Of a stretch of 64,000 nucleotides of DNA, positions 1-64,000 are shown piece by piece. The DNA is taken from assembly GCF_018350175.1 (NCBI RefSeq), contig NC_058377.1, positions 100,378,001-100,442,000 on the forward strand, read 5' to 3'. The notes under the pieces are model-generated. The model was not told the origin of the DNA. It saw only the letters and a list, made by a program, of their open reading frames with translations, and ran no database searches. Each line of letters begins with the position of its first letter. Positions within the stretch are counted from its first letter, which is position 1. Source of the DNA: Felis catus. Taxonomy: Eukaryota. The position numbers were made by a program, and so were the translations under genes.

Positions 1-592
1 CATCCCTAGAGAACATTAAGTTTTGTATCTACAATGGTATAGTAATTTCCAACCCATAGAGGTGCTATTGTAGATAATTCCTTCTCCACTCATCTCGCAA
101 GGAAAGCAAAATGAATTAGGAAGACTTGCTGACAAAAATAATCCTTTTAAAGCTCTTAATTAGAGACATTCTACTGATGATGCATATGTTCTGGGTACAG
201 ATATTCTGAGAAATACGGGGCTATTGATTGCTCGTTAAAAAGGACAACTCAGGGACATTCATAAACGCATTTCTTGTGGTCCAGGATTTTACTGAAGAAA
301 TTATTCGGCTCCATAAGACATTCACACACTTAGAAACATGAATCAGCCATAACTTGGATTCAAATACAGGTTCTATCATTTATTAAGTGTATAGCCTTAC
401 ACAAGTTAATTATTCTGCTTTTTCTCAGCCATAAAATTTGTCTAAACAGAGCCAGATGGGAGAATTAAATGAGAAAACATGTATTACGTACTAACAAAAT
501 ACGTGGTATGCAGCACATGCTAAATTATTACTATTATTTTGATATTTTGTGTATAGACTATATATCTCTACATCGATATCACAGTGCATATA

Positions 593-814
593 GGGGAGCC
601 TGGGTGGCTCAGTCAGCTGAGCATCTGACTTCAGCTCAAGTCATGATCTCGCGGTTTGTGAGTTTGAGCCCTGCATCTGGCTCTGTGCTGGCAGGTCAGA
701 GCCTGGAGCCTGCTTCGGATTCTGTGTCTCCCTCTCCCTTTGCCCCTCCCCTGCTCATGTTCTGTCTCTCCCTCTCTCTCAAAAATAAATAAACATTAAA
801 AAAATTAAAAAAAA
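593..814 (+). mobile_element. CanSINE (SINEC_Fc-like)
   Basis: ggggagcctgggtggctcagtc...(CT)n...aaaataaataaacattaaaa. Confidence 0.95.
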
Positions 815-949
815 TTTACATAGTAAATTTATTTTAGCTTCATCTGGAGACCAATAATATATTTATTGTTTAGGTCATTGACGAAATTCGATGAATGAAT
901 GATTAAATGTGAATTCAAGTAATGTATGATTTTTTACCTTATCATTTGG

Positions 950-1500
950 TTAATATAATCAAGATTGATAATATTCAGTGTGAGTAAAACGGTGGGAAAA
1001 ACTACTCTTTCATACACTGTTGATGAGAATGAAAGATACTTCAGGATTTTGAGAGAACAGTTACAGAAGCAATCGAAATTCAACATATGCATAGTTTTTG
1101 ATCCGGTGATGGCATTACTAGGAATTTCTCCAACCAGGAAGTATTCAACCAGGAAACATTCAAACCAGAAAGCAAAAATGTCAGTAAAGTGACGTCCAGT
1201 GCATCATTGTGTATAGGACAGAATACTAGAAATAGCATGAATGTCAAGCAAAAACAAATTGGTTATATGAATTATAGTACAACCATAAAATAGAATCACA
1301 TGCAGAAGTTAAAATGTAGGAAAATTCATAACTGTTGACAAATAATGCCCAGTTAAATTAAAATTTCAAGAATATTATGGTATTTTATATACTTTTATAT
1401 AGAACAAAACCCATAAATGTGCACATAGAATATTCCTGCATACAAATGCACATCTGAAAAGAGTGAACTACACTATCAATAAAGGGTCCAGTAGGGCTTA
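950..1500 (+). mobile_element. Highly decayed old L1 3' ORF2/UTR fragment
   Basis: tttcatacactgttgatgagaatg...tttgatccggtgatggcattactaggaattt resembles the L1 ORF2 3' end. Boundaries approximate. Confidence 0.5.
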
Positions 1501-3552
1501 TGCTTGGGAGTGGTCCTTTGACTTTCAGCTTTCTATCACTCTACCTCTCCATACGAAATATTTTCCAAGGGCTATATCTTACTTTTGCGATTTATAAAAC
1601 TTAAACTGAGCATTTAGTAGAAGTATATGGATACTTCTAATAAAATCTAATATCATTTACTAGAAGCCTGTGTAAACACGTGATCCAAAGGCAGAGGATC
1701 TGTTTTAAAATAGTTTGTGGTCAGTATCCTTCTCCTCATTCTAGGAAAAGAAATAGAGATCCTGATCTAAGCCCTTTTTACATTTATAAAATCATTTAAT
1801 CCTTACAACAACCTTTTGGAATAGGTAACATTACCTTCCCACTTTATAGAAAATGGAACTGAGGCACAGAGAAGTTGTCTGGCCTATTTTATGTACTCAG
1901 AAATGAGAACTGACTGTAGTGTGGAAAATCAGGAATTTTACATAGGTCTTTAAGTTCTTACTCCCTACTCCCAATTGAACTCCAGTTTAGCTAGGCACAC
2001 CTACTCAAGGTATCTCATAACTCAGTTAGTAGGGGTGTATGTGACTAACTTTTATGAGACATCAAAAATATCACAAGCATTATAATAAATATTTAACAAA
2101 CATCTACACTATAATTTAATTTAATATTTTATCCCATTTTAATATTTATAAATGTAAATATCAAAATCTAAACTATAATGCTAGGAACTTATTATGTTTA
2201 ATACAACTCTGAAAAAAACCCCGTGATTTAAAGACCATGTGTAACTTCTGGTTGATTACATCCCTGGCAGGTCCAGAATGAAATGTAGGTTTTTGTGATG
2301 TCAAAATTCACATATTTTGGCTATGTACATTATGTTTTTCCTTTCTTCATGCGTTGCTCATGCTGTTCTCTTTCCTGTTGACTTTCTTTGTTAAAAACTT
2401 AGAAGTTTCTAAATTCTCATGTCAAGGCTTAGATCACTTAATCTTCTTTGAAATCTATAGATCATACTGATAATTTCCCTTCTGGAACTTACATTGTATA
2501 TGCATCATTTCAGGAGTGCTCATTCTGTTTCCTTCTTTACAGGTAGGGCACCTCCTCTATCCCTCACAGTTTTGGACATGTTATGGAATGAGAAATATGT
2601 ACTGTCTAGGTAATCATTAGAGAATTGAAGCAATGCAGTTTTTCACTTCTTTGTCTGAATGGTCTTTTTGCCAACGTATTTCATAGGAACACTGGAAAAA
2701 GAAGGCATTATTACAAAGAGGATCTGAAGGCGGTGGTTCAACACTAAAGCGCAAATCCAAGGTAGGGCTCCACTCTTGGGATTGGCTAATGTATGCCTAG
2801 GAGTAGAAATGAGAAAGCTGAAAGATGGGATATATGAGCTTAGATGCCAGAAGGATAGCCTGGCTCTGACAATGGCACTCTCTCATTTCTGGAGGCAAGA
2901 CGGGCACCAGTATTGTTTGGGCATTTTCCTTGGATACTATTTTCCTTGGTTGAATCCAGTTTCATGGATTTAATTAAATTTAATTAAATGACTAGAGTGT
3001 ACACAGCACAGCATTAGACATTTGTGGAAATAGAATAAATTAGCTATCCTTAAGCATCCACATAGGGAGATAACACTGACATGAAATTTTTAAAAAATTG
3101 GCCAGGAATACAGCTGAATTACCACTGATATGTATCCTAGCTGGACATTGTAGCAAATATCCAGAATGATGGTGGTGAAGGGGGCATTCGGGAAGAAATG
3201 AGGCAGGAAGGAAGAATAATAATGGGTTTGTTGATAATAGATGGCATGGGCAGAGGCAGGAGGAAGACAGGAGCTTATAGGAACAGAAAATATTCGTGAA
3301 TATTTTGTTAGTGCTCCCCAAACATTCTCATGCCTGGTACTTCCTTCGGGGCTTCAGAAAGCATTGTGAGGCAGGGTATGGAATTCTTAGAGAGGCTGCA
3401 GAGATGGTGGTTAGTATCCTGTGCCATGGACTTGGTGACAGACATACGAAAAGTGTACAACTTCTCTAAGCCTTAACCACTGCATCAGAAAACCAGGGTA
3501 ATACGGGTTCTTGTCTCCTATGGCTTTTGTGGGAATTAAAAGAAAAATATCA

Positions 3553-3707
3553 GGGGCGCCTGGGTGGCTCAGTCGGTTGGGTGTCTGACTCCGGCTCAGG
3601 TCATGATCTCACAGTTCGTGAGTTCAAGCCCTGCGTCGGGCTCTGTGCTGACAGCTCAGAGCCTGGAGCCTGCTTCGGATTCTGTGTCTCCCTCTCTCTC
3701 TGCCCCT
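3553..3707 (+). mobile_element. CanSINE, 3'-truncated (no A tail)
   Basis: ggggcgcctgggtggctcagtcgg... stops abruptly after tctgcccct. Confidence 0.92.
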
Positions 3708-4359
3708 TTAACGGCTAATTACATTGTTTTCTTTTTGCAGGGTTGAAGGTTGTCCAGTCCGTGAGTGCCAGGAGTGGGACAGAGAGCTAAGTCTGCTCGC
3801 TCTGAACCCACAGCCTCTCCCACCAGACTGGACAGACTGACATGTGTGTTCTGGCAGTAAGAGATGGCTTTGACCGCTGTGTGAAGGAGGCATACAAAAA
3901 ATGAGGTTGATTAGTATGGGGCGAGGCCTTGAGTGTCATACCGAGTGTGTATTAGTGGTCAGAAAAGAACTATAACAAATTTATAGATTTTAAGACAGAA
4001 GGGGCATGAGTCTCTATTCTAGTGTATTATGCTTTAAAATATTTTAAGTCCTGAGATGGCTCAAAGGGCATCTTACTTGGAAGTGGGAACATTTAAGGCA
4101 GGTAGGAGCGAAGCTTCTGTGCTTGAGAGGGACAGAGTCCCTGAACCGGCTCCTTTGAACCCCTAGCATTCCACTCATCTACCACAGCTGCCTCCTTCTC
4201 CAGATGAGGAAACGGAGGCCCAGAGTGGTGAGAATGTGATGACACATCTTCAGAGATAAGAGGGATAATTTGGAATGAAACCTGGCTAGCCTGATTCTGA
4301 GACTACGTTCCTTCTACACTATTAGGGCTATTATAGGACTTTTAAAGTTCTGAGGTGGA

Positions 4360-4548
4360 GATTGGGGTTAGCCCATACTGTAGATTGGGGTTAGTCCATA
4401 TTGCAGATTGGGGCTAGCCTATCCTGGAGATTGGGATTAGCCCATACTGTAGATTGGGATTAGCCCATACTGTAGATTGGGGTTAGCCCATATTGCAGAC
4501 TGGGGTTAGCCTATCCTGGAGATTGGGGTTAGCCCATACTGTAGATTG
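4360..4548. repeat. Minisatellite, 8 x 23 bp (GATTGGGGTTAGCCCATACTGTA)
   Basis: Head-to-tail units starting at 4360, 4383, 4406, 4429, 4452, 4475, 4498, 4521. Confidence 0.95.
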
Positions 4549-4807
4549 CAAACAGTGCCTTGGCAACTGTGTACCTTGTTTAGTAAAAGGAATAATATTA
4601 GGAATGTGTCTTTGGGGATTTAGAGGAATTTTAGAGAACCTTATTTATATTCCCCACAGGTCTCTAACATATTCCTATCAAGTGGCAGATAGCCTCTGCT
4701 TAGGTAGTCATAGCAGAGAGAAGTTTACTACTGGAACAGTGCTTTTATCATATCATTTAGTGGCAGTGACACTTGTATATAGCTGACTGAGACCACTGTT
4801 CACTCCT

Positions 4808-5025
4808 TCAGTGGCATAGTGTAACGGTTAAGAGCTCGTGTCTCAAAATGAGATTATATGGATTCATAATCCTCACTCATTTTAGATGAGACACTTACTG
4901 ACTCCAAACATCAGTTTCCTCATCCTCAAGATGGGATTTATGATAGCCTCCAACTCATGTGGTATGAAAAATAATTGCAGTAATGCATGTAACAGACTAA
5001 GTGTACCTTGCTGGTACATAGTGAG
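4808..5025 (+). mobile_element. MIR SINE relic (other MIR-like relics at about 330-530, 1780-1920, 5540-5700, 37030-37240, 58610-58825)
   Basis: cagtggcatagtgtaacggttaagagc...cagtttcctcatcctcaagatggg...tggtacatagtgagt. Confidence 0.6.
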
Positions 5026-5883
5026 TAAAAAAAAAAAATGAATTGTTTTATTGATATTTTGGTTATTCTTTAAAATTCTTTGTTTCGCCTGGGGCACTCC
5101 TTCACAAGGAAAAATGGAAGGAATGATTTGTACTAGTTCAGGCTCACGTGCAGGGGTGATATCAGCTAAGTTGGATCGGGGTCTTCCTTGGGCAGAGAAA
5201 GAGGCACAGTTTTATTTTCTTTAGTCAGCATATCTGGAAAATTATTAGAGTCTTGGAATGTTAGTTACAGTTAATTAGTTGTAATTTCTAGTTTCAGGAT
5301 TGGATTATATATATAATTAGAACACGTTCTTTATGGTAAAATTGTCATCAAATTTGTTGTTGAATTTTACTGTAGGATTTATTTAGTAAAATGAACACAG
5401 GAAGCATAAATTTATCTCACTGGTTTGTTATGATAGCGAAATTATATCATGAAGCAAATGTCTCTACCATATCGAGAACTTGATAGACTCTTAAGAGAAG
5501 TGACATTGCTGGCCATTGCTATTGATTTTGATCCAGGAAAAGCCGGATTTGAATTTGGTTTCAATGTTTTCTAACGGTGGGAACTTAGTGTCTTATTTTT
5601 CTACTCTTTGAAGCCTCCATATCTTATCTCTAAAATGTAGAAAATGTCTCATAGGGTATTCCACTGCCTGAGACATATTCACAGTACGTAATAATAATCC
5701 AGTTTGAGAAGATAACATGTACATGGAAAGAGTATAGCTTTTAATAAGTGGGGAGTCCTTGGGATATGACCTAGCTGGTAGGCTGTTCAACTTAGATCAT
5801 TCTAAGTGCTCACTGCATATGTGGAAGAAGTGAAGGAGAATTTATGTGTTCTTGGTTGTTGGGTGTGTCTAGTGATAAATGAG

Positions 5884-6329
5884 TGTTAGCTTCTGGCTTG
5901 AAGTTACCAAAAATCAGAGGCTGAAAGAAGGCTTGTACGTAGGTGGTTTATTCTGGAGGCAGTGAATGGGGAGAGTGAAATAGGGGAGAAAGGCAAGTTA
6001 ATCCAAGATTGTGGTTAAACTGGTTACCATTTATTCTCTGGCTTCTATTTATGAATGGTCTAGGATTTCTTTCAACTATGTTAATCTCTTCATATTTCCA
6101 GGTAGGAGTATGTGCCAGAACAATGAAGTGGGGTTTTCCAAGTATCTCAAGCAACACATGTGGGGACAGGAAACAACAGATGTACTGGGAAGTGAAGGTG
6201 TTGGTGGAGGGATCAGTAGGATGGAGCTCTTGTCAGGCTATACTGTTAGCAGTTGGTTGCTGTGTCAGTGGCTGGAGCAAAAAGTAGGTCAAGAAGGTAT
6301 AAGACACAGTGAAAAAATTGTCCAGCACA
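5884..6329. mobile_element. Ancient ERVL (LTR16-like) LTR relic just upstream of the first OR
   Basis: caaaaatcagaggctgaaagaaggcttg...ggtttattctggagg and the terminal tgtccagcaca resemble my recollection of LTR16-family consensus. Heavily diverged. Confidence 0.4.
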
Positions 6330-6410
6330 CTCAATGATTCCTGATTCAAAATAGTATTCTTTTGTAGATTTTCCAGCTCAGTGTGGTGTGCTTATCTCAG
6401 CCCAAAGTAA

Positions 6411-7418
6411 ATGGAGAATCCAAACAATGCGACTGAATTCATTCTTTTGGGCATCACAGAGAACCCAGAGCTGCGGAAAATGCTCTCTGCTGTGTTTCTA
6501 ATCCTGTACGTGTCCACGGTTTTGGGGAACCTACTCATGGTGGTAACCGTGATCACAAGTCAGAGCCTGAGGTCACCTATGTATTTTTTCCTCACTTCTT
6601 TGTCCCTCATGGACGCCACCTACTGTTCTGTCATTGCCCCCAAGATGATCCTGGACTCCTTCTCCGAGAGAACTACCATCTCCTTTGAAGGCTGCATGAC
6701 CCAACTCTTTGCGGAGCATTTCTTTGGTGGTGTGGGGGTCATCCTTCTCGTCGTGATGGCCTATGACCGCTACGTGGCCATCTGTAAGCCCCTGCACTAC
6801 CCGAGCATCATGAACCCTCGGGTGTGCCGCCTGCTGCTGGGAGGCGCCTGCGTGGGGGGGTTTATCCACGCAGCGATACAGCTTCTCTTCATGTATCAAA
6901 TACCCTTCTGTGGTTCCAATGTCATCGATCACTTCATGTGTGATTTGTTCCCATTGCTGAAACTCGCCTGCATGGACACCCATGCCCTGGGTCTCTTAGT
7001 CATCCTCAACAGTGGGGTGATGTGTATGACCATCTTCCTTATCCTCGTGGCCTCCTACGTGGTCATCCTCTGCTCCCTGAAGTCTTGCAGCTCTGCGGGG
7101 CGGCGCAAAGCCCTGTCGACCTGTGGCTCCCACCTCACTGTGGTCGTCTTGTTCTTCGTGCCCTGCATTTTCCTGTACGTGCGGCCTGTGGCCACTTACC
7201 CCATAGACAAAGCAATGGCTGTGTCCTTTACCATTGTTGCACCCATGTTAAACCCCCTGATCTACACCTTGAGGAATGCAGAGGTGAAAAATGCCATGAG
7301 GAAATTGTGGGTCAAGAAGGTAGAAGACACTTCTATACAAGAAGGTATAAGAAACAAACAACCCTGGGGTGTCACTAATTTGTATGCGAAGGGCAAATCA
7401 TTCCTTCAAGGACAATGA
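6411..7418 (+). CDS. Olfactory receptor, family 4 subfamily C; OR4C6-like 5' 800 nt with a divergent TM7 and a non-canonical 35-aa C-terminal tail
   Basis: 335-aa ORF with OR motifs GN (TM1), [45 protein letters not shown]. Pyrimidine tract plus TAG acceptor at 6366-6367, 43 nt before the ATG. 6411-7210 is nearly identical to the - strand gene at 63043-63842. Confidence 0.95.
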
Positions 7419-8479
7419 GGTTTTGTCCCTCCACCATTCATCCCAATCCATTGGGCACATGGCAACCAGTAGCATTTTTAATATGCAAATCACACTAAGA
7501 CACTACAATCACCCTATTTCCCACCTCTCCAGTACATTTTATACTCCATCACTTTTCTTACTAGATTCTGGCCACTCTTTTTTCTTTTTTTTTTTAAACC
7601 TGTTTTTTTTTTTTTCTTTTTAAACAATTCAAGCCTGATTTTCAATAATTCAAGTCTTGGTTCAGGGCTTTTGTTTGTTCTTATTCTGTTCACTGCTGGA
7701 CTTCTCTTTTCCAGAGATTTCGCTTGGTGGGCTCCACCTCATTTTTTCCATCTTCGGATGAACTCCCACATCCTTAGATAAGTCTGTCCTGATGATTTTC
7801 CCTAGTCATTCTTCCCTCAGTTACCTCTTCATTCCTGGATTCACTTTACATTTCTCGACCTTGCCTCATGTCAAGAAGGAAGAAAAAGCCCATGAAAGCA
7901 TAATAACTTGCTCTCTAAAAAATTTAGGATGATAATTTTTCTATTTTAATTATAGAATTAAAGAACTGGAAAGGTCATAACGATATCCCTAGCCTTACAT
8001 ATTTGTAATGTGTATGGTAATTTTCCCCATATCAAAAGCAGGTCCAAAACCTACATCTTCTCTTACAAAGGTGAGAGCTGTTCTTACCATTTGTGCTGAA
8101 ATTATTACCTGTCAGTTAGATTTCACAAATTCCTTCTCATATCTGCCCTATGGGTTCCCCAAATTAATTCACGTTAAATACCTTTGCTCATTAAACATAT
8201 TTCTTAGGAGCTCAGTGCCTGACTTTTTAAACCCTAACATCTGAAACAAATATTGATCTTACTACTTTTTTATAGGGATTTGCTGTTACTAGTGTAGTTT
8301 GTAAATTTCATATGATTATGTAAAATTGAAATATGATAAAATATGAAAATTCAATATTATTCATGATGCAAAGGCATAGCAAAATAGGGTAAAATGGTGC
8401 TTTAATTTGAAAAAGAGTATATGCCTAAAAAGCCCTTGCAAGCATCACATTTTGGGGGAAACATTAGATGGACTTTCTT

Positions 8480-9730
8480 CCTGTTTCATTGAGAAAAATT
8501 AAGACATCAGAATACTTCCACAGACTTGTGACTATACCTACCAATCTGTCAGCACCTGTTCAATCATATGCTACCTTCTTACTCCACTAAATACATTATC
8601 TGTATTCCTGTCTGAAGGCAACCAATCTGTGCTCTGGACTTCAACTCCTTATCACTTACATAAAGGCATCTCTTTTTTCATTTCCCTTACGAATGGATCC
8701 TTTGCATCAGCAAAGAGGCAGTCTGATATCTTTCATTTTTAAAATAAACTATTCCCTTGATCTCATTTCCTTTATCAAGTACTACTCTGTTTCATTGTCT
8801 CTTCTTTGTAGCAAAACTTAAGCGATTCTGTAATGCCTGTTTCCCATTTCTCCCTTTCCAATCTCTTTACATCTTTTTCAGGCATACTTCAGGACCTAGC
8901 ACTAAAAATGCTCTTTTCAAGATCACCAGTGACATCTGTGTCACTCATTGAATAGGCTTTCCTCATTTCTCATCTTATGGACTCCATCACTGAATCCAAT
9001 CTTCCATGACATATTTTCCCTACTTGACCTCGACTCCCAAATTACTACCTCCAGCTCAGGCTTCTCTCTGGAGGCTGAGATCTGGAAACCCAACCTCCTT
9101 CATGGCATTTCCTCTTGAATGACTAATAGATTCTTTTCCCACCTCTCAATCTACTCTGTTCACAATATTCTATATTTCAGCTGGTGGCATAGTTGGTCTC
9201 TCTTTCTCATACCCCCGTTTATCAGGAAATTCTGTTGGCTCTATCTTCAATACATACTCCAAATTCACCCACTTGTGATCTCTTTTGGACCTGTTTTCTA
9301 GTTCCTAGCCACTTCCGTCTTTCACCTGAATATTTGCAATTCTCACCCACTCTTCTCACTTCTTTCTTGTCATTCTCTGCCCTATTGCTCTATTGTCAAC
9401 ACAACACGCAGAAATATCCTTAAACCCAGAAGTCAGATAATAGCCACGCCTTTATTCAATACTCTGAAATGACTCTTGATCTCACTCAGGTTAAACGCTA
9501 AAACCTTTTGCAATTACCAACAATCAAGTGCACATAATCTGACTGCCCTCTTATTACTCTCAACTCCTCCCTTATGACTAAACCCTCGCTGACTCCTCTG
9601 GTTACTCTGGCATCTCTCTGTTCCTCTTACTGGTCATTTACATTCTTGCTGCAGGGTCTTTATATGTAGGCTATTCTCTCTGCCCAAAATACTTTCTCCC
9701 AGTCGTCTGCATGACTAGCTCACTTGATGC
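8480..9730 (+). mobile_element. L2 LINE relic
   Basis: Pyrimidine-rich, with ctcttttcaagatcaccagtgacatc, ttctgttggctctatcttcaatacatac, agtcagataatagccacgcc typical of L2. Boundaries approximate. Confidence 0.6.
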
Positions 9731-11766
9731 TCCCAGACGGGAAGAACTTCTATTTTTAATTTAATAATAATATTTAAATAATACATAGACCTGGGCAAGC
9801 AAGGCTTCTGGTCTTCATTCCACACTTGGAAATGTCTTCTGTGAAGTTTTCTAGGTTCTCTGGTGTCTGGAACTGGGTAGTGCCTTCTGGTGGGGTACTC
9901 CAGCCTGGACCTGATTGCATGGGTCTCATCCTTGTTTCCTCCTTTGGGGTGCTCTTTGGCTCTCTGTGCTACACATGGCACCAACCAGATGCCCTAGAAA
10001 CTCTGGATTCTCTACTGTACTGTACTATACTATGTTATGAAGTATCCTAGGTTTTATGCCCAGGACCTTGGTTCCAGGAGGGCATTATGTCAAGCAAGAG
10101 GCATTATTCCAACATACAGAGGTTCTGGAGAGAATAAGAAGAGATAGATTCTGGAGATGAAGAGGAAGACAGATGTTTACGCATCAGGAAGAATCTTTCT
10201 GTGTCTAACTGGACAATAAACAAATCCAAAGTACCTCTTTCTACCCTGAATTCTAGAATTCTGTCAATACTTCACTATATCTAATACTGACCTGTGAATC
10301 TTGTAATATACTTTTGAATCAAATTATTATTATTATTATTTTTGTTATTATTACAGTAAAACCTTGGACTCCGAGTAACTTGTTCTACCAGTGTTCCACA
10401 AGATGAGCAAACATTTTTAGGAAATTTTAATCTGATAAACGAATGATATCTTGCAATATGAGTAGTACGTGACACCAAATATCACATGGCCACAACTGAG
10501 CCAACGGTTCTTGAAATTCACTTTGATATACGACAAGTGCTTTGGATCATAAACGTGTTTCTGGAATGAATTATGCTCACAAATCAAGGTTTTACTCTAT
10601 TATTATTATTTCATAAGAGTATTTACCTAGGCAAGGGTCTTGTAAAAAAATATTTGGCTGTTCTGCACACCCTAGATGAGACCCTGATTTTAGAGACACC
10701 AATTTCTGTGATGAATCTCCTGCAAAAGAATGAAGAAGTGCATCTTTGTGGAAATTGATAAACTAACATTAAAATTTGTGTGTATGTGTAGCTATGTTTG
10801 AACAGCCTTGGTAATAAAAACAATGCGAGAGAAGTAGAGACGGGACTGGATCTTCTACATATCAGAATATACCATAAAGCTCTGCTGTGTAAATATTTTG
10901 CTAAAGGCCATTTAATAGAGAATTCTAAAGAACAGAAGAAATGGTCCAGTGGTTAAGCCATCTATCTTTGGAAACTTGGTATAATTTTTGTAATTTAATA
11001 AATGATAAAGGTGGAATTTTAAATCGGTGGGTAAGATTGGTCTATTGGATCAATTCTGAAGGGGCAAATTTCTATTTTCTCTCCCTCTTACCTTGTATTC
11101 CCCCCCCCCCCATTTCATACGTCTCTTTGTACCTGTCTCTATCTCTCTCCTCTGTCTTTTTTGATTTGTACAGTTTCTTTTTTAATTCACAAATTAAATA
11201 TTTGCACAAATAACATGCTTATTATATTATCTGTCCCTTTCGATCTCCCCACTATTATTTCAGTGTTATCCCACTCACTTTCTCTAATAGAATCAAATAA
11301 TAAGGATTAAGCAAAGCGAGGTATGGAATAAAGCAGAAGATGCCAAGTGTGGTTCAAAGAAGGAACCAGGATTCCAGGATTTAATTGCTGGAGTTCTGCT
11401 GTTGAGTCATGTGTTTAAAAGATCGTCTCCTCCAGGAGTGTGTTCCTGGTCAGATGGTTCTTCTGGTCGGGAAAAGTCTCTAAAATGTCAGTTAAAAGAA
11501 AATAGCACGTGCCCGTTAATACCACAGGTGAAGGTACTTCTGCACATTCACTTTTCTGGCAAATCACTTCAATTCTGCTTCTTTTTGTCAGATGTGAAGA
11601 GACATAAAATTCGGTAGGATACAAAAGTGTGTAGAACAACAAACTCCTTGGTATGGACCCTCTCTGAAGAGATCTCATGAGCTAAGTCCAAGTTTCCCTC
11701 AAGCTTCAATCCCAGTGCTACATACTCTGAAGGATTAAAGTAAGCAGACCTGTCATTCCTTCTTTT

Positions 11767-11954
11767 AAAAAACTGTTTATTTATTTTGACAGAGAGAGAC
11801 AGAGAAAAAGAGACAGAGAGAGGAAGTGCAAACAAGTTGGATCCCAACTGTGCTGACATCAGAGAGCCTGATGCGGGGTTCAAACCCATGAACCATGAGA
11901 TCATAACCTGAGCCAAAGTCAACACTTAACCAGCTTAGCCACCCAGGCGCCCCC
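11767..11954 (-). mobile_element. CanSINE with internal deletion
   Basis: Ends gccacccaggcgcccc. TSD tgtcatt(c/a)cttctttt on both sides. Confidence 0.9.
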
Positions 11955-12299
11955 TGTCATTACTTCTTTTAAAAAAAAGTAGAAAGAGAAACATTCCTTT
12001 AATCTCTAAAAATTGTTTTTAGTTTTAAAGTCATAACATATATCGCTTAGGTATTCAGACATAAAAAAAGATTTTTGATGAATCCACACAGCTTTGCACA
12101 TTATTCATAAAATGTGTTATTCCTGAAAAAGCACTTGTTATCTAATCCTAATCCCAATACATTACAGATCCTTATGAATTGATGTGCTTCATCCCAGAAC
12201 TCAGGTCTTGTATTTAGTAAATACACAGGCATTTTGCTTGAATCCTGCACAGAGATATTATGTTCCATCCCAGTATACATAATTTTCTATTCCTGAATA

Positions 12300-12790
12300 T
12301 GAAGGGAAATCAAAGCATCTTCAAATGGGAACCGAGGAGAAGTTTAAAAAAAAAAAAACAACTTTAATTGGTTAGGGACATAAAGGTTTTGCAAGTACCT
12401 GCATAAATCAAATCACAGATAACTGTGTCTTGAAAAATCATACTGATGGGAAATTTCCAAACCCTGAGGAAAACTAAGAAGCAATCCTACAGGTTCATAG
12501 CCGCTCAGGGAAACTTCTTTAAATCCTAGCTGGAAGTCAAGGAGGAAACTTTTGCTTTTTTATTTTATTTTTTTCCCTGAGGCCGTGTTGAAGACCGCTT
12601 GAGAAGCAGTGGGGCACATTCTCTACCTCGTCTGCCAGAGACGCTCTTCTTCTGTCTCCTAGATGTAGAAATAAGACTTGGAAACATGCTTCACATTTTG
12701 GCCAGCCATTGAATGGACTTTTCTCCATAGAGTATAGGTGATTGCCATCACCAGAATTTTCAAGAAACTGATAAATGGTGAGATTTGTGA
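12300..12790 (+). promoter_or_regulatory. Possible OR4C15 promoter
   Basis: No recognisable repeat, about 5 kb upstream of the CDS. TTAATTG near 12364 and three O/E-like sites (accctgagga near 12461, gctcaggga near 12503, tccctgagg near 12574). Motif evidence only. Confidence 0.3.
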
Positions 12791-13694
12791 TTCACATGTT
12801 TGCATTTTCAGAGAGAATTTTACTCTTTTTACTGCAGCAGTAAATAATAATCTGGATCAAAAATACAGTGGGTTTAGGAATTAAGGGGGAATAGTTAATC
12901 ATGGAGTTTTAATCTATTCTTTTAATATGTAATAACCATGTATATTTAAAATTTACATGCATATGTGATTGATATGCACATATAAGTACATAAAAACATA
13001 TCTTAAATTTACTGTTTGTAATATAATTATAAAAATCTACCTATAATGACAACCTTACTAATAATTCCTCATATAGTTTTAAATATATATTTCGAAATTG
13101 AAACAAGCATTTCTATTATTTTCAGAAAGATTGATGCTAGATTAGTTTTGTTGCAGAATGAATGGGAAGGAAATAGTGGACAATGGGGTTAGCGGGGCGG
13201 CACATTCCCAAGGTCACAGCCCCAGGAAATAGTCCACAGCCCAGTTCATGGCCATGAGAGTCCCTGAGCAATCTCTGGTGTACGTCCAGCACATTACAAA
13301 GTGTAGCCATCAAGAAAGGATAGACCTTGGAATCTTTGGGAAAGTTTGAAAAACTTGATTTTTAATTTTAAATTTTATATTTATGTCTAGATACATATTG
13401 AAAATAAAAGTCTATTGTTTTTGAATGATCACTTCTTGATTTTAAAATTTTATTAAAACATCTGTACAAATGAGCAGAGTTATTATACTACTTTTGTTTT
13501 TCTCATTTCACATTGATTAGCATTTTATTGACAGCATCCTGCACTATTTGTAGTAGTTTGATTTACAGAAGCATTTTCCTATTATTGACCATGTTGGATA
13601 TTTCTAATTTTTCACTATTATAAGTGACACATAAATGACTATTATAAATGACATGACATCGTCTTCCATTATAAAAGTTACACCACCTTCGTTT

Positions 13695-13957
13695 AAGCAA
13701 AAACCAAATGAGCAAAGGGGAAAAGAGAGAGAGAGAGAGAGAGAGAGAGGCAAACCAAGAAACAGACTCTTAATTATAAAGAACTACCAGTGGGGAGGTG
13801 GGTGGGGGGATGGGTGGAACAGGTAAAGGGGATTAAGGAGGGCACTTGTGATGAGCATAGGGCGATATAGGGAGTGTTGAATCACTATACTGAACATCTG
13901 AAACTAATATAGCACTGTATGTTAACTAACTAGAATTTAAATAAAACCTAAAAAAAA
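13695..13957 (+). mobile_element. L1 3' UTR fragment (carnivore type)
   Basis: aaaccaagaaacagactcttaa...ggcacttgtgatgagca...gaaactaatatagcactgtatgttaactaactagaatttaaataaaa. Confidence 0.8.
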
Positions 13958-14269
13958 CCCAAACAAACCCAAACCCAAAATACCTTAGCTAAAATAAAGA
14001 TTCAGAGGTATTTCAAGCAAAAGAAACTACAGGAAATCATTTGTTTTAACTCCTACCCTTCCTGCAGGTGAATTTATTTCTATATTAAAAATGAGCCAAA
14101 AAGTAAAGTATTCAGTCTACCGACTTTTGCGCAGTATTCAATAATGCTACCGTATTCTGATAGCTCATTATAGTATCTTGATACATACTTGATACTTGAG
14201 CATTCAGTCTGGAGTATTCACAATATATCAGATAGTATAAATAAAATATCAGTTCTTGGGGGAACCCTA

Positions 14270-14702
14270 GTAGAGCTGGTTGAATAATATGTCCCACACG
14301 ATATGTCTACCAGAACATGTGAATGTGACCCTATTTGGCGGGGGTGGGGGAGGGTCTTTACAGATGTACTTGAGTTAAGGATCTCATGATGAGATTTATC
14401 CAGATGGGCCCTAAATCCAATGGCAAGTATCCCTGTGAGACAGAAAAGGAGAAGACAGAGATACCCAAGTCCCAGACCAAGATGCAGAGGAGAAGGCTAT
14501 GTGAAGAGACAGAGGATAAAGTCAGGCGAAGTCTAAGGCAGAGACTGAAGCTGCGCGCCTATAAACAAAGAATACTTGGAGCTGGAAGAGGCAAGAGTGG
14601 ATTCTCTCCTAGAGCTTGTGGAGGAAATGCCCTGGTAACACCTTGAATTTTTACTTCTAGCTTCCAGAACGATGAGAAAATACATTTCTGTTGTTTGAAA
14701 CA
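14270..14702 (+). mobile_element. MaLR (MLT1-type) solo LTR relic
   Basis: tgtgaatgtgaccctatttgg...gggtctttacagatgta...gggccctaaatccaatg...ttctagcttccagaacgatgagaaaatacatttctgttgttt. Confidence 0.75.
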
Positions 14703-15213
14703 AACAGAAACAGTGACACCACCTTATTTCACTTTTAGAATAATTTTTTGTTTAGGGTGGGAGTCACTACTATAAGGAATAAAAACATGTTTATGATTCT
14801 GGAAATATTTACAAAAACATTTTCCAAATGATTCCATGAATGAGAGTTTCCCTGCGATTTTAGAATTAATATAATTTTAAAAACCAACACCTTAAAGACA
14901 CATTTTATCTCATGATGGATTAAAGTTTTCAGCTTGCTTTGTGGGTGTAAACACTGCTTAAATATCACTCTGATATCAATATTTCACATCTTCCTTTTGG
15001 ATTATACATTGCAAAGCATATGCATAATGACTATGTCATTTGACTCTTGTGAGCCAGCAGCTTGAACAAGCGTTACCAAATCTATTTTATGGGAGAGGAT
15101 GCTGAGGCTTAGTGGTTTTCTTCAATGACACATGGGTGTTCAACAATGAAGCTGTAATTGCTAGTTTTTTGATAGCAGAAACTGAATATTTATTTATATT
15201 ATTAAAAATTTTT

Positions 15214-15433
15214 GGGGGTCCCCTGGTGGCTCAGTCAGTTAAGCATCCGACTTCTGCTCAGGTCATGATCTCGCGGTTTGTGAGCTTGAGCCCCGGGTTG
15301 GGCTCTGTGCTTACAGCTCAGAGCCTGGAGCCTGCTTCAGATTCTGTGTCTCCCGCTCTTTCTGCCCCTCCCCTGCTCACGCTCTCTCTCTCCTTCAAAA
15401 ATAAATAAAATTACAAAAAATTAAAAAAAAAAA
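15214..15433 (+). mobile_element. CanSINE
   Basis: tggtggctcagtcagttaagcatccgact...aaaataaataaa plus A tail. Confidence 0.93.
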
Positions 15434-17718
15434 ACCCACTGTCATCTCTCTTCTGTCAATAGCTCTGGGGCTTGTTCTTACCACTTATTGTAATTTATCT
15501 CCTATGATCCTAACTACATAAATGTTTTTATGTGTCTCACCTTTTCTGATTCTCACAAGAATCCTATCAATAGGCATTTTTATATATACCCAGTTACAGA
15601 AGTAAAATCAGAGTCTCTGAGAATTTCAAGTGATTTTTTTCCATCACACGATATAACTAAGTAGAACAGCCTGGTCTGTATGAATCTGGAGATGATGTGC
15701 TTCCTCATTTCTTTGCTGCTTTGACTCTAGGATAAGCTGACCACTGCTGGATCATGCATTGATATTCTTTACTTTTTAATAAATGGTTGTTGACTGATCC
15801 AATGACCTTCCAGTGTTTGATATTCTTGTTTTCTTAGTGACAGCTTGTAGCCAAATATCAACTTCGCAGTCCAGGCACTATTTAGGAATGTCTAGTATGC
15901 TGGAAAAATAATGGAAATAGTTATCTTAAAGTAAGAGACAACAGATATTCGTATACATGGTTGTACATTGGTTAGTGTTATTAACATTGTAAACTGTTTT
16001 GATTAGCTCTAAGGGGCGTTCACAAAAATCAGCTTATTTTTAATTTTCCCAATAAGACCCATTATTCTTTTATTCACCTGTGTAATAAACATAGATTATG
16101 TGTATATGTACATACATATACGTAAGGATGGATAAATTTCTGCGCTATGTGCAGGTGAGGACATAATCATTCTTCAAAGCTGTGTCTTGCTATCGAAAAT
16201 GAAGTCAAAAGTTGGAGGAATCATCTGGATGGCTTATGGAAAAGATTTCTGTGGGTAAAGTGCTTGGGTTTTTAAATGAGAGAATAGTAATTATGATTGG
16301 TAAGGACTGCTTAATCTAAGTGACATTTTTCCTTTTTCCAGTTTGACCCACATCATAATCCTGTGAGATGAGCAGGCAGGTTATGTATGAATATCCCTAC
16401 TTTACCATAAAGTCGTATTCATTAGCAACAGATATACTTTGGCAAGTTGTGCTTAATCAGATTGGACCACTTTGTGTGATTAATTAGCAAGTAATTAATA
16501 AAGCCCTAAGATTCTTGCAATATTCACTGTGCTGCTTCTGTTCCTTACTTATGTGATTGTTATCAATTTGTACCTGCAAGTAATTGGGTCATTACCTTCT
16601 GATTCTACACTCATCTATTCTGTGTCCTTCATCAAAGGGCCTCATTCAAACATGAATAAGGAAATCAGAAGGTTAAAACCTGTACAGGTGGATGAACGTT
16701 TGAAAGGCCACCCTGCTCTGTGTTCTTGCTAGAAAAAGAAAGTTCTTACTCCTTTCTGTTGACACAGTGGATGGAGTTGGGGGTTAGTGCCAGAGTTTCT
16801 TTGTTAAAATCCCAGACCTAGCATCTGTTATTTGCTAACCTTATCTTTGTAAGCATGAGCTTCCCATCAGTGAAATAGGGATAAGACCTAACATGGACTG
16901 TTTCTTGGGCAGTAGGCCCTGAACAATTGTTTTTCTTGTATTATTTAACTTAGTCATCATGGCAAGACTCTGAAATAGGTACTTTAAAAAAAACAAAAAA
17001 AAACGTTCTTATTTTAAAATGATGAATAAAAAAACCCCCCAACTTAACACATGCATACTTGTTCTGTGTTCACATGGAGCTTTCTCATGTATCTTTCTCT
17101 TTTATAAGGAATGAATGAACTCATCTTAAAGGCCAAGTTCATTTCAGATGTTTAAAGAAATATTTGGGGAGTAGCCATGATTTGCAAGGACCTCTTAACC
17201 TGGATGTTATTTCTTCTTCTGTTTGCAGATCAGGCAGACTCCTATCAGGGATGGCACGCAAGTCCCCTCGGCTCCCATTCCATCTCACGGTGGACATGAT
17301 GACCACATTGTCATGGTCCTTTCCTCAGAACCTGGATGTGCTTCAGAACCCTTGCCAACAGTTCACTCCTGGAAGCCATTGCTAAGGGACCCAAGTTGGC
17401 AGTTGAGATAAACTATTTCTCTACATGTGGATACCTCCATTCTTCCCCCTTATTGGAACTGTGGCTATTTTAAAGTATTTAATACTACCTTTCTCCTCCC
17501 CAATTCTGCCTGACCACTCACTACCACCTTCAAGAAACTTTGACTTTTGTGTGAGTCACAGTGACGCCAGAAACATAGAAGATACTTTTTCGTGTGGATG
17601 CACCAACTTCTTACTGACTGTTGCATTACTGTCCGCTGGTCCAAGACAAATTTTTCTTTCTCATAATTGCAGATTGCACATGCTCCTTCTGGCGGCTTTT
17701 AGCTTTTCCTTGGAAATC

Positions 17719-18654
17719 ATGCGAAACCAAAGCTTTGTAACTGAGTTCGTCCTCCTGGGGCTTTCGCAGAATCCCAGTGTTCAGAAAATAGTATTTGTTG
17801 TATTCTTGTTCAGCTACATTGCAACTGTCGGGGGCAACTTGCTAATTGTGGTGACCGTCAGCAGCAGCCCAGCACTCCTGGGCTCCCCCATGTATTTCTT
17901 CTTGGCTTTCCTGTCCTTCCTTGATGCTTGCTTCTCCACTGTCATTGCCCCAAAGATGATTGTGGACTCCCTCTATGAGAGGAAAACCATCTCCTTTGGA
18001 GGTTGCATGACCCAGCTCTTTGCTGAACACTTCTTTGCTGGGGTGGAAGTGATTGTCCTCACAGCCATGGCCTACGACCGCTATGTGGCCATCTGCAAGC
18101 CCCTACGCTACACAACCATTATGAACTGGAGGCTCTGTACCATTCTGATGGGTGTAGCCTGGACAGGGGGTTTTCTGCATTCCATGATACAAATTCTCTT
18201 TACTTTCCAGCTTCCCTTCTGCGGCCCCAATGTCATTGATCACTTCATGTGTGATTTGTACCCGTTATTGGAGCTTGCCTGCACTGACACTCACATCTTT
18301 GGCCTTTTGGTGGTCGCCAATAGTGGGTCTATCTGCATTATAATCTTCTCTCTGTTACTTGTCTCCTATGTTGTCATCTTGCTCTCTCTGAGAACCCATA
18401 GTCCTGAAGGGCAGCGGAAAGCCCTCTCCACGTGCGGATCTCACATTGCTATTGTGGTCTTGTTCTTTGTCCCTTGCATATTTGTGTATGCACGACCTCC
18501 ATCTGCTTTCTCTTTTGACAAAATGGTGGCTATATTTTACACCATCCTAACTCCCTTGCTCAATCCTTTGATTTACACTTTCAGGAACAAGGAAATGAAA
18601 AATGCCATAAAGAAAATGTGGAACAGAATAATGGTGGTTTGTAGTGACAAATAA
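17719..18654 (+). CDS. OR4C15: Olfactory receptor 4C15 orthologue (311-aa core starting [10 protein letters not shown]; ORF track extends it upstream to 17425)
   Basis: All OR motifs intact. Distinctive [30 protein letters not shown] and RPPSAFS match human OR4C15 as I recall it. Acceptor tttttctttctcataattgcag ends at 17672, 46 nt upstream of ATG 17719. AATAAA near 18755. Confidence 0.9.
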
Positions 18655-19200
18655 AACATTGAAGTTTACAAAATATTGTAAGGAGTAAAAGAGTCAAATT
18701 TTCTAGACTAAGCCTTTGTGTGTTTGGGTCTGTTTGATAGGAGCTAATGTAATGCAATAAAAAAACCCAGTAATATGGGGTCAGGAAAAATGTTTTCACA
18801 CTTAGATCACTTATCGACTCTGATTTGGTAACTCAGTATCTTCATAGTAAAGTAAAAGCGTTGGATATTATGTTTACTTAAAATCTTAAAAAAAAAAGAT
18901 TGAAGGGAGAAATTACCTATCAGACCTGTTGTCACTCATCCCATGCTTTGGTAAGTCTTTGTGGAGGCATGACAAAAATATCTTAAGAGGTTAGAAACTT
19001 AACACTATTTCAAATGAAAAGAAGTTCATGCGTAGGGCAATGATTTCAGTGATTGAGGAAGAAAACAGTCATGGGTCGAGTGGAAGAGATCAGCGCATTC
19101 TCAGAACCTCAGCTATAGGTGTTCCTGTGTCATGGGACTATGTTTTGAAAAATAGCAACTTAGATTTCATAGCCCCACTTCCCTAACCTACTCTTCATCT

Positions 19201-19380
19201 TTTAACTTTTTTGAGAGAAGTTATTATTTTCTGATATGCTATATAATCTTTCTTTCTTGCTTTCTTTCATCAGCCTTCTCTTATCAACGTATTTAACTTA
19301 TTGAAAGAGAAGTTATTTTCTCATATGCTACATAATCTATTTTTCTTTCTTTCTTTCTTTATTTAGTCAGCCTTCTCTTA
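19201..19380. repeat. Imperfect approximately 90-bp tandem duplication
   Basis: tttaactt...gagaagttatt...atatgcta.ataatct...tcagccttctctta occurs twice. Confidence 0.8.
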
Positions 19381-19601
19381 CGGATTATAAACTCAAGTGA
19401 GGCAGGAAAATTTTCCCCTCTTCGGCTCATATTGTATCATTAGCATCTAGAACAGTCTGAGGTAGGAGTTCAGTAAATATCTGTTGAATAAGTGAATAAA
19501 TGAGATATCTTCCCATATTCACATTTAAATATATCTTTAACATTAACACACTAAAGTGTCAAATTTGGCAAAGGAGTGTGGTTATTGCTGATATGAGCTC
19601 T

Positions 19602-19691
19602 TAGCTCTTAATTCTTAATTCTTGACATACATAGAGCATTTAAAATAAACTAGCTCTTAATTCCTGACATCCATAGAGCATTTAAAATAAA
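19602..19691. repeat. Approximately 41-49-bp tandem duplication
   Basis: tagctcttaattc...tgacat.catagagcatttaaaataaa occurs twice. Confidence 0.85.
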
Positions 19692-21300
19692 TTCTACATT
19701 CTAGCAAATTTCCCCATGTTTAAAATCTAAATATAATATCTCAAAATTCAAATAGAAAATAAAGCCATTATTCTCTATCCACTTTCTCATTTTCATTCTC
19801 TATCCCTTCTTCCGTTCCCTGCAACAATAAGTCTTGCTCTCAGTGATCTGACTTTTATTCATAAAACATTTATGATCCCAATAAAGTCATCGATTGCCTC
19901 AAATTTGCATTTTATTAGTTGGGTTTATCTAGCCAGAGTTTCTGAATTATCCACTGGAAACCTTACCTTAGTAAGATACAAATTTCAATGAACAGAGTTT
20001 AATCCTAAGATGAAGCCAGAGGTGGCTCAAACTAGTAAAAACCTCAGCTAGCATTTGTTCTGTTTCCACAGTTTCCATGATGGGGTGAGCATAGCCATGT
20101 GCATTCAGCAAACCCTGCCATTGTTTTGACAGGACCTGGAATCCAGATCTCATTTAGTCCTTTGGTCTATAAGGAATTTAATGAGTGTTAAGGGTCAGTT
20201 CACTTAGAGATCGAAGAAACTTCAAGAGATCATCGACTTGGCTTCTTGGCTTTGACCGCTTCAAAGATCTCCTTGGAAACTGCCCTCTGCAAAAATTTCC
20301 CACCAGCACTGGAGAGCTTAATCCTCCTTCAAATGTAAGGAGTTAAAATGGGGCTTTTTGATTGGGAGGTTTAAGGCAGGGGCTGTTTCATTGCTTGCTC
20401 GTGTTTCCCAGCCTAAGAAATCTTATGACATTACTGTGCACATCATATGAAAATAAAAAAGTTTAGACTTCTACTTAAGAGATGTGGATTCTAGGCTCAT
20501 TTCTGTTGCTTCTGTAACCTGTTGCTTCTGTTCTGTAACCTTCATGAGTTATTTCACTTCTCTGGCGCTCAGTTCATGTTTAAGCAGGAGTAATAAAAAC
20601 ACATGAATATTTCTTCTGTGGTTCTGTGAGCCAGGGACTCATTGTTTTCCTATGTTATATATTTTAAGATTTGCAGAAACTTTTTTTTAAAGGTAGGTCT
20701 TCATATTACCGTTTAATTTATGGGGCAGCGGAGGCTCTAAGACTTTAAGTGACAGACCAAAAACCTTCCTCAGGATTCTTCTAGTCCTTTTCTAATACAA
20801 CAGGCCAGGTGTTGGGGGTGTGATTTTCTCTCAGACGTTTCTGTGAGACACCAGGCCTTGCTGGTTGCCACTAGACCTTTCAGCAAGAGTTCAAAGCATT
20901 GTGAAATCTTTTGTAGTGTTCTCCTACCTCTCTTTCTGTCACCACCCTCTGTCATTCCCCTGTCACCTGAATGGATCACTTCATCCTCACTGAAGGTGCC
21001 TAGTGGACAGTGACGTGCCTGGCAGGCGATTCTAGAGCAGAGTGCTGGGTTGCAACATAATTTGCTTTGTGAAACGTATTGTTTTAATGTAATTTATCCC
21101 ATCTTTAACAGCTTGTAACCATTCACAAGCAACTTTCTGTACGTAAGTGGAAGGGCATGAATCTTTAAAAACAAGAAAATACAGAAGACCTATATTCAAA
21201 AATTCTTATTCTCATCTCATTCTCTGCATTGACTAAAAAATATAGGTAAGATTAAGAACAGGGGAGAACTGAACACTAATGTTAAAAATAAATAAGTATT

Positions 21301-21540
21301 GGGGCACCTGGGTGGCTCGGTCGGTTAAGCGTCCGACTTCGGCTCAGGTCATGATCTCATGGTCCGTGAGTTCAAGCCCCGCGTCGGGCTCTGTGCTGAC
21401 AGCTCAGAGCCTGGAGCCTGTTTCAGATTCTGTGTCTCCCTCTCTCTCTCTGCCCCTCCCCTGTTCATGCTCTGTCTCTCTCTGTCTCAAAAATAAATAA
21501 ACGTTAAAAAAAAAAAAAAGAAACTGTAAAAAAAAAAATA
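21301..21540 (+). mobile_element. Young CanSINE
   Basis: Near-consensus, CpG-rich. TSD aaataaataagtatt on both sides. Confidence 0.95.
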
Positions 21541-21789
21541 AATAAATAAGTATTGATTACCAGTTGACTTTTCCTAAGAGAACATTGGAAATTAAAGAGG
21601 TTGAGAAACTTGCTTAAAATCACATAGCAGATATTGGTGGGGCCAGGGCTCACATCTGTCTATCCGACATATGTATCTATCTGAGCCTTTAAATGACATC
21701 AATGACTTTCATGCTTCTAGAAGAGATGAGCTTAAGCAAATCCTATGGAGAAGTGAACAGACTTTCCTAACCTGCAATCATAGTGAGTT

Positions 21790-22398
21790 GAAGCTAATTA
21801 GCCCCAAAGCATACATTTGCCCTTGGACTATCTGAATGAGGTAGCTCATTGGATGTCCTTTGGGACTGGGTTAGGAGTAATGGTTTTCCTGGAAGTCTTG
21901 AGGCTGAAAGCCTGTCTTAGGCATTTGCAGACTTACGTGGGAATTGTCGTAAATACCTAATAGCATAAGAAGAAAATGCTTACCTCATTTGTATTCTCCA
22001 AAAGAAACTCTGGGAAGAGAGGCTGCTTCAGAGGCATTTCTCTCTCAGAATGCAGGGATAAGTTCCTCCATAAAATTTTGAAGGGCTGAATTAAGAAACT
22101 TTTCTTTTTCACCACCCCCTCCCTTCCTCCAATATAGACCTTGTTGTTTTTGTCGTAGTGCTTCTGGGGAGGAGCTGTGTCATGTGTGGCCACATGCAGA
22201 GTCCCCTTCCTCCATAAACTCTCTCTACCCCATCACCTCTTGTGATAAAAAAAAACAAGGATAAGTGTCAATGAAGTATGGTTTGCATGTGATATTCAGG
22301 CTTCATATGATTCACTTTCTAAGCAAATGGAAGTTGAAGATACAAGAAAATATACTACATTGCAAGTCATCTATTTCCTCTTAAGCAAAGGGGTAAGT
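21790..22398 (+). promoter_or_regulatory. Candidate promoter and first non-coding exon of the OR at 25679
   Basis: TAATTA at 21795, O/E-like TCCTTTGGGA at 21856, donor GGG|GTAAGT at 22393. Alignable with 32030-32520 and 47610-48110. Confidence 0.55.
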
Positions 22399-23486
22399 TT
22401 TCCAGTCTGTCTGAGATGTTTTCTTCATGTTGCGTCTTCAAGACTGATCTGATATCAATACTCAGCATGTCTTCTAACAAATGATGAAGTTCCTGGACAG
22501 TATTTCCACCCATGAAGGGTTGAGGTTGTCCAGGGTTCCTAAGACTTTCCTGGCCTCAGCACAGAGTTATACTGACTTTCAGATAATCTCTGCTTAATGT
22601 AGGGGGTGAATAACGATAAACTGCACCATGGCATTGAGGCCAACTTGGCTGAAGTTTCTACTTTGCAGGTCCTCTGATTTGAAAAGTTTTAGGTCAGTGG
22701 TGATGTTTCTGGAATGGAGTATAAGATAGGAGTGTCCCTTCTCTACACTTGGGGTTTCAAGAACCTTGTTAACTCTTGCTCATGACCCAAAACTGCACTC
22801 TCTGTCTTTTTTGGGGGGGCAAGTGATAGGGTGGTGGGTCAGGAAGAAAGAAGCTAAACTCTCTGATGAAAACTTGGGTGAAATGACCCTCTCCCTCATT
22901 TTTTTGCTCACCTCTCCTCTATACATCTTTTGAATCTTATCCCCTGTTTCTTCTTTCTCTGATGTCTGCTCATTGTCACTCTCCTCTCTCCTGTTCTGAC
23001 TCTTTTTTGTCTTTGCCCTTCGCTATTATTTACTTGGATATCTAATTTTCCTTTTGCCATGAAGTTTACAGAACCTGATTTTCGAGTTGGGAGCAGGAAT
23101 TAAGGTATCAGTTGGCACCCTTCCCTGATGGCTCAGGATTTATCTTCTCTTGGATGCAATCTACATGGTGATAGGGATTTGATACTTTATATGACCTGGA
23201 GGCTGAATGATAGAGAGACTTCCTATCTAGTAGCCTCCCACTCAAGTTCTAGCCTGGTTGTACTCAGTGAAACTTTCTGTATCATACCTGAAAGTTTGCA
23301 CATAGAGTTTTTTGTACATAGGGCAAGTGCCCACACCTACATTGTAGGAAAACGTGCAGGTCAAATAAAATAACAAAAGTGGAATATCGTATGAATGGTA
23401 AGATTATAGAACATGAATAATGTATAATCTAAGATTGCCTTGTTCAGTTGTATATAAATATAAATATATATACATTTTAAATATAT

Positions 23487-23702
23487 TTCTTATTTAATTT
23501 TTTTAATGTTTATTTATTTTTGAGAGAGAGAGAATGACCAGGGGAGGGGCAGAGAGAGAGAGGGAGTCACAGAATCCAAAGCAGGCTCTGGGCTCTGAGC
23601 TGTCAGCACAGAGCCCGATGTGGGGCTTGAACTCACGAACTGTGAAGTGACGACCTGAGCCTAAGTCTGATGCTCAACCAACTGAGCCACCCAGCCGTCC
23701 CT
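23487..23702 (-). mobile_element. CanSINE
   Basis: ttttaatgtttatttatttttgagagag...ctgagccacccagccgtccc. Confidence 0.92.
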
Positions 23703-25678
23703 ATAAATATATATATTTAATAAAGCACATAGTAATATAGGATCTAGGGGTAGAGGTTTATTTATCTGGGAAAACCAAAGGAAGACTTTTGGTACGAATA
23801 TAATTTGAAACTGGCTAAAATTTCAACAGATAAAAGTAAAACTTAAGAATTAAGAAGAGAAAATACTGTGCTCCATTACTGTGATATCCTCCCAGGTCAG
23901 AGAAAAAGTACAGTCCAGGAGTGTTGGAAATGATGACTGAATTCCGTGATAGAACTCTAAGTGGTGGTGTTGATCTCACATAATGCATACATCTTGTCAA
24001 GTGCTACTTTCTTGTCTTTATGTCCCCAAATTTTCTTTTTGCTTATTTAAAATAAAACAAATAGAACTACATCACCTGGCTTTCACAGTTGTCCATTATC
24101 TGCTCCCAAACTTCTTTGTTACAACCTTTTGATTTAACAAGAGTATAGTCTCTATGGAGATAGTCTCTATGTTGACCTGAAGCAATGCATATTTCTCCCT
24201 TTATGATATTTTACTGACTCTTCTCACATAACTGTTCCTTTCTTCTCAGCCAAGGGCCCTTTTGGTTTTTTTTATCCCTTTTTAGGAATCTAATGTTTCA
24301 AAACAAAGTAATAATTAATTTATTTACTTTTTTTATAGCTGTCAAGAGATAATTGGACCTGCCAATCAGAGTTTGTAGTTATAACATCTCTGGTTTAACA
24401 TAATGCACTAATATTATTTTAGCTGGATGGAAAATAAACTTGAAGTTTTTTAGATGCATAACTTTAGTAGGGGTAAAGGGACAATTTGAGTGAGTAATTT
24501 TGAGCTATATATTTTACTTAAGGAAAGCCAGTATAAACTTATGGAATACTTGAGTTTCAGAGAACCGTATTGGGAACCAGTTTAACATATTTAAAGCAAT
24601 TACTTCACATCTTTCTCATTTTTGAAACTTCACTGACCAATCAATTTAGAATCTAAGGATCTTTGTACTTTTGGAATCAAAAGTACAAATGCATTCAGCA
24701 ATATCGCATAGAATTGTATATAATTCTTATGTAGTTAATTATCTTACCTAGAAGTGTGTTATCCCTCCAACTTTGTTGTAAAGAGGTTGAGGACATATTT
24801 ATATGCCCTATTACATAGATTGAAGATATGAGTATGTGCTTACTACATATTGGTGACTGGTTTGATGTTGTTATTAATTCATCGAAGGACTGGTGATTTA
24901 TCAGAAAGAAAGAGGATCTCAAAACTCATATTAAATTATAGATCACTTCACATCAATATTGAAAGGTACAGAAATATTGTAAGACAGAATAAAGACAAAT
25001 TGTAGTAATTTCCTAAGCTGAAGTAATAGGGAAAATTATGGCCACCATGAACCTGAATTTGGGGAAATAATTCCTTCTTACAGCATAATCTAACCAAGAT
25101 ACCAAAGAGGTAAAGAATAATTGGTACAAACCAGTGTCCAAATCAATAAATATGTTTTTTTCAAGAAAGAGTCTCCAAGTGTATATGTTTTTAAATCATA
25201 CAAGGATATTATTTTTCAGTAATTGAGCTGCATATACGTTACATGTACATATATACCATACACATATACGTATTTAATAAACTATTAGTATCTCTAATTG
25301 CAAATGAAGAAAAAGCTTCCAGACATTAAAGTGACCTGATCAAGATCATACAGCAAAGTCATTAGTCCTCAGAATTTGGCAGAGATCATGATCATTTGAG
25401 AGATTTTTTTTTCCCTCTCAAAGTTTCAGTCCACATTGGAAGACCTTCAGTTAATGCTCATGGTGAAAGCATGGACATCAGCATTAAAAAACAAAAAGTT
25501 TCCCAAGTGATGACAATACATAAAAAACTGAGAACCGTTGATTTATTTGTTGATGGATTTAGAACCACAAGAGTGCAATTCTGAATCAAGTCCACTGCTG
25601 TTGCTAAGTCACCATTTCCCCAACTTTCTCTGCAGATGAACAACTTCTCAGCTGTGTTTTTCTATGTTCACTGTGACT

Positions 25679-26593
25679 ATGGAGTCGAATAGCAGTGTGA
25701 ATGAGTTCGTTCTCTTTGGGTTAACACAGAATGTTGTAAAGGGAAAAGTAGTGTTTGTGGTCTTCTTGTTTCTATACCTCGCAACCCTTTTGGCAAATTT
25801 ACTTATTGTGATGACCATAAGATACAGCCGGACACTTGGGAGCCCCATGTACTTCTTCCTTTTCTACTTATCCTTTGCTGATGCCTGCTTCTCAACAACC
25901 ACTGCTCCTAGGTTAATAGTAGATTCTGTATCTGAGAAGAAAGTCATCTCCTACAACGAGTGCATGACCCAGGTTTTTGCAGTTCACTTATTTGGGTGCA
26001 TGGAGATCTTGGTGCTTATCCTCATGTCCTTTGATCGCTATGTGGCCATTTGTAAGCCCCTGCAATACACTATCATCATGAGCCGGCATGTCTGTGGTAC
26101 AGTGGTGAGTCTAGCCTGGGTGGTGTCTTGTATCCATTCTTCTGCACAGATTTTCTTGGCTTTGAAACTACCCTTCTGTGGACCCAATGTTATTGATCAT
26201 TATTTCTGTGATATGCCACCTTTGTTGAAACTCGCATGCATGGACACCTATGTAATCAATTTACTCATAGTTTTTAACAGTGGGGCTATCTGCATGGTGA
26301 GTTTCGTCGTCCTGCTTCTCTCTTATATTTTCATCTTACATTCTCTGAATAACCAGAGTGCAGAAGGAAGAAAGAAAGCCTTCTCTACGTGCACATCCCA
26401 CATCATCGTTGTCATCTTATTCTTTGTTCCATGTATATTCACATATACTCGCCCTGTAACTACGTTTCCAGTGGATAAGATGGTGGCTGTGTTTTACACT
26501 ATTGGGACACCCTTGCTCAACCCTCTGATTTATACTCTGAGAAATGCAGAAGTGAAGAATGCAATGAGGAAGTTATGGGGCGGCAAACTCTGA
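25679..26593 (+). CDS. Olfactory receptor 4C11-like (304-aa core from MESNSSV; alternative in-frame ATG at 25664)
   Basis: [76 protein letters not shown]-glycosylation sequon NSS. Acceptor ctttctctgcag ends at 25635. Confidence 0.93.
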   Translation: MESNSSVNEFVLFGLTQNVVKGKVVFVVFLFLYLATLLANLLIVMTIRYSRTLGSPMYFFLFYLSFADACFSTTTAPRLIVDSVSEKKVISYNECMTQVFAVHLFGCMEILVLILMSFDRYVAICKPLQYTIIMSRHVCGTVVSLAWVVSCIHSSAQIFLALKLPFCGPNVIDHYFCDMPPLLKLACMDTYVINLLIVFNSGAICMVSFVVLLLSYIFILHSLNNQSAEGRKKAFSTCTSHIIVVILFFVPCIFTYTRPVTTFPVDKMVAVFYTIGTPLLNPLIYTLRNAEVKNAMRKLWGGKL

Positions 26594-27168
26594 CTTGAGG
26601 TGGGAGAAAGCAGAGGACTCCAATTGCTAATTCTGTAACAATGTAAATAAAATTGGATTAGTAGAAAAGAGAAAATGTTTTCATCCTGACATGGACAATT
26701 GAATTCTCTCCCAGTAGAACTTTTGGAGACATAGGCAGAATGACCACAGAGCACCGACCCGAATTATTTTGAGCCAATATTACAGAGTGCCCAAACATCT
26801 AGTACAGTGGTATTTATGGGAAGATAAGACCACTCTTCCCTTCTGCTGTCTGCATTGCAGCTTGTAGCCAGATTCTGTTGTATCTATAGCTTTAGCTCCC
26901 TCCTTCGTATATTATTCTGGTGTGTTTCTCTTTTCCATGTTTCTGACCTGTGTTGAAAAATTGGCCCCTAATTTTGACTGACCTATTTGGTTGGCAAATC
27001 GATTCTGACACTATCAGATCTGGATCTTGTCTTTTCTGGCTCAACAGTGAATATCGCAAAGTCACTACAAGAAACTGATGATCGCACAGGAGCATACATA
27101 CCATCTAATTAAGTCTCTATTTGATGCTTGTCTTCTCTTTGTATCATCTTTAAAAATTGGCCCTTTTT

Positions 27169-27563
27169 GAAATTGTGGTTTATATACACAATGGAGTACT
27201 ACGTGGCAATGAGAAAGAACGAAATATGGCCCTTTGTAGCAACGTGGATGGAACTGGAGAGTGTGATGCTAAGTGAAATAAGCCATACAGAGAAAGACAG
27301 ATACCATATGTTTTCACTTTTATGTGGATCCTGAGAAACTTAACAGAAACCCATGGGGGAGGGGAAGGAAAAAAAAAGAGGTTAGAGTGGGAGAGAGACA
27401 AAGCATAAGAGACTGTTAAAAACTGAGAACAAACTGAGGGTTGATGGGGGGTGGGAGGGAGGGGAGGGTGGGTGATGGGTATTGAGGAGGGCACCTTTTG
27501 GGATGAGCACTGGGTGTTGTATGGAAACCAATTTGACAATAAACTTCATATATTGAAAAAAAA
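27169..27563 (+). mobile_element. Young 5'-truncated L1 (felid type) with perfect 17-bp TSD
   Basis: Encodes the ORF2 C-terminus KLWFIYTMEYYVAMRKNEIWPFVATWMELESVMLSEISHTEKDRYHMFSLLCGS* plus a G-rich 3' UTR. TSD aaaaattggcccttttt at 27152-27168 and 27559-27575. Confidence 0.93.
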
Positions 27564-27572
27564 TTGGCCCTT

Positions 27573-27605
<33 letters not shown>

Positions 27606-27639
27606 CCTTTTGGACATATACAACAAGATAGGTCATGAC

Positions 27640-27828
27640 TTTTTAAAAAAGTTTATTTATTTATTTTTGAGAGAGGGGGCAGAGAGAGAGTGAGAGACAG
27701 AGAATCCCAAGCAGGCTCCTCACTGTCAGCCTGGAAACTGACGCAGGGCTTGATCTCATGAACAAGATCATGACCTGAGCTGAAATCAAGAGTTTGACGC
27801 TTAACTGACTGAGCCACCCAGGCACCCC
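27640..27828 (-). mobile_element. CanSINE (older subfamily)
   Basis: gaatcccaagcaggctcc...gagccacccaggcacccc. Confidence 0.9.
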
Positions 27829-28784
27829 AAACAGGACAATTCTGCTTACAACAAATATATTCATTGTATTAATCCATAATTACTCTCTATGTACTTTAAT
27901 ATCTTTTTTCTTTGTTCATCATGCTTCTCATTATTTGCTCATATTCTAAGTTTCATATATATTTGTGATATAAATCCATGGACATTTCCCTAATCATCGG
28001 TTGGTGAATTGGTGACAGTTTTATACAATTGTGAGAGTTACATCATGAAAGCCAACACCTCGTGGATAAGATCATACATATGAAAAAAACAACTGACAGA
28101 GACAACAGAGCTACTGTTCTAATATTCCATCCACCAAGAGAAGATGTCCACAGAAGTAAGATTCCAACCTGGAAATACAGAACAAAATATGTCAAGGAGG
28201 CAATACTTCTCATTATGCAACAGGTGTAGACCTAGTGCAAAGAAGTGTTTCACGGACTAGTGGATAAGATTTCTTGGCTGCTTGGCATGGCATGTGCACT
28301 TCTGGATTGGGAGAAACGTTTCAGGCTATGGCTTCTTGAATTCCACCTTTATCAAGCAAACTTCGCATAATTTGGCTTCCTTGAGAGATTTTCTTCCCTG
28401 GTGGGAAAGATATGGACTAGTGACTGCGATAAGCACTTCGGTGTTTTGGTTTATGTTTTTCATGTATCTCATCAGATTTCCATTCTAGTTTCAGGTACTG
28501 TTAACTAATGAGTATGGACAACAGGAGCCAGTCCCTGTGGGAGTGGCCAATGAGTCTGTCTCTGAGAGTAAATATAATAGAGAGTAGTTTCCTATAGATC
28601 TGATGATTGGCATGTAAAGTGTGGCAGATAAACTCATCTAAAGCCAATCTGAGAGGCTTTGCATGAGCATGCTTCCCTGGGGATAAAGGCGGACCTTCAA
28701 ACTCTGATAATAAAAGTTTGGAAGCTTTATTTATATATTTATATATTTATTTATATATGAATTCATGTATTCATTAATTTATTT

Positions 28785-28968
28785 ATTCAAGTTTAGTTAT
28801 TTATTTTGAGAGAAGGAGAGTGGCAAGAGAAAGAGAAAGAAAGAACCCCAAAGCAGGCTCTGCACCATCGACAGAGAGCCCAGTGCGGGGCTCGAACTCA
28901 CAAATCGTGAGATCTTGACCTGAACTGAAATCAAGAGTCCACACTTAACTGAGACACCCAGGCACCCC
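28785..28968 (-). mobile_element. CanSINE (older subfamily)
   Basis: gcggggctcgaactcacaaatcgtgagatc...cacccaggcacccc. Confidence 0.88.
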
Positions 28969-29056
28969 TGGAGGATTTATTGAAAGCTCATCTCCTGTAC
29001 TGGAAAATCTCTCACAGTACAAATCCTGTAGAGGATAAGGCAGGAATTTCTTGGTT

Positions 29057-29059
<3 letters not shown>

Positions 29060-29093
<34 letters not shown>
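29060..29093. repeat. Poly(A) tract of about 34 nt
   Basis: Direct reading. Confidence 0.95.
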
Positions 29094-29098
<5 letters not shown>

Positions 29099-29702
29099 CA
29101 ACAAGCTACTTTCCTTGCCTGCTTTGCCACAAATTTAGCTCTGCTATGAATTGCTACAGTTTAGTATTGCTATAGAAACAGAAGGGAAGAGAGGAGAGGA
29201 GAAAAGAGTAATAATGGAGTTGAGATTATGAAGGAGAGAAAGCTTTTCACTTTGAGTTTTAGGAACCTCCTCTGGGAAAGTGTGGAGCCACTGATGATCA
29301 GGAAGTTTCTTTTTTTCTTTCTTTTCTGCCAATTCTGATTAGCTGAGCTTTCTCTGAAAATGCATGTCTTTAGGACACTAAAGCTCAGCAGAAAAGATTC
29401 ATTTCATAAGTTATATTAAAACTAAAATAAAATCAAGGGGCTTTAAATACCATCTCTATGCTGATGACTCACACATTTATATTTCCACCCCCGACCTCCG
29501 TCTTGAATGCCAGACTTGTATACTTGACTACTTGATACTTTCCTTTATATATCTAATAGGTATCTTCATATTTAATGACTGGTTTGTCTCCCTTTTGAAA
29601 ATAATTTAATAGGGAAAATTCTTTCAACATATTTTAAGCCTCTCTGTGTATAAATTAACATCTTAATATTAGATTTTTAAAATGCATAAATAGGCACTAT
29701 TG

Positions 29703-29919
29703 CAGGCATCTGGGTGGCTCAGTCAGTTGAGTGTCTAACTTCAGCTCAGGTCATGGTCTCGCAGTTCTTGACTTCGAGCCCCGCATTGGGCTCTGTGCTG
29801 ACAGTGCAGACAGAACCTGGAGCCTGCTTCAGATTCTGTGTCTCCCTCTCTCTCTGCTCTGCCCCTGCTCACCCTCTGTCTCTCTCTCTCAAAAATAAAT
29901 AAAGGTTAAAACAATTTTT
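29703..29919 (+). mobile_element. CanSINE with 16-bp TSD
   Basis: TSD taaataggcactattg at 29687-29702 and 29920-29935. Confidence 0.93.
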
Positions 29920-30344
29920 TAAATAGGCACTATTGGAAAGTACAGTTGCATAAACTTGACTGAGAGTCCTCAGCTGTAACAATCTGAAATCTGATTTTTA
30001 AAAAACTCTAGTAGAGATGATTACCCTGAAGTATTTTGTTCAGTTACATTTTTTTGATATATGCCAAATGTTCTATTTGATCCTTTCTAGGCATCTAAGA
30101 CGATTTGCGAGAATAATTTGACTTAAATAATTTATTTTCAGGGTAGGTTTGCCAATCAGGTTTAAAAGACAGAGAATTCAGGCCACTCAATCTGTATATG
30201 ACTTTACCTGGAAGAGGGTCTTTTTGGTCGTAATTAAGCAGTCATGATGAAAACTGCCTCCTGAAACACAAGATTCTTGAAATACCTAAGCTTGGGCTGC
30301 TTCAAATTTAAATAAAAAAGCATGGTTCTATGATAGTGATAACA

Positions 30345-30355
30345 TTTAAAAATAT

Positions 30356-30390
<35 letters not shown>

Positions 30391-30391
30391 T

Positions 30392-30432
<41 letters not shown>

Positions 30433-30588
30433 CAAGGAGGGGGAAGGGCAGAGAGCGTGAGAATCCCAAGCAGGCTCCACACTGTCGGCTCCTCGTGGGG
30501 CTTGATCCCACCACCCAAACTATGATATCATGCTGTGAACCAAAATTCAGAGTCAGAAGCTTAACTGACTGAGCTACCCAGGCACCCT
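30345..30588 (-). mobile_element. CanSINE with (ATTT)n and (GA)n tracts
   Basis: gaatcccaagcaggctccacactgtc...gagctacccaggcaccc. Confidence 0.88.
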
Positions 30589-31879
30589 CATGGTGAAAAA
30601 TGTTAAATGTTTTCACTTAGTTTATGATTAAGGCGTAATTTGTGCTGCGGTGTGTGTATTCAGCAGTCAGCAAAGGTTATGAGTTCCAGAATGATTGTAC
30701 TGAGAAGTCTTGGGTCCCGTTGAGTGAAACTGGACGGATGCAGTTTAGTGCAAACTGTGACCCGACATGGCATCTGCTCAGCCACCTCAGTTACATGTTG
30801 TTTTGAGGTGTCGTGACAGTGACGTTTCTTTGGTGTCGTGTATCGAATCTAGTGAAGTGCCATCATGAGACAGTCGTGTTGGGCAGCCTTCCTGTGGCAC
30901 AGGTGTTCCCAGGGACATCAGTTTGGAGCTCAGAGGCAGTATATGGCTGAACTTTCTCATTTCCAAGAGCAGCAGACAAGAGTACCCTCTCGTCGCTCCG
31001 TGTGTGCACAGTATGAAGCCACATCTGCCTGTGACTGCAACATGCCTTCCGTCGGTGCACTTCTATTCGACTTTAAAGTGTTCGTTCTTTAGACTTCAGT
31101 TGTCTAGTTTTGAAGAATGTTTTTTAATTCCCATAATTCCTGGGGCCTCAAATTCTGATCCAGCCCTGGAGTCAATTTATAGCTCAGAGACACAACGTAA
31201 CAATTTTGGTAAAGACAGATTCTGCTTGGAGAACTCAAAGGTGCCAAACATAACTCCAAAATGTGGCACAATCTTCAGTAGGTTGACTGTCAATCCATTC
31301 CAGAGCCCTAGTTCCCCTGGGGCTTTCCCTGTCCACTGCTCCTGAGAAATGGACATCTACTCCTCTAAAATGGGGGAGGTAGGAGCTCTGAGCCTTCATC
31401 TCTTTCTTCACCGTGTAGAAGGGAGAGGATCTGGGCCACCGCAGTAGCCAGGCAGACACTGGCAAAGTTGCGGGGGAGAGAGAATCAATCTCGGGGCCCA
31501 GTCTAGATTTTCTCTAGGTTCACAAAAACTAGAAGGGTGACAGTAGAGAAACAGTAAGGGAAACCCCCCAATAAAGTGTCAGGAACACTTCCTCTTCAGA
31601 AACAGTAGAAAAATACAGAGGATCCCCCTATGAGATGGTTTCAGCACATTCTGCACAACAGCCTGGTTTTGATGAGGTCTGTATTTTTTACAATGGTGAA
31701 AACCATGTCTGCCAGACTTCCAGCCATGATGGAGCTCCACTGGGATTATGGCCCAGGTCATCCATGAACAGCACTACAAATTTCAGCAGGTACAGTTCTG
31801 CAGGGGAAGAAGTGCAGGCATGCCATCGTGTTTTCCTTCCATGTGCTGGAATCCCCGGGGTTGTGGGAAGACCCCTTGA

Positions 31880-32515
31880 CTTTTCCTTAGGGCAGAGACA
31901 GGTGTGGAGCATTTGGTAAATGAAGTGAGACGTGTCCCTTAGGACAGACTGGAGGGGGAGAAGGGCTCTGAGGACAGAATCTGCCCACTGACAGTCTTGT
32001 TCATGAATCCTTGGCACCATGGTTTGCTGTGATTGGGATTAATTGTGCTTATCCTTTGAGGTGGGAAGGGCAGAGTCTTTGTCCCTCCAAAGGCTCAGCA
32101 TTTGTGAACGTCTATGAAATCTCTATAAATATCTGATGGAGGAGGAAGAAATGTTAACTCATGTGCTCTTCCAGGGTTTTTTGGGGGGGTTACAGAGCTG
32201 CTTTTAGAGATGTTCCTATCATAGAATAGTGGGGATGTTTCCTTTTTATTCTCGTAAGTTTTAAGAATAGAAGTGAGAAATTTTATGCTGATATCACAGC
32301 CCTAACTCAGGCCTTCTAGGAAAGACTGGCTATCCGTGGAGTATCTCCTCTCCCCACAGACCCTGCACTGGAAAGCTGAGTAAATTTATTGGATGTACGT
32401 TTCCATGTTGCACACTTACTGCACATGATTCATCTTCAAAGTAAATCCGAATTGCGAGAGCAAATCGAGGAGCTCTCTATTGGATCTCATCTCCTTTACG
32501 AGCAATAAGGTAAGT
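31880..32515 (+). promoter_or_regulatory. Candidate promoter and first non-coding exon of the OR at 39418
   Basis: TAATTG at 32040, O/E-like TCCTTTGAGG at 32052, TATAAAT at 32124, donor AAG|GTAAGT at 32510. Confidence 0.55.
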
Positions 32516-32837
32516 TTTCAAACCCAAGTAAACTATGTTCTTTTCCTTGCCTTCCATGCAGGACTGGGTTTTAGGGCAGTTGCCATGATTTAATTCTGTC
32601 TCCTGAGAAGCTTGAAGCTCCAGGAACATATTTATCTCTGTGATGAGAGGATCTGAATGTGTCAGGGCTCCCAGCTTTCACTGGCCTCTGCTTGAGGCAG
32701 CACTGTCTCCGGAAAAATTCTTATCGAAAGGGTGGGGGGTATATTTGAGGGGGCAGAGGTATAGTGTCCTCTACATATGGGTTTCTTTTTCTTTTAATGG
32801 ATTAAATAAGCAGCTGATCCTCAATTTTCTTTTACTC

Positions 32838-33042
32838 AGTTTAAATGGTTATTTATTTCACAAGAGAAAGAGAGAGGAGAGATAGAGAAAGAGAATGAGT
32901 GAGGGAGGGAGAGAGAGAGAGAATCCCAGGCAGGCTGTCAGCCCAGAACCCAATGTGGGCCTTGTCCCATGAACCGTGAGATCATGGCCTGAGCTGAAAT
33001 GAAGGGTCTGACACATAACTGACTGAGTCACCCAGGGGCCCC
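32838..33042 (-). mobile_element. CanSINE shared with duplicate B (about 48580-48791)
   Basis: Same position and orientation in both duplicates. Confidence 0.88.
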
Positions 33043-33060
33043 TATACAGGTGAATTTCTT

Positions 33061-33284
33061 TTTTTGTTGTTTAAATTTTTAAAAATGTTTTATCTATTTT
33101 TGAGAGAGTGTGACAGAGTGTGAGCAGGGGAAGGGCAGAGAGAGAGGGAGACACAGAATCTGAAGCAGGCTCCAGGCTCTGAGCTGTCAGCACAGAGCCC
33201 AACGCGGGGCTCGAACTCACAAACTGCGAGATCACGACCTGAGCCAAAGTCCATGCTTAACCAACTGAGCCACCCAGGAGCCCC
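33061..33284 (-). mobile_element. CanSINE specific to duplicate A
   Basis: TSD caggtg(a/g)atttctt. Absent at the homologous site near 48800. Confidence 0.92.
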
Positions 33285-34053
33285 CAGGTGGATTTCTTAT
33301 TTACAAGGTTTAAGATCAGGAAAAGGACCAGGTTGTACACTGACCATATGCAGTCTGTATGCATTGTTACAGTCGATACCACGATTCTATGATGCACTGA
33401 AAGTTCTGCCAGTCGTGATACTAAAGTGGTCTGTCCAGACCCACTGTCACCCCTGCTCACAGCTAAGAATTATATTCTCTTTCTGCTGTTGGGGTAAGGG
33501 GTATATATGGAGTGGAGGAATGAGAAGCAAACTCTCTCGTGAAATCCGAGACAAGTACTCTTTATCTCTAACAAGATTCTTTGCTCAACCTTACACTGTG
33601 GGCTTAAATGATAAATGTGAACATAAGTAAATATAAATAAACAGAAACATAAATATAAATATAAATTCTGCTCTCTTTTTTAATCCCTCTACAATTTGCA
33701 TCCATTTGAGAGTCAGGGTACATACTGGGGATGGCAGTGCTTTTCTTCTCTACTGGTTCATGGTTTCTGGCTTTATGCCGGCTCCACCCAAATGAATGGA
33801 GTCTGATGCTTTGCAGGGCAGTGGTGGGTGAGGTGTGGAGTGTTTGAGAGGGAGAGATGACCATGGAGCACAAAGGTTTGAGTTCTGGTACTGGTTGCTT
33901 TTTGACGGCTCTCTGCTAAGCTGCTTCCCAGCCTAGTCGGACGTGCACAAAATAGAACAATGTGAATTTGCCTAATGAGATATAAATTCCAATGAACAAA
34001 GATTTTAAAGAGAGAAGGAAAGAGGGGTATAATCAAGGGTTGCATGATTCAAA

Positions 34054-34054
<1 letters not shown>

Positions 34055-34084
<30 letters not shown>

Positions 34085-34108
34085 GACACACACACACACA
34101 CACACACA
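34055..34108. repeat. (CA)n microsatellite; paralogue at about 49580-49633, another at about 42580-42634
   Basis: Direct reading. Confidence 0.95.
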
Positions 34109-34837
34109 TTTTAACAGTTGAAGGCCATTAGCAAGAAAGTCATTTGGGAAAACCTGGAAGGCTGTGCCGAGGAGATGGACAGGGTACTCTGGATCCAGGA
34201 AGAAATGGAAGGTGGAAGTTGTATCAGAGGAAGTCACATAACCACTAAGAAGTACTTAAAATTTAGGAAATGAGACGGTCGGGACATATTCATGAGGGAC
34301 AGCAAGTGTCAGGCATGGCTGGAACACACACGAGCAGAAGCCCTGGGAGGAAAGATGGTAAGCAAGACTATGGCACAGCATTTGAGGACTTTGAAAGTCA
34401 TGGTGAGTATTTCAGCCTTTGCACTTGAAAACCACAGTAACCCTTTAATCTTAAGATTCATCATAGTTTTAGAATGTCCACTTTTCCTTTTGAAGTTGTA
34501 GCTATGAGGTAAAAGAAGGGAGAAGATAGAGAACAAGGAGAAGAGGGAACTTCTGAAATTGTGTCCTTTCTTTCTGTATAGAAACAGAGGGTCTACTTAA
34601 AGAACTGTAGGATTGACCATTTGTAATACTTCTGTTTATGAGTAACCAGCCCAATTTTGTACTATGTTTGAGCTAATAATGCTCACAGTGAAAACTCACA
34701 TAGTTATCTCCCGCGATGTGTTATTTTCTTCAACAAAATGGTGTGAGACATTTTATTTAGATTTGAATGAGTATTAGACACTGTGTGAAAGGAATATTTA
34801 TGTCCCATGTTTTGAGAATCTAAACTGATCCTGTTTT

Positions 34838-35130
34838 TAGCTCAGTGAAAATACTCTGCATGATATTACGATGATGGATGTCTGTTACTAATATGTACCG
34901 AAACCATAGAATGTACCACACCCAAGAGTGAGCCTTGGGGTAAACTCTGGACTCTGGGTGATGAGGATGTGTCACGGTAGGCTCATCAGTTCTGGGAAAT
35001 GTGCCATTCTGGCGGGCAATGTTGGTAATGGCAGGGGTGATATTTGGCTGGGGGCTAGGGATCTTATGGGGAATCTCTGTACCTGTGTCTTGGGGTTGCT
35101 GTGAATGTAGCACTGTTGTAAAAAAAAAAC
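34838..35130 (+). mobile_element. Old L1 (L1MC-like) 3' fragment; paralogous copy at about 50370-50655
   Basis: gtgaaaatactctgcatgatatt...gtaaactctggactctgggtgatg...gggaatctctgtac, followed by an A tail. Confidence 0.65.
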
Positions 35131-36037
35131 AACCTCTTGACAACAAGTACAAAATAAAAAGCAGCAACAACCAAGTGATCTTATCAAAGCTGAGAGGAGG
35201 CATGTGATTTTGCTGCCTCCTCCCCGCCCCCCACAGAGACAGCTGAGAGGGAGCCCATCTGCTCCTCTTCTGAGAGGGGAAGGGACAGGTCTGGAGTCAC
35301 CACTGAATCATACTCGGGATGCCTGCTGGGTCAATCTTCATTCTGTTGGGGCCACAGTGAATTCACCTGTATGCTCTCCATTGAGTTTCTAAGTGCAGGG
35401 ATGTACAAAAACTGATGTCTTCAGTGCAACCCTGACATCTTGAAGGGAGAAGGCACCTCATTCCAGATAAGCCCAAATCCAATTGGACTAAATTTAGAAA
35501 ACCAGATGATTAAATTTTGATAAACAGCTGAATGATTCTGTTCTTCTGTGCTGAATAAATCTTAATAAAATCAGCTCTCATATCTTGTATATCTCCAAAT
35601 CTTATACTTGACTGTAAAAATATGTTCAGATTTCATAACGTGGCTTCCATGGCCTTTGGCAGAGACGAAACCTTGCTTTTCCAAGTTTTTCTACTATGAC
35701 GCTAGAATCAGTCTAAACCACCAGCAGTTTCATATTGACCTTGTCTATTTGTCCCATTATCCCCATTAAAACTTTGGTTCGTTTCTTTCATGTCAAATGC
35801 TCTCACCCCTCTGATTTTTGTATCTTTGGACCACAAACTCTTTACAACCAAGGGTATGTTTTATTTCTACTCTCATGTCATCATGGGTCACATTTAGGGA
35901 AGCTGTTTGCACTTTGTATTTGTTTTTTAGTATTTATTAAGGATATTTGGAGGTGCCATTCCCAGCTTCTGATCACCATGAGCAAATTAGCAGAAACCAC
36001 AGTGCCGAGGTGATTTCAGTCATTTGAGGAAGGAAAT

Positions 36038-36882
36038 TGTCATAGGCTCTGGCTGTAAAATTCTCTTTTGTCTGGCAAGAGAGTGGGACACAGGATGAAA
36101 AATGAGAGATGGCTAATGTCTGGGAAAGACAAGAGCCCTGAATAAGTGTCCTTGCCCTGTTTTTATTAGGATCAGAAGGTGATGGATGTGCACAAAGAGA
36201 GAATGAATTTGTCAACATTAACTTGCGGTTGTGAGGGAAAGGGGGTCCTGAAGGTATTTGGGGTTAGGCATTTGGGTTAATACAAAACAAAAGCTGGGTG
36301 CAGGGCAATCGAGAGGAAGGTTGTTTACAGTGGATATGAGGCAGAACCTCTGTTTACCTTAGCTAGCCTAGGGGATGAGGCAGGTAGGGGAAATAACCTC
36401 AGAGTTAACAAGGCACCTTTTCTTTTGTTAACCCTCTCTGTTCTGGGCTGCTTTGCCTGCAGCGCAGCAGTCCACAGTCCAATTCACCAATTTACCTAAC
36501 TGGGCCCTATCCTCCTGCGAAAGCAGCTTTTCTGATGTAGTACTAAATTGGGAATGCTTTCAACCTGAACATCTAATCTTGTTTATTTCATATACCTATG
36601 TGTTGGGCACCTTTGCGCCTGTTCCTATTTTAGGCCTTTGCCAATCCCTCTCTATTCTGGGGGTTCTTCACTGGTGTCTATTTTGGGGTGCCTTTACACC
36701 TCCCTATTCCTTCTTGGCACCTTTTTGCCTCCTTATACTCGGGGTGCCTTTGCAACTCCCTATTCTTGGGGTGTCAATCTGGCTAACTCAAACTCGGGTG
36801 TGACTGTTCTATGACTGTAATTCTCTATGCCTTGTTAACCCATTGGTGTAAGCCCAGAGGATTCCTAAGCTTATCCCCCACA
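36038..36882 (-). mobile_element. ERV solo LTR (845 bp), probably class II/beta-like
   Basis: TG...CA termini, flanked by GGAAAT/GGTAAT. AATAAA on - near 36161-36166. Empty site in copy B at about 51790-51800. Confidence 0.85.
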
Positions 36883-39417
36883 GGTAATTAGTGTGAAAAC
36901 AGTTGTGCAACTGTATTAGGGGTAAATGAACAGGTAGATTAATATCTTGATAATATTAATAATTGTAATACAACATTGATGCTAATAATCTTAATGAAAG
37001 GACCATTCCAAAAGCATGTACTGCCTATCTGCATCTCTTATGCATTGTACATACTTAATTATTTAGCTTTCATAGAAACTCTAAAAAGTAGATTATTTTA
37101 CTCTTCACATTTACAGGTGAAGAAAATGAAGCCCAGAGATATAGCGGGACTTGTGCTATATGGCACCATACTGTGCAGGAGTTGGGATATGAATCCAGGT
37201 GGTTCAGCTTCAGCTTTGATGCTCTGTCACTGTGCTAACCTACCTCTCTGCTCTGCTTTAGGATGTTTGCATCTCAGGGAACCTGGTTCAGAATCTGACT
37301 TTCTTCAGTTAAAGCTGTAGTTCATCCCTTAACATAATCTGGAGTTTTTCACTGATCCATCTGTCTCTTAGGAATTTTTACACTTCTGTCTGCAGATGGT
37401 TTCTATTCTTCTAATACCAACCACATAGTCCCTTACATAATGAATGATTTCATCTACATGTATCTTAAAACTTAAAAATCATTAAGAAGAAGTGAGTATT
37501 TTATGTTATGTTAAAGTAGCTTTCCCCAGCTAGTAAAAAGTGGAGCTGGGATTTGAACCCAAGACATCTGACTGGAGCCACTGTGTTCTTGACCAAGAAA
37601 TGTAGTTATTTTCTTGATGAATAGCCATCCTAGATAAAATATCAACATTACAAAATATGAACTGAACAAACATAAAATAATTCTTGTAAGAGCAATACTT
37701 TCATTAAAAAATGTAGTAAACATGTAAAAAAATGTAGTAAAAATGTAACATGTGGCTGGTGATAAAAATGTGTATGTATATAACAAAATGCAATTTTTTT
37801 ACTAACCAAATGAGAGAATAAGATCATGTCATAAAATAACCTTTTTTGTTTGTTTGCATCTTCTGTAAAATCATGAACCTTGAAATATTGACCATATGTA
37901 TATAGTAAAAAGATGTGGAGATAAACACAAATATAAATATACTTAGAGAATGTTTCTTAAAAGACATATAAAAAAACCGATAGTTATTTCCGAAGAGTAG
38001 GATTATAGATACAATAATTTGAAGACAGCTTTTAAATTTTCTTTCATTCTTCTGTGTACTTGGAATAATTAATGACAGTCATAAATTATTTCATAATAAA
38101 ATATAGTTAATAAATGTACACAAAATATTGAAAAACGTTTTTAATAATTGTCAACAGCAACGATAATCCCTAGCATTTGGGACAGCGGCGTCATACTTGG
38201 GAAATTAAGTTGTTATCTGTGTGAGTCAAAATTAGAAGCGACATAAATATCTCAAAAGACAAATGATCAAAGAGATGCCACTTAAAAAGCTTTATACAAT
38301 GTCACATAATTAAATTAACAGTTAAACTAATGATAAGTATAGTAACATGGGAAGAAGGGTTATAGTAATCCGAAGTCAAAAATCAGGACACAAAATGATA
38401 TTATATGATGATTTCAGTGACAAACTCAACATGTTATGAACAAATACTTGAAATAGAATAATTATAACATAGTATGTTGGAATTATGGGATACTTTTCAA
38501 ATGAAATTTTTAGAAGCATGCTGGTGACTTCAGGGTAAAATGAACATCTCTGAGTAACTTCTCTGATGCCTATTTATATTATAGGCATCATTAGGAATTT
38601 TATAGCATGTTGAATTCATAGGCAAAGATGCTCAATATTCTGAGTTTAGTCCCATAGTACAGTCAAGAGGGTAAACAGTTTCCTCAATTATTCCAACCAC
38701 AAAGTTGTCCTGACATTTGTTTTATAATGATATCAGAGAAGCTGACATTGAACATGAGAGGTGTAAGTAAAAGATTGTCAAAACAGACTTTTGTAAAGCA
38801 TATTACATCCAAGATACAGATGGGATCAGAGATGAAGGGGTCAGGAACCTAAATGAGTGAACTGAACAGAGAATATTTTCTTCCAGAGGGATTCTCCAAC
38901 AATATGAGTGCTTAATCATAGTGGAATAGAATTTTTTTTATTTCAAAGCACATAGATAACACCTATATGTGTATCTGTGTGCATATACAATCTTTTAATT
39001 CTTAAGGAAACTCAGGATCAGGTAAGGCAAATATTTGCACTCCCTTTTTCACATGAAAGCTAAATTATGAGACAGTTAAGCCACTTGCCCAAGGACAGTT
39101 CAAGTTCTGCAGTTTTCAATCTTGGTGGGAATCAGAATTTTTAAAGGACATTTCATTTTACCTCCCCAAATGCAAAGGCTTTGATCCGAAGTAGTTAGTT
39201 TCTGAATCAACAGATAGATCTGGGAGAGGCTTGGGATCTGCGGATTTACCAAGAGTCAAAGAGGATTGAAGGCAGTCAGAAGTAACATAACATGGAGCAA
39301 AAGCAAGGCATTCAGAGTTCAGCCCACCGATCTTCCCAAGCTGTCACTTCTTTTCTTCTCTTTGCAGATTCAGCCCTTGTCCTCAACTGCACCTTACTTT
39401 CAGCCAGTAGTATTACG

Positions 39418-40326
39418 ATGAATAGCAGTGTGACTGAATTCATTCTCCTTGGGCTGACACAAGATCCGGTAAAGCAGAAGGCAGTATTCGGGGTCTTCTT
39501 GATCTTTTACCTTGCGACACTGTTGGGGAACTTTCTCATTGTAGTGACTATCAAAACAAGCAGGACCCTTGGGACTCCCATGTACTTCTTCCTATTCTAT
39601 CTGTCTTTTGCTGACACCTGCTTCTCTACAACCACAGCCCCCAGATTGATTGTGGATGCCCTTTCTCACAAGAAGACCATTTCCTACAATGAGTGCATGA
39701 TTCAGGTCTTTACATTCCATTTCTTTGGGTGCATGGAAATCTTGGTGCTCATCCTCATGGCTTTAGATCGCTATGTGGCCATTTGTAAGCCCTTGCGATA
39801 CACAACCATCATGAACCGGCAAGTGTGCAGCGTTTTGGTGATTCTAGTGTGGGTGGCATCTTGTATCCACTCTTTGGCACAAATTTTCCTGACTTTGAGA
39901 TTGCCTTTCTGTGGCCCCAACGTGATTGACCACTATTTCTGTGACTTGCAGCCCTTGTTGAAACTTGCCTGCATGGACACTTATGTGACAAATTTGCTAC
40001 TTGTTTCTAACAGTGGAACCATATGCACGGTGAGTTTCATAATCCTGCTTACCTCCTATGTTGTCATCTTGTACTCTCTGCGTAACCACAGTGCTGAAGG
40101 AAGGCGAAAAGCCCTTTCCACCTGCACCTCCCACTTTATTGTGGTTGTCTTATTTTTTGGTCCATGCATATTCATATACACACGCCCCCCAGCTACATTT
40201 CCAATAGACAAAATGGTGGCTGTGTTTTATACAATTGGGACGCCCCTGCTCAACCCTCTGATCTATACACTGAGGAATATGGAAGTGAAAAAAGCCATGA
40301 AGAAATTATGGTGTAGCAAAGAATGA
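39418..40326 (+). CDS. Olfactory receptor 4C11-like, duplicate copy A (302-aa core from MNSSVTEF)
   Basis: Intact OR motifs. Acceptor ttttcttctctttgcag ends at 39367, 50 nt before the ATG, so the 42 extra codons in the ORF track are mostly intronic/UTR. Confidence 0.93.
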   Translation: MNSSVTEFILLGLTQDPVKQKAVFGVFLIFYLATLLGNFLIVVTIKTSRTLGTPMYFFLFYLSFADTCFSTTTAPRLIVDALSHKKTISYNECMIQVFTFHFFGCMEILVLILMALDRYVAICKPLRYTTIMNRQVCSVLVILVWVASCIHSLAQIFLTLRLPFCGPNVIDHYFCDLQPLLKLACMDTYVTNLLLVSNSGTICTVSFIILLTSYVVILYSLRNHSAEGRRKALSTCTSHFIVVVLFFGPCIFIYTRPPATFPIDKMVAVFYTIGTPLLNPLIYTLRNMEVKKAMKKLWCSKE

Positions 40327-41373
40327 CTTCTTTGGATATAGGATATTCTGGGATTCTAAAGTATTTTTCCTTGACAGCTTAGTTTTCCTTCATGGACAGG
40401 CAAGATGAATTATTCTCATTGTGGGAAAAATCCATTAGGAAATTTTAATTTCACTAATATTTTATATATTTAATTGAATTATTATGAATAAGTACGAATA
40501 AATACACATCCCTTATTCAGAGAGGATGGCATTAAAATAGGATTACTTAACACCCATAACCACTGTGAACATCCTGGGCTGGCTCTCAGTTGAATTCTTT
40601 TGATAGCTGGCCATATTCACATGATAATTTCTCTTCTTGTACAATTTGTCTTCAGAAAAAAATATACTGACTATTGACAGAATGATTGTGTGTGTGTGTG
40701 TGTATATGTGTGCACACACCAATTCTTCACAGATTTCATTCTAGTCCTTAAGAACTTGGATATAGAGCTAATCCCTATGGAACCAGAACTTAGAGATGAA
40801 TGTTGTGGTCTGACAACCTGGGAGTTGGAGAAGATGTTCTGAGAAAATTCTGCGGTGGAATGTGTGCCTGAGGCTGATTCACTGGGACATGGATGGACCC
40901 TCAAACTCCACGAAAATCTGGAAATCTCAGTGAAAACCTGGACTGTCACTGGAAAACACTCTCAGTGTTCAGTGAATGGTGGGAGAAGGAGAGTTTTACA
41001 CTTGGCAGTGATGGGTGGTATCAGCCAGGAACTGCTTTTGGCAGGGTCCTTCGCTTTCATTGTCACAGATCAAGGGTAGCGCAATGAGGGGGTCACAATG
41101 AGGGGGTTTGGCAGCAGGAATATGCAGAAGGTTAAGGGGTAGAAGGGCGGCTAGAAAGCAATGTACAGTGTACAGAAAGCAAAGGTGAAAGGAAAGTGGT
41201 AACTATATCCAGGTGGGATAGAAGAAGCTTTGCTTTTTTATATTAACAATCACTTTTTGGATATCTGAACGTTTGCAGGGAAACAAATGCACTTTTGGGT
41301 ATCTCTATAAAATTGACGTAGATTGGCTTGACGTCCTTGGCTGTTACATTTATTTGCATATCGGGAAAACACT

Positions 41374-41404
<31 letters not shown>

Positions 41405-42599
41405 GGGTTCCCAATGGTGTCTGAAAATTCAAATTTCATATTCCTCGGGAGAAGCCAGGATTGAAGGTCCACATTAGTGCTTTTCAATTCTGGTCTTCTG
41501 GTTTTGTAGGAGAATGTTTGAATACATAGTTTGATTTTTGAAGTTAACCAATTGAGATGTGTGATGAACACCCTACCACCATAACCACCACCACCTCCGC
41601 CACCACCACATCGTAATCTCATAATTAAGTACCGTCATGTGATGCTGTTTCAGTATCTGAACTTATAATTCCCACCAAATTGGCACCAAGAAGAATTACT
41701 TCAAGTGATATAGGCTAATGAGAAAAGAATCCAATGACCTACATAAGTATGTGCAATACCAACTGAAGACCAAATGTTATCATGTCCCATCAAAGATGCC
41801 CAAGACTCCTACATAGAAAGAGGTGGCAGAATAAAGGGCTAAGTCCCAAGGAAGACATTCGTCAGAGCTCTCAGTGCCAGAGTTACAAGAGGCAATTATG
41901 TTTTATGTTCTAAGTGAAGACTCAACATATTCCTAATTTTGTGTCTTGCAGTTTCATTTCTGAAGCATTTGAATCTGGTCATATGAAGGTTATATTTAGA
42001 ACAATTGCAGAAATTTTCTTGTCATGCTTAGTTCATTTAGATGCCAGATTCTCTTAGATGTTAAAAAAAGTCTCAGTTGGAAGGGGTGGGAGAACTTGCA
42101 GGGAACTGAAAGATCTTGACCTGGTACCTTAACAAACTGCCTCACTGTCTCTTCTTCTGGTAAATGGTGAAAGCTTTTTATTTGCCTTCCTTCTGGTGGC
42201 TTTTTGTAGGCTCTCTAATTTTAGCGTCCTTGATGTGGAAAGATTTCTATTTCTTGTCATCACTGATGACCCCTTGTTAGCCCTTAGAAAGCCAGTGGTT
42301 CAGTTCCAAATTCTGTACTCTTCCCAGTGAACTCTTTTGGGCTGGTCCCTAAAAGATCACTTTCTGTCTTCTCTGTGGCAGTTTGTGGGAAACATCCAGG
42401 CATCTCTGCTCCCAAAGTGTTTTATCAAATAAGAAACATTTCTAACATAGACTGATGTCAACCAGTCACCCTCATCTAATACCAACCAGTCTCTCTTCCT
42501 TCCTTGACTTTACTTACCTCAGTCTGCTCAGTGCACCCATATGGAAGGTCCCATGCTAGGTTCTCAGATTAGGGCTCCATCACACACGCACATGCACAT

Positions 42600-42637
<38 letters not shown>

Positions 42638-42945
42638 CTGGGGTGAGGGACAGACATACCTCTACAGTGAATTCTCTAAAGCTGTTGTCACAAATTACTC
42701 AGCCACTTTATAACCCGACCACGTTTATATCCTTTATCTAGTTGTAGCATACTTCTGTTGATCATTTCCTTGGTTTGGAAGTAGGCATAAGATGATTTAG
42801 GCACAAGTTCACATCCATTGTGTCTATTCAACATTTCAGTTTTAACACCTTGCTACATAAGAAAGGTTACATTATAAACAATTTGTATGACCACTGGACC
42901 TGAAGAGAATTTATTTTCATATGGAAAGTGATGGTAGACAGCACT

Positions 42946-45900
42946 GGAGGGGCAAAAATGGTGGAGCAGCAGGGTAGTTTTTTTTTTTTTCTTTCTCTCT
43001 TCCCTGAAATACAGTTAGATCATCACCAAACCATCTTGCACACCTAGGAAACAGATTTGAGGATTAACACAACAATCTGCAACTTGAGGCACAGAACTCA
43101 GCAGGTACATGGTGCAGAGAGGTGAACTGGGTGAGAGAGAAGCTGTGGATAGTAGGGAGCTGTTTTTGCTTGTGGACAGAGGACAGAGACAGGGCGAGAG
43201 TACAGGAAATGCACTCCCCCTAAAAGCAGCTGATGAGGAAGAGAAAGAGTAGAAACACCCACAAGGACTGATCAAGAAAGGGAGAAAGAGAACTTAGAAA
43301 GAAAGGGTTTAATTACCATTTACAAACTGGGGTTTTATCAAGAAAGGATGCTGAATTTTGTCAAATGGTTTCTCCATATCTATCGACAGGTTCAAGTGGT
43401 TCTTCTCCTTTCTCTTACTAATGTGATGTATCACATTGAAGATTTGTTGCAATGGAGTCATCCTTGCCTCCCAGCTATAAATCCCACTTGATCGTGGTGA
43501 ATAGTTGTTTTAGTGTATTGTTGGATCAGATTGGGTAGGATCTTGTTGAGAGGTTTTGCATCCATGTTCATCAGGGAAATTGGTCTGTAGTTCTCCTTTT
43601 TAGTTCTCCATTTAGTTCTCCATTTCAAGGTAAATGCTGGCCTCATAGAATGCGTTTGGAACTTTTCCATCCATTTCTACTTTTTGGAACAGCTTCAAAA
43701 GAATAGGCATTAACTCTACTTTCAGTGTTTGGTAGAATTCCCCAGGAAAGCCATCCAGCCCTGGACTCTGGTTTTGGGGAGATTTTTGATTACAGATTCA
43801 GTTTCTTTACTGGTTATGGGCTGCTCAAATTTTCTATTTCTTCCTATTTCAGTTTTTGTAGTTTATATGTCTCTAGGAATTTGTCCATTACTTCCAGATT
43901 GCCCAATTTATTGGCATATAATTGCTCATAATACTGTCTTAATATTGTTTGCATTTCTGTAGTGTTGGTTGTGATCTCTCCTCTTTCATTCTCCATTTGA
44001 TTTATTTAGGTCCTTTCCTTTTCTTCTTGATCAAACTTGTTAGAGGTTTATCAATTTTATTAATTCTTTCAAAGAACCAACTCCTGGCTTCATTGATCTG
44101 TTCTACTTTTTTTTTCATTTTGATACAATTGATTTCCACTCTAACATTTATTATTTCCTAATGCTGATTTGGGGTTTTATTTGCTGTTCTTTTCCCGACT
44201 CTTTTAAATATAATGGTAGGTTGTTTTTCTGGGACTTTTCTTCTTTTTTAGGAAGGCATGCATTGCTACACAGTACCCTCTTATGACTGCCTTGGCTCTG
44301 AGCAGATTTTTTGCTGTGGTGTTATCATTTTCTTTGGCCCATATACTTTTTATGTACCTCTTTAATTTCTTGGTTCACCTATTCATTCTCTAGTAGGATG
44401 CTCTTTAATATCCATGTATTTGTTGTCTTTCCAAACTTTTCCTTGTGGTTAATTTTGAGTTTCACAGTGTTGTGGTCTGAAAATATACAAGGTATGATCT
44501 CAGTCTTTTTCTACTTATTCAGGGCTGATCTGTGTCCCAGTATGCGATATTTTCTGGAGAATGTTCCACGTGCACTGGAGAAGAATATGTATTGTGCTGC
44601 CTTAGAATAGATTGTTCTGAATATATCTGTTAAGTACATCCAGTCCAGTATGTCATTCAAAGGCTTTGTTTCTTTGTTGATTTTCCACTCAAATGATCTG
44701 TCGTTTGTTGTAATTTGGGTGTTGAAGTCCCCTACTATTATCGTATTATTGTCAATTATTTCCTTTATGTTTGTGATTCACTGATTTGTAAATTTGTGGT
44801 ATCAAAACTTGGGGACATAAATGTTTACAATTGTTAAATCTCCTTGACAGATAGACACCTTAATTATGATCTAATGCCCTTCTTCATCTCTTATTACACT
44901 CTTTATTTTAAAATCTAGATTTTCTGATATAAGACTGGCTACTCCAGCTTTCCTTTGGCAACCATTAGCATGATAGATAGTTCTCTATCTCCTAACTTTC
45001 AATCTGAAGGTGTCTTAAGTCTAAAATTAATATCTTGTAATCAGCATATAGATGGATCTTGTTTTTTTTTTTATCCATTCTTTTACCCTATGTCTTTGAT
45101 TGCAGCATTTAGACCATTGACATTTATAGTGAGTACTGAACGATATGAACTTATTGCCATTGTGTTGTCTGTGGAGTTGGAGTTTCTGGTGGTATTGTCT
45201 GGTCCTTTCTAGTCTTTGTTGATTTTGATCTTTTTTGTTTTGTTTTGTCTTTTCTCCTCTCAGAGAGTTCCCCTTAAAATTTCTTGCAGGGCTGGTTTAG
45301 TGTTCACTAACTCCATCAGTTTTGTTGGTCTGGGAAACTTTTTATCTCTCCTTCTGTTTTCAATGACAACCTTGCTGGGTAATGAATTCTTGGCTGCATA
45401 TTTTCTGATTCAACATGTTGAACGTATTTTGCCACTTTTTTCTTGCCTGCCAAGTTTCTGCAGATAGGTGTGCTGCAAACCTGATCTGTCTTCCCTTGTA
45501 GGTTAAGGACTTTTTTTTTTTCCCTTACTGCTTTCATGGTTCTTTCCTTGCGTGAGTATTTTGTGAACCTGACTATGATATGCCTTTTTGATGCCCGGTT
45601 TTTGTTGAATCTAATGGGTGTTTTCTGGGATTCATGGATTTTGAGGTCTACTTTTCCACTATTATTTGCTCACATGACCCTTCTACCCCTTTTCCCTCTC
45701 TTTGCCTTCTGGGACCCATATGATTTGGATATTATTCCTTTTTAATGAGTCACTGAGTTCTCTCATTCTTATATCGTGCTCTTTTGCTTTAGTTTTCCTC
45801 TTTTTTTTCTGCTTCATTATTCTCTATAATTTTGTCCTCTGTATCATGAATTTGCTGCTCTGCTTCATCCATCCTTGCCACCATAGCACCATTCGAGATT

Positions 45901-46694
45901 GAATGTCAGTAATAGCATTTTTAATTTCACCTGACTGGAGTTTACTTCTTTTATTGCCACAAACGGGATTCTTCATGTTTTTTGTTTTTTGTTTTACCCT
46001 GGGTAGTATTCTTACAATTGTGATTCTAAATTCGTGTTCTGTCATCTTGCTTGTAACTGTGTTGATTAAGTCCCTGGTTGCCATGTCTTCCTTTTCTTTC
46101 TTTTGGGGTGAATTCCTTCATTTAATCATTTTGAAGGAAGAAAAAGAATTAACAAAATAAAGTAAATAAATAAAAATTAAAAAATTAAAATCAACACAAA
46201 AAGAATCAAATGAAGGATGCTAGTCACAGGTGTGTTCTGGATGTTTGTTGAAAGGAGTTTAATAGAATAGAGAAAAAAAGGAAAGAAAAATAGTGAAAAA
46301 AAGGCAAACAGTTGAAAATTTAAAATAATGAATACAATAACATAGAATAAAAAGAAATGAGGAAAGTGAAATAGATTTAAAAGTTTACAAAAACGTGAAA
46401 AATACAGTAGAAAAAAACTGAAGAAAAATCTTTTCATAAAAATCGGAATAAGTATCATTTTTTTCTCTTTCTGTCTTCACGAAAAAGAAAAGAAAAGAAA
46501 ATTAAATATAGAGAACAAACAGATGGGAGCTGGAGGGGTTGTGAGTTGGTGGCTGAATAAATGGCAAAGAACCTTGAGGAAGACACTTGTTGGGATGAAC
46601 ACTGGATGTGAGATGTAGGGGATGAATCACTGGATTCTACGCCTGAAATTCTTAGTGAACTATATGCTGACTAACTTGCATGTAAATTAAAAAA
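42946..46694. mobile_element. Rearranged, decayed LINE-1: 5' UTR start (+, about 42946-43328), inverted 5'UTR/ORF1/5' ORF2 block (-, about 43329-46500), 3' end (+, about 46502-46694)
   Basis: - strand remnants [16 protein letters not shown]...HHDQVGFI (RT region) and MATRDLINT...EFRITIVRIL, IHYPARLSLKTEGEIKSFPD (ORF1). + strand gagaacaaac...gatgaatcactggattctac...taaattaaaaaa is an L1 3' UTR. Confidence 0.85.
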
Positions 46695-47105
46695 TATAAT
46701 GTGGTACATACAATTCAGTCATAGCATTAAAATGAATGAAATCTTACCATTTGCAACAACATGGATGGACTTAGAGTGTCCAGAAGCTAAATAACTCAGA
46801 CAGAGGAAGTCAAATAGCACATGATTTCACTCCTATGTGGAATTTAAGAAATAAGGCAACTGAACAAAGAAAGAAAAAAGAAACACCCCAGACTCTACAA
46901 TACAGAGTAGAAAATGCTGGTTGCCAAAGGGAGGTGGGTAGCTGGGTGAACTAGTAAAGGAGATCAAGAGGAGAGAAGATACTCCAGAGGTAGCCAGTCT
47001 GTGACGCTTGTGATGAGCACTGAGTAATGTGTAGAATTGCTCAATAACAAAAGTGCATTTCATTGTTAAGTATAACTTGAATTGATTTAAAAATTTAAAA
47101 ATATT
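46695..47105 (+). mobile_element. Older L1 3' end fragment
   Basis: aatgaaatcttaccatttgcaacaacatggatggacttagag...tgtgatgagcactgagt, followed by an A-rich tail. Confidence 0.75.
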
Positions 47106-47454
47106 TAAAAATGTCTTAATTTCCATATTCTTTCTCTTCTCTCTTTACCTACTGACTCAACTGACTTCAAAATATTTAGAATTTTTAATGAGTAGGTTTC
47201 ATTGTAATTATATATTTTATGAGTCTCATTAAGATTTATTGTATTGTATCTAAGAGTGCCATTTTCTAGAATGAGAAAGAGGGGTAAGTTTAGAAACTTG
47301 CTTAAAGTGACAGAGACACACATAGTGAAGCTAGAATTCAATTATATCACCTGTGGTTTAACCTGTACATGGGCTCTGAGTTTTGTGGGGTTAGAAAATA
47401 TTTGGCTTAAAGAGCAGAGCATTTGGGAACTTTCAGTGATCTATACCTGCTTGC

Positions 47455-48105
47455 TTTTTCCATAGGGCAGGGACAGGACTGGAGCACTTGGTAACTGAAG
47501 TGAGAGGTGTCCCTTAGGACAGACTGGAGGGGGAGAAGTGCTCTGAGGACATAATCTGCCCACTGACAGTCTTGTTGAGAATCCTTGGCACTGTGGTTTG
47601 CTGTGGTCAAGGATTGACTGAGTTTATCCCTTGGGGTTGGGTGGGAAGGGCAGAGTCCTTGTCCCTTCAAAGGCTCAGCATTTGTGAATGTCTATGAAAT
47701 CTCTATAAATATCAGATGGAAGAGGAAGAAATGTTAATTCATGTGCTGTTCCAGGAGTTTTTTTTGGGGGGGTGGGGGTTACAGAGCTGCTTTTAGAGAT
47801 GTTCCTATCATAGAATAATGGGGATGTTTCCTTTTTATTCTCGTAAGTTTTAAGAATAGAAGTGAGAAATTTTATGCTGATATTACAGCCCTAACTCAGG
47901 CCTCCTAGGAAAGACTGGCTATCTGTGGAGTATCTCCTCTCCCCACAGACCTTGCACTGGAAAGCTGAGTAAATCTATTGGATGTACGGTTTACATGTTG
48001 CACACTTACTGCACATGATTCATCTTCAAAGTAAATCTGAATTGCGAGAGCAAATCGAGGAGCTCTCTATTGGATCTCATCTCCTTTTCAAGCAATAAGG
48101 TAAGT
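47455..48105 (+). promoter_or_regulatory. Candidate promoter and first non-coding exon of the OR at 54628
   Basis: O/E site TCCCTTGGGG at 47627, TATAAAT at 47704, donor AAG|GTAAGT at 48100. Confidence 0.55.
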
Positions 48106-48310
48106 TTTCAAACCCAAGTAAACTATATTCTTTTCCTTGCATCCTATGCAGGACTGGGTTTTAGGGCAGTTGCCATGATATAATTCTGTCTCCTGAGAAG
48201 CTTGAAGCTCCGGGAACATATTTGTCTTAGTGATGAGAGGATCTGAATGTGTCAGGGCTCCCAGATTTCGCTGGTCTCTGCTTGATGTGTCATGGTCTCA
48301 GGAGCAAATT

Positions 48311-48440
48311 TTTAAGAATATAATTTGTTGTCAAATAAAAATATGGAATGCTTCACGAATTTGCATGTGATCCTTGCGCAGGGGCATGCTATCTTCTCTG
48401 TGCGTTTCAATTTTAGGAATTGTGCTCTGAAAGCCAGCAC
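48311..48440 (-). pseudogene. RNU6 pseudogene: U6 snRNA retropseudogene (48337-48440) fused to about 25 nt of L1 3' end (U6-L1 chimera)
   Basis: aaaaatatggaatgcttcacgaatttgcatgtgatccttgcgcaggggcatgctatcttctctgt...gccagcac is the reverse complement of full-length U6 with substitutions. It is followed on - by atttgacaacaaattatattcttaaaaa, resembling the L1 terminus at about 27531-27563. Absent from copy A. Confidence 0.92.
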
Positions 48441-48579
48441 ACTCTGGACCAATTCCTTGGAAAGGGGTGTTTATATTCGAGGGGGCAGAGGTATAGTACC
48501 GTATACATGTGGGTTTCTTTTTCTTTTAATTGATTAAATAAGCATCTGACCCTCAATTTATTCATTTACTTATTTACGT

Positions 48580-48791
48580 ATTTAATTTAAATGTTTGTTT
48601 ATATTTTTGAGAGAGAGAGGAGAGAGAGAGAAAGAGATAATGAGTGTGGGAGAGAGGGAGAGAGAGAGAATCCTAAGCAGGCTGTCATTGCAGAGCCCAA
48701 TGCTGGGCTTGATCCCATAAACCCCAAGATCATGACTTGAGCTTAAACCAAGAGTCTGACACATACCTGACTGAGCCACCCAGGCACCCCC
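48580..48791 (-). mobile_element. CanSINE shared with duplicate A
   Basis: gaatcctaagcaggctgtc...gagccacccaggcacccc. Confidence 0.88.
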
Positions 48792-49587
48792 TATACTTTT
48801 GAATTTCTTATGTATAAGGCTTAATGTTAGGAAAAAAGGATTGGATTGTATACTGACTGTACACTGTCATTATGCATTGGCACTGTTGATAACACGATTC
48901 TATTATATACTTATTGTTCTGCCAGTCGTGATACTAAAGTTGTCTGTCCAGACCCACTGTCACCCCTGCTTGCAGCTAAGAATTATATTCTCTTTCTGCT
49001 GTTGGGGTAAGGGGTATATATGGAGTGGAGGAATGAGAAGCAAACTCTCTCGTGAAATCCAAGACAAGTACTCTTTATCCTTAACAAGATTCTTTGCTCA
49101 ACCTTACACCGTGGGCTTAAATGATAAATGTGAACATAAATAAATATAAACATAAATAAACAGAAACATAAATATGAATATAAATTCTGCTCTCTTTTTT
49201 AATCCCTCTACAATTTGCATCCATTTGAGAGTCAGGATACATACTGGGCATGGCAGTGCTTTTCTTCTCTACTGGTTCATGGTTTCTGATTTATGCCGGC
49301 TCCACCCAAATGAAAGGAGTCTGATGTTTTGCTTGGCAGGGCTGGTGAGGTGTGGACTGTTTGAGAAGGAGAGATTTCCATGGAGCACAAAGGTTTGAGT
49401 TCTGGTACTGGTTGCTTTTTGGATGCTCTCTGCTAAGCTGTTTCCCAGCCTAGTCTGAAGTGCACCGAATAGAACAATGTGAAATTCCCTTATGAGATTT
49501 AAAAATCAAATGAACAAAGAAATTAGAGGAAGAAAAAAGAAAGAAGGCTATAGTCAAGGGTTGCATGATCCAATAAATACACACACA

Positions 49588-49634
<47 letters not shown>

Positions 49635-51454
49635 TTTAACAGTTGAAGGCCATTAGCGAGAAAGTTGTTTGGGAAAACCTGGAAGGCTCTGGTGAGGAGA
49701 TGAACAGGGTACTCTGGACACAGGAAGCAATGGAAAGTGGAAGTTTATCAGACGAAGGTCATTTAGCTACTAAGAAATGTTGAAAATGTAGGGACTGAGA
49801 TAGTAAGGACATATTCAGGAGGGACAGCAAGTGTCAGGCATGGCTGGAACACACACGAGCAGAAGCCCTGGGAGGAAAGGTGGTAAGCAAGACTATGGCA
49901 CAGCGTTTGAGGACTTTGAAAGTCATGGTGAGTATTTCAGCCTTTGCACTTGAAAACCACAGTAACCCTTTAATCATAAGTTATGATTCATCATATTTTT
50001 AGAACGCCCAGTTTCCCTTTTCAAGTTGTAGCTAGGAGGTAAAACGAGGGAGAGGATAGAGTGAGGAGACGACGGAATTTCTGAAATTGTGTCCTTTCTT
50101 TCTGTATAGAAACATAGAGGGCCCACTTAAAGAACTGTAGGATTGACCATTTGCAATACTGACGTTCATGAGATACCAGTCCGATTTTGTACTATGTATG
50201 AGCTAATAATGCTCACAGTGAAAACTCACGTAGTTATCTCCCTTTACATGTTATTTTTCTTCAACAAAATGGTGTAAGACATTTTATTTAGAATTTGATG
50301 AGTATTAGACACTGTGTGAAAGGAGTTTTTATGCCCCATGTTTTGAGAATCTAAACTGATCCTGTTTTTAGATCAGTGAAAATACTCTGTATGATATTAC
50401 GATGATGGATGTCTGTTACTAATATTTACTGAAACCATAATGTACCAACCCAAGAGTGAACCTTGGGGTAAACGTTGGACTCTGGGTGATGAGGATGTGT
50501 CACGGTAGGCTCATCAGTTCTGGGAAATGTGCCATTCTGGCAGGCGATGTTGGTAATGGCAGGGGTGATATTTGGGTGGCGGCTCGGGACCATATGGGGA
50601 ATCTCTGTACCTGTGTCTTGGTGTTGCTGTGAATGTAGCACTGCTCTAAAAAAATTAAGTCTTAGCAACACAAAGAAACTAAAAAGCAACAACAACCAAA
50701 AGATTGTATCAAAGCTGAAAGGAGGCGTGTGATTTTGCTGCCTCCTCCCCGCCCCCCACAGAGACAGCTGAGAGGGAGCCCATCTGCTCCTCTTCTGAGA
50801 GGGGAAGGGACAGGTCTGGAGTCACCACTGAATCATACTTGGGATGCCTGCTGGGCCAGTCTTCGTTCTGCTGGGGCCACAGTGGATCCACCGGTATGCT
50901 GCCCATTGAGTTTCTAAGTGCAGGGAATTCAAAGATGGATGTCTTCAGGGCAACCCTGACATCTTGAAGGGAGCAGGCACCTCATTCCAGATAAGCCCAA
51001 ATCCAACTGGACTGTGTTTAGAAAACTAGATGAATAAATTTTGATAAACAGCTGAATGATTTTGTCCTTCTGTGCTGAATAAATCTTAATAAAATCAACT
51101 CTCATATCTTGTATATCTCCAAATCTCATACTTGACTGCAAAAATATGTTCAAATTTCATAACGTGGCTTCCATGGCCTTTGGCAGAGACGAAACCTGGT
51201 TTTTCCAAGTTATTCTACTATGACACTAGAATCAGTCTAAACCAGAGGTTTCATATTGATCTTCTCTATTTGTCCCATCATCCCCATTAAAACTTTGGTT
51301 GGTTTCTCTCATGTCAAATGCTCTCACCCCTCTGATTTTTGTATCTTTGGATCACAAACTCTTTACAACCAAGGTTATATTTTATTTTCACTCTCATGTC
51401 ATCATGGTTCACATAGAGAAGCTGTTTGCATTTTGTATTTGTTTTTTACTATTT

Positions 51455-51678
51455 TTATTTATTTATTTTTAACATTTATTCATTTTTGACAGACAAAGAG
51501 AGACAGAGTGTGAGTAGGGAAGAGGCAGAGAGAGACGAGACACAGAATTTGAGGCAGGCTCTATCTAGGCTCCAAGCTGTCAGCACAGAGCCGGATGTGG
51601 GGCTGGAACTCACGGACTGCAAGATCATGACCTGAGCCAAAGTCAGTTGCTCAACCGACTGAGCCACCCAGGCACCCC
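51455..51678 (-). mobile_element. CanSINE specific to duplicate B
   Basis: TSD tgtttttta(c/g)tattt. Empty site in A at about 35921-35935. Confidence 0.92.
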
Positions 51679-54627
51679 TGTTTTTTAGTATTTGTTAAGG
51701 ATATTTGGAGTTGCCATTCCCAGCTTCTGATCACCATGAACAAATTAGCAGGAACCACAGTGACAAGATGATTTCAGCTACTCGGGGAAGGAAATATGTG
51801 TGAAAAACAGTTGTGCAGATGATATGGGTAAATGAACAGGTAGATTAATATCCTGGTAATTTTAATAATCATAATGGAATGTTGATACTAGTAATCATAA
51901 TGAAAGAGCCATTCCAATCACAGTTACTAAATACCTGAATCTCTTCTGTGTCGTACATACTGAATTATTTAGCCTTCACAGAAACCCTAAAAAGTAGATT
52001 ATTTTAATCTTCATGTCTACAGAGGAAGAAAAAGTAGCACAGAGTTATGTAGGGACTTGTGAAATATGGCACCATACTGCGTAGTGAGTGGGGTATGAAT
52101 CCTGGCTGTGTGGCTTCAGCCTGGATGCTCTGTCATTGTGCTAACCTACCTCTCTGTTCTGCTTTAGGGGATTTGCATCTTAGGCAACCTGGTTTAGAAC
52201 TTGAATTTCTTCAATCAAATCTATAGTTCATCTCTTAACATAATCTTGAGTTTCTCACTGACCCATCTATCCTTTAGGAATTTTTACTCTTCTCTTTGCA
52301 GATGGTTTCTATTCTTCTCATACCAATCACATAGTCCCTTACATAATTAATGCTTTCATCTATGCATATCTTAAAACTCAAAAATCATTAAGAACAGGTG
52401 AGTATTTTGCCCAATCTTCGCAATAAGTCCAGATAATTGTGATTTGATATTTAAAATCAAAGATAATTATGGAATTCTGAGAGAAGGGAACAGGCAGTAC
52501 AATTTTAAAATGTTTTGAAACAAACACCAAATTAGAATGGGGGAATGGACAGCTTGTAATAAAAGAAAAGGAAAAAAGTCATAGAAAAGGGAAAAAGTAA
52601 AATCATAATAGGGAAAGTAGCAGAGGCGGGGACTTACATAGTTCTCGCTTATTATAAGCTGGATCTTTTTCTCATTTTATCTACAGTGTAACCATGGTTA
52701 TGTGTAAAGTAGTTTTCCCCAGCTAGTAAAGAGTGGAGCTGGGATTTGAACCCAAGACATCTGACTACAGCAACTGTGTTCTTGACCAAGAAATGTAGTT
52801 AGTTATTTTCTTGATGAACAGCCATCCCAGATAAAATATCAACATTGCAAAATATGAACTGACCAAAGATAAAAAATTTCATAAAAGCAGTATTTTCATT
52901 AAAAATGTAGTAACAATGTAAAATGTGGTTGGTGATAAAAATGTATGTGCATATAACAAAATACAATTGTTTTCTACCAACCAAATGAGAGAATAAGATC
53001 GTGTCATAAAATAACCTTTCTTGTTTGTTTGCATGTTCATCAGCTTTTTTGCAAAATCATCAACCTTGAAATATTGACCATATATGTATATAGTAAAAGG
53101 ATGTAGAGATACACACATTTGTAAATATACTTAGAGAATGTTTCCTAAAAGACATTTCTAAAAGAAAACCAAAAGTAGTTATTTCTGGAGAGTAGGAGTA
53201 TAAATTCAATAATTTGGAGACAGTTTTAAATATTCTTTTATTCTTCTGTGTCTTTTGAATAACGAATGATAGACATGAATTATTTCATCATAAAATATAG
53301 TTAATAAATGGACACAAAATGTTGAGAAACATTTTTAATAATTATCAACAGCATGATGATCTCTAGCATTTGGGACAACAACATCATACTCGGGAAATTA
53401 CTTTAGGTTGTTATTTATGTGACTCAAAATTGGAAACTATATAAATAACTCAAAGAACAAATGGTCAAAGAGATGCCACTTACAAAACTTTATACAATGT
53501 TGTGTAATTAAATTAACAGTTAAACTAATGATAAATATAATGACATGGGAGGAAGTGTTATAATAATTCAAGTCAAAATCAGGACGCAAAATGATATTAT
53601 ATGGTGATTTCAGTGACAAACTCAACATGTTATGAACAAAAACTTGAAATAGAACAATCATAACATAGTATGTTGGAATTATGGGATACTATTCGGTTGA
53701 AATTTTTAGAAGTATCCTGGTGACTTCAGGGTAAAATGAACATCTCTGAGTAACAACAGGCATCATTTAGATTATAGGCATCATTAGGAATTTTATAGCA
53801 TGTTGAATTTACAGGCAGAGATGCTCAATATTCTGAGTTTAGTCTCACAGTAGAGTCAAGAAGGTAAATAGTTTTCCTCAATTATGTCAACTTCAAAGGT
53901 GTCCCGACATTTGTTATATAATGGCGTCAGTAAAACTGACATTGAACAAGGGAGGTTAAGTAAAAGATTGTCAAAACAGATTTTTATAAAGCATATTTCA
54001 TCCAACATACTGATGGAGTCAGAGATAAAGGGGTTAGGGGCCCAAAAATGAGTGAACTGAACAGAGAATACTTTCTTCCAGAGGGATTTTCCAACAATTT
54101 AATTATAGTGGAATAGTGTTTTCCAGATTTCAAAGCACATAGATAAAAAAATGCATAACACATGAGATATATGTGTGTATCTGTGTGCATATACAATCTT
54201 TTAATTCTTAAGGAAACTCAGGATCAGCTAAGGCAAATATTTGCACTCCATTTTTCATATGAAAGCTAAATTATGAGACAGTTAAGTCACTTGCCCAAGG
54301 ACAGTTCAAGTTCTGCAGTTTTCAGTCTTGGTAGGAATCATAATTTTTTAAGGACATTTCATTTTACCTCCCCAAATGCAAAGGCTTTGTTGACCCAAGG
54401 CAGTTAGCTTCTGAATCGACAGATAGATCTGGGAGAGGCTTGGGCATCTGCTGATTTACCAAGAGTCAAAGAGGATTGAAGGCAGTCAGAGGTAACATAA
54501 CATGAAGCAAAAACAAGGCATTCAGAGTTCAGCCCACCGATCTTCCCGAGCTGTCACTTCTTTTCTTCTCTTTGCAGATTCAGCCCTTGTCCTCAACTGC
54601 ACCTTACTTTCAGCCAGTAGAATTGCG

Positions 54628-55536
54628 ATGAATAGCAGTGTGACTGAATTCATTCTCCTTGGGTTGACTCAGGATGCAGGAAAGCAGAAGGCAGTATTTG
54701 GTGTCTTCTTGATTCTTTACCTTTCGACACTGTCGGGGAACTTTCTCATTGTAGTGACTATTAAAATAAGCAAGACCCTTGGGAGTCCCATGTACTTCTT
54801 CCTGTTCTATCTGTCTTTTGCTGACGCCTGCTTCTCTACAACCACAGCCCCCAGATTGATTGTGGATGCCCTTGCTCAGAAGAAGACCATTTCCTACAAT
54901 GAGTGCATGACTCAGGTCTTTGCAGCCCATTTCTTTGGGTGCATGGAAATCTTGGTGCTCATCCTCATGGCTTTTGATCGCTATGTAGCTATTTGTAAGC
55001 CATTGCAATACACAACCATCATGAACCGGCACGTGTGCAGTGTTTTGGTGATTCTAGCCTGGGTGGGATCTTGTATCCACTCTTCAGCACAAATTTTCCT
55101 GGCTTTGAGATTGCCTTTCTGTGGCCCCAACGTGATTGACCACTATTTCTGTGACTTGCAGCCCTTGTTGAAACTTGCCTGTATGGACACTTATGTGACA
55201 AATTTGCTAGTTGTTTCCAACAGTGGGGCCATATGCACGGTGAGTTTCATAATCCCGCTTACCTCCTATGTTGTCATCTTGTACTCTCTGCGTAACCACA
55301 GTGCTGAAGGAAGGCGAAAAGCCCTTTCCACCTGCACCTCCCACTTTATTGTGGTTGTCTTATTTTTTGGTCCATGCATATTCATATACACACGCCCACC
55401 AACCACATTTCCAATAGACAAGACAGTGGCTGTGTTTTATACAATTGGGACACCCTTGCTCAACCCTCTGATCTATACCCTGAGGAATATGGAAGTGAAA
55501 AAAGCCATGAAGAAATTATGGTGTAGCAAAGTATGA
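54628..55536 (+). CDS. Olfactory receptor 4C11-like, duplicate copy B (302-aa core)
   Basis: Intact OR motifs. 27 of 302 residues differ from copy A by manual count. Acceptor ends at 54577. Confidence 0.92.
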   Translation: MNSSVTEFILLGLTQDAGKQKAVFGVFLILYLSTLSGNFLIVVTIKISKTLGSPMYFFLFYLSFADACFSTTTAPRLIVDALAQKKTISYNECMTQVFAAHFFGCMEILVLILMAFDRYVAICKPLQYTTIMNRHVCSVLVILAWVGSCIHSSAQIFLALRLPFCGPNVIDHYFCDLQPLLKLACMDTYVTNLLVVSNSGAICTVSFIIPLTSYVVILYSLRNHSAEGRRKALSTCTSHFIVVVLFFGPCIFIYTRPPTTFPIDKTVAVFYTIGTPLLNPLIYTLRNMEVKKAMKKLWCSKV

Positions 55537-57889
55537 CTTCTCTTGATACAGGATATTTAGGGATTCTAATGTATATTTCCTTTTTTTTTTCTAATGTTTA
55601 TTTCCTTAAGAGATTGGTTTTCCTTCATGGACAGGAAAGATGAAATATTCTCATTGGGGGAAAGTCCATTAAGGAATTTTAATATCACTAATATTTTATA
55701 TATTTAATTGAATTATCATAAATAAGTATGAATGAATATACATCCTTAATTCTGAGAGAATTGCATTAGAATAGGATAACTTAAAGTCTGTAACCATTTT
55801 GAACCACCTTGCTGGCCCTTAGTTGAATTCTATTCACCTATGGCCATATTTGCATGATAATTTCACCTCCTGTGCAATTTGTCTTCAGAAAGAAATGCAC
55901 TGACTAGTGACAAAATGATTGTGTAGTGTGTGTATGTGTGTGCACACACTAATTCTTTACAGATTTTATTCTCGTCCTTAAGAACTTGGACATAGAGCTA
56001 ATCCATATGGAACTGGAACTTAGAAATAAAGGTAGTGGTCTTGACTACCTGGGACTTAGCGATGATGTTCTGAGAAATTCTGTGGTGGAATCTGTGCCTG
56101 AGCCTGACTCACTGGGACGTCTACATGGATGGACCCTCAAACTCCCAGAAAAGCTGGAAACCTCAGTGAAAACCTGGACTGTCACTGGAAAAAACTCTCA
56201 ACATTTGGTGAATGGTGGGAGAAGGAGAGTTTTACACTTGGCAGTGATGGGCGGTATCTGCCAGTCAGCTGCTTTATTGGCAGGGTCCTTCCCCTTCATG
56301 TTCACAGAGAAGGGGCAATGTGGGTGTTTGGCAGCAGAAATATGCAGAAGGATGAGGGGTAGAAGGAGGGCTGGAGAGCTATGTACACTGTAGAGACAGA
56401 AAAGGTGAATGGAAAGTGGTAAGGTTAAGAAAATATGTTTATTAGTGCTCAGAAGCTGTGGGAATTCTCTTCTCATGCTTAGATCATAGAGATCCCAGAT
56501 TCCCTTAGATTTTAGATAAGGTCTCAGTTGGGAGGGGTGGGAGAAGTGGTCAGGGGACAGAAAGGTCTTACTTGACCTGGTACCTTAACAAACTGGCTCA
56601 CTGTCTTTGCTTCTGAAAAATCTTGAAATCCTTTTATTTGCCTTCCTTTTGGGGGATTTTTGTAGGCTGTCTAATTTTAGTATCCTTGATGTGGGAAGAA
56701 GGTTTCTATTTCTTATGATAACTGATGACTCCTTGTTAGCCCTCAGAAAGCCAGTGGTTACCTTCCAAATTCTGTACCCTTCCCAATGAACTCTTTTCGG
56801 CTGGTCCCTAGAAGATCTCCTTACAGCTTCTCTGTGGCATCTATCTAGTTGTAAGATACTTCTGTTGACCATTTCCTTTGGTTTGGAAATAGGCATAAGG
56901 TGATTTAGATACAGAGTTCACATCCATTGTGTCTACTCAACATTTCAATTTTAACTCCTTGCTACATGAGAAAGGTTACATTATAAATAATTTCTGTGAA
57001 CACTGGACCCCAAGATAATTTATTTTCATTTAGAAAGTGATTGTACATTACTCTGAAATGGGAAATATTTACTTCTTTTCACATAAAAGCTAAAATTTTA
57101 AGAATAAAAATTTGTATAATATAACCTTATCTGTAGTTGAGAAAGACTTCAAGTGAACTGGGTGGAGATTGACCTTGGGAAGGAGTAATGAGGAAAGGCG
57201 AAAGGGAGTCACTCCAAGTATAGGAACAAGAGAAAGGAAAGGAAGACAGAAAATAAGTCTTTTCATTGGTCATAAGGAAAAATGACTTCATCAAAGTTTC
57301 AAGATGCCTCTTATAAAATCCTTCTGTGATTTCAGTGACGAGGAGAGATGTGTCTGTTCTCTCCTCTCTACATTTAGGTTGGAATCCTGTGCAAACAAAA
57401 TGACCTCAGCATCCGGGACAGAATCATCACTAGGGTTCAACAGAAAATGGGCATAGTTAGTATTGAGGTAATTATAGCATCAGCCACTTCAAATAGCTGG
57501 ACAACTGAGGAGGGTCTGTAGGAATCTAACAAGTGATAGGTAGTTACAGAGTTCTGTAAGGTATCATAGAGATCTGTCACCCTCGTCCTTTCTTCACCCC
57601 ATGAATCAGAAGGGGTGGATCAGGTTAGAAGCTAGAATGATAGGGTTTGAACAGTAAAACACAGTTAAGGAATAATGGCAGTGTCCTAGGTCCCCTGAGC
57701 TTCTAAGCTGACCCGCAGTACCTAAAAAATTAAAATAAAAATTTCCAGAAGGAAGACAGGATTTTTTAGCTGGGAATTCCAGCAAAAGTGCTGAGAATGC
57801 ATATTCTATGGGTCAGACACCTCTCCCTGAAACAATCACTGTGGTAAAACAACAAAAAGTTCTCTGTGTTCAGATCCAGGTGAATGGGT

Positions 57890-58230
57890 GGCTCTATGAT
57901 CTTCTCTGGGACCTCTCAGGTGTTTGGGGTCGATTAGCTATAGTCTGATCTGATATGATCTTGAATGCGACGGTGGTGCTCTTTCCCCGGTGGCCTGTCG
58001 TCCAGCATGCTAATCCGGGGTTGTTCTCATGGCAGAAGTGTCTCAGAGAGGAAATGAAAGTGCACAAACCTCTTGAGGCAGAGGCTCAGAACGGGCGTTC
58101 TGTCGGGGTGTCTACCACGTTCTTTCGGTCCAAGTGAGTCACAGGGACTTCCCAGACTCAGAAAGGGAAGGTCTGCAAAGTTACAAGGAAACCAGTGTAG
58201 ATACAGGGAGGCTAATAACTGTGGGCACAG
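57890..58230. mobile_element. Probable MaLR (MLT1) LTR relic
   Basis: gttctcatggcagaag...cctcttgaggcagaggctcagaac...ccaagtgagtcacagg pattern. Confidence 0.4.
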
Positions 58231-59129
58231 TGTAATAAATCTGGCCCAAATGCTTACCACGTGCCAGGGAGTTTTCAACGTGTTTTGTAGAATTTAATTG
58301 ATTTCATCCTTAGCAGTGCCTATAGTATACTCTATGTCTTTGTTCATGCTGGTCCCATTACCTAGAATGTCCTTTACTTTGGCTAACTTGGAAACACCTT
58401 ACTCACGTTTTCAGGCTCAACTTCAATGTCATCTCTTCCAGGAAGCTTTTCGTGGCTCAGCCAAAGGCTCTTTATTTACACTCCGTTAGTACTTGTGTAA
58501 ATTACTTCTCAACATGTTCATCACATTATGTTGAATTTAATTAATTTGTGTACCTTTCCATGGCTTTTACATTTCCTATCTCCAGGGAATTGGCATAGAG
58601 GAATTTAGAAGCATAGGGTTAAACTGGGCTTTAAACTAGGCTTAGAAATTTATCTGGAACAATTCACTTAATCTCTTTGTATCTCAGGTAGCTCATTTGC
58701 CAAATGGGAGCACAACGGTAGTGAATGTATAGATTTGTGGCAAAGATGAGACGAGTTAACATTGATAAAGTGCTCAGGGAAGTGCCCGCGATATGATAAA
58801 TGCACAATACCCTTCATTATTATTGCTTATATTTGCATGATCACAATACACATAATCAGTAATGTTTCAATAAACTGAAATATTTTTAAAACTCTTCAAG
58901 GAACTTAAAAAGCAGATGTCGTCTTTCCGAAACAATCAAGATGATGTTCTGAAAAATATTGCTTAGAGAAATTAGTTGAAAGGGTTCAAACATGGGACTG
59001 AGCAGGATATATATTTAGTGCTTCACTGACAAGTTACACCAGGGAGAGTTACGTCACTCACAGGAAAAGTTTCCTTTCTTCTCTCATTTCCCAGCTTCCT
59101 TTCAGTTGGGTACAAGTGATTTTATCTGC

Positions 59130-60560
59130 CTGGCCCCTGTGGATTACTACAGCTTTGTGATATATTTGCTCTTGGTTCTTCTCCCCCTTTCCCCCTCCCC
59201 GTCCCCTCAAATCTTTGACCATTCTCACATATATATTCAACCGCATGGAGTTTAGAATCAGTTTGTCAGTTTCCATGAATATCATCTCCAGAGATTTTGA
59301 TTAGGAGCTCACTCAATGTGTCAATTAATTGGGAAAAGTTAACAACTTTCAAATGTGAGTTTCTCCTATCATGAATCGTAGAACTCACCTTACTCAGTTG
59401 TCATATGTCTTTTTGTGAAGACGTTTAGTCTGCTTTTTGTAGTTTTTGTTACATCTCTTAGTTTGATGATGAAGACCATTTATTTTATTTTTTAAACTTG
59501 TTTATTATGCTTACATTTGGAAGTAATATTGTGCTTATTTTTGACCAAGATTTTTAATAAACACTATAATATGTCTGTTGATTGTGTTGGTTTTGCTAAG
59601 TAGATGAACACATCACCCAGCAATGACTTCTGTTGCTTCATTTTCGGTTCTGATTGCCTTATTTCCTTTTTACTGTTACTTCATTGGCTGACACAGAATT
59701 TCCAAAGTGACAGCCAATGGACTGGAATTCACCTGAAAGTTTGTAAATTTCTTTGATCCCAAATTGTTGTTTAGAATAAGATTTTACCAATCTTTAAAAA
59801 AATCAGCCATCAACATATTCAAATCATTAAAAGTTATATGAAATATGGATGCCTGGGGCGCCTGGGTAGCTCAGTCGGTTAAGCATCCGACTTCAGCTCA
59901 GGTCATGATCTCGCGGTCCGTGAGTTCGAGCCCCACGTCGGGCTCTGGGCTGACAGCTCAGAGCCTGGAGCCTGTTTCAGATTCTGTGTCTCCCTCTCTC
60001 TCTGACCCTCCCCCGTTCATGCTCTGTCTCTCCCTGTCTCAAAAATAAATAAACATTAAAAAAAAAAGAAATATGGATGCCTGATTTGTCTTAAAAATCT
60101 GAGTGTGGGGCAAATTTGGATATATGCTCCCCATAGGGTGACAACAGAGCAGAGCTTAGTTTGGGCAGACTCTAATAGGGGACAGGATTTGCTCCCTTTT
60201 GGTAGGGAACAAATGTTTTACATTTCTTCTTAAACATCTTTGCACAATTTGACTTTACTCAATTTTTAAAATCTTCCTGGTGTCTGTAGGTATATGAGGT
60301 TGAGAACTTGGCATTAAGACTCTTAGTAAAATATATAATAATAGCAGTTATAGAAGATGGCCTTATTTCTGAATTTAATGGATTACTCTTCTAATTAACC
60401 GGGACATTTTCTTTAGGCTTCTGGAACACACCCTTTCATCAAGTTAAAGAGATTCATTTTCCTTTTAGTTGGTTGTGCTTCAATTATAATTCAGTTTAAA
60501 AATTGACATCTCAGAAATAGCCCCTTTTGCTTTTAACTTTATTATTAGAGTTATATAAAT
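59130..60560 (-). mobile_element. Highly decayed old L1 ORF2 remnants, interrupted by a SINE
   Basis: tagaatcagtttgtcagtttcc...gattttgattagg; translation IFMETDKLIL resembles L1 ORF2. Boundaries approximate. Confidence 0.45.
59855..60067 (+). mobile_element. Young CanSINE with TSD
   Basis: TSD gaaatatggatgcct at 59840-59854 and 60068-60082. Confidence 0.95.
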
Positions 60561-61080
60561 ATAACTTTATTATTAGAATATCCTGGTACCAGAAATCAGT
60601 AAACTAAAGATTGTATCGGAAAGCAGAATATGTAAAAAATTTCCAGACCTTATGTGCTAAAATGTATTTAATGAGAAATAGAGGCATGCTGTGACCTGAG
60701 AACTTATTTAATCATCTATAAAAAAGATGTGAACAAACTGGCAGGTAACCCTAAATTATAAGTTGGCACAGTCACAAAAAGCTCTCAACAATAGAATAAG
60801 AAACATGAAACTAAAGCCAGCATCGCACTGTTTCTTTGATTTATGTTTATCAAGGTATCAAATCTCACACATCACAAAATATGAAGTCTTGGACCTCATT
60901 CCGAGGACGTTCCTAGTGTTTATATTATGCGACTCTAATAAAATAAAGATTATCCTAAGCTTTTTCAAAGACCCAAGCCATCACATTGTTGTGGATTTTT
61001 CTTCTGTATTGATACATGGAAAAAAATGAAAAACTACAAAACTAGGAGGAGTACTTTACTGTGAAATAAAGATATTTCTA

Positions 61081-61219
61081 NNNNNNNNNNNNNNNNNNNN
61101 NNNNNNNNNNNNNNNNNNNNNNNNNNNNNNNNNNNNNNNNNNNNNNNNNNNNNNNNNNNNNNNNNNNNNNNNNNNNNNNNNNNNNNNNNNNNNNNNNNNN
61201 NNNNNNNNNNNNNNNNNNN
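61081..61219. other. Assembly gap (139 N)
   Basis: Run of n. Confidence 1.
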
Positions 61220-61327
61220 CTGCCATCATGGAGCTGGAGGTGGGACTCAGACCCACGAACCATGAGATCATGAGCTGAGCTGAAATCAAGAGTCAGATGC
61301 TTAACCGACTGAGCTACCCAGCGCCCC
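61220..61327 (-). mobile_element. CanSINE 5' half running into the assembly gap
   Basis: ccacgaaccatgagatcatgagctgagctgaaatcaagagtcagatgcttaaccgactgagc. Confidence 0.85.
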
Positions 61328-61499
61328 TACTATGAAGTATTTTTAAATGGTACTGTAAAATTCCTTCTACAATCAAAACTGAAAGAACAAATAGAAACTA
61401 GCTGCAAAAGCTTTTTACACTTTGCCTCCAACTCCCCTATAGCACAAAAGTTAAAGTCATTCAGCCTTCCTGGAGAATTTCTGGCTCGAGGTTATTTCT

Positions 61500-61685
61500 T
61501 TTCTTTTTTTTTTTTTTAATATGAAATGTATTGACAAATTGGACCCAGCAATAGCACTGCTAGGAATTTATCCAAGGGATACAGGAGTACTGATGCATAG
61601 GGCCACTTGTACCCCAATGTTCATAGCAGCACTCTCAACAATAGCCAAATGATGGAAAGAGCCTAAATGTCCATCAACGGATGAA
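61500..61685 (-). mobile_element. Miniature 5'-inverted (twin-primed) L1 with 14-bp TSD
   Basis: Poly-T plus 25 nt of L1 terminus (-), then about 145 nt of late ORF2 in the opposite orientation. TSD tcgaggttatttct at 61486-61499 and 61686-61699. Confidence 0.88.
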
Positions 61686-62227
61686 TCGAGGTTATTTCTA
61701 AGAAACCAAAACAACATTCGTGCTCTTTGCGGTTATAGGGAGCGTTAGCTGTCTCCACACGACATAATCTGACCCCTGTGTACATTTCTCACCTTGCTTC
61801 TTGCCACTCTACGTGGACCACTATGTTCCTTGAAAATACCATGATAGTCCTGTTTTAGAGTCTCCCTTTCTAGAATCTTCATCGCACTCATCCTCACGTG
61901 CCGTTTCCTTCTGATCATTGCTGTCATTTATTGGTGTTCTCATCATTAAAAGTATTAAAGTTATTAAAAGTATTAATATATTTCATCACTTTTCCTCAAC
62001 AATCAGCTGAAATGCTATGGGCTAATAGAATCCTTCTCTTCCTACCCAATATGAAGGACCCTCCACAAAATAACCAGAGCCTTCCATTTCCACCGACTCT
62101 GTTCTAATGATCACTCCCTGCCTTTTGTTTGTTTGTTTTTAATTACTTATTGATTATCTCCTTGTTCCCCCCAACTATCTGAACTTGGCTGTTTGGGCAG
62201 GGGAGTGGGGAAAGCTCCTCCATTCTA

Positions 62228-62850
62228 TAATCATTCAACAGACATTTATTGAAAACCTAACAGATGCCAGGCATAAATAAAACGAAAGTCCTTCCCACAA
62301 GATGTCCAGTACAGAGAAAGCTGGCAAGTAGCCAAAGTCAAATGACGTTTATGTCAAAGCAATTATACTGTTGATCATTTTTACTAAGAAAATATGGAAG
62401 ATGTCGGCGTAGGGATTACGGTAGGAGTGGACGAATCTTTAACAGAGGTGTGAGGGGGGAGGCTCTATGAGGTGATAGTGCTTCATCTCTTAGTTTGAAG
62501 CTGTAAATTAGGGGGAAACAGCCACCTGAAGAGGAGGAGGGCTTGCTCTCAGAGAGAAGCAAAAACTTGAAGAGCTGTGGGGGCAGGTGAAAAAGTCCCA
62601 CAACTGCTGACGGACAGTGAAGGAGGAGGTGAGGCACTCCAGATGTGGACTTAGAGGCAGTAGAAAGATTAAGTGGAGAATTTTACCACAAGGCAGGATG
62701 CTTCTAAAGGCAATGGGAAGCCAAGGAGGGTCGAAATCAGTAGCAGATCATAAACCTTTAACAAATCCATGGTCCTTAAATCCTAAATCATAAAGAACTT
62801 TATATTGTTAAGAAATCCCTCTGGCCGCTAGTGGAGAATGGACAGTTTAT
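62228..62850 (-). mobile_element. L2 3' end relic
   Basis: tcattcaacagacatttattga...atgccaggc and aggcaatgggaagcc. Confidence 0.5.
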
Positions 62851-62879
62851 TTCTCACACGTGTCTGAAAGAATTCCTCT

Positions 62880-63842
62880 TTATGGGAGACATGATGCTCT
62901 TAGCATGACACGCACCTGCCAACAAAAGCCCCCCCCTTTCCCCCACAGTTTCCCCATGGCAGTTTTCACCTCTGCGTTCCTCAGGGTGTAGATCAGGGGG
63001 TTTAACATGGGCGTGATGATGGAATCAGACACGGCCATTGCCTTGTCTATGGGGTAAGTGGCCACAGGCCGCACGTACAGGAAAATGCAGGGCACGAAGA
63101 ACAAGACGACCACAGTGAGGTGGGAGCCACAGGTCGACAGGGCTTTGCGCCGCCCCGCAGAGCTGCAAGACTTCAGGGAGCAGAGGATGACCACGTAGGA
63201 GGCCACGAGGATAAGGAAGATGGTCACACACATCACCCCACTGTTGAGGATGACTAAGAGACCCAGGGCATGGGTGTCCATGCAGGCGAGTTTCAGCAAT
63301 GGGAACAAATCACATATGAAGTGATCGATGACATTGGGACCACAGAAGGGTATTTGATACATGAAGAGAAGCTGTATCGCTGCGTGGATAAACCCCCCCA
63401 CGCAGGCGCCTCCCAGCAGCAGGCGGCACACCCGAGGGTTCATGATGCTCGGGTAGTGCAGGGGCTTACAGATGGCCACGTAGCGGTCATAGGCCATCAC
63501 GACGAGAAGGATGACCCCCACACCACCAAAGAAATGCTCCGCAAAGAGCTGGGCCATGCAGCCTTCAAATGAGATGGTAGTTCTCTCGGAGAAGGAGTCC
63601 ACGATCATCTTGGGGGCAATGACAGAACAGTAGGTGGCGTCCATGAGGGACAAGGAAGTGAGAAAAAAATACATAGGTGATCTCAGGCTCTGACTTGTGA
63701 TCACGGTTACCACCATGAGTAGGTTCCCCAAAACCGTGGACACGTACAGGATTAGAAACACAGCAGAGAGCGTTTTCCGCAGCTCTGGGTTCTCTGTGAT
63801 GCCCAAAAGAATGAATTCAGTCGCATTGTTTGGATTCTCCAT
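62880..63842 (-). CDS. OR4C6: Olfactory receptor 4C6-like (320 aa)
   Basis: OR motifs intact. [28 protein letters not shown] is the atypical TM7 I recall for human OR4C6. Acceptor ttttag at 63885-63886, 42 nt before the ATG. One-to-one orthology is not verified. Confidence 0.85.
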
Positions 63843-64000
63843 TTATTGGGTGCTTATATGAGCTCCAGCTGGGAGCTGGAAAACCTAAAAATGCAACATA
63901 TGATTTATAATTAGTGATTGTTGGCCTCATGTCTTTCCAGGACCTCAGGGACCTTATTATTTGTTTGTATTCATTTATTCACTATCCAAGCATTTGGATC

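Follow-up and report, generated by a model that had tools for sequence, protein, structure and literature searches.

Two odorant receptor genes of the cat, which we call gene A and gene B, share nearly identical coding sequence over most of their length and differ sharply in the outer half of TM7. From comparison of the sequences, we consider it probable that the two genes were homogenised repeatedly by ectopic gene conversion and that selection removed the conversions that would have erased this island of difference. The window, that is, the whole 64,000-nt stretch of DNA that was analysed, holds six intact olfactory receptor (OR) reading frames according to its list of open reading frames. 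Genes A and B lie tail to tail with the four other OR genes in between (Table 1). Both were placed among the class II ORs on the basis of a single-exon 7TM reading frame and OR motifs. The best matches of the pair are OR4C6-like proteins and consOR4 (E 1.3e-125 for consOR4), and the nearest database proteins are felid, at 99%. Gene A has Phe at residue 273 (F form) and gene B has Asp (D form). An earlier sequence-only reading of this DNA had attributed the TM7 of OR4C6 to gene B, and this is borne out since gene B shares its form with the dog protein called OR4C6 by NCBI; the dog F-form protein is named OR4C59. A run of 139 N at 61081-61219, located between gene B and the last of the intervening ORs, touches neither A nor B.

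Table 1. Positions in the window of genes A and B and of the features discussed in the text.
Feature	Position	Strand	Remarks
Gene A, OR4C6-like class II olfactory receptor, intact, 335 aa	6411..7418	+	F form (Phe273, Thr274, Met176)
Gene B, OR4C6-like receptor, intact, 320 aa	62880..63842	-	D form (Asp273, Ser274, Ile176)
Homogenised region of gene A, codons 1-267	6411..7210	+	11/800 nt vs gene B
Homogenised region of gene B	63043..63842	-	Partner of 6411..7210
Divergence island of gene A, codons 267-277, outer TM7 half	7211..7241	+	11/31 nt differ
Divergence island of gene B	63012..63042	-	Partner of 7211..7241
Codon 273 of gene A (Phe)	7227..7229	+	Nine residues before Pro of NPxxY
Codon 273 of gene B (Asp)	63024..63026	-	Position equivalent to gene A Phe273
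Codon 176 of gene A (Met), ECL2, directly before disulfide Cys	6936..6938	+	Old form-linked difference
Codon 176 of gene B (Ile)	63315..63317	-	Partner of gene A Met176
Second similar stretch past the island, codons 278-300	7242..7310	+	Partner 62943-63011; 5/69 nt, dS 0.24
Decayed homology around the coding-exon splice acceptor	6361..6410	+	Partner 63843-63891

Identity of the two genes and of their flanks

Aligned without gaps, gene A and the reverse complement of gene B differ at 11 of the first 800 nt (98.6% identity), which confirms the figure given in the sequence-only reading. Five of these differences are synonymous and six are non-synonymous (dS 0.026), and the longest identical runs are 210 and 184 nt. 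The drop in identity that this reading had placed at 7211 is real, but the roughly 80% identity that it gave for the remaining sequence is not uniform. The 31-nt island differs at 11 positions and the 69 nt that follow differ at five (Fisher p 0.0008). Synonymous sites are saturated within the island, and dS over codons 278–300 is 0.24, nine times that of the tract. Because dS is this high beyond the island, recent exchange in the window does end near the island.

Identity between A and B also drops upstream of the ATG. The earlier claim of a collapse at this point was right as to the fall, but some homology persists. About 63% identity is left over ~80 nt (82 columns) around the splice acceptor, and a distant block of 750 columns is 58% identical in the same orientation (E 4e-20). 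This block is 7.5–8.2 kb upstream of A and 3.4–4.1 kb upstream of B (L017:8170-8892 on the plus strand and L015:4213-4910 on the minus strand). The A-side piece is single copy, matching only itself in the genome, and no match to the block was found upstream of the four other ORs of the window. The block is a candidate for an ancient shared promoter or 5′ exon. Each copy contains an O/E-like site, as judged with a simple pattern. The independent promoters proposed for the two genes are not supported, as the upstream regions retain an old homologous block. Flank hits between A and B are otherwise short and of the size of interspersed repeats. Comparison of 10 kb of 3′ flank from A with 7.3 kb from B gave five hits of 130–241 nt at 66–86% identity, none of them collinear; the 3′ flanks, which had been described as unrelated, do not align.

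As a control we used a younger duplicated pair in the window (39418/54628), which has a CDS dS of 0.129 and flanks that are 86–87% identical. Because A and B have not kept flanks of this kind, they are not a young duplication. Their high identity ends sharply and their flanks have diverged like those of an old duplication, as expected for gene conversion. No third close copy that could act as donor was found among 40 scored of 283 genome candidates, the next best being 72% identical. Flank DNA from other mammals, sought through metagenome contigs, came from two loci at 49% and 72% identity and was uninformative. GC3 of A and B is ~0.72, the highest of the 25 cluster genes examined by a small margin of 0.04–0.05 over the next (0.68).

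Mosaic blocks are common in this cluster, with two further pairs found among the 300 pairs of the 25 genes examined. L010 and L011 (G000:C21:100.11-100.12 Mb) share ~420 nt with seven differences, compared with 9–17 per 60 nt elsewhere; their flanks are unalignable and their GC3 is 0.66–0.67. L006 and L008 (G000:C21:100.17-100.20 Mb), which are 77% identical overall and have unalignable flanks, share ~120 nt with five differences. The window also contains a segmental duplication (31875-42380 vs 47450-56839, 83–91% identity) with two related ORs at 39292-40326 and 54502-55536, and a third copy of the duplicated OR segment (L018) is present beyond gene B. In all three of these ORs, an in-frame ATG precedes the usual start by 42 codons.

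The tails of the two genes were also compared with those of other felids. A 21-nt stretch at 6287-6307 recurs (20/21) at 7310-7330, right after the Lys-Leu-Trp codons of gene A, and a partial third copy is found at 7335-7355. About 38 nt in the tail of gene A look like a templated insertion from 1 kb upstream. The insertion displaces the ancestral F-form tail, which comparison with meerkat and hyena shows to be still legible at 7361-7378. Among the other felid F proteins, five end at the insertion; the window's gene and that of the fishing cat read on to 335 aa, and the fishing-cat protein carries gene A's entire tail. The gene B tail (62880-62942, minus strand) has a frame that differs from that of six of seven other felid D proteins through the length of a G-run, which is either a real polymorphism or a homopolymer error.

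F and D forms in placental mammals

We aligned 166 of 233 fetched proteins (top hits only), leaving out fused or over-long models, members of the OR4C15-like cluster, unnamed records, fragments, and near-duplicates. Evidence from other species is at the protein level, with locus identity taken from TM7 and tails rather than from synteny, and the felid proteins are 15 of 30 felid cluster members. The F form (Phe273) was found in 82 proteins and the D form (Asp, Glu, Asn, or Gly273) in 78; six had neither state. Residue 274 is Thr in 82/82 F proteins and Ser or Ala in 78/78 D proteins. Both forms occur in 13 placental families from Afrotheria, Euarchontoglires, and Laurasiatheria, among them tenrecs, elephant shrew, elephants, squirrels, lagomorphs, and treeshrew. 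Within this top-hit sample, primates, pigs, and colugos have the D form only and ruminants and horses the F form only; such one-form families weaken the idea that both forms are needed. Meerkat and hyena had F-form proteins only, among the proteins sampled.

The tails past helix 8 are divided in the same way. In 99.5 of 124 cases the nearest tail outside the order is of the same form, compared with a mean of 61 and a maximum of 77.9 in 300 shuffles, a comparison that is not a p-value because the rows are related. Because TM7 residues and tails both track form across orders, the forms represent two old loci, and the TM7 of gene A was not taken from an unrelated paralogue. Where the sequence-only reading had seen the TM7 of another paralogue, gene A has a placental-wide sister form within the OR4C6-like group (82/166). 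It is likely that the A and B paralogues date from the placental ancestor. In sloth and armadillo (P0052, P0056) an F-type TM7 is joined to a D-type tail, and it seems that Xenarthra either had the island overwritten or never gained a D form. In one leopard-cat assembly, the models for the two forms (P0127 and P0131) share a contig and are seven accession numbers apart, which is a weak hint at a gene order like that of the window.

The body of the protein gave a different grouping. Over residues 24–267, F and D proteins from the same species or genus differ at 5–6 of 244 residues in felids, 10 in canids, 17 in bears, 21–24 in camel and mustelids, and 28–42 in other groups. Over residues 273–277 they differ at three to five of the five positions in 21/21 such pairs, one of these differences being definitional. 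A and B of the window differ from each other at 6/244 residues and from F or D proteins of dog, bear, and mink at 26–37; at the protein level the paralogues are closer than orthologues in the converted part. Distances to the Panthera orthologues (6–7/244) equal the A–B distance, which suggests that the most recent near-complete sweep is similar in age to the living cat family and not young. This family is ~10 My old.

We also examined residues 1–267 of 27 proteins with IQ-TREE. Both forms were joined within Felidae (100/99), Canidae (100/97), and Camelidae (96/91), and a clade of all F proteins was rejected (delta lnL 144.6, p-AU 4.6e-5). Ursidae and Mustelidae had no supported family clades, and the rhino forms were apart, with rhino F beside horse F. 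D proteins of Euarchontoglires (treeshrew, squirrels, lagomorphs, and primates) cluster by form (0.963). Because grouping by family or by form differs between lineages, the rate of exchange appears to vary by lineage, being strong mainly in carnivores and camelids. The earlier suggestion to group the parts separately thus gave, at the protein level, codons 1–267 by family and TM7 and tails by form. Together with the flanks and the control pair, the tree supports the earlier view that these are old paralogues homogenised by conversion and not a recent duplication.

Retained positions and alternative histories

In the explanation that we favor, purifying selection would keep the single coding exon alike enough to pair while the flanks decay. 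Breaks in one copy would be repaired using the other, 56 kb away, as template; this could go in either direction, with tracts tens to hundreds of bases long. With the inverted layout, a crossover would flip the four genes in between without deleting them. Conversions over residues 273–277, and less strictly over 176, would yield redundant receptors and be lost. The retained sites would keep ancient states and the surrounding sequence would track the host lineage. We infer from the alignments that conversion was the process, that selection acted as the filter, and that different tuning would be the result.

A second explanation also takes recurrent conversion as real but has the island spared passively, through a mismatch barrier 70–100 nt from the homology end and ordinary purifying selection. 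Exchange that stops near the island is also expected from such a barrier close to the homology end. The climb of dS in the window from 0.026 in the tract to 0.24 past the island agrees with this, and a patch with 11 of 31 nt differing could itself be the barrier. We nonetheless regard passive sparing as unlikely because shared derived states flank the island on both sides. Thr268, five codons before 273, is present in both Ursus forms. Beyond the island, Trp300 is missing in 19/19 caniform D proteins and in 16/20 caniform F proteins with alignable tails, the remaining 4/20 having unrelated tails; it is kept in 15/15 felid proteins listed. Ser290 occurs in both canid forms and Thr290 in both rhino forms. 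Since the Trp was lost beyond TM7 in both caniform forms, the divergent part is the 31-nt island and not a tract end. The differences form a divergence peak (11/31 nt, against 11/800 and 5/69 at its sides) with derived states shared on the 3′ side in caniforms and rhinos, although in the window that side is only partly homogenised.

Residue 176 also argues against passive sparing. It is mid-gene, ~290 nt upstream of the island and far from any homology end, and its neighbors 181 and 184 are overwritten in all laurasiatherian pairs. Yet it is Met in F and Ile or Val in D in 10/12 family-level pairs, being the same in camel and reversed in panda. The exceptions among the felid proteins listed are Met in three of eight D proteins and Ile in one of seven F proteins. 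In all, 12 of the first 300 residues differ between the felid pair.

Form-diagnostic positions, defined with seven non-laurasiatherian families as reference, number 11, of which eight are in the body. A and B are alike at seven of these eight, four having the F state, two the D state, and one a new state; the eighth, 176, is still different between them. Residues 181 and 184, which are form-specific in 7/7 and 6/7 outgroup families, are common to both forms in all six laurasiatherian families with both. Residue 17 is common to both forms in all four carnivore families, and 12 derived residues are common to F and D in Felidae. Within Felidae, Thr79 (lynx) and Val208 (Panthera) are each found in both forms, although these are single CpG-prone changes and could be parallel. 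Because diagnostic residues come from both genes and the layers differ in age, conversion appears to have been repeated and two-way, recurring from the laurasiatherian stem to within Felidae.

These layers bear on the original proposal that one recent conversion put TM1–6 of OR4C6 into another paralogue and so created a chimera with the same pocket and a second promoter. The sharp 800-nt tract with unalignable near flanks would be explained by this, and the 12 derived residues in felid F and D proteins indicate one large felid-stem sweep. We consider the proposal highly improbable, however, since canids, camelids, and others have the same mosaic. Transfer in the one direction from OR4C6 to A conflicts with old diagnostic residues from both genes, four of A's line and two of B's. 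Some of the 11 differences (97 and 176) are common to lynx and leopard-cat D proteins and thus not young, and an A–B distance equal to that from Panthera orthologues points to layered exchange rather than to a single recent event. A newly formed chimeric receptor was rejected as a candidate, with exchange that looks two-way and of several ages and with the same TM7–tail combinations in other orders. Lastly, A and B differ at predicted pocket positions, namely that of the conserved TM7 Tyr and the ECL2 residue beside the disulfide Cys, and the idea of one pocket with two promoters is probably wrong.

That OR4C6 was duplicated independently in each lineage and that TM7 then changed convergently is scarcely credible; family-wise clustering of the body is equally expected from such duplications and the number of copies varies, bears and mustelids having two of the F form, but the same switch of three to five residues and a matching tail would be needed many times, and a copy of felid age should keep flanks of ~86% or more, whereas those of A and B are at 58–63% or unalignable. 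The chance of an assembly or polishing artefact, to which the G-run length in the gene B tail might point as it is unlike that of other felids, is negligible given 13 further felid protein records, from other species' assemblies, that have both forms with the same body. In addition, 14 sequencing runs of the species, DNA-type or untyped, are listed as containing 91–98% of the sampled words from 6100-7700, two of these runs being possible sources. The felid proteins comprise seven F and eight D (2/15 are the window's own), with a shared body and locus-specific TM7 and tails.

Under recurrent conversion with selection for the island, the retained residues would be expected to matter for the receptor. 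In the alignment, residue 273 falls in the column of the conserved TM7 Tyr, as seen in consOR4, consOR5, consOR6, and two other solved receptors. In mouse Olfr412 a TM7 Tyr (7x40) packs against pocket-floor residues, according to PMC13025043. Spacing and the alignment to other structures, rather than a direct alignment, suggest that Olfr412 Tyr277 corresponds to column 273. By count, residue 176 sits two residues before the 45x51 acid. This acid pairs with Tyr6x55 in class II activation in the examined text of 10.1101/2023.11.16.567230, which names 45x51 and 6x55 and has no mention of 7x41; nothing on position 7.41 was found in PMC13278317. From their positions, the residues kept different likely set distinct odor tuning of the two receptors. 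The predicted outcome is one scaffold with two pocket floors, aromatic in A (Phe) and acidic in B (Asp), and odor tuning of A and B that would be overlapping yet different.

Related systems and implications

The class of mechanism proposed here is already known, and conversion among OR paralogues has long been known. Sharon et al. in 1999 reportedly described conversion between clustered OR coding regions at primate 17p13 that gave mosaic receptors, and are said to have presented it as a way in which new primate chimeras arise. The A/B pair is similar in having ectopic conversion between clustered OR coding regions, and differs in that it would represent homogenisation over a long time, across placental orders, in which some sites were spared. 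That conversion blurs OR orthology is stated in the accessible part of PMC1794568. No paper on conversion in the OR4C6 pair was found among titles and abstract openings, with few subscription journals covered, and the available parts of PMC3308321 and PMC10463633 contained nothing on the A/B pair.

The best reading of the pair, by analogy, is probably that of a selected divergence peak under gene conversion, as in the red/green opsins. Such peaks are described for the primate red/green opsins (exon 5) and RHD/RHCE by Fawcett and Innan (2011; PMC3924837), who cite Teshima and Innan 2008 and Innan 2003. The likeness lies in homogenised adjacent duplicates with a short peak of fixed differences at plausibly functional sites, and in clustering by paralogue outside the peak and by orthologue inside it. 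Unlike the opsin and RH genes, A and B are single-exon and what is spared is about ten codons and one remote codon. They are also older and placental-wide, compared with 30–40 My for the opsin and RH pairs, and a functional effect is a prediction in their case.

Mosaic pairs with more than 100 My of concerted evolution are BMP8A/B (inverted and 235 kb apart), DDX19A/B, and TUBG1/2, according to the accessible text of Carson and Scherer (2009; PMC2720389), in which "olfactory" occurs 0 times. Like these, A and B are duplicates that predate the radiation, with converted parts that cluster by lineage, possibly raised GC3, diverged upstream regions, and inversion (in one of the pairs there). Boundaries in those pairs are exon-bound. 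The A/B exchange, by comparison, appears to be strong among carnivores and camelids but weak among Euarchontoglires and afrotherians.

Trees and orthologue groups built from OR coding sequence would misdate such pairs; A and B would count as a felid-specific duplication, though both forms are placental-wide. For the majority of odorant receptors in mammals no ligand is known, and it is difficult to pick out tuning residues among dozens of differences. This pair flags about five candidate tuning residues in otherwise matched receptors and is a small direct test of the TM7 pocket-floor position. We raise as a tentative possibility that a coupled two-site switch, Phe/Asp in TM7 and Met/Ile in ECL2, could by itself retune an orphan receptor, in which case the pair would amount to 100 million years of natural mutagenesis, with conversion having removed almost all differences apart from this switch. 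If so, the preferred odorant could change, for example, from a hydrophobic one to one that is basic or hydrogen-bonding, and a scan of OR clusters for spared islands could give a family-wide map of tuning residues.
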